Below are positions 1 to 64,000 of a stretch of 64,000 nt of DNA, one piece after another. The stretch covers positions 407,898,001-407,962,000 of the forward strand of contig OZ024740.1 of assembly GCA_964016885.1 (NCBI GenBank), given 5' to 3'. The stretch is from Eledone cirrhosa (Eukaryota). The translations under genes were made by a program, and so were the position numbers. Within the stretch, counting starts at the first letter, position 1. Each line of letters begins with the position of its first letter. The notes below the pieces were generated by a model. That model was given only the letters and a program-made list of their open reading frames with translations, searched no databases and was not told the origin of the DNA.

Positions 1-640
1 TGTTGTTTACTCGAGAGAAGACTACGTTGGTATGGACACGTGATGCGCATGAAAGTCGATAGCTGTATAACAAAGTTCAGGGCAATAAAGATAGACGGTA
101 GCCACAGAATAGGCAGACCTAGAAAAACCTGGGACGAGCTGATAAACTCCGACCTCACACACTTACACCTCTCCAAGACAATGTCACTGGACCGAGACCT
201 TTGGCGGTACTCAGTAACAGAGAAGACCCGCCTTACCTAAATAAATATATAGTAAAACCTACTCCAGCCAGTAGGCATCTCTAACAAAATACACCCCGTC
301 CCACCACCACCACCCCCACCCCATCCACACCACCCCGTTCTATGTAAAGTTATGTTGGTGCCGCGCCATCGAGGCCGAAACAAATGAGATCGTGTAGGTG
401 TCACGACAAAAAAACACACAGTCCACGCTATAATGTGGCCGTGTAGGCAACACGGTAAAAACCTCCCAGACCCACACTGTAAATGTGGTTGGTGTTAGGA
501 AGGGCATCCAACTGTAGAAAACCTGCCAGACAGTCCTATGCGAGCAAGACAATCACTCTTGCCTCAAGTGGGACTACCCCCGTCCAAACCCATGCAAGCG
601 TGGAACACGGACGTTAAACGTTGATGATGATGATGATGAT
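1..640 (+). mobile_element. RTE-clade LINE, 3' part (family A), cut by window edge
   Basis: ORF C-terminus RLRWYGHVMRM...GRPRKTW, 3' UTR nearly identical to 8232-8634, (GAT)n tail. Confidence 0.95.
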
Positions 641-788
641 AAATGTAACATTCTCTTATTGCATAAGCACAGTTATGGCTCTATGGATAAGGGGCTCACT
701 TTGCAGCTGCCAGATTTTTGGTTTAACCCCACTTCATGGCTTGTTGGGAAAATGTCATCAACTATAGCCTTGGGTTGATCAATGCCTT

Positions 789-1040
789 CATCATCATGAT
801 CATCATCATTTTACACCCGCTTTTCCCTGCTTCCAAGGGTGAGGCGGGTCCTATTCAGCACAGTATCTCTCCACTTGTCACGGTCCTTTGTCATCTTCTC
901 CGTGACCTTCAACAATCTGAAGTCTGCTCTCACCATCTCTGCCCATGTTTTTCGTGGTCTTTCTCTACTGCGTCTTCCTTCTACTGGCATTTCTTGGCAC
1001 TTCTTTACCCAGCGGTCATCCTCCATGCACATCATATGTC
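789..1040 (-). mobile_element. RTE-clade LINE 3' fragment (family B)
   Basis: DDRWVKKC...RPRKTW...DRDKWR peptide on minus strand; (CAT)n tail at 789-810. Confidence 0.85.
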
Positions 1041-4000
1041 TATGGTAGATGGAAACTGCAGATGTTCATCTTATATATATATATATGTACACATATATGT
1101 GTGTGTGTCTCCATGTGTGTTTATCCTTGTATTAACATTTACTGTTTGTTTATACCATGTAGATTAGTGGATTGACAAATAGAGATTGATAAAATAGGTA
1201 CCTAACCTTAAAAAGTTATAAATAATGGGATCAGTATAACCAAGTAAATTTCTTGAAAGCAATGCCCCAGAAATGCTGCCATCTAATGACTGAAGCCAGT
1301 AAAAAAAAAAAAAAAAGAACCTTCTCAACAAATCAACAGGAACAGATTTGCTGACAACATAAATGAAAGTCACTGCAAATATCTAGCAAATAAATCTACA
1401 GCAGTTTTGGCAGTATTTGAACTCAGTACCATTATGACATGTTGGACAGACATAATTTAATGAAGAAATTAAACAATTTTTAGTTATTAGAAAATCCTCA
1501 TCTAATACTCAAGTGATCTATGAAACAAATACCCCCCCCCCCCCCCCCTAAAAAAAAAAAAACAATTCAAGGAAATAAAATGAGCCAAAAATATCTCATT
1601 GAAGCTACAACAATCAACCTCTTTTCTATTTATTTAACATTGAGGAAATTTTAAATGAAATGAATGTACACTGCACTAATTTTATTAATTGGTAGAAAGA
1701 ACACGTTTATTATACTTTATTTTCAAAATGTTAATATAGCTATCACTTAGAATCAGGGCCTGATTAAGCCCTTTTGAAGCCCTAAGAACTGAAAATATTT
1801 TGGCAGTTTCTTTTTGTGAATAGAGTTAAGTATCTTCTAGTATGTTGCTGTCCTGAACATAATCCTCAAGCTGTTCTCTGTAAGATCATTTACACTGAAT
1901 ATCTTTCAAAGGAGCAGTTTATGTCAACTGTTTTAGACAACACAAATATCATATTGTGCCTCTATCTGAAAATGTGCCTTTAAGTTTTTTGTGATCCCCC
2001 TCATAGATCAATGTTTTGTCATCAACCTCAGTGTTTAATTTCCATGCACTATATTTGTATTGGCATATCTGAAGAAGTTTCTATCCTCTGCTATTTTGAT
2101 TCTCAGTTTTCTGAAGGAAATGTACTTTACATTGTGCGTGTTTATTCCAATATAGTAACAAATGTGTTTATATTTAATTCTGACAATCAATTCATTCTGT
2201 ATAAACTGAATTTATGTTTTATTACTGAACAATTTTATCTTTTAATCAGCATTTGTTGCTTGGTATAACTGTGTAACCTACATATATTCAACGTTGAATT
2301 TGGATCATTGAACAAGAAAATGGAACAAAATATTCCTTATTAACAAAACAGTCTCAAGCCGTTTCACTACCATTTTTCAGAATATTCAAGAATTTAGTTA
2401 TAAAACTTTCTCATTATTATGCTGGTGATTTTACATAAAATTATAATGAAGGATTTTTATGTAGATATAAATACTTTAAACAAAACAGTTTTATATCATA
2501 GAACGGGGGTGGTTTCAGGCAGTTTGGTATCAAAACAGCTACTTATCTTTTAATGAATAATTCATTTTCCCAATTTACATTTAATGACAATCTTTATGGA
2601 AGAATATTCAAAATATGTCAGATGGAACAGCATAAAGTATAATCATTATAAAAATTGAATTGAGGTTGACAGGTATGAGGTCAATGTAAAAGAAAGTTAG
2701 GGAAATACTAACTCTAGAAAATAGTTGAACTGATGGCATGGGAATACAAAAAGAATGCCATACAATATGGTTAGCAAGTGATTACTAATAAAGATGCAAT
2801 TTAAGTAATCCGTAGAGGCTTTATCTTATAATTATGGATTTTAGTCAAGATGTTTTCATACCAATGTCTTTCATGGTTAATTATACATTGTACCTGTGTA
2901 CCAATAGCATATAGGGAAACCTTTAATATATATGTAAACATAGCTCTGTTGTGAAGATTGCTTTGGATTAAAATCCAATTTAGCAAGAGCATATAATTAG
3001 GAACTGAAATATTAGGATTTCCAGTCTATATAGGTAATTATACTGGGCATTAGGAAAGTCTGAGTCATGTACTCTCCTACGTAGTTGTAGACATCTTGTA
3101 AACATTCTATTATATTGAGAATGCAGTGATATTTAGACAAAAAGTGACTAAAGCTAATTATATATCACACAGAATACAATCTAATCTATTGAGTGCTTAT
3201 TTATGAAGATTCTTTTTCGTCAAGAGTATAAAGTCTTATTTCATATAAAGTTTTCTAGGTCCCAAAACCATTTGCTATATGTTTTACTATTATAAATACT
3301 TTTAAACATATAAAAAGAAAATTAAGACCCTGTAACTCACACATTTTAAAATCTTTGGCAGGTAAAAGATTTTTTATAGATCATTTTAATTTTTTTCCCC
3401 ATCATTATGTTAGCTTCCTTACAGGAAAACATCCACAATTAATATTTTTTTATAACACTGCTAAAATGTAATCATCATATGAACATACAATTTGAGGAGT
3501 AACTAACAGAAAATTTCAGCTAGATTGAGTTGCCATTTGTTTTTATTATGAAAATAATTTTTTCTGATAGGTTAAATTTAAAAGAATTTTCCATATATTC
3601 TGTCACCCGAATTGTGTTAACAATTATGTAATCCAACAGCAGAAACAGCAACAACACACACATACACAGTTAATATATAGATTTTAGATTATATATTTCT
3701 GCTACCATTTCTTCATTATATTTTCTTCATTTATTTTCCTATCTCCAACTAAAAGTTAAAATAAACATTAAATAAACAAAACGATATGAAATCTATTTTA
3801 TTGCATTTATTCTCTAAACTTCCCCCTTGAGTATATTCGACCATTTAGCATGCAACTTAATCCAAGTGCCATCAGTCATGCAAGAGTAGAATCAAGTGAT
3901 TAATTGGTTTCTCTTTTTCAACTTATGAAATTATGTGATTCTGAATTATCAATTATCTCTCTCTCTAGGAAAGCTAAATCTTCAATTGTATGTGCTAAAT

Positions 4001-5167
4001 TACTTAAAACCTACAAATAGTATGATATCTAATAGCAACAAGCAAGTAGAAGTTGAAAGTAGTTTCCTACTTGCATTTTTCGCAACACCAAGAAGTTTAA
4101 GAATAAGGAATACATAACCTATAACCTGATTATAGCTACAGTAAATACTCCCATTAAGATAACAACAAATACTTATGAACATTTTGTATTTTGACTGTTT
4201 AGTCAAGAAGGGAAAAGTAAAGCTCAAGATCCTGCTCAGGACTGCCAAGACTAATGGGAAGAAAGATATCCTCCAATTGGAGACCTATCCTGAATACTTG
4301 CAATAAAGTGGATACTGTTAAATGTACTCAAGGACTAGGTGTTAGTATTACACTAGGTGACAGATCGTGTCTACCATCAAAGTAAACCACAGTGAGAGCC
4401 AGAACAAATAATGCAATACACTCTAATTATTTCTAATTTGCCACACATAACTGAATGTCAAGTATTTCATCTTTACTTACGCCAGCCTAACTATAGATAT
4501 TTAATCTAAACTGTGATCTAAACCAACATTGTGCAAGTGAATTAATATTCTATGCCACTGTTTCAGCAGTTAAATATTTATAGAATACATTGTTTGTTTA
4601 GTAAATGAGGAATCATAGAAAAACAAAAAGAAAACAATATACAAATTGCATATGAGTTATTAGATTAGAAACACAAGTCCAAAATATATTTTAAGTAAAC
4701 ATTAAGAATAATTTCTGAATTATTACGAGTTTATTCTTAATTGTTGCTAAATAACAACAGTGAATTAATATGGTCAACAAATTATTTATCATATTGTAAA
4801 TAAACCTGAGATTACTTAAGAATGGATAAAAACAGGATTTTTCTTCAATTTCTGTTTGTTATACATATTTTGTTACAAATATATGCCGCCCCAGAGTCAA
4901 TGAGAAAGCCTCTATGTAATTATCTCAAATTACACCATATCACCTTAAAAAAGGATCGACATATTCAATATTGTAGTTCTAGATACACTAAAGCAATATG
5001 GGATGGTCATGAATACCTTTGATCAGTGTTGACCTGGGGCTAAACAATGACAGCACCCTTAAAGTAAAGAGTCTTTATCCTCTAAAATGAGAAAATATAC
5101 AAAAAGGAATATCTGTTAATAAGTACAAATATTTTTAGTATCAAGTTCATAAAAGAATATTTGTTCA

Positions 5168-8100
5168 ATTCTTCATCCCAAACGCAATCCAAAACTTCAG
5201 AGTTGGTACCATAAATGTAGGCACCCTAAAGGGTCGCGCTAACGAGGTTGTAGAAATGCTTGAACGTAAGGAGGTCGATGTTTGTTGTATTCAAGAGACC
5301 AGGTGGAGGGGTGGGTCTGCTAGGTTCATTGAGGGTAAAAAACGATGTTATAAGCTTTTCTGGGTGGGAAACGACGATGGGCTGGGTGGAGTAGGAATCA
5401 TGGTAGCAGAAAAGTGGGCAGATAAGATAATAGACGTAAATAGAGTGAACGACAGAATAATTAAAATACGACTTGTCCTCAATAGAACTACGGTGACAGT
5501 AATATCTGCGTACGCACCCCAATCCGGACTGCCCGGCACTATAAAAGACAGATTCTATGAGACACTGATGCTAACTACCTCCCAAATATCCGACAGTGAC
5601 TATATAATTATCGCAGGCGACCTAAATGGTCACGTTGGACAACATTGTGACGGCTACAACGAAATCCATGGAGGCTATGGGTTTGGTACTAGAAATGAGG
5701 AAGGCTCCAGAATCCTGGAATTCTGTGATGCAAATAACCTAACTATCTGTAACACTAACTTCAAAAAACGTGACAATCACCTGATCACCTATAGATCCGG
5801 GGAACACACAAGCCAGGTAGATTATATCCTTACCAGAAGACGTGACAGAGTGTCTGTTGTTAACACTAAATCCCTCCCCCATGAAGAATGCACCTCCCAA
5901 CATAGACTGATAATTAGCGACCTCATAGTCAGGACGAGACGTACTCGACAACAGAAGAGGACTATCCTCAGGAGGAAAATATGGAAGCTAAAGGACCCCA
6001 CAGCCAGGAATAAATTTCAAAGCATATTACTTGATGCTTTCGACAGTAAGGAAGAACATTTAGAGTCGGACAATATAGAGGGAGAGTGGGAATTTCTGAA
6101 AGCAAACCTGCTGTTGGCGACAGACGAGGTCTGTGGCTGGAGCAGGCCTGTAGGCAGGAGGAGAGTAACATGGTGGTGGAACAGTAAGGTGGAGGGGTCA
6201 ATTAAGGCCAAAAAGCAGGCTTGGAAAGTATGGCGGGATGGGGGAAGTAGAGAGGACTATCAAGTGGCCAGGAGGGAAGCTAGGAGACAAGTGTACTTAG
6301 CAAGAAGGGAAGCTGAGGAAAGAAAGTTCAAGCATGTTCTACAACGCGATGACCAAAAACGTGAGGTGTTCAGGATTGCTAGGCAATGCGTCAAGGAAAA
6401 CCGTGATATTGTCGGGGAGAAGTGTGTACTAAACGACGATGGCACACTTGCCATCACCGACGCTGATAAGAAGGTAGCTTGGAAGTGTCACTATGAAAGG
6501 CTTCTAAATGAGGAGAATAATTGGGAGAAAGGCAGTCTCCCCCATATCGACCCAATAGAGGGACCAGCAGTGTTAGTCGAGGGGAGTATAATAAGTAAGG
6601 CAATCAAGGATATGAAGACTGGTAAGGCGGCTGGGCCTTCGGAAATAGTTGCTGAGATGCTGAAGGCATCTGGCACGGTGGGACACACCATGGTCACCCG
6701 CATAGTTAACCAAGTCGTACAGAATGGGGTTGTTCCGAAGGACTGGCATAGCAGCATCATCGTTAACTGTTATAAGGGTAAAGGAGACGCCCTAGATAGG
6801 AGTAACTATAGAGGCATTAAATTAATCGACCAGGTCATGAAGGTCACGGAAAGAGTAATAGCGCAACTAATCAGAGAGAGAATTGACCTAGATGAAATGC
6901 AGTTCAGGTTTGTGTCAGGCAAAAGTACCACAGACGCTCTTTTCATAGTACGACAACTACAGGAGAAGTACCTAGCTAAAGGTAAACCCCTCTACTTAGC
7001 TTTTGTCGACTTGGAGAAAGCCTTCGACAGAGTCCCCCGCTCCATTATCTGGTGGGCTCTTAGAAAACTAGGCGTTGACGAATGGCTTGTGAGGGCTATA
7101 CAAGCCATGTATAAAGAAACAGTCAGCAAGGTTAGAATTAACAACGAATATAGTGAAGAGTTTAGCGTAAAAGTTGGCGTCCATCAGGGCTCTGTTCTCA
7201 GTCCACTACTATTTATTATTGCCCTTCAGGCTATAACAGAGGAGTTCAAGACAGGCTGCCCATGGGAACTCCTATACGCAGACGACCTGACACTCATAGC
7301 GGAATCAATGGCCGAGCTAGAGAAGAAATTCCAAACATGGAAGCACGGCCTAGAGTCAAAAGGACTTAAAATTAACCTGGCTAAGACCAAAGTACTAGTT
7401 TGTAGGAAAGAAAACAAGGCGGCGGTCCCTTCTGGGAAATGGTCGTGCTCGGTGTGTAGGAAAGGCGTAGGTAGAAACTCCATTTTATGTCCTAAATGCA
7501 AAGTATGGGTGCATAAAAGATGTAGTGGGATCACAGGTAAGCTAACTAAGAACATAGATTTTACATGTGGCCGGTGCTCTGGTGCAATAAGTAGCAGCAA
7601 GTGCCCACAAACTACTAGCTCTTTCAATTGCGCAGAGGGTTCTATAGAAATAGTGGACAGCTTCCGTTACCTGGGCGATAAAATCAGCAGTGGGGGAGGG
7701 TGCTCTGAAAGTACTGTAGCTAGAGTCAGAACTGGTTGGAAAAAGTTCAGAGAGCTTATACCACTATTAGCTGCTAAAGGGTTCTCACTAAAAATGAAAG
7801 GCAGGTTGTACGATGCCTGCATACGAACAGCAATGCTGCATGGCAGTGAGACCTGGGCATTGTGTGCAGAGGATATACGCAGACTAGAGAGGAACGAAGC
7901 TTGCATGCTCCGCTGGATGTGTAACAGTAATATACGTGAACGGCAAAGCATAAACGAACTAAGGAAAAAATTAGAGATAAGAGGGATCAGATGTTGTTTA
8001 CTCGAGAGAAGGCTACGTTGGTATGGACACGTGATGCGCATGAAAGTCGATAGCTGTATAACAAAGTGCAGGGCAATAAAGATAGACGGTAGTCACGGAA

Positions 8101-8634
8101 TAGGCAGACCTAGAAAAACCTGGGACGAGCTGATAAACTCCGACATCACACACTTACACCTCTCCAAGACAATGTCACTGGACCGAGACCTTTGGCGGTA
8201 CTCAGTAACAGAGAAGACCCGCCTTACCTAAATATATAGTAAAACCTACTCCAGCCAGTAGGCATCTCTAACAAAATACACCCCGTCCCACCACCACCAC
8301 CCCCACCCGATCCACACCACCCCGTTCTATGTAAAGTTATGTTGGTGCCGCGCCATCGAGGCCGAAACAAATGAGATCGTGTAGGTGTCACGACAAAAAA
8401 AACACACAGTCCACGCTGTAATGTGGCCGTGTAGGCAACACGGTAAAAACCTCCCAGACCCACACTGTAAATGTGGTTGGTGTTAGGAAGGGCATCCAAC
8501 TGTAGAAAACCTGCCAGACAGTCCTATGCGAGCAAGACAATCACTCTTGCCTCAAGTGGGACTACCCCCGTCCAAACCCATGCAAGCGTGGAACACGGAC
8601 GTTAAACGTTGATGATGATGATGATGATGATGAT
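5168..8634 (+). mobile_element. Near-full-length RTE-clade LINE (family A), 5'-truncated
   Basis: Single long ORF, ~400-nt 3' UTR, (GAT)n tail; no 5' UTR or clear TSD seen. Confidence 0.95.
5256..8231 (+). CDS. RTE ORF: APE endonuclease + reverse transcriptase + PHD-type zinc finger
   Basis: CIQETRW, AGDLNGHVG, SQVDYIL, SQHRL (APE); FVDLEKAFD, QGSVLSP, LYADD (RT); C4HC3 at 7446-7577. Frame is open upstream through GTINVGTL to a stop at 5136 with no ATG. Confidence 0.95.
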   Translation: MLERKEVDVCCIQETRWRGGSARFIEGKKRCYKLFWVGNDDGLGGVGIMVAEKWADKIIDVNRVNDRIIKIRLVLNRTTVTVISAYAPQSGLPGTIKDRFYETLMLTTSQISDSDYIIIAGDLNGHVGQHCDGYNEIHGGYGFGTRNEEGSRILEFCDANNLTICNTNFKKRDNHLITYRSGEHTSQVDYILTRRRDRVSVVNTKSLPHEECTSQHRLIISDLIVRTRRTRQQKRTILRRKIWKLKDPTARNKFQSILLDAFDSKEEHLESDNIEGEWEFLKANLLLATDEVCGWSRPVGRRRVTWWWNSKVEGSIKAKKQAWKVWRDGGSREDYQVARREARRQVYLARREAEERKFKHVLQRDDQKREVFRIARQCVKENRDIVGEKCVLNDDGTLAITDADKKVAWKCHYERLLNEENNWEKGSLPHIDPIEGPAVLVEGSIISKAIKDMKTGKAAGPSEIVAEMLKASGTVGHTMVTRIVNQVVQNGVVPKDWHSSIIVNCYKGKGDALDRSNYRGIKLIDQVMKVTERVIAQLIRERIDLDEMQFRFVSGKSTTDALFIVRQLQEKYLAKGKPLYLAFVDLEKAFDRVPRSIIWWALRKLGVDEWLVRAIQAMYKETVSKVRINNEYSEEFSVKVGVHQGSVLSPLLFIIALQAITEEFKTGCPWELLYADDLTLIAESMAELEKKFQTWKHGLESKGLKINLAKTKVLVCRKENKAAVPSGKWSCSVCRKGVGRNSILCPKCKVWVHKRCSGITGKLTKNIDFTCGRCSGAISSSKCPQTTSSFNCAEGSIEIVDSFRYLGDKISSGGGCSESTVARVRTGWKKFRELIPLLAAKGFSLKMKGRLYDACIRTAMLHGSETWALCAEDIRRLERNEACMLRWMCNSNIRERQSINELRKKLEIRGIRCCLLERRLRWYGHVMRMKVDSCITKCRAIKIDGSHGIGRPRKTWDELINSDITHLHLSKTMSLDRDLWRYSVTEKTRLT

Positions 8635-9475
8635 CTCTGGATGCATGTTTTATCTATGGGTTAGTGTGTGTTTCAGGTGTTAGAAAGAATTGCTATCATC
8701 ATGAAAATGAAGCTCTTAAAAAATAGAAAGAATAATGAGGCATACTATTATTGGTATATTTCCAATACCATAACAATTTAGTAAGGTGCATTCTATGATC
8801 AGTTATATTAAATGCCTTACATCATCATCATCATCGTTTAATGTGCATTTCCATGCTAGCATGGGTAGGACGGGCTGTGCCTTACTGTTCAGAAACAAGA
8901 CTCTTATGACCCCCCTCCCTCACACGGAAAAGCATACACATACTGTTTAATATTATTAATTGCTGAAAGATGCAGTAGAAGCAGACTTTATAAAATTGGG
9001 AACATGAAGTTAGACCATAAAATCCAAATGATATAGGATAAAATCACATAAAAATTAGGTACGCAGATCTGCACAACATATACCAGTAAATATTTTATGA
9101 CATGATGACATGTACAGGCATAATCATTTGGAAAGTAAAGAAAATAATTATAGCGCCGTATGTTCTCAAACATAAGTCAATAAAATCCAAAAATATCAAC
9201 TGAGCTTTACATATTTTTGGTTTTAAATGGATTTAATATAAAAAGCAGAAAATAAATTTATATGAATTTTATCTATAAAAGTTGTGTAAATTAGTGTTGA
9301 TTGAAGGTTGCTACCTCTCACTAGCAATCTCTTCATATTCCAGCAGAAGAATCTATTTTTCTCTGTAAAGGTTTTAGTGGCAATAAAGCAAACTCAAAGG
9401 AAAATGAAAATATATTTTCCAGAGATGAAGCAAACCCCCAAACTTACTCTGTAGAAATAAAATAATGCTAATAAT

Positions 9476-9668
9476 AATTGTTTCTACTTTTGGCACAAGA
9501 CCAACAATTATCCCAGTGTATTACTGGTGCTTTATTTTATCGACCCCATAAGGATGAATGGCAAAGTTAACCTCGGCGGGATTTGAACTCAGATCGTAAA
9601 GGGCCGTAACTCTATGCCGCAAAGCATATCATCCAATTCTCTACCGAAACTGCCAATCCACCGCCCTA
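9476..9668 (-). mobile_element. tRNA-derived SINE, MetaSINE-like core
   Basis: A-box-like TGGCAGTTTCGG, B-box GTTCAAATC, core similar to GCCTTTCATCCTTACGGGGTCGATAAAATAAAGTACCAG; more than 12 copies in window. Confidence 0.85.
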
Positions 9669-10504
9669 ATGCTAATAATAATAAATTCTAATTTAGGCTC
9701 AAGGCGCGGGGGGTAGAGAAAAATTGAGTAGTACTTGACTGGTATTTTACTGATATCAGGTGGATAAAAAGCAAAGGTAACGTCAGTAGGATTTGAACTC
9801 AGAATGTAAAGAGCCAGAACAAATACCATAATGTATTTGTTTGATGAGCTAACAGTTAAACATTCTAATAGTATTAAAGAGAATATTTATTGAATTTTCA
9901 AAATTTATTCCTCACCATTAGCTAGATAAATTATCAAAAATGTATATGATAAATGAATATATTAATATGTAAGTTCTTAAGTTTTATTAAACAGTATAGC
10001 TATGAATACACTGATGTGTCACCATATTTTTGTTTGCTTCGTATTATACATATTTGAATTTTTGTGAAATAATAACTAGAGAATTCATGTAAGTTGCTCA
10101 ATTTGGGTGGCACATACCTGCCAATGGTTGTTCAAATACCTTAAAAAGCTAATTAATTTTTGGTTTCATTTTGAAAATATAAATTTTGATGTTTGACAAT
10201 CATTGAATATATTCTTGATACTTTAAGGAAGATATGTGTAGAAATTATGTGGCTGAATAAATGGGACATTGGACATCCTGCTCATGTTTCAGATGTCATA
10301 TGTACTGCAGATGATTTATCATATCACTGGGTAATATATGTAATTCCTTATTCATTAGTTCAATTAGCTGTTGGGAATTAGAGTCAGATATGCAATAGAG
10401 CTGCATCCTATTCAAAACAACATTTTTTGCTCATTTGCTTAGTGCTACAGAAAGCAGAATTTTGTACCAATCCTAGGAATTTACAGGGTTTGAACCAACA
10501 AGGA

Positions 10505-10695
10505 AGCTCTATGTTGCTGGTTGACATTCTAGAAATAGCAGCCAAATCTCCCATAAACTAGTTTCTTAGAAAAGGGCTTGGATAATATGATCCTCAGTTC
10601 TCTGCACATAGGAAAAAGACTAGATGGTCACAGCTGGAATGCTTTTGGTCATAAGACTACTCAACCAGAGCTGACTTTGTGCTAAACAACAACCA
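10505..10695 (+). repeat. Second dispersed SINE-like repeat family
   Basis: AGAAATAGCAGCCAAATCTC...GAATGCTTTTGGTCAT...GCTAAACAACAAC; related copies near 4880-5050, 55810-56015, 60068-60270 and 63055-63200 (-). Confidence 0.55.
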
Positions 10696-11519
10696 GTTCT
10701 GAGATTTGTGAAAGGATTAATGCAGAAGGTAGAAGCTAAGTAAATAGCTAAAGAAGCTTCAAGATTGTAAAGTATAAAAAAAAAATTGGCAACATTTCAG
10801 AATGAATGTGTTGATCTTTATGTTTAAAGCAAAGTTCAATATATAACCAATACATTACATTTAACCTGACAATGCAGTCTGAAGATATTCTCATCAATAC
10901 AAATCCTTTATTGTTAGAATATAAGTCATGTGTTTCTTAAGCTGCTATATTATGCTAAAAGTATTAAAAAGCAATGGATCACATGTACTATGGAGCTCCA
11001 ATTATAGTATATACTACATTTTATCAGTTTCTGTTGGGTCAAGGTTATTTTGTCCTTTTTTCTTTTGTATTGATGTGGTCTGGAAAACGAGGTTGAGCTG
11101 ATGATTTTCATAGGCCTTTTGCATTAAGTGAGATCAATACAACTATTTATTTTGTCAGTATTAAGTCAGTGTTCATGGTCTTTGCAAGCCCTCCAAAATA
11201 TGTGAGACAGATGCCATTGATGTTCCATTTAAACTGTAGGAAGACAATTGCCTTAGGGCTGTCATTCTAGGAAGGAAAATCTGGGCATAATTGTTAGTGC
11301 AGTACCAGAGGGGGTGGGGGGAACTAGATGCAACATGGGTTTTGAGAAGAGGAGAGACAAGTAAGTCAAAAGTACCTGAATGGAAGTGGCTCAAGACCAG
11401 CCAGATCAGGGAAACAGAGGCCACTGTTATAGCTGTAAAAATGGCAACAAAGACCCATAACAGTAGAATTTTACACTTGAAGTGCTGGAATTGATAGCTG
11501 CAAGAAAATCATGGACAAT

Positions 11520-11865
11520 GAGGGAATTCCAAAGGGTTGATTTTCTAGATGAGTTGAGAGAGAAACTGTGTATAAGAGGGATAAGTTGTGGTGTGTGGGA
11601 GAGAAGACTGAGATGGTATAGTCATGTGATGCACATGAAGGATGACCGCTGGGTAAAGAAGTGCCAATAAATCCCAATAGAAGGAAGACGTAGTAGAGGA
11701 AGACCACGAAAAACATGGGCGGAGGTGGTGAGAGCAGACCTCAGATCGCTGAAGCTCACGGAGGAGATGACAAAGGACCGTGACAAGTGGAGAGATGCTG
11801 TACTGAATAAGACCCGTCCCACCCTTGCAAGCAGGAAAAAGTGGATGTAAAATAATGATGATGAT
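11520..11865 (+). mobile_element. RTE LINE 3' fragment (family B), degenerate
   Basis: LREKL...ERRLRWYSHVMHMKDDRWVKKC, (GAT)n tail. Confidence 0.85.
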
Positions 11866-14398
11866 TGAGTGAAGTGATCAGTACAGGAACTAGTCATGAT
11901 AAGTCATGAGAGGAGAAGTGAGAGCTGAGTTGGGAGTGCCTGAGCAGGAGATTAACCAGCTTTGAGGAGTAGAGATTACTATTGCACCATAGGAAAGGCA
12001 GTATGAGGAGACAGCATGTCTAGAGGCTGGAGTCAGGTAACCTTTTGGGGATGCAGTCTAGGAAGAATGGAAATATAACAGGAACATAGGAGCAATTGCC
12101 TAATGTAGATTTCATTTAAGCTTTATAAAGGATTAGTAGATGTTGAGGGTTGAATTATTTTCTAGCCCTGATATCTGTAATGTAGTCTTTGCTATTGCTG
12201 AGAATGTGTGATCACCAGACATTATTCTGATGGCAAGCCCTAGTATTAGTAGAGAAGGTTCTTTCATAGCTCTATATTTTGTGGGGGAAATCCATATTAT
12301 ATCATTTCTTGATATATGTAGAGATCATATCTTTGTGGTGTTAAAGGAAAGAAGAGTGACATAATCCCTAGAGAATGCTCTTGATGTCTGTCTTCTTGTA
12401 GACTGTGCAGGTTTATTGTGAGATATCTAGGCTACATGTTGATGATGCTTGGATGTAGAAGATTAGTAAGGAATGAAGTGTGGTATCATCTACATGAGGG
12501 TGGGAGATGGAGAAGGTAAGTAGGTGTATAGGAGGAATTTGGGGTGGGAGAAAACCAAGGTTTAGAGCACACCAGAGTTGTTGATACAATGTAGGCCAGA
12601 GAGATCTATCAACCATATCACAATGGTGCAATTTGACAGGAAGTCTACAATCAAATATATGAGATGAAGATAGAACCTACAGGCAGTTTTCCTATGAGAT
12701 ACACATACCAGACACAATCAATTGCTTTACTGGTGTCAAGTTAATTAAGGCTTACATTAAGTCTACATATACTGGTTACTGGAGTTTCCAGTGATAGTCA
12801 AAGCAGCGTTTGCAGAGCCCCTCTACCCATCTTAAATTTCTAATACAAATGTGTAATTTACATTTTTTCTGATTCTTAAGAACCTGCTCTATCAATTATT
12901 TACTATTTATTTAATAGATTTTGTATTGAAATTGATGAACAATCATTGATTTACTGTATTTCTCTACAGTTTCCATCTAACAATTGCCACTCACAAAGTA
13001 TTGGTCATTCTGAGTGTGATCCTACTGTGCAGCACTTTGAATGCTACACAGTAGAATCAAATTTAGAACAACAGAGTTGTGAAACAAACTTCTTAACTAC
13101 GCAACCATTCCTGCAAACTATGTTAATATATTTAATTTGCTAATTACAAAACAAAAGAGATAATCTTTGTTGCAATCTTATTGTAACAAAGAACCTTGAG
13201 ATTCTTTGTTACAATAAAAATTTGACTACATTTTGTTTCTTTTAAAATCTCTCTAATCACATAGCTTTATATAAAGTTATAGAGACAAAGTTTCTTTTTA
13301 AAATATGTATGGAAAATACTTCAGAAAATCTAATTCAATTTAAAGAATCATCAACTTATAAAAGGTATATTATGTCATTGTTTACATGAATACTCTCCAA
13401 TACAGATCAATTATGGAAGTCATGAAAGAGAGTCATTATTTTTGTCCATTCATGAAGGATTAAGAGATTGAGAGTATAACATTCCCTCCTGGATGAGATG
13501 AAAATCTGTTGCAAGGCCTCAGCTGCCACTGATGCTCATTTTCAGCTGAGTGAACTGGATCAATAAAAAAGGAAGTACTTTGCTCAAGGCAAATTAAGTC
13601 TTTTTGAGGCCCTAAGCACTTAAAATATCATAGTGCCCTCCACATACAAGGTCTGAAAAAACAAAAAAATTTGCAGGGGTTAATAAATGTATTACTGTAT
13701 ATACTCAAATATAAGTCGACCCCTATTTTATGAGAAATGGGCAAAAATTCATGCCCTGTTTATAAACCGAGACAGCTAATCAACAAATTATGTTTAGATG
13801 GCATGGTTTTGAAATTCGTATGAGTATGAAATATATTTATGAAATTTAAATATTTTGATATTTGAAGTGTTTTTAACTGTCATTTAGAATTTAGGTTTTG
13901 TTTCACAACTCTATTATATAATGAATTTCTATTACGTTAAGTTTCAACGAGTTTCTCAAGTCACTCATATGGTGGGAGTACTTTGAAAGCAAGATATCGA
14001 ATAATTGAACTTTATATAGGAATTAATAGAGTAGAATAGGGAGGGAGACGCAGCAAGTGAGAGAGAGAAGAGTTACATAAGATTGAAAGAAAAAGTATTA
14101 TTAAGAGAAAAAAATGTGTGTATGTTATGGGATATTTATGTATTAAAAAGCTCAAATTATAAATATTTGTTGGAAATATTTTCAACAAATAACATGAATG
14201 ATGATGTAAATGTAGAAAAACAGTGTTTCATTGTAAAATAATCACTCCTGATATTTCAGCATCTTATTTACATAGAATTTAAAGATGGTGAAAATCAGCA
14301 GACTATTGACCTCTTCTAACTTTATGTATGTAATTAATGTTGACATTAATTATATATATAAAATTAGAATAGGAATGGACGTTTATATATATATATAT

Positions 14399-16275
14399 TA
14401 TCATCATCATCATTTAACGTCCACCTTCCACGCTAGCATGGGTTAGATGGGAGTTGTCCCAATTTGAGGCAAGGTTGGTCGGGTGACCGTGTCTCGCTCA
14501 TATAGGACTATCTGGCAGGTTTTCTATGGCTGGATGCCCTTCCTAACATCAACCACATTTACAGTGTGGACTGGGAACTTTTCACCGTGTTACCTACACA
14601 ACCACATTACAGCATGGACTGTGTGTTTTTTTTGTCGTGACACCTACACGATCTCGATTTCATTATCTCATTTATTTGGACTGGATGTTGTGGTACCAAC
14701 TTTACAGAGAGAGGGTGGTGTTGGTGGGAGTGGGAGGATGGAGTAGGAGTAGTGGATTGAGGTGTATATTTGGTTAAGAGGTGCCTACTGATTGTAGGTT
14801 TCGCTTTGTACATAGGCAAAGCAGGTCTTCTGTATTACTGCGTGGCGCCAAAGATCTCAGTCCAGTGATATTGTCTTAGAGAGCTGCAAGTGTGTAAGGT
14901 CGGAATTTATCAAATCGTCCCAGGTTTTTCATAACTTCCATCAATTTTGATCGCCCTGCACATTTTTATACAGCTGTCATCTTTCATGTGCATCACTTGA
15001 CCATAACAACATAGTCTTCTCTCAAGTAAACAGCATCTGATCTCTCTTATTCCTAATTTCTCGCTTAGTTCATTTATGTTTTGCCATTCACATATATTAC
15101 TATTACACATCCAACGGAGCATACATGCTTCGTTCCTTTCCAGTCTGCGCTGGTCCTCTGCACGTAATGCCCATGTCTCACTGCCAAGTAACATTGCTGT
15201 TCGTATACAGACATCATACAATCTGCCTTTCATTTTTAGAGAGAAACCTTTTGTGGCCAACAGCGGTATAAGCTCTCTGAACTTTTTCCATCCAGTTCTG
15301 ACTCTGGCTACTGTACTTTCAGAGCACCCTCCTCCACTGCTGATTTTGTCACCCAGGTAACGGAAAGTGTCCACTATTTCTATAGAACCATCTGGGCAAT
15401 AGAAGGAGCTAGTATCCTGTGGACACTTGCTACTTATTGCATCTGAGCATTGGCCACATATAAAATCTACGTTCTTAGATAGTTTACTTGTGATCCCACT
15501 ACATCTATTATGTACCCATAGTTTGCATTTGGGCCATAAAATGGAATTTCTACCTACTCCTTTCCTACACACTGAGCATGGCCATTTCCCAGATGGCACC
15601 TGTGCCCTATTTTCCCTTCTACATACTAGAACTTTAGTCTTAGACAAGTTAACTTTAAGGCCTTTTGATTCTAGGCCATGCTTCCATGTTTGGAATTTCT
15701 TCTCTAGTTCAGCCATAGATTCAGCTATGAGAGTTAGATCATCTGCGTATAGGAGTTCCCATGGGCAGCTGGTCTTAAACTCCTCTGTTATAGCCTGAAG
15801 GGCAATAATAAATAGGAGGGGGCTAAGGACAGAGCCTTGATGAATACCAACTTTTACGCTAAATTCTTCACTATATTCATTGTTAATTCTAACCTTACTG
15901 ACTGTTTCTTTATGCATGGCTTGTATAGCTCTCACAAGCCATTCATCTACACCTAGTTTTCTAAGACTCCACCTGATAATGGAGCAGGGGACTCTGTCAA
16001 AGGCTTTCTCCAGGTCTACAAAAACTAAGTAGAGGGGTTTACTTTTAGCTAGGTACTTCTCCTGTAGTTGTCGTACAAGAAAAAGAGCGTCTGTGGTACT
16101 TTTACCTGACACAAACCCAAACTGCATTTCATCTAGATTAGTTCGCTTTCTGATTAGTTGCACTATAACTCTTTTTGTGACACTTGTGACCCGGTCAACT
16201 AACTTAATGCCTCTATAGTTTCCCCTATCTAGAGCATCCCCTTTACCCTTGTAGCAGTTAATGATGCTGCTGCTA
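14399..16275 (-). mobile_element. 5'-truncated RTE LINE (family A-related), RT + PHD, decayed
   Basis: RT ORF 14910-16275 closely similar to 5256-8231; first PHD-region Cys changed (ILWPKC); C-terminal disruption; (CAT)n tail at 14399. Confidence 0.92.
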
Positions 16276-16387
16276 CGCCAATATATATATATAATTAATG
16301 TCAACATTAGAAGAGGGATAGGCATTTTTATATATATATACATATATATATATATATAGTTATGTAATAAACAACATAAGATAATTA

Positions 16388-16447
16388 TTTCATTTACCAG
16401 TGGTTTCTTGAAAGCAAACAAATCTGCTTTCAGTCATCAGAATGAAA
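16388..16447 (-). ncRNA. Type I hammerhead ribozyme motif
   Basis: Minus strand: TTTCATT-CTGATGA-c TGAAAGCA..TGCTTTCA a-GAAA-CCA c TGG-TA-AATGAAA; predicted GUA cleavage. Confidence 0.8.
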
Positions 16448-16542
16448 AAATCCTGGTGTTTTTATTGAATGTGGTTTTCAAATCCACATTCAATAAAAAC
16501 ACCAGGATTTTTTCATTCTGATGACTAAAAGCAGATTTGTTT
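16416..16542. repeat. Fold-back inverted repeat overlapping the HHR
   Basis: ~60-bp near-perfect arms around ~16480. Confidence 0.9.
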
Positions 16543-16619
16543 TGTAACCTACATAGAGCACTCTTTTTTCCTGGACCTTTCCGACGGAATTACTTCGCAC
16601 ATATATATATATATATATA

Positions 16620-16782
16620 GGAAAAGAGTCAGTACCCCGACAGCTGAGCTCCGGTCATTTTGACAGATAGCTCAGCCACAGGGGTCCTGACTCTTTTCCT
16701 ATTACCCACTCTACTACCCTAAGTATCGAGTACTCTGGTGCATTATGGTACACCTGGTATCTTACCACACTTTCTTTGTTAT
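16620..16782 (-). mobile_element. (TA)n-embedded hairpin-ended element; homologue of 52455-52665
   Basis: Shared ~80-nt block GTGTGGTAAG...CAGAGTACTC.ATACTTAGGGTAGTAGAGTGGGTAATAGGAAAA followed by a hairpin; (TA)n on both sides. Confidence 0.65.
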
Positions 16783-16807
16783 ATATATATATATATATAT
16801 GAAAAAG

Positions 16808-16885
16808 TGAGTCCTTCATCAGTGACCCTCCAACCGTCCTAGGCATTTCATCGCTTTAAGGGCCATATACCTTAGGTTGGTGCGA
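16808..16885 (-). ncRNA. Putative non-circularly permuted hammerhead ribozyme (family A, minus copy)
   Basis: Reverse complement of 17773-17850 with one substitution. Confidence 0.6.
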
Positions 16886-17772
16886 ACAACGGCTAAAAAA
16901 AGTCGTTGGGACACGTAAATAAAGAGAACGTTAGGGTGAACAAACAAAATGGTTTAAGCAACAGAAAGTGAGAAGAAAGAGACAAGTCCCAGATTTCTAT
17001 GAATATAAACTCGATAAAATCGTGAACGAGAGAATAAAGACCATCAAACCTGGTTGAAATGTGAGCAAGGAAGGAATTTCGCACAGGTCTAACGGGGGGA
17101 AGAAGAAGGGGTCTGGTCTGCGAATTCGGTAAACATAAGTTCTGTGAAGTCGCAAACGAGAGAGAATGGCCCTTAAAGCGATGAAATGCCTAGGACGGTT
17201 GGAGGGTCACTGATGAAGGACTCACTTTTTCATATGTAACCCATTTGCAACGCCGCAGCTCCATTATTATCATATTTACACATATATTTTTTCCTCTGCT
17301 GCCACCCGTCTGTTTCGTTCTTTGTATCTTTACCCTTTCTAGCAGTCTCTCTCTCTGTTAGCCTCTTCCTCAACTTTCACTCACTCATACCCTGTCACTA
17401 CCTCTCCTCCTCTCCTCTTTTTTCCCGCTTGACCTGTCCGATTTCTTTTCTCGCGCGCTCTTGGCCAAGCCGGTATGAATTTTTTTTCTCTCTCTCTCTC
17501 GTCTGCGACTTCACAGAACTTATGTTTACCGAATTCGCAGACCAGACCCCTTCTTCTTCCCCCCATTAGACCTGTGCCAAATTCCTTCCTTGCTCACATT
17601 TCAACCAGGTTTGATGGTCTTTATTCTCTCGTTCACGATTTTATCGAGTTTATATTCATAGAAATCTGGGACTTGTCTCTTTCTTCTCACTTTCTGTTGC
17701 TTAAACCATTTTGTTTGTTCACCCTAACGTTCTCTTTATTTACGTGTCCCAACGACTTTTTTTAGCCGTTGT

Positions 17773-17850
17773 TCGCACCAACCTAAGGTATATGGCCCTC
17801 AAAGCGATGAAATGCCTAGGACGGTTGGAGGGTCACTGATGAAGGACTCA
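17773..17850 (+). ncRNA. Putative non-circularly permuted hammerhead ribozyme (family A)
   Basis: AGGTA-TA-TGGCCCT ... GAAA-TGCCT ... AGGGTCA-CTGATGA; stems I and III pair, with core strands in reversed order. Confidence 0.65.
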
Positions 17851-17894
17851 CTTTTTCATATGTAACCCATTTGCAACGCCGCAGCTCCATTATT

Positions 17895-17930
<36 letters not shown>

Positions 17931-17934
<4 letters not shown>

Positions 17935-18048
17935 TTTTAATGCGATGAAATACCAATGATCGTTGGCAAATCACTGATGAGGGACTCATTTTATAACATG
18001 TAATCCATGTGCAACCATGCAGTATTCTTCTCCCCATATTTTTCACAT

Positions 18049-18080
<32 letters not shown>

Positions 18081-18440
18081 ATATATATATATACACATCT
18101 ATATATATATATATATACACATGTATATATATATATATATATACACATGTATATATATATATATATACACATGTATATATATATATATGTGAAAAATATG
18201 GGGAGAAGAATACTGCATGGTTGCACATGGATTACATGTTATAAAATGAGTCCCTCATCAGTGATTTGCCAACGATCATTGGTATTATTGGCATTTGCCA
18301 ACGATCATTGGCATTAAAAATCATATACCTCACGTTGGTGCGATAATAACTAAAATAAGTTATTAGGACAATTGAAACGCGTAAACCGAGTGAGACAAGT
18401 AAACAACACAGGGGAAAGCTAACCGAAGATAGTAAGAAAC
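17931..18440. mobile_element. Element B: diverged relative of A, two inverted copies around a (TA)n tract
   Basis: 17931-18045 (+) and ~18188-18345 (-) carry the same motif with compensatory changes; the minus copy has an internal duplication replacing the GAAA segment. Confidence 0.7.
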
Positions 18441-18493
18441 ACAAGTGGAATGATATGGACCCCAGTCCCTATCATCTCATTTCTACAGCTGAG

Positions 18494-18544
<51 letters not shown>

Positions 18545-18555
18545 CTACAGCTGAG

Positions 18556-18602
<47 letters not shown>

Positions 18603-18604
<2 letters not shown>

Positions 18605-18750
18605 CCTTATGAAAATTAACGGCTGAGCAGCCTAATTTGCATATCGAGTGAGCTAAGTCGGTCAGGCATACCGAAAACGATAAGTTGAAATCAAATGAAA
18701 ACGAAATTTCATTTCTCACTCTTAGTACGGCACTTACTTAAATGTAAGTA
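18603..18750. repeat. Diverged fragment related to the 466-bp HHR unit
   Basis: TATGAAAATTA..GCAG.CTAATTTGCATA..GTGAG..ACGATAA..AACGAAATT aligns with ~48395-48490. Confidence 0.6.
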
Positions 18751-19116
18751 TGTGTGTATACGTACATACATATATGTATACAGATGTACAGTAGCATGCA
18801 TATATATATATATATACATATATATACATATATACATACAGGTACACATACAAGAATTACAACAAAAATTAAATAGAAAATATGAGTGGAACAGCAACAT
18901 CACAACTTACAATTAAGGAAAAACGAAAACACACACACACATAGAACAAACAACCAACCAGTAACATGTAAATAAACAAATAAATAAATGAACATAAACA
19001 CACACAGACACCCGGATGTGGCGCATGCGCAGACTGAGCACACAACACACACACAGAAACAAAATGGTGTAGGACAGAACAAAGGAGAGGCACAGAAACA
19101 AAGAAAGGAATCCCCA

Positions 19117-19159
19117 GTCACTGAAGAGGTCACAGAGTGTGTGACGAAAGAACTATGAC
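19117..19159 (+). ncRNA. Type I hammerhead ribozyme motif
   Basis: GTCA-CTGAAGA-g GTCAC..GTGAC-GAAA-GAAC-TA-TGAC; minimal stem III. Confidence 0.7.
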
Positions 19160-19297
19160 AATATATAAACAACTATCTGGTTGTGGAACCAACCAACCAA
19201 CCAGAAATTTATAAATTTATAAATTTATTATAATAAATTGAAGTGAAAGCATCTGGTGCGTGTGTTTCTTATTGGCAACATGACCCTCCCAAAGTAT

Positions 19298-19334
<37 letters not shown>

Positions 19335-19426
19335 TACTTCAATGTATTTCATATAATAGAATGAGTATTTGATATGTAAACACTGAGCTAAATGTATACA
19401 TTTTATAGCTGTGTATTATATATATA

Positions 19427-19491
<65 letters not shown>

Positions 19492-20014
19492 GTGTGTGTG
19501 TGTATATCTATATATATACATACATACACACAAACAAACACACATTTTTCTACATTTTTTCTTTAACCTATTTATATTACTGACTTCATCACACCTGACA
19601 CAAGAATGTTTCCTCTTCTTACCTCATGTTATTTAACCAGATATGTTTCATATTTCAAATAGACTATGAGAAGGTTGAGTAGAAGCTCTATATTAGTAAC
19701 ATGTTGATATACTGAATAACAAATAATAAGGGATCTAGAACATTGTTACGTAAAATGGCAAATTGACATTTAATAACACCCCAATCAAAATTTTTCTATT
19801 CAGCACTTTTGCTTTCAAGAAAGGCATGAACATCCTGTTTCTAATTTTCCAGATGTTTCTCAGGTTTTTAGTCCCATGTAACAAAAACAAATTGCTTGTT
19901 TCTATAGCAACAATAATGTTATCATTGTTACATTTCTAACTGAATTGTCCTGTAGATACACATCTTTCACTATTACATACTATTGCTTTTCATTATCATC
20001 ATTGTGACAGGCCT

Positions 20015-20172
20015 GACGCCATGCTTTACAGCAAAGAGTTATGGTCCTTTATGGTCTGAGTTCAAATCCTGCTGAGGTTAACTTTGCCTTTCATCCTTAC
20101 AGGGTCGATAAAATAAAGCACCAATAATACACTGGGAGAATTGCTGGACTTGTGCCAAAAGTAGAAACAATT
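20015..20172 (+). mobile_element. MetaSINE-like SINE copy
   Basis: Same family as 9476-9668. Confidence 0.8.
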
Positions 20173-20919
20173 ATCATAGTTATGACAAACATCAACAACA
20201 GCAAATATATCCTACACTTAACATTACAGTTTTGATGTCATGGATTGTTGAGAGTTCTTAAGGAAGTGTTTCTACAATAGAATGCCCTTCCTGATGCCAA
20301 CCCATACATTTATTTATAAGTAAGGTATATGCCAGTCATTTTTATCAAAATGCTATGCTGCAGGACATATGAACAAATATCTTGATTGTTTTAAGTTTTC
20401 TTGAAAAGTATTATTGTTAAACTGACACACACATACACATTCACTAAAGGAAAATACACACATGCACACACACACATGCATGCACACACGCACACACACA
20501 ATGAGCTTCTTTCACACTTTCCATCTATCAAATTAAAAAATAGCTATATCTTGGCATACACATACACAAGCATTTGTGCACATTAAAGCATGTACATACA
20601 CATGCACATACACCCATACAGACAGAATTACACACATTCATATAATAAACTTCACATAAACAACTGCTGCTAGATCCTCGAGATACCGGTCTTCAGTGTC
20701 AAATCGTAATTGGGGATGAAAAATGGATCTATTTTTGTAATCCTAATAAGATAAATCAGAGTCATTGTTCCAAATAAGAGCAGTTTGAACTGGTCATGAT
20801 GTGTGTTTGGTGGAATTTTGAGGGGACGTTGCACTTTGAGCTGTCTCAGATGGTTGTTCTGCGAATGTTCTCCTTTATACTCAACAACTGCAGTGAGTAT
20901 ATGACACTTTGAAAGCCAA

Positions 20920-22660
20920 ATGGCATAAACATAGAATGGAGGTTCTGCAACAAGGCACTTCTCATACAGCTTGTTCTTCTCTTCAATGATCATGGTGATT
21001 GCAGCATCATTAGCATCAAACCAGACTCAATGTTTTGTTTTCTTAAGAATAAGTACATTAATCCCAACACTGTAAACCTGTCTTTTAAACTGTTTCCAAG
21101 TTCCATTAAAGACAACGTTATCAAGTACATTATAAATAGTATCTCACATTTATAAACTTTGCAGTTTAGACACATCTATATGCTTTAGCGCTTGTACCCC
21201 TACTACCCTCGCTTTTCTTCTGATCTGCACTTTCATCTTGGCATGTACAAGTTTGTGGTCTGTATCGTATTCTGCACAATGCATTACTCTTAATGAGGTC
21301 TTTGGAAGTCTCTCTTCCTGGTGATGACATGCTTGGATCTCCTCTTGTTGAAAAAACGTATTGCACACAACCAGCTGAAACTCAGTGCAAAATTGCATAA
21401 GGAGAAGACCATTAGCATTCCCTTTGCCCATGATGTCCTAAAACACTCCAGATGTGATCACTCTTTCCCACACATGCATTGAAATCTCCATGAAGCAAGA
21501 TCTTGTCCAAATGTGGAATTGATGTTATACATCCTCGTAAATATTCGTAAAAAGCCATGATTAATTTGTGGTTACTATCCGGGGTAGATTAATGAGATAT
21601 TTAAATTTTATTTGTAAATCAGTTCAATTCTTCATTTATTTTTAGCAAAATTCATTGATTACTTTGCTGTAAAATGTATCAGCACCATGCTCTACCTTCA
21701 TCTTCTTCAAAAGGTCTTTACTCATGGAAATGAAGACCAAATTAGTCACTCTCCTTTCATTTTGAGAACACCTCATATAATTATTTGCTGTGGCAGGCTT
21801 GATCAATCATTGTGAGATGGGGCAGGCTTTCAGAATCATTGTCAGTCAAAGGTTTTCAGAGCAATTACGAAATTCACATAGTTCTGAGATTGTTTGTGAC
21901 TTGTCAAAGCTGCAATCAAATAGTTTAAATTACAGTAGCTGGTAGTGGTCCATATGTTCTTATGTTGACAAAATAACAGACATTGGAAGCAATTTGTTTA
22001 GAATGGGACATCCTGTCATACACTCATACTGTTTGTAATACTTGGAATCAAAATAACGATAAAATTCTTTGCTGGCCACTTTGTTTTCTATCTTCCAATA
22101 ATGATAATCTTCCTCTTTTTGTAGCTTCTTGTTGCATAGGGTTGGGAAAGGAGAGAGGAAACTGAGCTGACTCTTTTGTCATCATGAGGGGGAATAAAAT
22201 ATGAAGTGTTTAAAGTGTTCAGTCCACTGACTCATGACTCCTGCTGGATCTTTGATGAGGACATTCCCATATTTTGACTTCAATGGTGTGACTTTTGAGG
22301 GCTGTGGGCCAAATACTTGCCTTATTGTACTATATAATACCCTCAAGTCTCTGCAGTTATAAGCTCTCTACATCTTTGGTGAAATTTCAGACAATCAGTT
22401 ATTCTTTATCTTTTGAGTTTCACATTGCAGCATTAATTATGCTTCTTTGAAAGCCTTCATAAAAGTGGTACACACTGGACCCTCGGTAACAAGGCACTTC
22501 TCATACAACATAATCTTCTCTTCAATGAACCTGGTAATTTCAGCATCATTATAGTCAAATCAGTTTTGGTATTTTGTTTTGCTTTACATTAAGTATATCA
22601 ACCCCAACAGTATAATCCTGTGTTTTGAATTGATAAAAGCCAACCTTACTCAATTGCACT
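20920..22660 (-). pseudogene. Old degenerate RTE (BovB-like) fragments
   Basis: MGKGNANGLLLMQFCTEFQLVVCNTFF and TDHKLV (APE), DWFD-like and FGPQP remnants; many stops and frameshifts. Confidence 0.6.
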
Positions 22661-22944
22661 TCTCAAAGGTGATTACACAGTACTGAGATCTCTGGCGTCA
22701 TGCAGTAATGCAGAAGACCCAACTTCCCATGTCACAGGCCAAAGCTATGCACCACCCAAGCCCACCCTCCCATACATTTCCCAAGAGGACAGGCCGAAGC
22801 ATAGATCCAGTGAATCCTCCAACACAACATGGCCAAAAAAAGAAGTAAGTGACATAGTCACTACTTTAATAATGATTGCGCAAGGCTTTTGATTAAACAT
22901 ACAGTATATTGCCAAATATACTATACGTACATTCATATATATCT

Positions 22945-23345
22945 ATATCTAGGGCGGGTAAAATTCCCCAAGATCCATGGACAAGTTCTCTCCAGCGTCC
23001 CTCATTGTCCTGTGTCTCCAACAGACCAGTGTCTGTCCTTAGGGCATCAACATATGTTAATCTTGGTCTTCCTCTTCCAGTGTGTCCATGCGGGGGCTTC
23101 CACAGGAGCACTGAGTGCAGTGTCAACTCTGGATGTCGGTGAGCATGTCCAGCTAACCTCAGTCACCTCTGTTGTAGTGGAGTGTGTGCTGCTGTACGGG
23201 TCTGAGACTTGGACACTGACCAAGAAACTCACTCAGATGGTGGATGGGTGCTACACGAGAATGGTGAAGATGGCTCTGAACATTAATCAGTATACACTGA
23301 GGATGAAAAACTCAGAGCTGTATGGGAGACTCCCAAAAGTCAGCT
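22945..23345. mobile_element. RTE-superfamily LINE C-terminal fragments in opposite orientations
   Basis: Minus: LLWKPPHGHTGRGRPRLTYVD; plus: VECVLLYGSETWTLTKKL. Confidence 0.7.
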
Positions 23346-23346
23346 C

Positions 23347-23378
<32 letters not shown>

Positions 23379-23489
23379 TATAGAGTAAAGCATGTCCAGA
23401 GAATTATTCTCCATTGAGCCACATCGAGAAAAGTTGCAAAAACACATATATATACCTGTGACTTTGTTTAATTGGTGTATGTGTAAATA

Positions 23490-23566
<77 letters not shown>

Positions 23567-23631
23567 CACATATGTATATATATAGATAAATATACACGGG
23601 TGTGTATGATTGTGTATAGAAGATTATATTA

Positions 23632-24008
23632 ATAAGAGGAATTCCAACTTTGTCTGATTTACTCGTTTTATTTACAATCCTTTAAAATTTATAATGGTAT
23701 TATAATGAAATAGTATGATAGAATATTAAATGCTAAGTGTTAATTGAACAAGTACTTTCATGCTTTCGCAATCTTCAGGTTCATAATGTGTGGTGACAGT
23801 CAAGTTTGTAATTTTCAACTGTTGAAAATTGCAAACTTGACTGTCACCACACATTATGAACCTGAAGATTGCGAAAGCATGAAAGTACTTGTTCAATTAA
23901 CACTTAACATTTAATATTCTATCATACTATTTCATTATAATACCATTATAAATTTTAAAGGATTGTAAATAAAACGAGTAAATCAGACAAAATTGGAATT
24001 CCTCTTAT
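23632..24008. repeat. Near-perfect 188-bp-arm palindrome carrying one HHR per arm
   Basis: Arms mirror around 23820 with a few mismatches; adjacent to (TA)n. Confidence 0.92.
23857..23895 (+). ncRNA. Type I hammerhead motif (mirror copy at 23745-23783, minus)
   Basis: TGAAC-CTGAAGA-t TGC gaaa GCA t-GAAA-GTAC-TT-GTTCA; palindromic stem III. Confidence 0.75.
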
Positions 24009-24144
24009 ATATATGCATATACATATGTATGTATATATATATGCATATATATATATGCATATATATATACATATATATATGCATATACATAAGATTATAT
24101 ATATATATGCATATACATATGTATATATATATATGCATATAAAT

Positions 24145-24850
24145 ATCATCATCATTTTACGTCCGCTTTTCCCTGCTTGCAAGGGTGGGATGGGTCTTAT
24201 TCAGCACAGCATCTCTCCACTCGTCACGGTCCTTCATCATCTCCACCGTGAGCTTCAGCAATATGAGGTCTGTTCTCACCACCTCCGCCCATATTTTTTA
24301 TGGTCTACCTCTACCACGTCTTCCTTCAACTGGCATTTCCTGGCACTTCTTCACCCATCGGTCATCCTCCATGCGCATCACATGTCCATACCACCTCAGT
24401 CACCTCTCTCGCACACTACATTCTATACCTCTAAGACACACTTTCTCTCTCAACACATTTATGCTGGATCGTTCATCCACATTGACATTGCACATCTAAC
24501 GGAGCATACTTGCCTCATTTCTCTCCAGCCATCGCATATCCTCTGCAGTTGCTACCCATGTCTCACTACCATGCAGCATCGCACTCCTCACACAGGCATC
24601 ATATAACCGTCCTTTCGTACGCAGGGAGAAACCCTTCTTCATCAGCAGAGGAAGAAGCTCCCTAAACTTCTTCCAACCCGGCTTTATTCTAGATACTATG
24701 GCCTTCGAACACCCCCCCCCCCCCATGCTAATCTGATCTTCTAGGTACCGGAAGCTATCCACCACTTCTATAGCACCTGCCTGCATTTGAAAAATGTGTC
24801 TATCAATGCGACTTCTGCTGTCTAATTTCCCTGTACATCTACTGCATACA
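24145..24850 (-). mobile_element. RTE LINE 3' fragment (family B)
   Basis: IEVVDSFRYL...GWKKFRELLPLL...LHGSETW; (CAT)n tail. Confidence 0.88.
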
Positions 24851-24863
24851 TATTTCTCCCTTC

Positions 24864-25608
24864 ATATGTATATATATATATATGCATATATATATATATA
24901 TATATATATGCATATACATATGTATATATATATATACATATGCATATATATATATATATATATATGCATATACATATGCATATATATGCTTATACATATG
25001 CATATATATATATATATGCTTATACATATGCATATATATATATATATGCATATACATATGCATATGTATATATATATGCATATGTATATATATATGCATA
25101 TATATATCCATATGTATATATATATATATGCATATACATGTATATATATATATGCATATACATGTACATATATATATATATATGCATATACATGTATATA
25201 TATGTGTAAACATATATATATATGTTTATATCTATATATTTGTAAACATATATATATATATATATATATGTTTTTATATATATAAACATATATATATATA
25301 CAAACCCATATATATATATAAACACACACATATATATAAACACACACATATATATATATAAACATATATATGGATACACATATACATATATATATATATG
25401 TATAAACATGCATATATGTACATACACACAGAACAAATATATATATATACAAATATATATATATACAAACACGCATATATATATATACACGTATATATAT
25501 ATATATATACACACGTATATATATATATACACACGTATATATATATATATACACACATACATAAGCACACATATATATACACACATATATATATACAAAC
25601 ATACACAT

Positions 25609-25641
<33 letters not shown>

Positions 25642-26380
25642 CATATACACATATATATATATACATATACACACATATATATATACATATACACACATAT
25701 ATATATACACATATATATATATATATACATATACACATATATATATACATATACACACATATATATATACACACATTATTTCTGAAGACAGCATATATAT
25801 GTGAAGGTATGTATATTCCCTCTGATAGTTTGTATAAATATTGTACATAGATCTATAGAATATGCATACCAACTCTAACACATATATCCTAGAAACGATC
25901 GTAAAATAATGAATTTTTTTTGTTTAATATAAGGAACTGTTTCTTTGTTTATTCATTATTTTTTTAATAATTTATATACACACATATATATATATATACA
26001 CACACATATATATACACTCATATATATATATATATACATATACACATATATATATACATATACACATATATATATATATACATATACACATATATATATA
26101 CATATACACATATATATATATATACATATACACACATATATATATATATATATATATACATATCCACTCATATATATATACACACACATATATATATATA
26201 CACACATATATATATATACACATGCATATATATACATATACAAACATGTATATATACATATATACAAACATGTACATATACATATATACAAACATGTACA
26301 TATACATATAACATATATATATACACATACACACGTACACACACACACACATACACACACACACATATATATACATATAG
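24864..26380. repeat. Degenerate (TA/CA)n microsatellite field
   Basis: Low-complexity TA/CA/TG repeats, interrupted at ~25774-25970. Confidence 0.95.
25774..25911 (+). ncRNA. Type I hammerhead motif with ~100-nt stem II domain
   Basis: CATTATTT-CTGAAGA-[..ATATATGTG...CACATATAT..]-GAAA-CGATCG-TA-AAATAATG. Confidence 0.7.
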
Positions 26381-26699
26381 TAATAATAATAAATGTGAAG
26401 ACTAAAATCCAAAGAGGACTCGATAAGGATAAATGTATATTAAATATATAAGAACCCTAGAGCAAACATTTATTAAAATAACAGATTACATTTTAAGCAA
26501 TAAATTGCTGCTTTGACCCTTAACGGGATCTTCTGAAACTAAAAAAAAAAATCAATCTGTGAACGCAGAAGTAAATATTTTAAAAAACGTTGCAACCGAT
26601 ACTTTGGTTCGTGGAGATGTTCCCTGGCAATGAACGGAAAAAAGCAAAGATATTACATCGTTATGTGGAGCGGTGAGAACAATTACACGCAAAGACAAA

Positions 26700-26815
26700 A
26701 CCAGCGATTCGGCAGAGGTTACAGATCTTATTGGCCTTTTCCTTCTCTTCTCTATCAAGGAAGAATTTCCTAATATAGGCAGAAGCCTGTACTGTGACGA
26801 CGGTCTTTTGACCAT
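26700..26815 (+). pseudogene. Penelope-like reverse transcriptase remnant
   Basis: DSAEVTDLIGLFLL...SLYCDDGL resembles the PLE RT segment DGAEVCELVGLF...GLYRDDGL. Confidence 0.6.
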
Positions 26816-28740
26816 GACAAAATGTATGAGTATGTGTGTATGTATGTATGAATATGTATGTGTGTATGTATGTATGAATATGTATGTGTATGTGTATGTA
26901 TGAATATGTATCTATGTGTGTATGTATGAATATATATATATATATATATACATATATATTTACATCATCATCATCATTTTACGCCTGCTTTTCCCTGCAT
27001 ATATGTACATATAAATTTACATATATATATACATATCTATATGTATATTATATATATATATCTATGTATATTATATATATATATATATATCCATATATAT
27101 ATATATATATTTGCATATATATATATACATATCTATATGTATATATTATATATATATATTTGCATATATATATATACATATCTATATGTATATATTATAT
27201 ATATATATATTATATATATCTATCTATGGAAATTATATATATACTAGTAGAGGTATCCGGCGTTGCTCGGGTATTAAATAGCAGTTGTGTATACCATTTA
27301 TGTCAATACTTCAGTGCTGCTTCGAAAACTATACTTTTACAAAATCATCGGCTTTTTCCAAAAGGGCGTTCCTGCCCCAATGGGTCCCCTACTCAATGTG
27401 TGCCAATTCTGAGAGTTTACATTCATCTGTAGGACAAACGTAGCCCATGTGTCAATTTTTTATGAAAATCGGTTGCGAATTCCAGAAGTTATGACGTTCT
27501 GTTGCATTGCGCTGCAGTGCTTCAGTCGACTCCAAGGAAGTGGTTAAAGGGGGTTATCTGCCGGGAGGCCCTATAATCTATATCTGGCAAAAAGGAAAGT
27601 GCCCATGACCATCCGGAGTACATAAGTAACATATGTTTTAAGTTTGGTGAAAATACTGTAGAAATGCATAAGGTTTATACATACGCGCGCGTGCGTGTGT
27701 GTGTGGGGGGGGGGGTATGTATTTGTGTGTGCGTATGTATGTGTATGTCTGTCGGGGCATACGTAAGTACTGGCTTAAATCTTCACTATTTACTTTTACT
27801 ATTTTAATAACCTCTGTCATTTTCGTTTTCAATTTTATTTACATCATTCTTAAACTCCGGGGCTGGAAATCATTGTTATTTTAAATAGAATATTAGTCTA
27901 ACGACTCCATTTATACCATAAACTTGGTCTTGTCTTTGCATGAAATTGTTCTTCTCGTTCCACATAACGACGTATTATCTTCGCTTTTTTCCGTTCATTG
28001 CCAGGGAACGTCTTCACGATCCAAAGTATCGTCTTCCTGTTTTCCTTCGGTTGCAACGTTTCTCGAAATATTTACTTCTGCGTTCACAGATTTCTCTCAG
28101 TTCAATTTGAATGGGAAATTCCTGTTTCATCGATTTTCTCCGTAACCATGGAAGCTTTTAGCTTGAAAGTCGTCCCAACGCCTCCTTGGGTCATTCTGCA
28201 TAACTGTGTAAATTTTCGCTGCATTCCACCAAGCCGTTTCGACGTTTATCCGACTACACCTACATAAACGTTATTTCGCTGTTAATAAACAACTGCCTTC
28301 TACAGTACGTTTCATTTAACTTACGCAGCATATTTATTTGTTTACATGCACAGACTCTTCTGTACACACACAACATTTAGGAAAACGGAAACAAAATACA
28401 CAAAAAAAAACAAAACAAAAAAACAGACATTTTATTTCTATCGTAATCAAGTGCGATAAACCTATATTGTTTACATTCTGTGTTTTTTTACGGATGGGTA
28501 GAAATAACAAAATTGCCATGGTGATATCCATCGATGAAGTATGCGACAAAACTGGTCGATGTCCCAAAATAGAACATTTCCCGGAAGATCACACCTGACA
28601 TATCTGTAATTACGGAACCCGAAAACTCGTTCCGTAATCGTTGGGTCGAATGTGGAACCTGTCGCATCTCTGTCTGCCTTCAATGCGCCACAGGCTTCCG
28701 GAAGATCCCAGGCCAAAATAAGAAACATCATATTGCTACG

Positions 28741-29727
28741 ATGGATAGACTCTGGGAGATGGTCCAGCTAACAAACTGGTCCTTTCAGTGCCTGGACTGT
28801 ATGCCTGCTTCTCCCATTGCTGCGGAACAACAACAAAGACCGAAGATCGTGTCTTCTACCATTGTTCCTGAACAACAACAACAAAAACCGAGGATCGTGT
28901 CTTCCTCTACCATTGTCCCTGAACAAGAGCAAAAACCAACGACCGTAGCTTCTGCTACTACCCCCGTTGAAGGACTTCATCAACAACAGCAACCCATGTC
29001 TTCCTCACCCGTTACTTTTCAACAACAACAACCGACGACTGTGTCTTCTACCATGCCTGTTGAAGGAGAAGAACAAAAACAAAAACCGACCGTCAATACG
29101 GAGTTTGAGGAAATACGGCAAATGATTTCCGCTTTAAGTAAAAAAATAGCGGAAATAAAATCAAGCGTTCGTGTAGAACCCCACAATGAGGGATCTTACC
29201 GGAGTGCCTTGTTAAAAAATCGCCGCGTACCTCATGTCGAACCTAGACGCATTGAGAATGCCACTGAATCTACAAACCACGAAGTGATTGCCATTGGTGT
29301 GCCGGAAGACATAGTTGATCTTCAGGCATTTGCTGCCAGTTCATCCAAAGACCTGGGCTGTGCTCCCGCAAAGGGTGCTCTACGCCTTGGCCGACCAGGC
29401 CCGAAACCCAGGTTAATTAGACTGTCGTTTTCAAACTCAACTGAGGCACGTTCATACCTTGTAGCCTCTGATAAAGCTAGGCGTGAAAGTCGGATTGCTT
29501 TCCGAACACGTCCTGGTCTTCCACCTGATGTCCGCCCAAAGTTGCGTGCTGCAGCTTCCCTAAACCGCAGCTCGGCAGAACATGAAGGCTTCAGCCTACG
29601 AGATGATGGGCAGATATGGAAGTTTGTTAAGGCTGGCGAATCATGGAAAAGAGACACCAGCTGGTCTGAAAACACTGTACCCACAACAACTGACAATAAA
29701 GAAACTGAAAAAACTCTGGGAAACTAA
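28741..29727 (+). CDS. CR1 ORF1 (partial PHD-like Cys cluster, Q/P/T repeats, coiled coil, RRM-like part)
   Basis: Frame open from 28573 (WVECGTC..VCLQC...FQCLDC); IGVPE, LRLGRP...PRLIRLSF; ends LGN-stop. Confidence 0.75.
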   Translation: MDRLWEMVQLTNWSFQCLDCMPASPIAAEQQQRPKIVSSTIVPEQQQQKPRIVSSSTIVPEQEQKPTTVASATTPVEGLHQQQQPMSSSPVTFQQQQPTTVSSTMPVEGEEQKQKPTVNTEFEEIRQMISALSKKIAEIKSSVRVEPHNEGSYRSALLKNRRVPHVEPRRIENATESTNHEVIAIGVPEDIVDLQAFAASSSKDLGCAPAKGALRLGRPGPKPRLIRLSFSNSTEARSYLVASDKARRESRIAFRTRPGLPPDVRPKLRAAASLNRSSAEHEGFSLRDDGQIWKFVKAGESWKRDTSWSENTVPTTTDNKETEKTLGN

Positions 29728-29783
29728 ATCAGAACAACCTGCCATCCCCTGCACATAATCATAGACTGGAATCAAAGTACAAA

Positions 29784-32545
29784 TTGTTGTCCTTGAATGC
29801 ACGTAGTCTATGCAATAAGATTCATCTTTTTGACTCCTACGTCAAAAGTATCAACCCGGACTTCATTACAGTCACGGAAACTTGGGCACATCCCTTACTC
29901 TGTGATGGGGTTTTCAGCATGACTGGCTACAACCTGTTTCGTAAAGACCGTATTAATCGTCGTGGTGGTGGTGTAATGGTCTACGTTCGGTCAAATCTGT
30001 CGGCAATTCCTTGTGCTGATTTGAACCAATCACAGCAGGAAGTTTTTTTCTGCGATATACGTATGACCATGTCAACACTGCTACTTGGAGTCGTTTACCG
30101 TCCTCCAAATTACCATCAGGACACTCAACTTTGTGATATCCTCAGAGCTGCTGCCAGGAAGACAGCCACTTATGTTTTCATTGCAGGTGACTTCAATCAC
30201 CCTGAGATTGACTGGGAGACCTTTCGTTGGCCGCCAAGTGCAGATGACTTCCTTGAGCTGGTGCTGGACTCGAGTTGGTCCCAGGTGGTCACCTCCCCAA
30301 CGAGAGGTGACAACACTTTGGACCTACTCTTCACCACTACTCCTGAAACGGTCATTAGTGTTACTGCTGAGGAACCTTTAGGTGACTCTGATCATGCTAT
30401 GATCATTGCCAATCTATCCCTCATGGGCAGTAACAAGAACCACAATCATCTCCAAACTGCTCACTTTGACTGTAATAAAGCAGACTGGAACTGTTACTGC
30501 ACCGAGTTGCAACGGCCAAACTGGCTTGAGTTCTACGACTCTGGAGATGTCAACACTGTACTCCAGAACATCCTGAGCTCAATATGGACAGCATGTGCAG
30601 CATCGGTGCCACGTAAGCGGAAAAAACATCCCCAAAGCGCAATTTGGGAGACTGCAGCAGTCCGTCTTGCCAGAAAAGAACGGCGCAATGCTGAACGTGA
30701 ATACAAACTGCATAAATCAGACATTAATAGGGAGAGGCGAAATAGATCGTCCAACCACCTCAAACAGGTGACAAAAAAGGCAGTGCTTCAATTTGAGCAG
30801 CGCATAGCAACCAGCCCTGACAGTAAGGTGTTCTGGAAGTATGTTCACTCAAAGCAGAGGCCTCACTCTCCAGTTGGTCCTCTTCGCAATCCCCACACAA
30901 GCCAGGTTACTGACGACCCCAAGGAATGCGCAGAGCTCATTGCTGAATGCTATGCAGGCATTTTCACTATTGAAGACCAGAGTGTACCATCTCCACCACC
31001 TATGACACCGGACTCTATTACAACCATGGAATTTACACCTGCAATGCTGCGACGTCACCTAAAAAATAAACGCAACCATGCCTCTCCTGGTATTGATGGT
31101 GTTACGTACCTGCTTCTTAAACGTGGTGGGTACTTCCTTCTACACCAGTTATCACGCTTCTTCCAATTCTGTCTGAACAACAGTGCTACTCCAGAACAGT
31201 GGAAAACTGCCAGTGTCATTCCTCTGTTCAAAAAGGGTGACCGCACATCACCTGTGAACTATCGTCCAGTCAGTCTTATTAGTTGCATCGCCAAACTGAT
31301 GGAATCCTGTGTCAGAGAAACACTTTGGAACTTCTGGAGCTCTCACAGTCTTATCCGGCCCTCGCAATTTGGATTTATCCCCAACTCCAGCTGCTGTGAT
31401 CAACTTATAGAGTTTCTTGAGGACATCACCCGGATCACTGATGGCGGTTCATGGGTGGATGTTGTTTACCTTGACTTTGCGAAGGCCTTCAATTCTGTGC
31501 CGCACAAAAGGCTTATGGCAAAACTCTCTGCAATGAGTGTGAAGGATGATCTTTTTAACTGGTTGAAGTCCTTCATTCTCAGTCGAGGAGAGGTAGTCAC
31601 GGTTCTGGGACAGCATTCCTCACCATATGAGATGTCATCTGGTGTACCTCAGGGATCTGTTCTTGGCCCCCTTTTGTTTGTGGCATATATTAATGACATA
31701 GATGCCAACTTAAGGAATGCCACAGTACTAAAGTACGCAGACGACATCAAGCTGTACCTTGAGATAAAAAGGACAGATCCTGAACACTATAGATCTTGCT
31801 TGCAGTCTGACCTGGACACAATGCAACAGTGGATCTCAGACTGGCAACTCAAGCTAGCTGTGAACAAATCACCACCATGCATTTTGGGAGTAAAAACCCA
31901 GCGTCCACATACTCCCTCCACAGCACTAATATCAAGAAGTCTTCCTGTGAACGTGACCTGGGCATTACGGTCAGCAGCGATTTGCGTTGGACGAGGCACG
32001 TCTCTAAAATTGTCAAGAGGGCCGATGATGTCTTAGCATCACTCAGCAAGACCTTTGTCGGCCGCTCTCCAGATATCTATTTAAGGCTGTATACAGCTAT
32101 GGTGCGACCACACTTAGAATTTGCATCACCAGTCTGGAACCCCTATCTTGCTCAGGACATTGACCGCCTGGAAACTGTTCAGAGACGTGCAACCAAGCGA
32201 ATACCCTCCATCAGGCATCTACCATACTCTGAGCGCCTTGCTTCCCTGGGCATGGATTCATTGAAGCTCCGACGCCTGGCAACTGACTTGGTAAACACCC
32301 ATAAAATTGTTAACCATGTTGCCAACAACAACCCTGAGTACCTTTTCGATTTCCATGTGTCTAACACACGTGGGCATGCCCACAAAGTAAGAAAACAGCA
32401 CAGTTCCCATGACTTTCGGAAACATTTTTTCACGCTCAGAGTTGCTGAAGCATGGAACAAACTACCTGCATCAGTTGTTAGCTGTCGAGACACTGCATCC
32501 TTTAAGGCCTCCATGCTTCCCGAGATCCGCCAACAGAACAGCTAA
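29784..32545 (+). pseudogene. CR1 ORF2 (APE + RT) with one frameshift near 31869
   Basis: LNARSL, VTETW, AGDFNHP, SDH; YLDFAKAF, GVPQGSVLGP, YADD; continues in another frame MHFG...VRPHLEFASPVWNP...WNKLP. Confidence 0.92.
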
Positions 32546-32697
32546 CACATACACACATGTACTTCCCTGACATTTGTGTATTATTCTATGTACTATATTG
32601 ACGAGTTGTGCACCTGAGCACTTTACACAATAATTTCATTATTATTATATACAACGTCCGACCACTTCAAATTTATATAGTAGATATATATATATAT

Positions 32698-33432
32698 CCA
32701 TATATCTTACGTTAAATATTTTCCATCTTGACGTTATAGTCACTTATATATTATGAAATACTGTTGGCTTCTTGCTCACATTAATTTCTCTATTTTCATT
32801 TATATTTATACTCGCAATTTTTCCTAGAGTGCTTAAAATTATTTGTGACTAATCCCGGTCTTTTTTTTTTTTGTCTTTTTTAAACCGCGATAATATTGCT
32901 ATATGCTGAACTCCATACATTTTTTTCGGAATGTTTTGACTGCTGCTTCTTGTAAACAGACATTCGTCTCATTCTGACGTCACTAGCCATGTTCTCCATG
33001 TGTGTTTATTTTCATAATTCCACACGGCATGCACTAGTCTGCTTTTAAATTCACTTTCTGGCATATTTTAGCAGTGTTTTGGTTATCGTGTTTGAGCTCT
33101 ACTGATGAACGACTCCAACCAAGACTAACCGCACTGAAAAGTTTCGTGAAATAGTCTTTTTAAGACTATATAGAGCATTTGTACTTTTTCCAAACTGAAG
33201 TATGAGTATTTAACCTTAATTTTATTCTGAATTAAGACTCTATTGGTTTTTTCCCTGGATTTCACAAAATCTGTGGATAAAATTTCTGTCTTGACTTTTT
33301 ATTTTGAATTGAGTTTGAATTATTTTCCCATATCTTACGTTAAATATTTTCCATCTTGACGTTATAGTCATCACTTACACACTTATATATTATGAAATAC
33401 TGTTGGCTTCTTGCTCACATTAATTTCTCTAT

Positions 33433-33438
<6 letters not shown>
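32698..33438 (+). mobile_element. Non-coding HHR element, ~1.15-mer of a ~630-bp unit, between TA tracts
   Basis: 32698-32797 repeated at 33328-33438; HHR in the middle. Confidence 0.8.
33096..33176 (+). ncRNA. Type I hammerhead ribozyme with stable stem III
   Basis: GCTCTA-CTGATGA-ACGA..TCGT-GAAA-TAGTCTT ttt AAGACTA-TA-TAGAGC; predicted AUA cleavage after 33170. Confidence 0.85.
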
Positions 33439-33495
<57 letters not shown>

Positions 33496-33498
<3 letters not shown>

Positions 33499-33783
33499 AG
33501 GCACATGGCCTTGCAATCGAAAGGTTGTGAGTTCAATTCTCAGACCGGGTGATGTGTTGTTTTCTTGAGCAAGACACTTTATTTCACATTGCTCCAGTTT
33601 ACTCAGCTGTAGAAATGAGATGATAGGGACTGGGGTCCATATCATTCCACTGCAAAGTGGTCGTGAAGGTGCCACGGAAAAAAAGCACCCAGTAAATGAG
33701 GTTGGAAGGGCATCCAGCTGTAGAAATAAAGCCAAAATCAGTTCCCGTCCCACCGGAACTGATTTTGGCTTCATTTCTACAGC
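33496..33783 (+). mobile_element. tRNA-derived SINE with CORE/V-like domain and RTE-UTR-like 3' part
   Basis: GAGTTCAATTC B-box; CTTGAGCAAGACACTTTA; GGAAGGGCATCCAGCTGTAGAAA shared with the RTE 3' UTR; ends in a fold-back. Confidence 0.65.
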
Positions 33784-33873
33784 ATATATATATATATATA
33801 TATTAGAAAGTGAGTTTTTTTTTACAAAATGAAAAATAACCGAGGTATCCTACACGAGTGAAAGTATAAAGAT

Positions 33874-34150
33874 AAAAAGATGAAATCGAAAATGCAACTG
33901 GAGTCTTATTTTTAAAAAAATATATATATTTATTTGGTTCCTTTACCGGTTTCGCAGTTCTTCTGCTTTTCAAAAGTAGAGTTGAGATGGAGGGTCTGTG
34001 GTTTTTCTCACATCTGAGAAAAACCACAGACCCTCCATCTCAACTCTACTTTTGAAAAGCAGAAGAACTGCGAAACCGGTAAAGGAACCAAATAAATATA
34101 TATATTTTTAAAAAAATAAGACTCCAGTTGCATTTTCGATTTCATCTTTT
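33874..34150. repeat. ~137-bp-arm palindrome carrying a variant HHR per arm
   Basis: Arms mirror around CATC at 34011-34014. Confidence 0.9.
34049..34084 (+). ncRNA. Variant minimal hammerhead (UUGAAAA core); mirror at 33941-33976 minus
   Basis: CTT-TTGAAAA-GCAG aagaa CTGC-GAAA-CCGG-TA-AAG; U3-A8 replaces C3-G8. Confidence 0.65.
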
Positions 34151-34154
34151 TTTC

Positions 34155-34185
<31 letters not shown>

Positions 34186-34368
34186 AATTGTTTCTACTTT
34201 TGGCACAAGGCCAGCAATTATCCCAGTGCATTACTGGTACTTTATTTTATCGACCCCGTAAGGATGAAAGGCAAAGTTAACCTCGGCGGGATTTCAACTG
34301 AGAATGGCAAGGGCCGTAACTCTATGCGTCAAAGCATGGTGTCCGATCCTCTACCGATACTGCCAATC
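34186..34368 (-). mobile_element. MetaSINE-like SINE copy
   Basis: Same family as 9476-9668. Confidence 0.85.
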
Positions 34369-34494
34369 ATGGTTGATGGAATAATGATAGGCACCCAATA
34401 TTTGAATTGGTTTATAGAATTCTCTTGGCCTTTGTCACTCTAAGTAGAGCTTTAAAGAATTAGCTTTTAAAGAATTTCCCTTTTCTTTAAATCC

Positions 34495-34763
34495 ATATAT
34501 ATATATATATATATAATATACATAGATATATATATATAATATACATAGATATACATAGATATAATATACATAGATATACATAGATATAATATACATAGAT
34601 ATACATAGATATAATATACATAGATATATATTTATATAATATACATAGATATATATATATATATAATATACATAGATATATATATATATATAATATACAT
34701 AGATATATATATATATAATATACATAGATATATATATATAATATACATAGATATATATATATA

Positions 34764-34825
<62 letters not shown>

Positions 34826-34860
34826 CATAGATATATATATATAATATACATATAGATATG

Positions 34861-34891
<31 letters not shown>

Positions 34892-34900
34892 GCAAATATA

Positions 34901-34967
<67 letters not shown>

Positions 34968-35636
34968 CATAGATATATATATATAATATACATAAAATAA
35001 AATAACAAGAGGCTGGACTGTTACACCAGTGTTATTTTATGTTATTTTATTTTATTTATAATTAACTTCGTATTCGCACCACCAACTACACAAACGAAGA
35101 TGGGTGAACTGCACAGCGTTGAGTACTCTTCACAATTTTACACCAGGATTGACCATACGGAATGACCAGTTCTATCCAGTGGTGAACCAAGAAACCTAAA
35201 GATATCTAATATACATATAGATATGTATATATATATATGTAAATATACATATAGATATGTATATATATATATGTATATATACATATAGATATGTATATAT
35301 ATATATGTATATATATATGTAAATATATATGTATATATATATATATGCAGGGAAAAGCAGACGTAAAATGATAATGATGTAAATATATATGTATATATAT
35401 ATATAATATACATATATAATATACATATAGATATGAATATATATATATATATGTAAATATATACATATATATTCATACATACATACACACATACTTATTC
35501 ATACATACATACACACATACTCATACATACTCATACATACATACACATACATATATATTCATACATACATACACACATACATACATATATATTCATACAT
35601 ACATACACAAATATATATATATATTCATACATACAT

Positions 35637-35685
<49 letters not shown>

Positions 35686-35880
35686 TACATACATACACAC
35701 ACACATATATATATATATTCACACATGCATATGTATATATATATACTCATATACATATATACACACATATACATATACTCATATCCATATACACACGTAT
35801 ACATATACATCCACACAGTCATATATATATATATATCCACACATTCATATATGCATACACATATATACATATCTACCAAT
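34495..35880. repeat. Degenerate (TA)n / TACATAGA-type microsatellite field
   Basis: Low complexity, with a complex island at ~35005-35200. Confidence 0.9.
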
Positions 35881-36287
35881 ACATAGTCACATGGGCAGGG
35901 GCCTCGTTTGACTTAACAAATGTGAGGGATGACAAACCAACATTTGTTGATTCTTAAAGGAGCATAAATTGCTTATGGTGCCTCTCCTGGACCCTATCAA
36001 ATAAGTAAAATTTTACGCTAAATAAATTTTATATATTCAAATGAAGTTCAGATATAAAAAAATAAGCTTAAAAAGAATTTATATCAAATAAACAAAAAAT
36101 AAAATATAGACGTTTGAAAAAGTGGGGGTGGGGGACTTATCCCCTGGTACCCCCTTGAAACAAGGCTCTTGCACATGAGGTATTTCTCTTTTCTTTTACA
36201 GTCTATAATTAATATGTCCAAATAATTATCTTGTCTACATTGATTTAAATAATAAAAAAACTGTAGCCATATTTGTATGTATAACGA

Positions 36288-36645
36288 TAATTGTTTCTAC
36301 TTTTTGGCACAAGGCCAGCAATTATTCCAGTGTATTACTGCTACTTTATTTGATCGACCCCGTTAGGATGAAAGGCAAAGGTAACCTCGGCGGGATTTGA
36401 ACTCAGCCGTAACTCTATGCGTCAAAGCATAACGTCCGACCCTCTACCGATACTGACAATCGACGATTGGCAGTATCGGTAGAGGGCCGGACGCCATGCT
36501 TTCCAGCATAGTTACATCCCTTTTCGATCTGAGTTCAAATCCTGCCGAGGTTGACTTTGCCTTTCATCCTTACGGGGTCGATAAAATAAAGTACCAGTAA
36601 TTAACTGGGTAATTGCTGGCCTTGTGCCTAAAGTAGAAACAATTA
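36288..36645. mobile_element. Head-to-head pair of MetaSINE-like SINEs
   Basis: 36288-36460 (-) and 36466-36645 (+). Confidence 0.85.
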
Positions 36646-37371
36646 TGTATAACGATAATAATAGAAAACTAGCTCACTCACACATATATATTTATATGTT
36701 TATATATCGAACATATTGTGAATATAGCACTGAAATCGACACATTGAAATATTTTGAATACTAGCCACGCGTGACAACTATTGATGCAATCTGTCACGTT
36801 GCGAACTTCACACACACATACAACATGTGTGTGCATGTATACACTCACACATGTATACACTCACACATATATACACTCACACACAAATACAATATGTGTG
36901 TGCATGTATACACTCACATATGTATACTCACACATACATACAACATGTGCGTGCATGTATACACTCACATATGTATACTCACACACATATACAACATGTG
37001 CGTGCATGTATATACACTCACACATGTATTCTGACGCACATATACCCACAAATTATATATTTATATTTATATACAATAGAGTGAGGGAGAAAAAGATTGG
37101 TACGCAGATGAGAGACATATCGATCAAAAATAGAAAAAAGAACCATTGGAAATTAGATAAGAATGGTTAGAGTCAAAGAAAACTTCGTAGGAGATATATT
37201 TATAGGGAAACTAGGGTATAGAATAAAACGGGTTAAAAGTGAAGTAAATTTAGAAACAGTTAATTAGTAAAAAATAAAATAAAATAAAATAAAAAATTAA
37301 ATCAAGCGAGAATTTTTTTAAATAATTAAAAAGAGAATTCAATGAAATATTCATCAACATTATTAATTTAC

Positions 37372-37469
37372 CTGGTCTCATCCTGATGTCCAGATTCTCC
37401 CCAAATTAAATCCCTGAAGCGATAACGAGGAGGGAGAGGTGGTACTTGAAAATCCGCTTGCGATACCAT
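37372..37469 (-). CDS. KCNT: First coding exon of a Slo2/KCNT-family sodium-activated potassium channel
   Basis: ATG...[34 protein letters not shown]|GTAAAT; matches the KCNT2/Slack-A N-terminal motif [17 protein letters not shown]; phase-2 donor. Confidence 0.85.
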
Positions 37470-38032
37470 TCTGATTTCTAGTGTTTTCTACCTACGGTGT
37501 TTTGTTTCCTACCTTGACAGGGGATTAGATTATTCTAAAAGATGGTTAATAACTTACTTATGAATGAGAAGTGAAAAAAATAATTAAGTTAAAGAACCTT
37601 TTTTGTTTATTTTGCTATTCTTTCCTTGACTTATTTGGAAATATAACCTTTCTTTATCAAGTGAAACCATAATTATTAACGTAGTACACATTTGTTTTGG
37701 TCATCTCCATCACTGACATGTCTCTCACACTGGTTTTTCTAAGTAAAATTATTTCAAAATTTAATATATATTCTTTTCTTTTGTTATGCTTTAAAAAAAA
37801 ATATTTGTTTGCGTCAATGAAAATAGTTTATAATGAAATTTTAGTCTGAGATATTTAAGCAGATTAGAAAAAATAGCTGAGAAAATTAAATAATCGGTGC
37901 GTTAATTAATGTAAATATTGGTGTTGCGCTATTTGTGATATCTAATGCGGTAATGTCAATTTGTGAAAAGCCGACTGCAGACGACTTTCTCGCTCGACAA
38001 TAGCCTCGTCTTGGCTGCCACGCGCGTGTAGC

Positions 38033-38345
38033 AGCTCTAGCATGACATAGTTTAGGCTTTACATAACTACCGTTGCCTGCAATTGACATAAACTATGGAA
38101 GCCTTATCATAACAAATATAACAATCCACAACTTATGTTCTCTTGTTGGTATAACAGCTGTGCTTTTTTGTTTATTTGTAACCGCTTGCTCAGGGGTCAG
38201 ACAGCAGACCTACATCAAAGACATTACAACCGTGTTTATGCCAATATTTTCGTATTTCAGGGATCACATCGCTCAGTGTCCTTCGTTTTTATTTTTTTTA
38301 TTTTTAAAGGCGTTAAGGTGTGATTTAAGGGAGATTTAGCTGCTA
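38033..38345 (+). repeat. ~313-bp segment duplicated at 39699-40012
   Basis: Near-identical direct copies 1.67 kb apart. Confidence 0.92.
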
Positions 38346-39219
38346 TTTTTAGCATATCTCGCTACCGTGTATCAGTAATTCCACACCTTTCGTGAGGAAG
38401 ATGTTCGTTTAATAAATTGAAAAAACAAAAATTCCCCCAACCTTCCCATTTATATAAATCAGTCAACAACAACAAAAACGGTACACAGGTGGTGGCAACG
38501 GTGATAGTATAGTGTTGCATCCGACTCAACATAGTGTTTATTTCTGTCACAAGCGAATAAATTATAATTATACTATTACCATTTAGTACGGATACACATT
38601 TAACATTTGTTAGTTTTACGAACAACTAAATCTCATGTATTCTAACAACTTTTCCCAGCATGATTTATTTTCTATTTCTTCATCTCCAGTGAGATGTTAA
38701 CTTTCATGTAGGTTTAGAATAGTATCCCCCCCCCCCTCCATACACCGACTAGAAAGGTTGTCAAAATATAACTGTTTCTACTTTAGGCACAAGGCCAGCA
38801 ATTAACCAGTGCATTACTGGTACTTTATTTTATCGACCCCGTAAGGATGAAAGGCAAAGTCAACTTCGGCGGGATTTGAAAACAGGCGTCAGTACCTCTA
38901 CTTTCTGTGAAATATTTATTCGTATAGGATAATACAAGTGTATGGGGCAGAGACGGAGCAGGCGGTGATAATAAATGTCTATTTATAAAGAGAACTTTTC
39001 TGTTTAGTTGATACACATTGAATTGTTGTTTAAGTTTAAAATATATGAATTCTTCGAATGACTGAGAACAAGGCTAACTTGTTTATCATGGACATAATAT
39101 ATTACTGTTGTTGCTTAGCTCCGAGTTATCTTCGATTGAGCAGATATGATCAAAGGTAATTCAGTTATAACCATCCTGTCTGTTTAGAATGTATAGTTAC
39201 TTTGGTAAATTCACAGAAC

Positions 39220-40260
39220 ACACCACATGAATCAGTAGGGAAAACATTGTTTTTCCTCTTTTTGTGTGTGTGCTGTCAACTAATCTAATGTCCAAGATGC
39301 TGGCAATCGAATTTTATTCCCGGAGAAGGAAGGGGGTGGTCCCACCCAACACCACAATTCTCAGAGTTTTCCCTACCATTTATTTCGCGTGTTATCAACG
39401 AATGTGACCTTCAAACTAATTGGAAACGCCTTTAGCCAATTTTGTAGAAAAAAACGGTGGAGGGACGCGAGTGAACGACCGTCGGTCGACTATCTACGCA
39501 CCCCTTACGTTTGGTGGGAAATAATTATCTTTTTTCTGGATCTTTTAGATGCTTGCAATAGACTTTTTTAGGGTTTCCGTTTTCTGGAGCAGGTAAATCG
39601 GTTACAAGCATCTAAGAGGTCTAGGGGGAAAAAAAAAAAAAAAGGAAAAGAGAATTATTTCCCACCAAACACAAGAGATGTGTAGATCTGCGAAACTGAG
39701 CTCTAGCATGACATAGTTTAGGCTTTACATAACTACCGTTGCCTGCAATTGACATAAACTATGGAAGCCTTATCATAACAAATATAACAATCAAACAACT
39801 TATGTTCTCTTGTTGGTATAACAGCTGTGCTTTTTTGTTTATTTGTAACCGCTTGCTCAGGGGTCAGACAGCAGACCTACATCAAAGACATTACAACCGT
39901 GTTTATGCCAATATTTTCGTATTTCAGGGATCACATCGCTCAGTGTCCTTCGTTTTTTTTTTTTTTATTTTTAAAGACGTTAAGGTGTGATTTAAGGGAG
40001 ATTTAGCTGCTAAACTTTTTTTTTCTATAAATCTAGTCCGACTGGTTTGGAAGTTATATTCATTGATAATACGCGGGAAAAAAATTTGTAGAGAAAACTC
40101 TGAGGAGGGTGTGTTTTATCCGAGTGTATGAAGACCCACTCTCTCCGTTCTGCGGGGGAAAAGTCGATATTGGAGATTAAATTAGTTGACAGCACCCGAA
40201 AAAGAAAACAAATTAAAAAAAAAAAAAAAGAAATGCTTTTTCACTAAAATCGAGTGGGGT
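39220..40260. mobile_element. Old fold-back/MITE element with long imperfect inverted arms
   Basis: GTGCTGTCAACTAAT/ATTAGTTGACAGCAC, CTCAGAGTTTTC/GAAAACTCTGAG, TTTGGTGGGAAATAATT/AATTATTTCCCACCAAA. Confidence 0.7.
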
Positions 40261-40283
40261 GTTCTTTAATAATACCGTTATAA

Positions 40284-40470
40284 TAATTGTTTCTATTTTT
40301 AGCACAAGGCCAGTAATTATCCCACTACATTACTGGTACTTTATTTTATCTACCCCGTAAGGATGAAAGGCAAAGTTAACCTCTGCGGGATTTGAACTCA
40401 GAACGTAAAGGGACGTAACTCTGCTGTAAAGCATGGCGTCCGATCCTCTACCGCTACTACCAATTCACCC
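40284..40470 (-). mobile_element. MetaSINE-like SINE copy
   Basis: Same family; further copies at 38772-38880 (-), 41250-41388 (+), 43340-43507 (-). Confidence 0.85.
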
Positions 40471-40950
40471 TGCTATTTCTAGCATGTCGAGCAATCACCT
40501 AGAGGTGCGTTCAACTTTGGTAAAACAGGAAACAAAGTCGATTTTAACAAGATATTTAACCTGTTTATTAACACTGGCGAATTGCCAAAATATTTGGTCT
40601 TTATATTCCTTTCTGTAACCCGCTGTAAAATCTTCATAATCGAGCAAAGGAGAGAACCTCTGCGAGATCGATGAATCTACTGGAAATAATTATATCTTCA
40701 AATCCTACCCTACTACGTTAAAGTCATATTAGGCACACCTGAAATACTTTGGTCAGCTCTATAAAGACTAATCTATGAACACTTTCAACCCGTGTTTACT
40801 CCCCTCCAGACTGCTCATATGTAGAGTTGAACAAAATAAGAAAAAATTCCGAATGAGATGTGGCAGCTATCTCAACTAATCGAACTAATGGTCTAAATAC
40901 TATAAAACATTAGTTACCAAAGCTAACGAAACATCTAGCGTGAGCTAACC

Positions 40951-41136
40951 CAGACCTGTCAACTCTCCCCATCCGACGGGAAGATCTCTCACCCACCCCA
41001 ACGTGGGTGAGAGATGTGAAAATGGGCATAGCTTTCATTATGTAAATTCTCACCATTTTGCCTCATTTCTCCCCGTTTTGGGGCACTTTTTTTCCATTTT
41101 ACACCCCGTTTGGGTTTTTAGAGGTTGGCAAGTCTG
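40951..41136. mobile_element. MITE with TIRs and CTAACC duplication
   Basis: CAGACCTGTCAACTCT / AGAGGTTGGCAAGTCTG flanked by CTAACC on both sides; related copy at ~54057-54240. Confidence 0.7.
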
Positions 41137-41391
41137 CTAACCTGTTTTAGAAAATGGCATGGATTGCTGGATTGTAAGGAAGCACAATGCGGGATGGAAC
41201 ATTTCAGGCAGACACACATACAAACACGCAATAAATGTCCTATTATTACAGCTACGGCCCTTGCCATTCTGAGTTCAAATCCCGCCGAGGTTAACTTTGC
41301 TCATCGTCCTTACGGGGTCGATAAAATAAAGTACCAGTAATGCACAGGGTAATTGCTGGAATTGTGCCAAAAGTAGAAACAATTATTACAG

Positions 41392-41593
41392 CAGTGCTTC
41401 CCAAACTTTTTTTTACTCACGGCGCATTTTTTAAAACGTAACAATACGCAGGTGCACTTTACACCATAAATTCGAAAATTTATTCAAAAGAGTTTTTCAT
41501 ATATATTAGCATAACGATGTTAAAACTTAATCTTAGTCTTTTGCGGCACATCTAGTTACATCTCGCGACGCATTTGTACGCTGGAAACCACTG
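41392..41593. mobile_element. hAT-like MITE
   Basis: CAGTGCTTCCCA...TGGAAACCACTG termini; partial second copy at 41899-41940. Confidence 0.6.
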
Positions 41594-42003
41594 CATTACG
41601 TTATTGCAGGTCATAACTAGTCTTACCGTGGTGTCTGGTGATGCCCGTAAGGGTGCTTGGTTGTTTCAGCACCTTAGCCTCGCCCTCACCCGCAGTAATG
41701 TTACGAGCGTATTGGCTTGCCTCAAACATTTCTCATCTCATGCACCCTGTGGTGTGCGACCGATTGACGCACTGTTTTTTTTTTCTTTTTTCTCGCTTTG
41801 ATTATATATTTTTGTGTATTATAATAAGGTTCCAAGCAATAATTAATTGATTATATATATATATATGGTATATATATAAAGTACTAAACCTTATTATGCA
41901 GTGGTTCCCAAACTCTTTTTTACTCACGGCGCATTTTTTATCGCTAGTTTTGAATTAATCCATTATTCTTGTCTTTTCTTTTCTTCCCCTTCTTTCTTAA
42001 GTG

Positions 42004-42202
42004 CAAACTTTATTTCCTACATCTTCTGTAGTATTTCAATCCAAACTTTATTTCCTACATCTTCTGTAGTATTTCAATCCAAACTTTATTTCCTACATCT
42101 TCTGTAGTATTTCAATCCAAACTTTATTTCCTACATCTTCTGTAGTATTTCAATCCAAACTTTATTTCCTACATCTTCTGTAGTATTTCAATCCAAACTT
42201 TA
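42004..42202 (+). repeat. 38-bp minisatellite, 5 full copies plus a partial
   Basis: CAAACTTTATTTCCTACATCTTCTGTAGTATTTCAATC. Confidence 0.95.
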
Positions 42203-42329
42203 GAAATATGGCCTACTCAATAAATTATACACAATAAAGAAAGTATTTTTTTGAATTGATAATAAATAGGAAAAACGAAAAAGTGATGTGAAAAAAAGAA
42301 AAGAAAATGAAAGTGAGTCAACTCTACAC

Positions 42330-42720
42330 CTTTGACTGGGCAATACACCGCAGCTGCGCCACGCAGAGAACAGCTAGCAACACCCGCATATCACCCTTTT
42401 CACTCCAAGGGAGTTGTACCCAACTCGATTTTGTGAAGGAAAACAGCAGTTCGAATACAAAGGACACCCCGTACTGCCGAGCTCCTCCGCAAGATCAGAG
42501 GGTCGGCGGCTCGTCTGAGGAGGGAGCCCCGCAAGGTTGGGTGGCTGTTGCAGCGGGTGTCACTGGCCATCGCCGGGGGAATGCTTTTGACGTCTTGTCA
42601 GCGGGGCGCAGCACTTCTGCCCCTTTGCCCTAGGTCCAAAGCCCAATTACCCTCCCCCTTCACCCCACCCTCTCTTCTGCGACACCAGAGCTCTTGCCAT
42701 CCCCTCACCTTCCCATCCTT
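42330..42720. mobile_element. CRE-like non-LTR 3' fragments
   Basis: TAELLRKI..RREP..GWLLQRVSLAIA..GNA on plus (42471-42720); a related fragment inverted at 42330-42470. Confidence 0.6.
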
Positions 42721-43172
42721 TTTCTTCTTTCTTTATTCCTCTTTTTTTCTATATTTCCCTATTCTTTCTTGTCTTTTCCCCTTTTTTTTATTTCTTCTTA
42801 TTTTTAAAGACATTCACATAAAAATAAAAACAAAACTAATAGCCTGCTGGCATTTGGTGCAAAAAAAAAAAGAAGAAAAACCAGAATCAAAGCCCGTAAG
42901 TTGCCGGTCTTCCGCTCCAATGCATTATAGATTGCGCTGCCAGGTTTGTGGCCGAGTCGACGACATTGGAACAGGAAAACCTGTCGCAGTATGTGGCTTC
43001 CCATATTAGTAAATGTTCCACCTTAAACAGGAATGGGGCTATCCCGTTTAACACCTACCGTCCCCACGATCGAGACTAATCGGCTCTAATTGTAAAGGGG
43101 AAACCAGCCATGTCAAGGCTCCTTCTGGGGTAATTTGGACTGGTCACAGCTTCTATCTTATTTCTCATTCTT

Positions 43173-43208
43173 TTTTCTGATGAAGGACTAGCGTCCGAAA
43201 CGTTAAGA
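43173..43208 (+). ncRNA. Minimal hammerhead motif in a probable Penelope-like 3' end (~43010-43300)
   Basis: TTTT-CTGATGA-a GGAC tagc GTCC-GAAA-CG-TT-AAGA; upstream LNRNG resembles the end of a PLE ORF. Confidence 0.7.
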
Positions 43209-44408
43209 CCCTCTTCCTGCTATATCAAGCATTAACCTAATATACCCCTTTCATATACTGTACCGATTGTGTTGTTATTTCTGTTTACCTTTTACATACA
43301 TATATTTATATAATTTCTTTATCTCTTTGTTTATAATAATAATTGTTTCTACTTTTGGCACAAGGCCAGCAATTACCTAGTGCATTACTGGTACTTTATT
43401 TTATCGACTCCGTGAGGATGAACCTCGGCGAGATTTGAACTCAGAATGGCAAGGGTCGTAACTCTATGCGTCAAAGCATGGTGTCCGACCCTCTACCGAT
43501 ACTGCCATCGATTCATTTATTTAACTAAAGTCATTTAAAAAAGAAACAATGTATGTCATAACTTCCCACTTACTCTCCTCTAAGAAGTTCAGGGTTTGCC
43601 CTTGGATAAGAAACAATTAACTAGAACAGATATTGGCACACGTATACATTCCCACGCACCCTCAATCGCAAAAGCTAACATATTCATTCGAACTATACCT
43701 TAAATAAGTTTTACGTCTTGCAGTTGCTAGATATTCTGCTGTACACTCTCCCAAAATCACTGAAAAGAGAGGAATTTTGGCATTTCAGAAAACAAGTATC
43801 TCCTGGGTTTTTGCCAACAAGATGGACACATTTTTTTTATCTTACGTATATATATCTAAAGAATAATGTTGAAAATGTAACTAACGTTCGTATTGTTAAT
43901 ACGTATAATAGCTTAGACAAAAAAAAAAAATTCTTGCATGTACTATATGGTTAAAAAATAGAATAATATAAACATACTCTGCAAATATATTTTGTGGGCA
44001 CAAAAACTCAGAAAGGATAGTCAGGAATGTCTTTCTGTGAGTTACAGGAATATCATATCTTTTAACAACTTCTTGTAAAGCATTTTTCTCTGCAATACAG
44101 AGCTGGGCGGTATGGTTAAATCAACTACCTTCAGTTATGAAAAAAATCCTCCGAATGAAATAAGTAGCCGTGTAACAATAAACAAGAACTGGTTGTGGTG
44201 GGATATAGAATATAATAAAGAATATTTGTTTTGTAAAACATTGATTTATAACTATTTTAAAAAGAAATTGATTTGATAATCACACCTGGTGTGGTATAAT
44301 ACCGCTTTAATGTAGTCTTTTTTTTAATGTGGTGCTAGCAATTTCTTACATATCTATAATTCATCCAAGTCACTTTTTTGTTAAAAGTGTAGTAAGCAAT
44401 GGTACTAC

Positions 44409-44530
44409 CTTATCACCGCGGAACAATTCGGTTGTGCTTGGTCAGATGTCAGGCCTGTAAGTCGGCGGCATAGGAATACCCAGCAAGAAAATTCGCGCTT
44501 CTTTTCACTTCTAAACAGTCGCAGCTTCAT
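44409..44530 (-). CDS. Candidate alternative first coding exon (speculative)
   Basis: GAAAATG start, 40 open codons plus AG|GTAGTA phase-2 donor, same strand and phase as the KCNT exon; no homology recognised. Confidence 0.25.
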
Positions 44531-45665
44531 TTTCGTGGACACGGGATGGTACTAAATTCATTCCCTGGAGCAACTGGCAAGATGTAGAACTTACCAAGAA
44601 ACTTTGGCCCTGACGGCAAGGGCCCAACAACTAGTTCAACCTAATCATGCGGCATGCCAGCAGCTTTTTAATCGTTTAGTACTTGTAATATTTCCTCAAA
44701 AATAAACCTTTGTTATTTCCTCATTGCTTTCTGAATTGATCCTTCTATCACCATGAAACTTAAACACGCAGCCTTATAACCTAATCTTCATTTGGGATCC
44801 TTCTCGCAACCAAAATAAAAAAAAGTCATAATTTAAAGATTTTTCTGCTAAAAAAGCAACAATAACTTTTGTTCTTTTAAAATTTGAAGTAAATTTGGAT
44901 AGCGCTGGAAATCATGATTTTATCACACTTTCAATGATATTTAAATTCTACAAAGAATTTTCACAATATCTTTTTTTGTACTTCATGATATTTAATTCGA
45001 CAGCTAGTTGCCTTTCTCTTAACGGTGTGTGAGTTTTCTTAGTCAAGGGAGACGCACGGTTTATACAGAAAGAACTCAAGGCTGTCGAAGGTTGAAGGAA
45101 ACTATATATTCAAATCAATAAATTCTCTACAAAAGATATAAACTGTGATAGTTTCTAAAGGTAGACGACTGAATTCAATTATCTGACTTAGCTTTTTAAC
45201 AAACGAAGCTTTTCGTGCATACACTCCGCCAAATTGTTCAATTTAGATTTCGGCTTTGTAAGTATTTAAAACAATCTTCTTTGATAGTTAAAATTAATAG
45301 TTCGTGTCAAATAACCAATTATTTATCACCCCCGGCTAGCATTCTGCGTTGATTTACAGTTCAATATTTGTAGCCAAATTCGAAAGCCAACGAAAGAGAT
45401 TCTGCGTGCTCGTTCGAATTGCGAGAGATAACAGCCAAATCGCCCTCAAATCACACCATACTCTCTTTAAGACGACCACATTAGATGATGTAGTACACTC
45501 AGTGTATGATGACTGAGATAAATAATGATAAATCCCGAAAGTTATCAACATTTATTTGATGGTCTCATACTTAATGAAACTGTAACATTCATGTTTTAAG
45601 CCTTCGAGTCCATCTTTCAATTTAAGTTGTCTAACCTCAAGCAACTTTAAAAAACCTCGAAGCCA

Positions 45666-46757
45666 TTGAGCCTCACCAAGGTTTTTTTCATTCTCCAAAC
45701 TTATCTGTCAATCCTTAAGTTGTATTTCCTCAGAGTTGGTCCCTCTTACAGATTCTCGTCGTCTCTCCAACGCTTCGACTATTTAATCTTCAGTGAGCTC
45801 GACGGCCTGGTCAATGTCCGACTCTCTCCAGAGTCCCACGACCAAGCTGCCTTACCCAAACGGTTTGGAGGTCTCGGATGTGTAAGTGTACTTCATTGAC
45901 CCTTCCATGTTTGCTTCTCTTTGGTGGGTGACATCTTCTCCTTCCCAACATGGACTAGTTCCATCAGGGAGATGGATGAAGCTTTACTACAGTGGAGAAA
46001 GCTGGGGTTGTCAGTTCTCAATACTAATGAGGATAGACGGAAGTAGAGAGTATGGGACAATCTGCGTCCGAGGGAAACTTCCAACTCTCTTTGATCTTTC
46101 CGATCAATTTTCTAGGTGCCGTTTACTTTCTGCTAGCGCAAAGTTCTCGGTGGACTGGATTGGTACCCTGCCTGTGACCAACATTGGTGGCCTTCTCAGT
46201 CAGGATGAATTCCGCACCTCCATTGCAGTCCGTGTGGGAGCCTCGGTCTGTGATAGGTCCCTCGACTCCGCAGGTTTACATGGTTTGTCCTGCCGCCTGA
46301 ATGCTGGTCGTTTTGCCCGTTACACCGAGCTGAACCTGATCATCAAACGGGCCCTGGCTCGGATTAATATCCCCACAGTTCTGGAGCCGGCTGGTTTAAC
46401 CACATGTGATGGGAAGAGACCAGACGGTCTTACCCTTTGTCCCTGGGTGATAGGTAGGTGTCTCATCTGGGACGTCACGGTCAATGACTCTTTCCCCCCT
46501 CCCACATCATGGATGCCACGGTGAATGTGGGAGTCACTGCTTCCGCTGCCGAACGGAATAAAATTCGGAAATACCAGGACTTATCAAACAATTATTTTTT
46601 GCAACCTGTGTTCGAGACGTCCGGTGGAGTCGGGCCGCTGACAGCAAAGTTCTTGTCTTTACTGGCGGTGTCAAGTGATGCCCGTGAGGGTGCCTGGTTA
46701 TTTCAGCGTCTTAGCCTCGTCACCATCCGTGGTAATGCCGCGAGCGTGTTGGCTTGA
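45666..46757 (+). pseudogene. CRE-like non-LTR retrotransposon C-terminus (CCHC + restriction-like endonuclease), frameshifted
   Basis: QAALPKRFGGLG, GLHGLSC, LEPAGL..DGKRPDG, LIWDVT, AERNKIRKY, FQRLSLVTIRGNA. Confidence 0.85.
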
Positions 46758-47189
46758 CTGAAAGTGTGCAGTTAACCCCGAAGGTGTGAGGTATTCCAGA
46801 TTGTCACATTTGGTGGTGAATTGCCACCCACCTTTATTTCCTTCTTTTTTCTTTCCTTTATCATTTTTGTTCATGAATTTATATTAATATTATACACGGT
46901 TTAGACATATTTGTCCTTCTAAACGAATTGCGAGCAATTTGTGGTGTTATTTACGCATTTCTTATGTTATTTATAATGTTATTTACCCATTTGTTATGTT
47001 ATTTATGTATATATTTAAAACATATTTGCAACGTTATTCTACTGTAAATTTATATAACTGAAATAAATGTTTTCCTTTAAACACGTGAGAAAAATTAAGA
47101 TAACAGCTGTTGAAAGATTACATTAATGCCACTTGCTAAAATTCAAATTCATCAACATATTAAAAGAACACAAAATTAGTTTTAGAATC

Positions 47190-47615
47190 CCTCATCTGGG
47201 ACGCCACCTGCTGCGACACGTTCTCCGCCTCCAACTTAGTCGTTTCGTCCACAAACCCCGGCATCGCAGCCCATCTCGCAGAAGAACGTAAAATAAACAA
47301 ATACCGGGGTTTGTCCGGCCGCTTCCTCTTCACACTGGTCGCCGTCGAGGCCTCAGGCGTACTGCCGAGCTCCTTGGCAAGATCGGAGCGTCGCTGGCCC
47401 GTCTGAGAAGCGAACCCCGTGAGGTTGGGTGGCTGTTGCAGCGGATGTCACTGGCCATCGTCCGGTCGAACGCTGTTGCCGTCTTGTCTGCGGGGCGCAG
47501 CACTTCTGCCCTCTTGCCCTAGGCCCAAAACCCAATCACTCTCCCCTCTCTTCTGCAACATCAGAGCTCTTGCTATCCCCTGCCCTTCTCGTCCTTTATC
47601 TTCTTTCTTTCCTTT
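47190..47615 (+). mobile_element. CRE-like 3' fragment
   Basis: LIWDATCCDTF...AEERKINKY...VAVEASG; continues as in 42471-42720. Confidence 0.75.
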
Positions 47616-47944
47616 TGTTTCCCATTTTTAAAATAAACATCTATATTTTAGAATTGTACTTCACGATGTGTATCAAGTAAACTAATAGTCTATTAGTGAA
47701 ATTTCGATTTTCTTAAAATCGACATTTGATTTTAAAACGAGTAATTTTTCGTTTTTCAGACAGATATTTCCGGTAATTTTCGTAAGTGTAAATAACAATA
47801 TTATTGGCAACTAGACCACCAGTGACCCGTTGGGTCACGTTCATTTCAAAATATTTTTTTAAAAATCATGTTCACTTAAAAATAATTTTTAAATAATCAA
47901 AATATACACAGACATGTATATAATGTGAAATGGAACCGGAAGGC

Positions 47945-47994
<50 letters not shown>

Positions 47995-48001
<7 letters not shown>

Positions 48002-51000
48002 CAAATAACGAAACGAAATTAAATTTCGTTTCGTTTGTAACTCACTTTTGTATGACTGACGCTTAAACAATTAAGTTAAAAATGTACATCTACATATGCA
48101 TACTGAAATATTAGTATGCATATGAATACACACACGTATACATATGTAGATGTACCAAGTCTTTCACTGGTTACTTTACTGTGAGTATCCAGCTATTCTG
48201 TATGTAAACACACAGACAAACCGGTTTTTAGAGTCATACTGGTTTTTGAGGAAACACCTTTCCTCTATTCTCCAGAAAGCCAGACAAGGAATATTGAACT
48301 AGTTTCGTTGTTGTTACAACTCATCAGCAATATTTACCTATCTACCGGCCTTTCTGGAGAATCGTAAAAGCACATATCGTTATATGCTTTTTCTATGAAA
48401 ATTAGTAGTGGGCAGACTAATTTGCATAGAGTGTGAGTACGTACCGGTTCAACGGAGACGATAAAAACAAATAACGAAACGAAATTAAATTTCGTTTCGT
48501 TTGTAACTCACTTTTGTATGACTGACGCTTAAACAATTAAGTTAAAAATGTACATCTACATATGCATACTGAAATATTAGTATGCATATGAATACACACA
48601 CGTATACATATGTAGATGTACCAAGTCTTTCACTGGTTACTTTACTGTGAGTATCCAGCTATTCTGTATGTAAACACACAGACAAACCGGTTTTTAGAGT
48701 CATACTGGTTTTTGAGGAAACACCTTTCCTCTATTCTCCAGAAAGCCAGACAAGGAATATTGAACTAGTTTCGTTGTTGTTACAACTCATCAGCAATATT
48801 TACCTATCTACCGGCCTTTCTGGAGAATCGTAAAAGCACATATCGTTATATGCTTTTTCTATGAAAATTAGTAGTGGGCAGACTAATTTGCATAGAGTGT
48901 GAGTACGTACCGGTTCAACGGAGACGATAAAAACAAATAACGAAACGAAATTAAATTTCGTTTCGTTTGTAACTCACTTTTGTATGACTGACGCTTAAAC
49001 AATTAAGTTAAAAAAAACAATTAAGTTAAAAATGTACATTTACATATGCATACTGAAATATTAGTATGCATATGAATACACACACGTATACATATGTAGA
49101 TGTACCAAGTCTTTCACTGGTTACTTTACTGTGAGTATCCAGCTATTCTGTATGTAAACACACAGACAAACCGGTTTTTAGAGTCATACTGGTTTTTGAG
49201 GAAACACCTTTCCTCTATTCTCCAGAAAGCCAGACAAGGAATATTGAACTAGTTTCGTTGTTGTTACAACTCATCAGCAATATTTACCTATCTACCGGCC
49301 TTTCTGGAGAATCGTAAAAGCACATATCGTTATATGCTTTTTCTATGAAAATTAGTAGTGGGCAGACTAATTTGCATAGAGTGTGAGTACGTACCGGTTC
49401 AACGGAGACGATAAAAACAAATAACGAAACGAAATTAAATTTCGTTTCGTTTGTAACTCACTTTTGTATGACTGACGCTTAAACAATTAAGTTAAAAAAA
49501 ACAATTAAGTTAAAAATGTACATCTACATATGCATACTGAAATATTAGTATGCATATGAATACACACACGTATACATATGTAGATGTACCAAGTCTTTCA
49601 CTGGTTACTTTACTGTGAGTATCCAGCTATTCTGTATGTAAACACACAGACAAACCGGTTTTTAGAGTCATACTGGTTTTTGAGGAAACACCTTTCCTCT
49701 ATTCTCCAGAAAGCCAGACAAGGAATATTGAACTAGTTTCGTTGTTGTTACAACTCATCAGCAATATTTACCTATCTACCGGCCTTTCTGGAGAATCGTA
49801 AAAGCACATATCGTTATATGCTTTTTCTATGAAAATTAGTAGTGGGCAGACTAATTTGCATAGAGTGTGAGTACGTACCGGTTCAACGGAGACGATAAAA
49901 ACAAATAACGAAACGAAATTAAATTTCGTTTCGTTTGTAACTCACTTTTGTATGACTGACGCTTAAACAATTAAGTTAAAAATGTACATCTACATATGCA
50001 TACTGAAATATTAGTATGCATATGAATACACACACGTATACATATGTAGATGTACCAAGTCTTTCACTGGTTACTTTACTGTGAGTATCCAGCTATTCTG
50101 TATGTAAACACACAGACAAACCGGTTTTTAGAGTCATACTGGTTTTTGAGGAAACACCTTTCCTCTATTCTCCAGAAAGGCCGGTAGATAGGTAAATATT
50201 GCTGATGAGTTGTAACAACAACGAAACTAGTTCAATATTCCTTGTCTGGCTTTCTGGAGAATAGAGGAAAGGTGTTTCCTCAAAAACCAGTATGACTCTA
50301 AAAACCGGTTTGTCTGTGTGTTTACATACAGAATAGCTGGATACTCACAGTAAAGTAACCAGTGAAAGACTTGGTACATCTACATATGTATACGTGTGTG
50401 TATTCATATGCATACTAATATTTCAGTATGCATATGTAGATGTACATTTTTAACTTAATTGTTTAAGCGTCAGTCATACAAAAGTGAGTTACAAACGAAA
50501 CGAAATTTAATTTCGTTTCGTTATTTGTTTTTATCGTCTCCGTTGAACCGGTACGTACTCACACTCTATGCAAATTAGTCTGCCCACTACTAATTTTCAT
50601 AGAAAAAGCATATAACGATATGTGCTTTTACGATTCTCCAGAAAGGCCGGTAGATAGGTAAATATTGCTGATGAGTTGTAACAACAACGAAACTAGTTCA
50701 ATATTCCTTGTCTGGCTTTCTGGAGAATAGAGGAAAGGTGTTTCCTCAAAAACCAGTATGACTCTAAAAACCGGTTTGTCTGTGTGTTTACATACAGAAT
50801 AGCTGGATACTCACAGTAAAGTAACCAGTGAAAGACTTGGTACATCTACATATGTATACGTGTGTGTATTCATATGCATACTAATATTTCAGTATGCATA
50901 TGTAGATGTACATTTTTAACTTAATTGTTTAAGCGTCAGTCATACAAAAGTGAGTTACAAACGAAACGAAATTTAATTTCGTTTCGTTATTTGTTTTTAT

Positions 51001-51392
51001 CGTCTCCGTTGAACCGGTACGTACTCACACTCTATGCAAATTAGTCTGCCCACTACTAATTTTCATAGAAAAAGCATATAACGATATGTGCTTTTACGAT
51101 TCTCCAGAAAGGCCGGTAGATAGGTAAATATTGCTGATGAGTTGTAACAACAACGAAACTAGTTCAATATTCCTTGTCTGGCTTTCTGGAGAATAGAGGA
51201 AAGGTGTTTCCTCAAAAACCAGTATGACTCTAAAAACCGGTTTGTCTGTGTGTTTACATACAGAATAGCTGGATACTCACAGTAAAGTAACCAGTGAAAG
51301 ACTTGGTACATCTACATATGTATACGTGTGTGTATTCATATGCATACTAATATTTCAGTATGCATATGTAGATGTACATTTTTAACTTAATT

Positions 51393-51396
<4 letters not shown>
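47995..51396. mobile_element. Inverted tandem array of 466/484-bp HHR-bearing units inside (TA)n (retrozyme/Penelope-like)
   Basis: Unit starts at 47995, 48461, 48927, 49411, 49895; inversion at ~50167-50179; ~2.6 reverse units to 51396. Confidence 0.92.
50195..50239 (+). ncRNA. Type I hammerhead (also 50661-50705, 51127-51171 plus; 48290-48334, 48756-48800, 49240-49284, 49724-49768 minus)
   Basis: AATATTG-CTGATGA-GTTG taacaa CAAC-GAAA-CTAG-TT-CAATATT; palindromic ACTAGT stem III; extended stem I. Confidence 0.85.
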
Positions 51397-51455
<59 letters not shown>

Positions 51456-52454
51456 TATGTGTGTGTGTGTGTATGTATATATATGAATGTGTGTACATAC
51501 ATATATATATGTAGGTGTCTGTGATCTATATACACTGGTCATAGACACACAACACATATATATACACACACATTCACATATATATAAATATACATATATA
51601 CACAACAGGACCAGATCTCTCTCTCTCTCTCTCTCTTCCGTTCTCCTTCTCTGTCTCCTCTCCCTCTCTTTATGTCTCTCTTTCAATCTACTCTCTCACA
51701 ACTACTATCGCTTTCTCTCTATCTTTCTTTCTCTCTTTCTCTGTTTATGAAGGTACCTGGAAAAAAGCCATATCTCAGGAACCCGTGCTCCGATTTACGC
51801 AAAACTTGTTTTATTCTATTTGTATCCCCATTTCAGGGTCAACTTCCTTTCAAAGTATTTTCCCATTATGCGCGCTTTGGGCTGTATTACATTAAAGATA
51901 AGCAAGCAAGCAAGCAATCATAGAACTTTAATAGTATATAGATAGTCACAAATGAAGTTGAAAAAAAAACCGAACGTTATCTGTCAGAACATATTAATAT
52001 TGTCCAGGATTTATACAGTGTATTACCAAAGTGATTTTCCTCATATAACTTCAGGCATTGGAAATACAAAGGAATTTCTTGCATAATTACGATTAATTCA
52101 CAATACTGCAGTAAGTTGTCATTTTCACTTGCGAAAATATCTGTGATCTTAAAACGAAGGATTACTCTCAAATGTCAATCTCTTGACTGATGTTTTGGGG
52201 GAGCTGGACTTTCGTCGATGAGTTTCTCGTCATTGTTGGCAGCTTGCCTTACCGTCATACCAGATGGTGTCTGCAAGAGGGCTTCGTTATCCCAGTGGCT
52301 TAGCCTCGTTATCACCCCCTTTTAATGCTGCTTGTATGTTGGGTTGCCTCAAAAATTAGTAGAGGAAAACTCCAACACCTTTTGTGATATGTGATTGAGT
52401 GTACAGGACTTCTCCCGCTTTTATTTAATTTTCCACTTTTCCACATATATATAT

Positions 52455-52664
52455 ATATGTAACGAAGGAAGTGTGGTAAGGAACCAGATGGACCATAACG
52501 CACCAGAGTACTCAATACTTAGGGTAGTAGAGTGGGTAATAGGAAAATGTTTAACCCCGACGGCAGAGCTCAAGCTGTTTCGATTGCTATTTCTGGACTC
52601 AGAAACTGAGTCCAGAAATAGCCATCGAACGGCTTGAGCTCTGCCGTCGGGGTTAAACATTTTC

Positions 52665-52665
<1 letters not shown>
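52455..52665 (+). mobile_element. (TA)n-embedded hairpin-ended element; homologue of 16620-16782
   Basis: Shared ~80-nt block then a ~60-bp-arm hairpin (52543-52665). Confidence 0.65.
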
Positions 52666-52696
<31 letters not shown>

Positions 52697-52904
52697 TCAG
52701 ACAGAGAATGGAATCTCTGCTCACAATTTTTCTGAGCATAAAAATGTCTTGTATCACGAATTGTGTCTTGAGTAACGAACATGCAAGCTGGCAAAAAGCT
52801 TGGAGTATCGACGGGAAAGCATCATATGCTATATAGTAAGTTACTACGGTGATATCTATCTGTCTTTCACACACAGTCTTTCTTTCTCTCTCTCTCTTTC
52901 TACA

Positions 52905-52998
52905 TTTCGTATGGGAAAATAGTTTTGGTTTACGAACATTTCGTGTGACGAACGGCCTTCAGGAACACATAAAACTTCGTGAACTGAGGTTCCACTGT
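52905..52998. mobile_element. Tigger/pogo-like DNA transposon end
   Basis: Ends in GAGGTTCCACTG, a typical Tigger-like TIR. Confidence 0.45.
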
Positions 52999-53390
52999 GT
53001 ATATGTGCGTGTGTAAATAGCAACAATAAATAAAATCATTAGTGTTAAAGACAAAGTTTTTATGTATAAAATGATGAACAATCAATAGGTGTCTATTGTA
53101 TTTTTTTACAATTTCTAATAGGCCAGACCAACATATCAACTATTTTTATCATTTCTTTGAACTAAGGCTGTAAAACAAAGACATTTGTCATCAATATTTC
53201 TTTTTTCACAATGAAAGTTTTTCCAGCCGGAACTTATTCATCTCCTCAATGTATTTTGTCTCTAGCTTCTCTGTATCTGTTTAAATATTCTTAGCTAATC
53301 AATCAATTCCACTATGTATTGAAATTTTGTATTGTATTTCTAAAGAAATACAATATGTTTTCAAATCCAGCAGTTGCAAGAGTGGGAGGG

Positions 53391-53434
53391 ATCGTCCTGA
53401 TGAGAACCAGTTAAGTTCGAAATGCATTGATGAT
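53391..53434 (+). ncRNA. Type I hammerhead motif
   Basis: ATCGTC-CTGATGA-GAAC cagttaa GTTC-GAAA-TGCA-TT-GATGAT. Confidence 0.75.
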
Positions 53435-54347
53435 TGTCCCCCTTGCTTCTGCTGGACACCACCAGAAGGCGATAGCCCCGGTGTTTTGCATAGTACGGCT
53501 TTCTAAATGATTAGCCATAAACATACCATAGGAAGATGGACGTTAAACGATGATGATGATGATTTCTTTAGAAATACGAAATTTCAATAAACATTATCTC
53601 ATTTTTACTTTTTTTTTTTGCAGTATCGGTAGAGCATTGGATACCCTTTTTGGCAGCATAGAGTTACGGCCCTTTACGGTTCGAGTTCAAATCCTGCCTA
53701 GGATAGCTTTGCCTTTCATCCATATGAGGTTGATAAAACAAAGCACCAGTAATGCACTGGGGTCGATTTAATCAACTTTTCCATCCCCCAAAATTGCTGA
53801 CCTTGTAGGAATCATTATTTTGAAAATAATAACTATAATCAGGCGATGGATTACTCGTATCTGTAGAGCATCAGACAAAATGTTTTGTGGCATTTAATTA
53901 TGAATTTCTATGTTCTGAATATAAATCCTATCATGGTCATCTAATAAAAGTATCAGTCAATTACTAGAGTTGATTTAATCACTTTGCCTTTCTCCAAAAT
54001 CTGCTGGCTTTTTGCCTAATATGTATATATGTTGGGCAGTGGTTTAACAGTGTGGAAGACATGCCAACCTCTAAAAACTCAAACGGGCAGTACCAAAAAA
54101 AAAAGAAAAAGGCAAAATGGGGCGATTCTACATAATGAAAGCTATACCTATTTTCACAAGAGAAGACATCTCTCACCCAACCCAAAGTGGCTGGAGATCT
54201 CCCCGTCGGACGGGGAGGGTTGTATGGGTAGAGTGTTGAACAAATGCTTGTTTTTCTTTTTGTGTATTCATTTGAATTTACTGCATATAACGTATAATGG
54301 CATTTTTTAGACTATATTTTCTGTTTTGTGAAGAGGGGGCATATTAA

Positions 54348-54557
54348 CCCTTTACCATTTACATTACTCTATATTTACTATTATATTTTCACTGTATTTT
54401 CACATAATTATCTCATAATATTGAATCTATAAGATTTTGATATTATCTATTTTGAGAACAATACCTTAATATCAGTATGAGTGGCCAGTTACAGCCGGTT
54501 TGAACAGAAAAGGTGAGAGAATTCTGGCTGGATATGGGCGGTTTAAATGCTAAAGGG
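54348..54557. mobile_element. piggyBac-like MITE
   Basis: TTAA|CCCTTTACCATTTA...TAAATGCTAAAGGG|TTAA. Confidence 0.8.
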
Positions 54558-55063
54558 TTAAATTGTTGTACTTGGCAAATAGAGGAGGAAAAGAAAAATT
54601 CAGTTTTCCATATTTTTTTTTAAGTGCTTGTTACTATCTTTAACAGTAGTATATATACTTTTTGGAAACTGAGATATTTGTATTCTCAAGATGTCTTAAT
54701 GTAATAAGGCATATAAAGAAAAGATACAGTACACAATAATTATGGCTAATTTTAAAATCAATTTTGGCATGTATAAGACTGATTACATTTGTAGAAAGCA
54801 AGACTTTAAAATTCTGAACACATTCTTTGAACAGAAATTAAACTAAAAGTGGACATGAAAGAAATCAAATAGAGAAACCCAAAAAATAAAATGGAATAAA
54901 TTCCATTGTGGCAAATAAGCAGAGAAAAGTGAAAGATGTGACAGATTGTCTGGTAAGGGCAAAAATTAAGATTGATATAAAACTAGAAATAGCTAAATTA
55001 GAAAAAGGAAGCCATAAGTAAATGGGGAAGTCCTTTATTTTATTAAAAAGTGGACACGAAAAA

Positions 55064-55277
55064 GGGCGGTGGATTGGCAGTAGAGGGGGTGGATTGGCAG
55101 TATTGGTAGAGTGTCGGACACCATGCTTTGCAGCAAAGAGTTACGGCCCTTTATGGTCTGAGTTCAAATCCTGCCGAGGTTAACTTTGCCTTTCATCCTT
55201 ACGGGGTCGATAAAATAAAGTACCAGTAATGCACTGGGATAATTGCTGGCCTTGTGCCTAAAGTAGAAACAATTATT
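55064..55277 (+). mobile_element. MetaSINE-like SINE with duplicated 5' end
   Basis: Full head to tail; further copies at 53620-53770, 56240-56420, 56445-56633, 60400-60590 (+) and 62208-62390 (-). Confidence 0.85.
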
Positions 55278-55386
55278 AAAAAGTAAAACAAGATAGATTT
55301 AAAGTAAATAATAAATTGGAGAACCAATATGAAGGGTTGACATCACAGAGTCTTTATGGAAGGTGGCGAGGAGTTCTTTAGTTTAA

Positions 55387-55606
55387 CCCTTTAGCATTTA
55401 CATTACTCTCTATTTACTATTATATTTTCACAGTAAAGGCTTTATATTACGTAATTATCTCACATAATATAGAATCTATGAGATTTTGATATTATTATTT
55501 TGAGAACAATAGCTTAGTATCAGTATGAGCAGCCGGTTACAGCCAGTTTGAACAGAAAGGGGTGAGAGAATTCTGGCCGGATATGGCCATTTTAAATGAT
55601 AAAGGG
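55387..55606. mobile_element. piggyBac-like MITE, second copy
   Basis: TTAA|CCCTTTAGCATTTA...TAAATGATAAAGGG|TAAA; homologous to 54348-54557. Confidence 0.75.
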
Positions 55607-56066
55607 TAAAACCAAACTAAAATTTGAAAAAAACCACCCTATAAGTGATCATGTTGTCAATGTTGCACTTTTATGAGAAGTAAATGGAAATATGCTACAT
55701 TCAAGATTTTCCTAACAATATTAAAAGCACATTTGCAGTAAATAATATTCAGTTGAAGATCAAAACCTATTCACAGAATAGTCTTATCACCTGAATACAA
55801 AATACGACAAAGGAGCTTCAATATGGTTGCTTGACCACCTAGAAATAGCAACTAAATCTCTTTTAAATTGCACCCCCATCATCTTTAGAGGACACATTGG
55901 ATAAAATAATCTAGAGTACACTAGGCCTAAAAGACAGTATGGGCTGATCATGGCTAGAATACTTTTGATCCATAAGTCTACTCAATCAAAGCTGATTTAG
56001 GATTAAACAACAACAAAAGTTGTATTTTTAATGGCAGTTACTATGATTTTATGTTCTTAATTCAAA

Positions 56067-56184
56067 CATAGTATTCTGTTACTGGTCAGACAGTATACTG
56101 TTACTGGTCAGACATAGTATTCTGTTACTGGTCAGACAGTATACTGTCACTGGTCAGACATAGTATACTGTTACTGGTCAGACA
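56067..56184 (+). repeat. 22/24-bp minisatellite
   Basis: CA(TA)GTATWCTGTTACTGGTCAGA, about 5 copies. Confidence 0.9.
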
Positions 56185-57490
56185 TTTATTCCAGTTTGCT
56201 TTTAATCCCATTTCCTGAGAATATTTTTGCTTCCTTTATATCAGCAATATCAGTAGAGCGTCGGACACCATGCTTTGCAGCCTAGAGTTTAGGCCATTTA
56301 CGTTCTGAGTTCAAATCCCACCAAGGTTAACTTTGCCTTTCATCCTTACAGAGTCAATAAAATAAAGTACCAGTAATACACTGGGATAATTGCTGGCCTT
56401 GTGCCAAAAGTAGAAACGATTATCATCATAATTATGATAATAAGGTGGTGGATTGGCAGTATCGGTAAAGGTCGGACACCATACTTTGTAGCATAGAGTT
56501 ACGGCCCTTGCCATTCTGATTTCAAATCCCGCTGAAGTTAACTTTGCTTTTCATCCTTACGGGGTCGATAAAATAAAGTACCAGTAATATACTGGATAAT
56601 TGCTGGCCTTGTGCCAAAAGTAGAAACAATTATTATCATAATTATTATCAAAAGTAGAAACAATTATTATCATAATTATTTTTTTTTTAAGTTTATTTTT
56701 CCATACTTGCTTGCATGGGTGGGATGGGTTTCAGTTTTTGCTGGGAAAATTATTTTTACAGTTTTGCCAATGCTAATCACTCAGCCATGGAGGAGAAGTG
56801 AATTTGTTTGTTTTTTTTGTTTTATTATTTATTTTTGTCTTTTTAATTGGATTCAGGATAGATATTATTCCACATAAGCTTTCAGGTGAAAACACCAATA
56901 CATCTGAAAGGCTAAGTTACTGATTTTGTCATAATAGCGCAAGTATTAAATAAATAAACATTTACTTTATTTTTTTGTTATATCATATATCTAAATACAC
57001 TAAAATTAAACAACTACTGAGGTGACCTCAAACAGGATGTTGCAGAACCAACTGGAAATGAAAAGATTAATTGCAATTTACATTGATAGTTCATCAATGT
57101 AAATGCTCTTGGAAGACATAACCAATTTTGTATGCTGTTGGATAAGTAAGAGTATACAAGGGAGAATAGAAAATTAATCAACATAAATGTTAACAGTACA
57201 TTGATGTCTGATAAAGTCATATCTTTTAATGCTAGTCATTTTGGTATAGGGAGAATAATTATAGTGAATTAATAGAAGTCAACATACATATACATGAGGA
57301 CCGAATACAGGTGCCAAACTCCCACTGTCACTGCCTCCATTTCTCTCACCTTCCCCATCTCTCACTATTATGAATATATGGGGTCCCATGCACTAGTCAC
57401 TCCATGGCCCCGGTGGACAGAATAGAGAAGGCGTTTCCCTGGAGGATGGAAAGGGAGATGCACTGGAAAAGCCATATATTATAGCTTCTC

Positions 57491-58075
57491 CATCATCATC
57501 ATTGTTTTACGTCCATTCTTCCGCGCTAGTATGGGTTAGACAGGTTGTCCTGTTGTGGGCAATGCCAGGTCAAGTGACCATGTCTTGCTCACACAGAACT
57601 GATTTTGGCTTGATTTCTACAGCTGGATGATCTTCCTAACACCAACCTCATTTACAGTGAATACTGGGTGCTTTTTACCATGGTGCCTACATGACCACTT
57701 TACAGTGGGAGCATACTGTCTATATGCTTCAGCTTCTGCTTGTACCCATGGGAAGTCAAGTCTTCTGTATTACAGCGTAATGCCAGAGGTCTTGGTCCTC
57801 TGTCATTGCCTTTGAGAGGTGCAATTGGGCAAGGTCAGTTTTTGTCACCTCATTCCAGATCTTCTTGGTTCTCCCCACTCCAAGGCTTCCATCAACCTTT
57901 AGTGCTCTGTACCTTTTTATGCAGCTGTTGTCCTTCATACACATCACATAGTCATACCAATGCAACCTCCTCTCCTGCACACAGCATTTCTCTGATGCTC
58001 AGTCTCTCTTTCAATTCGTTTTTGCTTTGCCGTTCGTGTATATTACTATTACACATCCATCGGAGCATGGCAGCT
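57491..58075 (-). mobile_element. Older RTE LINE 3' fragment
   Basis: ERRLHWY..MCMKDNSCIK; (CAT)n tail. Confidence 0.8.
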
Positions 58076-58562
58076 TCATATTATATAATTCATTAATAGT
58101 ATATAACCCTTGCAACTTGATAGTATTCATGTTTCTTCTATGTAGATGATATTCCCATTATTATTACTGTCACCATTTTTAAGACATGACAGTACATCAA
58201 TATTTCATTCCTCTACATTCATAGTTAAAGCCCTACTGGGGCCAACATTGCCTTTCTCTCTGAGGTTGATAAAATTTTCATGCATCTATTACTGTTAAAT
58301 CGATTGTCAACCTTTCCTACAGTTGCTTGACCTTTTGCCAATGTAAGTAAATGATTATTACTGTCATCATCAACGACATCATCATTTTAATTTTTCATGA
58401 AAATAAGAGCTAACATGTTACTATGGTTGTTTAATTAAATATAGTTATTCCATACTAGAAATTGGCTGTGTGCCTCACAGCATAAATAATTATTATAATC
58501 ATCATTATAACTATTATCCTTACCAGTGTATTCGTTATTGTTTTTCATTAGCATTATAGTAG

Positions 58563-59347
58563 ATACAGCAATGTTGCATGGCAGTGAGACCTGGGCATTG
58601 TGTGCAGAGGATATACGCAGACTAGAGAGGAACGAAGCTTGCATGCTCCGCTGGATGTGTAATAGTAATATACGTGAACGGCAAAGCATAAACAAACTAA
58701 GGAAAAAATTAGAAATAAGAGGGATCAGATGTTGTTTACTCGAGAGAAGGCTACGTTGGTATGGTCACGTGATGCGCATGAAAGACGACAGCTGTATAAC
58801 AAAGTGCAGGACAATAAAGATAGACGGTAGCCATGGAGTAGGCAGACCCAGGAAAATCTGGGATGAGCTGATAAATTCCGACCTCACACACTTACACCTC
58901 TCCAAGACAATGTCACTGGACCGAGACCTTTGGCGGTACTCAGTAACAGAGAAGACCCGCCTTGCCTAAATACAAAGTAAAAGCTACTAATCAGTAAGCA
59001 TCTCTAACAAAATACACCCCCGTCCCACCCCATCCACACCGCCCCCTTCAATGCAAAGTTATGTTGGTGCCACAACATCCAGGCCGAAACAAATGAGATC
59101 GTGTAGGTGCCACGACAAAAAACACACAGTCCACGCTGTAATGTGGCCGTGTAGGCAACACGGTAAAAACCTCCCAGCCCCACACTGTAAATGTGGTTGG
59201 TGTTAGGAAGGGCATCCAGCTGTAGAAAACCCGTCAGACAGTCCTATGCGAGCAAGACAACCACTCTTGCCTCAAGTGGGAAAACCCCCGTCCAAACCCA
59301 TGCAAGCGTGGAACAGGGACGTTAAACGATGATGATGATGATGATGA
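58563..59347 (+). mobile_element. RTE LINE 3' fragment (family A)
   Basis: TAMLHGSETW...TEKTRLA, 3' UTR, (GAT)n tail. Confidence 0.93.
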
Positions 59348-59569
59348 TTGCGAGCCAAGCAAACTTCTGCAGAGCTGAGTCTACAACACAGTTTTGGCTC
59401 TTTGAATAAAGAATAAATGTTACTGTTTACTTCTCCTATGGGAAACACACACTATATACTTTTTATTCTTTGTTTTGTATAATTAAACTATATAGAGGTA
59501 AGAAGGCTGATTAAAATATGTATTCAACTACCTGTATAAGATCATGGGTTCAAAATTGTTGCAGGTATT

Positions 59570-59880
59570 CCGTTGCTTTTCTGGGCCAAAATACTGGCAT
59601 GCAGCAACTTGCTCTCTGTCCCCAGCCTTGTTGTTTTGGCCACAAGATGGAGGAGAGGAAGATATCGAGGCCTGACCAACCACTTCCTCTTTGTATTGAT
59701 CTCTGTCAAGACCTCTGGTGTCCTTGGTCCCTGCACTGCTGAATTCCTCTGTAAAGTTAGAAATACAGTGACCCACCTGAGGAGGGAGCCCTGTGAGTTG
59801 GGGTGGATGTTGCAGTGGGTGTCTGGCTATTTTGTCCATGGGACACAGCTGAGGCACCATTCAAACTGGGGTGTAATGCC
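59570..59880 (+). pseudogene. Degenerate CRE-like 3' fragment
   Basis: SVKTSGVLGPCTAEFLCKV...RREPCELGWMLQ. Confidence 0.55.
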
Positions 59881-62800
59881 TGTCCCCCCCCCCTTTCTCT
59901 TTTTACTTGATCCTTCTTTCTTTTTCTTTTTTATTTCTTTTTCTTCCTTTTCTGTTCCCTTTAAAAACAAGATATACAGAGAAAAATCAATGAACAAATC
60001 TTTGATTTACTGTTTTGATTTGATAGCTGATCATTAGAATGTATTACCTGCAAAGAATAAGCTACTAAAGGAGCTTCTATGTGGTTGCTTGCTCTGCTAG
60101 AAATAACCAAATTTCCCTCAAATTATACTCTACCATTTTCAACAAAATAAAAACACATATAAGAAAAATGGTGTTCAGTACATAATGGTTAGAAAAAGAA
60201 ATGTTACAACTAGAATGCCTTTCAGCATATCTGTTCAACTGTGGTTGATTTTGGGTGAAACAACAACCAACAAAGTATTATACCTATCCAGAGGAAATTT
60301 CTCAACTTAATGGGCCCTAAATTGAGTTAAAGATCTGGCCTTTAAAAGCTCCCCATAGCATAGAAAGTATTTACATTACATTATTAGGTTATAGTAAACA
60401 GTGGATTGGCAGTATTGGTAGAGAGTCAGACGCCATGCTTTGCAGCATAGAGTTACGTCCCTTTTCGGTCTGAGTTCAAGTCCCGCCGAGGTTAACTTTG
60501 CCTTTCATCCTTACGAGGTCGATAAAATAAAGTACCAGTAATGCACTGGGATAATTGCTGGCTTTGTGCCAAAAGTAGAAACAATTATTAGATTATAGTA
60601 AAGTGTTTCAAATAAATAGGTTGAAGTATGTAGACAACATTGTATTTGTGTTAATATGTGTAGAGTTGGCTGTATGGTTAAGATTTTGTAACCATGTGAT
60701 TCTAGATTTGGTGCCACTGTGTACTACCTTGGACGGGTCTTCTATAACAAATACTTTACTATTGGAATTTGGGAGAGAGAAAGCTATTTGAAAGCCTATC
60801 ATATACTGTATATATTCATATATAAGTTGTACTTTTTGTCACAAAAATACGATCTGAAAAACCAACATGTGACTTATCTACTGCACCTACAAAACTTTAA
60901 TTTGAAATATACGGTACACTGTAAACATATGTAAAATGGATGTTAAGAACTTACTTGGTCTGTAACAACTCGTCCAATGAGAGACATGGCGAGCAGATAT
61001 AAAATGATGATATATGCAGTTTTTGGAATAAGTACAGTGGCATCTAACTATAAAACACTGCCTCTAAACATCCCATCCCACTCATGCCAGTATGGAAATG
61101 GATGTAAAAATGATGATAGTATGTATACACACGTGTATCTTTTCTAAAAAAAACTGTTCTATTAACAAATTGTGATAAAAAAATAAGTTAAAAAAATCAA
61201 ATATCCCTAAAGTTAGGCTGAACAATACAGTTTTCCTTTGCTTTCAAGAATGAGACAATGATATATATTAATTCTGATACTAGTTCCTGGACCCCTAAAT
61301 CCTTTCCCCACTAACTTCAATCAGGAAAAATTTAGCTGACTGCAAGAATGAGTGGAGATGCTCTTTCAGTACATCTCTCACTATCCTCCTGGGTAACATA
61401 TTTATAATTTTGCCCAACGCAAAACCATGAAAGGTTTGCATGACGAGCTGTGATTTCCTTTGGCTATTAAGAAGACATTTATGTGATGGTGTAAACATAG
61501 TTGAAAGCAAAAAGTCTTTGACAATTAATTTCTCAGCGATATTGAAGCTGGTGTTTTTAATTTTTGAGTGGAGGCATATATTCAGCTATTAAACAAAGTA
61601 ATACGCCTGATTTTATTTATTTTGGGAACCAATCTCTGAAAAAACCATGTAAATCAACCGTGAGTCGTTCATTGTTTTATGTGAAAGTGAAATAAATGTT
61701 TAACTTGCGTAGTGGACATCAAAATGATCTGTTACAAAAATTATATAAGTATAGCAATGTATATATTTCTGTTTTTCTTTCAACAAACAGTGAAGCTTTA
61801 AATTAATATTACTAAATTATATGTAATAACAACTAAACAAGTAGGTGTCTTTGATCATTCAATGAAACAGCCAACAATGGATATCATAGAACCATTCATG
61901 AACTTCAACAAGTGAGAGCTGAAGATATTGATTGGATAATCTTAATATAGATTTGTGTGTGATATCTAGAAATATAGATATTCTATAATCAACAAGTCTC
62001 TCACAACCTGATTAAACACATTGGTGGTTATATGACTGACAACAAAGGTATGTATCGCTCATGAGAATTAGATTTATAGAATTAATAATGTTGATACTTT
62101 TTTTTTTAATTATATCTCAGGAGAGAAGCAATAACTTATTACAGTGACAGTACAATGCTAGGGGGTAGAGGCTGAAATAATGATGATGTTGATGGTAAGA
62201 AAGATAATAATTGTTTCTACTTTAGGCACAAGGCCAGCAATTACCCAGTGCATTACTGGTACTTTAGTTTATCGACCCCCCGTAAGGATGAAAGGCAAAG
62301 TCAACCTCGGCGGGATTTGAACTCAGATCGTAAAGGGACGTAACTATGCTGGAAAGCATGGCGTCCAACCCTCTACCGATACTGCCAATAATAGTGAGTA
62401 TGTTCATGATCCTAATGAATAACCATTAACTTTATTCTGGCAGACTTTAGAAACATTCAAGTTCAAAATGTTTTTATGTTTAAGTGTTGTAAATATGTCG
62501 GTCCTGTGTCATTCTATTTGAAGAACACTCCTTTATCTCGTGATATTTTCAATATTCAATAGTATGTTTACTGATATCAGTAAAATATTGATACTAACTG
62601 AATGATCAATGAATATTTTATCTCATGGTAAGAGAGATGCGACTGATTGCACGTTTATATCGGAATTTTTTTTCTGATTGTTTTGCTGGTTATTTTAAAG
62701 AGATGGCAACAGAGTCAATAGTTATTCTAGATCCTCCTGAACACATGGATAAAAATATCTTGGTTGTTGATATTCAATTTGAATTACTGCATGAGGATGG

Positions 62801-64000
62801 CTGCAGGGAAAAATAAAACTAGGCATGGTGGGAGTTTCTGGAAGTGCAGTTATGGTCAAGAAGAAATGAATAGATAGTTTAATAAATCATCTAGATCAGA
62901 AAATACAGCAGAAAAGATGACAAGAGAAGAAATTGATACTTTAAGTATTAACTGTAAAGATTTAGTAAATTCAGATGATTGGAAATTGTAGGAGTGGAGA
63001 CAAAGCAAGCACATTTTGATACTGTTGTTTAATCTCAGATTATCCCTGATCAAGTAGATTTATAATCAAAGGGGACTCAGCCATGACTCCCTGTCATCTT
63101 TTCAGATGTAGAGGATGTATTATCCAATATATCTCCCTACTCTTTTTTTCAGATAGTAGTCTGTGATTTGAAAAGAGGTTTGGCTGCTATTTCTAGCAAT
63201 TTAGACTTTAACAGACAACCATTTTGAAAATATGTGTATGTATGTGTGTATGCATTATATCTTATTTTGATGTTTGTTTCAGAGGTATATACATGTAGCA
63301 AATGCAGTGTTCAAATAGGAAACAAACCTCATAAAAGAAAGGCGTCAATTCTTTAACACTTTTTGTTACCATATTTCTAATGAAAGACACTGCCAATGAT
63401 TTTCAGATAATTTTGAAACTAATCAAGGATTAATAAGCTCGTGTTTAGATTCTAAACACTAGCTTAATTATGAGGAAGTTAAGTTATGTTCTAGACTTTA
63501 GAACATAACTTAACAAAGGTTCTAACATAAAATTATGACGGAAGTTTTTTTAGATAAATATAAACACTTTAAAACTAAGAATCATGGGTTGCTTGATATC
63601 AAGAGGGTAGCAGCAGTTTGTTATGACTTTGTTGCATTGAATTAATTAAATATCTAACAATGAAGTTGCAAACTAAGCTGTAGGTTTCTTACAAGAAAAA
63701 CAAATAAAAACAGTATTCCCAACTGAATATATCAATAGCAGTGATGCTAATAAATATTTATTTTCTTTCTACTGTTTCTAAATTTACGATTTGTATTTTA
63801 TACTTCTTAATTACCGAGAGAAGAATAAATCTTTCAATTCTTGACAGACAATGTAAAAAGAAAACATTAGTATGGTTAAGCAGTTGTCAATCATTCTCTG
63901 TATTCGTCTGTATTTTAAAATCTGCCCCTTTTCAGGTGATATATCATGGTCAAAATCTCAATTCAAATTACTAAACAAAACAGGGTGAGGTAAATTTACT

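Follow-up and report, generated by a model that had tools for sequence, protein, structure and literature searches.

The 64,000-nucleotide window that we analyzed carries copies of a non-coding tandem repeat that targets (TA)n and is likely copied by a Penelope-type reverse transcriptase (RT). The type-SGC-like hammerhead that is predicted in its RNA probably self-cleaves in vivo, and some of the copies, a minority, begin at the predicted cut or shortly beyond it; we put the probability of this reading at about 70%. Self-cleavage of the motif RNA is predicted, with the statistics of genomic 5′ ends as indirect evidence; these ends were mapped throughout the 3.0-Gb assembly in which the window lies, whose size and repeat content suggest an animal host. 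Positions are counted from the predicted cut, with H17 as −1 and the base that follows it as +1.

The repeat forms three mutually related families, A, B, and C, with units of approximately 525 to 740 bp (626 nt in A). A pattern spanning GAAA to CUGAUGA had 9,758 matches genome-wide and a pattern across the intact cut had 8,973, and the repeat family comprises about 9,000 copies. The monomers stand in tandem, each with the hammerhead motif, as seen in the 626-nt unit, in segments with several sites, and in an array of nine A-type monomers approximately 720 to 810 nt apart on the window's contig (C1:43918140-43924180), which is a candidate source locus for the tandem precursor RNA. Copies of A were mapped wherever an exact match to A occurred on contigs C1 and C2, with the exception of one place on C2. 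Among 87 segment ends, at least one uncut site was crossed in 79 and at least two in 13, and the 5′ ends were scattered over the unit. True ends at −4 to +1 numbered four, the window's included, and a few of the mapped ends, namely two false +1 ends and five at +393, reflected breaks in the alignment of diverged copies. The 3′ alignment ends of these segments lay at +121 (45), +69 (25), and +109 (4), with some TA overlap included in each, and they formed two classes one tail apart, the tail of 30 to 40 nt being optional. Head-to-head inverted 5′-truncated partners were common, and the copies were flanked by (TA)n. Because of these two 3′ end classes, inverted partners, and flanks, we assigned the repeat the hallmarks of Penelope elements, as they are described in the available text of PMC8557442 and PMC11167929. 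The repeat unit itself contained no RT or GIY-YIG open reading frame (ORF). Fragments of Penelope-type ORFs were present in neighboring (TA)n tracts; Pfam gave a sub-threshold RT match for one of these ORFs and nothing for two others, and the SGC motif was absent from all five of their 3′ regions that were examined.

The window also holds other elements. The 3′ end of a Penelope-type element lies at approximately 18860-19300 on the plus strand and includes, at 19121, the core of a minimal type I hammerhead; by eye, this 3′ region also follows a GIY-YIG-like ORF at two loci (L084 and L153). Further CUGAUGA...GAAA cores with short spacers, at 43177 (+), 53397 (+), and 24645 (−), are likely minimal hammerheads of other Penelope-type repeats. 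An inverted block at 47995-51397 is made of near-identical 466/484-nt tandem units with a type I hammerhead-like match in each (Rfam Hammerhead_HH9, scoring 38.6 bits against a cut-off of 52 bits; seven copies) and looks like a classical non-LTR retrozyme. Long open frames at 5139-8228 (+), 14913-16433 (−), and 29709-32033 (+) are presumably similar to LINE endonuclease/RT pieces, while near-perfect DNA hairpins at 16416-16542, 16617-16702, and 33973-34052 are probably head-to-head ends of other repeats.

An intact copy of the predicted type-SGC-like motif occupies 17773..17843 on the plus strand. It comprises a distal stem II strand (17773-17776), a strand of the I-II interaction (17778-17783) with its partner (17823-17828), stem III (17787-17791 with 17812-17816), H17 (17792), the predicted cut (17792/17793), stem I (17793-17798 with 17830-17835), a stem II strand (17804-17808), GAAA (17809-17812), CUGAUGA (17836-17842), and N10.1 (17843). 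The blocks thus run from cleavage site to GAAA to CUGAUGA, which is the non-circular S-G-C order by the definition given in the available part of PMC10085705. In 18 aligned rows, CUGA.GA and GAAA were invariant (18/18) and U preceded H in 17/18; H17 in intact sites was A or C. Over all helices, 93.4% of the cells in these rows were paired, compared with at most 48.5% in slid controls. Two-sided changes were seen in seven pairs, a number equalled in 1 of 500 shuffles, but this figure is not a probability, since the 18 rows were hand-picked related subfamilies, two of them with non-element upstream sequence. Stem I was 98.1% paired with three two-sided pairs, stem III 87.8% with two, and the interaction helix (−15 to −10 with +31 to +36) 93.5% with one; this last helix joins stems I and II, and its partner strand is located 5′ of the motif. 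Of 205 Rfam matches, the 150 listed included no hammerhead family at the position of the motif. Small internal deletions recurred in which the stem III strand and H17 were lost between repeated TGA or GG words.

Stem II is the unusual part of the motif. It is split, with +16 pairing with +51 and +12 to +15 pairing with −20 to −17. When a contiguous stem II after CUGAUGA was tried, only +16/+51 paired and the next three positions did so in 0 to 5% of 20 clusters; a pairing of −9 to −6 with +55 to +58 had no support across clusters either. In 235 motifs, −19 versus +14 was C/G in 216, T/A in 8, T/G in 5, C/A in 2, and other in 4, so that the upstream strand shows essentially one subfamily-level compensatory change (8/235). 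Hammerheads usually have a G-C pair after CUGANGA, and the single A-U or G-U pair after CUGAUGA here is atypical. We read the motif, as a structural model, as an SGC fold that would be interrupted between N10.1 and N10.2 by the remainder of the monomer.

In the window, as read from the sequence, a (TA)n target tract (16780..16800) lies to the left of the A insertion, and a second tract (17898..17931) separates A from B. The inverted 5′-truncated A copy (16794..17165, minus strand) contains unit positions +327 to +626 and then +1 to approximately +66/72, with its tail absent and its motif intact (CUGAUGA at 16822, minus strand), and it is the reverse complement of 17493-17864 at 98.7%. The sense A copy (17166..17898, plus strand) starts at −1/+1 of the predicted cut and consists of one 626-nt monomer plus +1 to +106; it ends at +106 in (TA)n, includes a tail of approximately 34 nt, and contains a second, intact cut site at 17792/17793. 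A continued inversion would read ...GAGAGAG at the junction, whereas the window reads ...GAGAGAA followed by TGGCCC; the lone A is therefore either H17, which puts the start at −1, or untemplated, which puts it at +1. The short sense B copy TGATTTTT (17931..18047, plus strand, +1 to +117) has its first base at 17931, immediately 3′ of (TA)n, and its start is ambiguous from −4 to +1/+2 because the window's B subfamily has TATA before the cut. It faces a separate B copy (18189..18490, minus strand, 5′ limit approximate) across a TA/TACACATG tract, and in that copy the GAAA block is destroyed by a local duplication. The sequence-only reading, which began sense A at 17166/17167 directly after the inverted segment and sense B at 17931 directly after (TA)n with an ambiguity of a few bases, was thus confirmed at both places. 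Its further statement, that both starts are the first base 3′ of the predicted UH site, agrees with the A junction to within −1/+1 and draws nothing from B. The window pair is weak evidence, because the B junction falls into a TATA-ambiguous class that was not enriched (A 14 versus 15.9 expected and C 28 versus 21.7 expected, among the listings scored). The window's B junction alone is uninformative, while its A junction is compatible with an origin at the cut, with odds of perhaps even to 2:1 that it is cut-derived.

The genome-wide junctions were more informative at base resolution. For A, a genome-wide pattern gave 56 rows, all of which were taken, and 55 junctions were scored by eye, with the first 30 also scripted and one −4 row being internal. 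Fourteen of the 55 junctions lay at +1, compared with 3.5 expected (p=7e-6); the other positions held 14 (−4), 1 (−3), 2 (−2), 7 (−1), 4 (+2), 2 (+3), 5 (+4), 3 (+5), and 3 (+6). Five of the +1 rows had a C before +1, and since H17 was A in 174/175 intact A motifs, this C is probably untemplated. When the five C rows and one duplicate were removed, the +1 peak was 8/49 (p=0.012). A single C was often seen between (TA)n and +1, including in subfamilies with H17=A, and is possibly an untemplated base added at run-off.

Because H17 belongs to the 5′ product, copies of cut RNA must lack it, a test that was set beforehand. It was applied in the B/GATGG subfamily, whose intact sites had H17=C in 814 cases and H17=A in 497. 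All 53 rows were used, 30 of which were checked on their loci, and 47 junctions remained once an insertion and five internal rows had been set aside. Their +1 was preceded by A in 28 cases, by C in 5, and by G/T in 14, compared with 20.4, 21.4, and 5.2 expected under uniform truncation of uncut RNA with approximate null weights (p=2e-7). A nearest-neighbor classifier, which was correct for 37/41 copies and called 3/10 A-type copies C, assigned 12 junction copies to the C type, and only one of them kept the C (p=3e-6); five of the 11 without it had G/T, for which no classifier is needed. Ends at −4 to +1 make up a small class, 10 of 292 exact A sites and approximately 47 against 1,311 intact sites in B/GATGG, or about 3% each.

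A genomic junction gives the end of a template and not its maker, and a fixed +1 RNA end could also be made in another way, for instance by a protein nuclease or by transcription that starts internally, if that end happened to fall on the predicted scissile bond; the Penelope pLTR is said to carry a promoter in the portions available of PMC8557442 and PMC11167929. We consider this explanation unlikely. The boundary is a single bond that was predicted from structure alone, H17 is lost there, and conservation extends over the core and the helices, with covariation. The bases before +1 are TA or TC, and therefore no splice acceptor is present.

A coarser census of 5′ ends between −16 and +29 covered the first 90 of 160 A rows and the first 90 of 233 B rows, with 12 internal and 4 indel rows excluded in A and 12 and 5 in B; such large tallies were scored by eye from listings. 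The −4 to +1 class showed no excess in A (8/74; 8.5 expected) or in the window's B subfamily, B/ATCG (6/73; 9.5 expected); taken by itself it suggests no signal, and TATA ambiguity dominates it. A pile-up at +7 to +11, identified post hoc, was found in both (A, 26/74 versus 8.8 expected; B, 21/73 versus 7.6) and was replicated in family C (15/68 versus 6.2). The C sample was 100 of 404 rows, with 68 junctions scored by eye and 71 rows also scripted, and its pattern left out short tail-less copies. In these junctions the upstream count was 8 (15.8 expected), and the −4 to +1 class reached 14 (6.6 expected), contrary to the prediction of no excess. With A, B, and C pooled, p was 0.09 for the −4 to +1 class and 2e-13 for the pile-up, and −16 to −5 was depleted (35/219 versus approximately 60 expected, pooled; p=4e-5). 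Short copies had 8 ends in the 12 nt of −16 to −5 and 68 in the 28 nt of +2 to +29, and long copies had 19 and 38, a post hoc contrast (Fisher p=0.002) that was computed after two real junctions per family had been restored in A and B. We also considered that TTAA had served as a site at which later insertions split old copies. This would leave orphan left halves, but the 400 to 1,500 nt of flank covered at the census junctions contained none that matched, and one unrelated match.

The pile-up was also mapped in B/GATGG, in 100 of 288 rows with 95 junctions scored by eye: 14 fell at −4 to +1, 6 at +2 to +5, 74 at +6 to +11, and 1 at +12 to +13. When these ends are included, the share of B/GATGG that ends at or near the cut is estimated at roughly one in six. 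An AT-rich control stretch at −43 to −22 (35 rows, 23 junctions among 30 checked) had ends at approximately 0.15% per nt, compared with approximately 2.2% per nt at +6 to +11, a difference of about 15-fold with denominators from different patterns. The AT at +3/+4 in B was scarcely used, and trimming to the nearest microhomology is therefore an incomplete account. Insertions at the intact cut were found at 12 sites, four of them not simple duplications, together with one oligo-A case, whereas the six at one control position were all local duplications; the extra bases at the cut may mark places where ends were joined or the template was jumped, which is suggestive only.

Several observations count against the main reading. 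Most copies cross an uncut site, and stem II is atypical. Family C lacked a sharp +1 peak (5 of 87 junctions versus 7.0 expected, in 100 of 201 rows), and the coarse class was flat in A and B/ATCG; these two results also speak for random 5′ truncation with TA microhomology to the (TA)n target, under which the window's two junctions would be coincidental. Random truncation also fits the 5′ ends that lie over the whole unit and the TATA at the cut, and for the window's B copy alone it is a fair reading. As a general explanation we find it rather improbable. Microhomology cannot explain G/T before +1 or the loss of C in the TATC subfamily, the equally AT-rich upstream stretch is about 15-fold colder, and the +1 class in A and the H17 result in B/GATGG already contradict it. 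An RT pause at +1 to +11 on uncut RNA, caused by structure or a bound protein, would suit the breadth of the main pile-up, 6 to 11 nt from the cut, and family C, which shows only the broad form, but it is very doubtful: the 3′ strands of all four helices lie at +12 or beyond and should be unwound before +11, the upstream RNA that remains is no more stably folded than its shuffles (z = 0.65, −1.07, and 1.30 in three subfamilies), a one-base spike is not predicted, and a stall at a ligation scar would itself imply cleavage.

The idea that the reverse-transcribed RNA had a ribozyme-made 5′ end is therefore supported for a minority class, by the +1 peak in A, the B subfamily with H17=C, and the depletion just upstream of the cut. 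As a general rule it is not supported, in view of the 8,973 uncut sites, the larger pile-up at +6 to +11, and family C. Likewise, the sharp peak that the sequence-only reading expected from 5′ boundary mapping was found at +1 in A and not in C; ends spread across the unit had been named as evidence against it, and the A ends are indeed spread, yet the minority class is sharp at +1.

For the repeat we infer self-cleavage, run-off at +1, trimming to the TTAA, and mobilization by a Penelope enzyme. Reverse transcription would begin inside the RNA, approximately 66 to 72 or 106 to 117 nt 3′ of the cut, and if the template was a cut linear RNA, the enzyme would run off at +1, sometimes with an untemplated base added. 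The cDNA end could then join the target, or a partner cDNA, either directly at +1 or, in the commoner case, once 5 to 10 nt had been lost back to the TTAA at +7 to +10. Because most copies cross an intact site, their template would have been uncut precursor or a re-ligated circle, or the site would have been crossed by template jumping, and the ends of such copies would be scattered. Template jumping is known from work on R2.

If this is right, genomic ends at the predicted bond are a measurable read-out of cleavage in vivo, and most insertions trace to uncut or re-joined RNA. We lean slightly toward a new SGC hammerhead variant with a split stem II that is closed by the flanking monomer and active in a eukaryotic, probably animal, retroelement of approximately 9,000 copies, its cuts fossilized at +1. 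The range of type-SGC hammerheads would then take in a genomic retroelement of high copy number. It would further suggest that Naiad-type Penelope elements have scrambled hammerheads where these were called "missing" or "half-core". The motif also provides a simple descriptor for re-screening Penelope clades that were reported without hammerheads. In the one in-vitro system for Penelope-like elements, another Penelope element, the hammerhead was dispensable for insertion, and no RNA-seq reads began or ended at its cut, as far as the available text of PMC11167929 goes, a result that counts against the main reading. This report was also what a literature search, with most subscription papers outside its scope, gave on ribozyme-defined ends in Penelope copies, and its available text has none in RNA-seq.

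The element can be compared with three known systems. Like Penelope-like elements in the text available for PMC11167929 and PMC8557442, it has two 3′ end classes one tail apart, an inverted 5′-truncated partner, and partial tandems, and it shares a (TA)n bias with Naiads (PMC8557442); unlike them, its unit has no RT or GIY-YIG ORF. The part of PMC8557442 available describes canonical hammerheads as missing from Naiads and mentions some "half-core" cases, and whereas PAc showed no RNA ends at its hammerhead in the available part of PMC11167929, the element here has a class of genomic ends there. Metazoan non-LTR retrozymes, as covered by the available portions of Cervera and de la Pena 2020 (PMC7229834) and Li et al. 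2026 (10.64898/2026.07.22.740005), likewise are non-coding tandem monomers with one hammerhead each and thousands of copies. They are proposed to be non-autonomous Penelope derivatives, and the read-through of the cut in our element fits circles such as theirs (PMC7229834). In contrast, theirs are type I hammerheads (the only motifs in the available text of 10.64898/2026.07.22.740005) in units of 150 to 450 bp, while the element here has the SGC order rather than type I topology and units of approximately 525 to 740 bp. Type-SGC hammerheads are HRIMA-1 and variants (Eckert et al. 2023, PMC10085705), and in the text available they share with our motif the order cleavage site, GAAA, CUGANGA, pseudoknotted stems I and III, a short linker between stems I and II, and a helix that joins these two stems. 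Our motif differs in being opened between N10.1/N10.2, with most of stem II and one interaction strand coming from the 5′ side, and in residing, as a motif of predicted cleavage, in a genomic repeat of approximately 9,000 copies rather than in presumed viroid-like RNAs. The word "animal" is absent from the main text of PMC10085705 in the form available, although its RefSeq search could include eukaryotic matches; PMC13725137, in its available text, does no more than cite Eckert et al. Within a literature search that left most subscription papers outside its scope, type SGC was reported only from metagenome and RefSeq searches and in no retroelement. Since the motif has neither type I topology nor a contiguous stem II, the element is a member of neither the retrozymes nor the type-SGC hammerheads; judging from its sequence, we file it as one that would work like a non-LTR retrozyme with an SGC-like ribozyme, yet as a variant distinct from both.

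Follow-up and report, generated by a model that had tools for sequence, protein, structure and literature searches.

A Head-to-Head Array of 466-bp Hammerhead Units with Features of a Non-LTR Retrozyme Probably Inserted by Penelope-Type Priming

Overview

A head-to-head array of non-coding, 466-bp hammerhead units was found between two (TA)n runs in the window, the whole 64-kb stretch of DNA that was analysed. The array is a further example of the known animal retrozyme class and not a new system. We consider it probable that a retrozyme-type element was inserted here by double priming of the kind used by Penelope-type elements (PLEs), whatever the template was. With respect to the template, we lean, at slightly better than even confidence, toward the recent insertion of a non-LTR retrozyme array by a PLE enzyme acting in trans on a multimeric transcript, with both (TA)n strands primed. 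The most informative features are the outward-facing 3′ ends, the 66–68-nt tail, and the 13-bp stem I junction between the arms.

The published support for PLEs as movers of animal retrozymes, as far as the available text of the cited sources goes, consists of co-occurrence, shared ribozymes, and pLTR similarity. The array adds a mechanical footprint that matches PLE biochemistry, namely both-strand priming, two internal start sites, and a (TA)n target. This footprint is unusually clear and gives exact positions at which the partner and the template (a circle versus an uncut multimer) can be tested.

Architecture of the Array

The array contained 4.61 units in one orientation followed by 2.64 inverted units, in agreement with the roughly 4.6 and 2.6 opposed units of the original prediction. 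In the left arm (47997..50179), the ribozyme strand is the minus strand and its 3′ end points toward the left (TA)n run, while in the right arm (50167..51397) it is the plus strand and its 3′ end points toward the right run. Left-arm units 1 and 2 (47997-48462 and 48463-48928; 466 bp each, minus strand) were mutually identical. Units 3 and 4 (48929-49412 and 49413-49896) were 484 bp each and had in common an 18-bp tandem duplication, located at 48997..49032 in unit 3 and at 49481..49516 in unit 4; the remaining 283-bp partial unit (49897-50179) was exact. All three pieces of the right arm were also exact, comprising unit positions 1-366 (50167-50532), one full unit (50533-50998), and unit positions 68-466 (50999-51397).

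The duplication covers unit positions 69-86, and its start coincides with where the right arm begins. It was present in two adjacent units and absent from the other five passes over that site. The only other departure from identity was a single substitution in unit 3 (unit position 94, window position 49040), and the right arm carried neither the duplication nor the substitution. The near-identity that had been claimed for the units was thus reproduced, exceptions included, and the claim of a young insertion is supported in the sense of a young retro-insertion.

Perfect (TA)n runs were located at 47947..47997 and 51396..51451, as had been claimed for both flanks, and presumably represent the target site. 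They mask any target-site duplication. The left and right flanks are not mirror images of each other, and in the assembly the array is integrated chromosomal DNA. GC content of the unit was 0.35. The longest ATG-started frame was 50 aa, consistent with the claim that the array lacks an ORF of at least 60 aa, and the longest stop-to-stop frame in the array was 60 aa. The array has no LTR-internal-LTR layout, and the unit lacks Pol III A and B boxes.

Hammerhead Motifs and Predicted Folding

Seven CUGAUGA...GAAA cores were identified in the array, four on the minus strand (48327, 48793, 49277, and 49761) and three on the plus strand (50202, 50668, and 51134). The corresponding type I hammerheads on the minus strand occupy 48290..48334, 48756..48800, 49240..49284, and 49724..49768; the latter three are identical to the first, for which cleavage is predicted after 48297 at the triplet GUU. 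Those on the plus strand lie at 50195..50239, 50661..50705 (predicted cut after 50698), and 51127..51171. In each motif, stem I (7 bp) is extended beyond a bulge as a long helix, stem II comprises 5 bp with an AACA loop and G10.1-C11.1, and helix III is formed by the palindrome ACUAGU. The predicted total of seven held, but their placement at one per full unit did so only in part: five lie in the five full units, two sit in the right-arm partial units, and the left partial unit has none. Assignment to the retrozyme class, which calls for a minimum of two successive units that each contain a complete type I hammerhead, was upheld by the four on the minus strand and the three on the plus strand.

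A strict filter for the core together with stems I and II gave eight matches in the window (the seven of the array and one at 53397) and none in each of 20 shuffled windows. No Rfam family reached its gathering score within the window. Hammerhead_HH9 (RF02275) matched with 38.6 bits (E 2.8e-8), which is below its gathering score of 52, in an alignment that covered the full model length with no non-standard pairs marked. Rfam matches to miRNA and snoRNA families in the window were set aside, being far below gathering and reflecting AT-rich hairpins. The opposite strand of the unit contained no exact hammerhead core, only one word with one mismatch inside a stem I arm, and gave no Rfam ribozyme match with an E value of 10 or below.

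Folding of the unit was also investigated. The circular monomer had a predicted minimum free energy (MFE) of −156.9 kcal/mol compared with −91.9 ± 5.0 kcal/mol for 60 dinucleotide shuffles (z −13), which bears out the strong self-complementarity that had been described; the opposite strand gave z −9.7 in the same test. From cut to cut, the monomer is predicted to form a branched structure. For the 45-nt motif of a single monomer, the energy model gave a pair probability of 1e-5 for A15.1-U16.1 and +0.8 kcal/mol for the active fold. The MFE of this motif was −6.8 kcal/mol, below the −5 criterion, yet that fold is the inactive one, a prediction that counts against the mechanism favoured below. 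The active fold made from two strands had −15.2 kcal/mol versus −13.6 kcal/mol for two monomer MFEs, which is only modestly better. These predicted energies lean toward dimeric cleavage favoured by the palindromic stem III, as proposed earlier, and the hammerhead is predicted to cleave mainly as a dimer, which would release 466-nt monomers and circles. The predicted preference agrees with the available text of PMC4209133, in which metazoan motifs of type I whose helix III is short and palindromic are described as acting in dimeric form. Among Xenopus retrozyme dimers, only one of nine cleaved in vitro, according to the portion of 10.64898/2026.07.22.740005 that is available.

Ends of the Array and the Arm Junction

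Both outer ends of the array are 3′ ends of the ribozyme strand and face outward into (TA)n, and they lie 66–68 nt apart in unit coordinates. The 66–68 nt by which the left end exceeds the mirror of the right end constitute a tail (47997..48063, minus strand) that includes a 13-bp AAACGAAACGAAAT hairpin. At the other side of the arms, the ribozyme strands adjoin 5′-to-5′ over a 13-bp overlap (50167..50179), which corresponds to the complementary stem I extension arms at unit positions 271-283 and 354-366. Outward-facing 3′ ends would be expected if each target strand primed one inward-running cDNA, and the overlap of complementary stem I arms would allow a pair of cDNA 3′ ends to anneal at this point. 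Neither arm can be a fold-back copy of the other, as the duplications of the left arm are absent from the right, which is also the shorter of the two.

Other Elements in the Window

Three further inverted, tailed, and (TA)n-flanked elements were found in the window, at 16794-17864, 23626-24014, and 33865-34160, with arms that are 97-99% alike. One end is longer in each (by about 33-40, 41, and 61 nt), and the element at 23626-24014 contains minimal hammerheads with the same outward polarity as the array. A fourth, short palindrome (16416-16542) departs from the tailed pattern, both of its ends being ~57 nt from (TA)n. The window as a whole resembles animal DNA, being rich in (TA)n runs and containing LINE ORFs.

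Outside the array, a diverged relative of ~260 bp of the unit was identified on the minus strand at 18601..18860. Its score is 153; no other segment of the window exceeded 96, and no shuffle exceeded 86. It ends at (TA)n near unit position 390.

The presence of a potential mobilising element was assessed by a motif scan of the window, in which no PLE RT or GIY-YIG motif was found, so the suggested search for an autonomous PLE that shares the unit came up empty within these 64 kb. Pfam analysis of seven window ORFs identified two AP-endonuclease/RT LINEs, with no match for the other five and no GIY-YIG domain. The array itself was rejected as an autonomous PLE, having no PLE RT or GIY-YIG ORF in it and no such motifs in the window.

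Copies of the Unit in Public Sequencing Runs

The unit stretch or a part of it was present in 20 of 24 listed runs (16 studies and 17 organism codes), nine of which contained half the words or more. No RNA run was listed among them, which has no bearing on expression. Four of the 24 runs were compared with one unit (48186-48651) without flanks. Run X1, which may be the source sample of the window, contained 1,068 records, which together covered each of the 30 unit bins, at a summed depth of about 2e5 to 7e5 that is not a copy number. Six loose ends were seen in X1 among the matches listed, with 34 further rows over all runs. Of these six, also among the matches listed, (TA)n-flanked ends occurred at 48461 (12 contigs), 48530 (5 contigs), and 48535 (3 contigs), and the remaining three had 1-2 contigs each. 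Positions 48461 and 48530 are the array's own two outer ends in unit coordinates and were the best supported among the matches listed. Among the 16 variable places listed, the majority letter of X1 (65-95% of depth) was not that of the window in 4, and loose-end agreement was only ~0.73, so further loci probably lie behind the X1 ends.

Head-to-tail unit joins were present in X1 and X4. A strand-changing joint was not listed in any of the four runs compared, and the inverted junction is therefore documented by this assembly only. For X1, neither the 18-nt insertion nor the joint was listed, in contigs that drop rare variants.

When the 16 variable places were compared with the predicted fold, seven were unpaired, seven kept a pair, and two broke a pair; 5.0 pair-breaking variants were expected (P 0.036, a weak signal from sites that are not independent). 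The CUGAUGA and GAAA core contained none of the 16, although this number of sites is too small for significance. At position 17, both U and C occurred. An excess of A-to-G changes was also noted among the variants, for which allelic variation and ADAR editing would look alike.

Traces of the unit were found in two runs labelled as other organisms. In X4 (labelled organism B), a single 496-nt contig closed on itself with a period of 466, at a depth of 4.5 and with no flank, and X5 (labelled organism C) contained 11 unit records at a depth of about 10-30. All letter differences listed for X4 and X5 occur in X1 too. Given the low depth and the lack of convincing flanks, these traces are most likely carry-over from a repeat-rich sample. 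Such low-depth, mostly flankless contigs also do not support the alternative that a genomic family entered organisms B and C by horizontal transfer. Run X22 (raw Hi-C, organism E) had no unit reads in 1,938 million letters, which is no test of absence. Pattern scans gave no matches in metagenome contigs and, for the shared hairpin, none in viral contigs; three viral loci matched the core pattern only and had no BLAST similarity to the unit.

Proposed Insertion Mechanism and Alternative Explanations

The ends, tail, and junction were compared with what has been described for PLEs. PLE traits described in the available text of PMC8557442 are (TA)n targets, inverted copies with 5′ truncation, and a tail that measures 30-40 bp and is confined to one end. 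In the available text of PMC11167929, purified Poseidon protein cuts and extends both strands, prefers AT-rich DNA, and initiates within the RNA at two sites, which set the limits of the tail, and ribozyme cleavage is dispensable for PLE insertion in vitro. Retrozymes, in turn, co-occur with PLEs and resemble PLE pLTRs (10.64898/2026.07.22.740005, available text). The array bears this insertion signature in the form of inverted arms, a (TA)n target, and a two-end tail, the last of the same kind but longer. Two outward 3′ ends, a 66–68-nt tail, and a 13-bp stem I overlap point to a PLE-type mobiliser, as do the recurrence of both ends in X1 and the three other inverted elements of the window. 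Against the PLE reading, the tail exceeds the 30-40 bp described for PLEs, the relative at 18601-18860 ends at neither of the proposed start sites, and the motif scan of the window found no partner.

According to the multimer-templated insertion that we favour, a donor array would have been transcribed into multimeric RNA, which would be bound by a PLE RT/GIY-YIG protein, with RT starting at unit position about 1 or about 69. Both strands of the (TA)n target would be nicked and each would prime one cDNA, one 4.6 and the other 2.6 units long, after which the cDNA 3′ ends would anneal through the 13 complementary bases and be filled in. The 466-nt monomers or circles expected from the predicted dimer cleavage need not have been the template here.

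Alternatively, the same PLE-type priming on both target strands may have used a 466-nt circular monomer, with each RT rolling round the circle, a possibility that we regard as real but rather unlikely. The near-identity of the units and the absence of a seam at the predicted cut site would suit it, as would the very stable predicted circle fold, the abundant circles in coral, mussel, and axolotl retrozymes (available text of PMC7229834), and internal initiation, which would permit a PLE RT to work on a circle (PMC11167929, available text). The 18-bp duplication bears on both templates. Its first position is precisely the second start site, as expected of a slip during re-priming, and this keeps re-priming on a circle in play; however, with a circle the same slip would have to occur both in lap 3 and in lap 4 but in no other of the seven passes. 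At such a rate, slips should be widespread in the family, and X1 listed none. In vitro, moreover, PLE insertion proceeds without the cleavage that yields circles (PMC11167929, same text). That only two units, neighbours in one arm, carry the duplication is more readily explained by a multimer of unlike units or by expansion after insertion, and a single rolling circle fits this pattern less well than multimeric RNA.

Later expansion would mean that a shorter insertion was enlarged by unequal exchange or gene conversion, with or without a DNA inversion at the 13-bp inverted repeat. The duplication common to two adjacent units is what such growth could produce, and unequal crossover is an accepted model of local satellite amplification (10.64898/2026.07.22.740005, available text). 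We nevertheless consider this improbable. A DNA inversion needs two matching breakpoints and only one junction is present, the right end of the array is a recurrent 3′ end in X1, and the near-identity of the units leaves little time; the tail and the other inverted elements of the window would also be left unexplained.

Placement of the junction within a hairpin, together with its absence from all four runs compared, could indicate that the inversion is a library or assembly artefact, either a chimera folded back at the stem I hairpin or two loci wrongly joined. This is very unlikely, as a fold-back of the left arm would bring the duplications along or need a non-existent unit, the longer left arm means that neither arm was copied from the other, the flanks are not mirror images, and three other elements in the window have the same layout.

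That the unit is a viroid-like RNA moving between animal species and only occasionally reverse-transcribed into a genome, as its presence in the runs labelled organisms B and C might suggest, is scarcely credible, given that the opposite strand has no ribozyme core, that the X4 and X5 letter differences all recur in X1, that low depth without convincing flanks fits carry-over such as index hopping, and that a self-closing contig is also expected from any tandem DNA. In its strongest form, a free circular 466-nt RNA passing between unrelated animals without a DNA copy and written in from both strands by a rolling Penelope-type RT, it would make the unit a cross-species circular RNA and an animal viroid-like retro-element, which we find just as implausible. 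The label "viroid-like" given to the units originally is accordingly not retained, the array being chromosomal DNA with no core on the opposite strand.

Relation to Known Elements

Hammerhead viroids and viroid-like RNAs are characterised by RNA-to-RNA replication and ribozymes on both strands and are not known to have a DNA form. The array resembles hammerhead viroids and viroid-like satellite RNAs in size, self-pairing, the hammerhead itself, and the predicted dependence of cleavage on dimers. In contrast to hammerhead viroids, it has a ribozyme on one strand only, is chromosomal DNA with insertion flanks, and has a branched predicted fold. A comparison can also be made with L1 twin priming, in which two target nicks prime two cDNAs that are joined 5′-to-5′ by microhomology. 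Unlike its products, the array has no poly(A) and no L1 partner, and it has multimeric arms and internal start sites.

Chlamys elements such as MRC1 of Chlamydomonas are, like the array, non-coding and inserted head-to-tail in multiple copies, and they depend on PLEs (PMC8557442, available text). They differ in belonging to a green alga and to a clade without canonical hammerheads, and in having a known similarity to an autonomous 3′ end (same text). Closer in layout are the EN+ PLEs (Naiad and Anolis Poseidon PAc), which share with the array a type I hammerhead, an inverted 5′-truncated copy, 3′ ends that recur at two positions, a tail on one side, and targets that are AT-rich or (TA)n (PMC8557442, PMC11167929, and PMC4209133, each in its available text). 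Compared with them, the array lacks an RT or GIY-YIG ORF and has a tail of 66–68 nt versus 30-40 bp. Whereas Naiads have no canonical hammerheads in these texts, the hammerhead of the array combines a long stem I with a complete stem II of 5 bp.

The array conforms to the working definition of a non-LTR retrozyme, with tandem hammerhead units that are short and non-coding, GC below 50%, and a self-paired monomer (10.64898/2026.07.22.740005, available text). Tandem units, low GC, and self-pairing are shared with the metazoan non-LTR retrozymes described for coral, mussel, and axolotl in the available sources, which likewise consist of tandem non-coding units with one type I hammerhead each and have GC below 50%, a self-paired predicted circle, and mostly no more than seven units (at most seven in 75% of retrozyme families; 10.64898/2026.07.22.740005, available text). 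A weak palindromic helix III is likewise described for axolotl HHR_Amex1. Further criteria for the class are the absence of PBS and PPT motifs, self-cleavage in vitro, expression as linear and circular monomers, and, where a target-site duplication is present, a length of >4 bp for it. Circles are established for other retrozyme families, and PLEs have been proposed as mobilisers (PMC7229834, available text); the repeats are described as showing no motif that reveals a mobilising partner (PMC7761336, available text). The main texts of PMC7229834 and 10.64898/2026.07.22.740005 mention neither arms in head-to-head arrangement nor a tail or (TA)n targets, as far as these are available and with supplements that may differ. 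Our literature search, whose scope took in few of the subscription papers, found no report of inverted or tailed retrozyme arrays. Relative to the metazoan retrozymes in these sources, the array represents a new sequence family, and its unit of 466 bp lies above the 150-450 bp of PMC7229834 and inside the 51-972 bp of 10.64898/2026.07.22.740005 (available text of both). The array also differs from metazoan retrozymes in its cut triplet, GUU, for which X1 shows GUC as a minority form.

Inverted Elements and Hammerhead Motifs

The near-perfect palindrome at 23626-24014, which lies between (TA)n runs, was made up of 383-bp arms that were 97.7% alike, and its left end was longer by about 41 nt. 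Each arm carried one minimal type I hammerhead (cores at +23862 and -23778) with outward polarity. Judging by its sequence, this palindrome looks like the end of a Penelope-like element inserted head-to-head. An inverted-arm element at 16794-17897, also between (TA)n runs, had arms of 365 bp (98.9% alike) and a right tail (the extra nucleotides by which one outer end exceeds the other) of 33-40 nt; at 17166-17238, part of the element was repeated in tandem. This element contained a CTGATGA word preceded by GAAA, for which a standard hammerhead fold was not obtained when judged by eye. The palindrome at 33865-34160, with (TA)n on either side, had arms of 282 bp that were 97.2% alike and about 61 extra nt at its left end; no hammerhead core was found in it.

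A stretch with (TA)n at both ends was identified at 18601-19301. Its left 260 bp were a diverged relative of the 466-bp hammerhead unit, with the hairpins in identical order, and its right part contained a different hammerhead-like motif on the plus strand at 19121, with a stem II of 6 bp. Two copies of a short element were found face to face at 17949-18286, separated by a (TA)n/(CA)n run, and the motif CACTGATGA was common to this short element and the element at 16794.

Lone hammerhead-like motifs were also present on the plus strand. The motif at 53390-53435 (core at 53397) had a long stem I and a palindromic helix III, ATGCAT, and passed the strict filter, which combined the hammerhead core with a stem I/II requirement. 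A second motif, at 43177-43205, was limited to a minimal core in which no stem I was clearly recognizable.

Hammerhead-Like Cores in Viral Contigs and the Unit in Other Sequencing Runs

Hammerhead-like cores were detected in the viral contigs L001 (871-900), L002 (1501-1533) and L003 (1501-1533), each with a stem II hairpin and with the ACTAGT word that occurs in the 466-bp unit. Beyond this motif, the three contigs showed no relation to the unit. The unit or part of it was recorded in runs of 16 organism codes (B-Q) other than A, the label of run X1 and possibly that of the source sample; these comprised X4 (organism B) and X5 (organism C), both with the unit at trace depth, and 15 further rows. 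The presence of the unit in these runs may reflect real sharing, a co-sampled animal or carry-over.

Retroelement Sequences and Short Repeats

An uninterrupted LINE frame of 1,030 aa at 5139-8231, which we take to be RTE-like, encoded an AP endonuclease and RT, with a PHD finger within the C-terminal part (Pfam); related fragments lay at 1-640, 14397-16280 and 58565-59348. The two-ORF LINE at 28573-32545, presumably CR1/L2-like, contained an ORF1-like frame of 384 aa and an endonuclease/RT frame of 775 aa, broken near 32036. Retroelement C-terminus fragments with a restriction-like endonuclease pattern, assumed here to be CRE-like, were located at 42470-42756, 45886-46524, 47358-47629 and 59540-60037, and had no match in Pfam. 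One copy of this retroelement fragment forms the left flank of the hammerhead array.

A SINE-like repeat of roughly 190 bp was present in the window in more than 10 copies on both strands, 80-94% alike (for example, 9472-9661, 34184-34368, 55089-55278 and 60401-60590). A perfect minisatellite at 42004-42202 had a 38-bp period and 5.2 copies.
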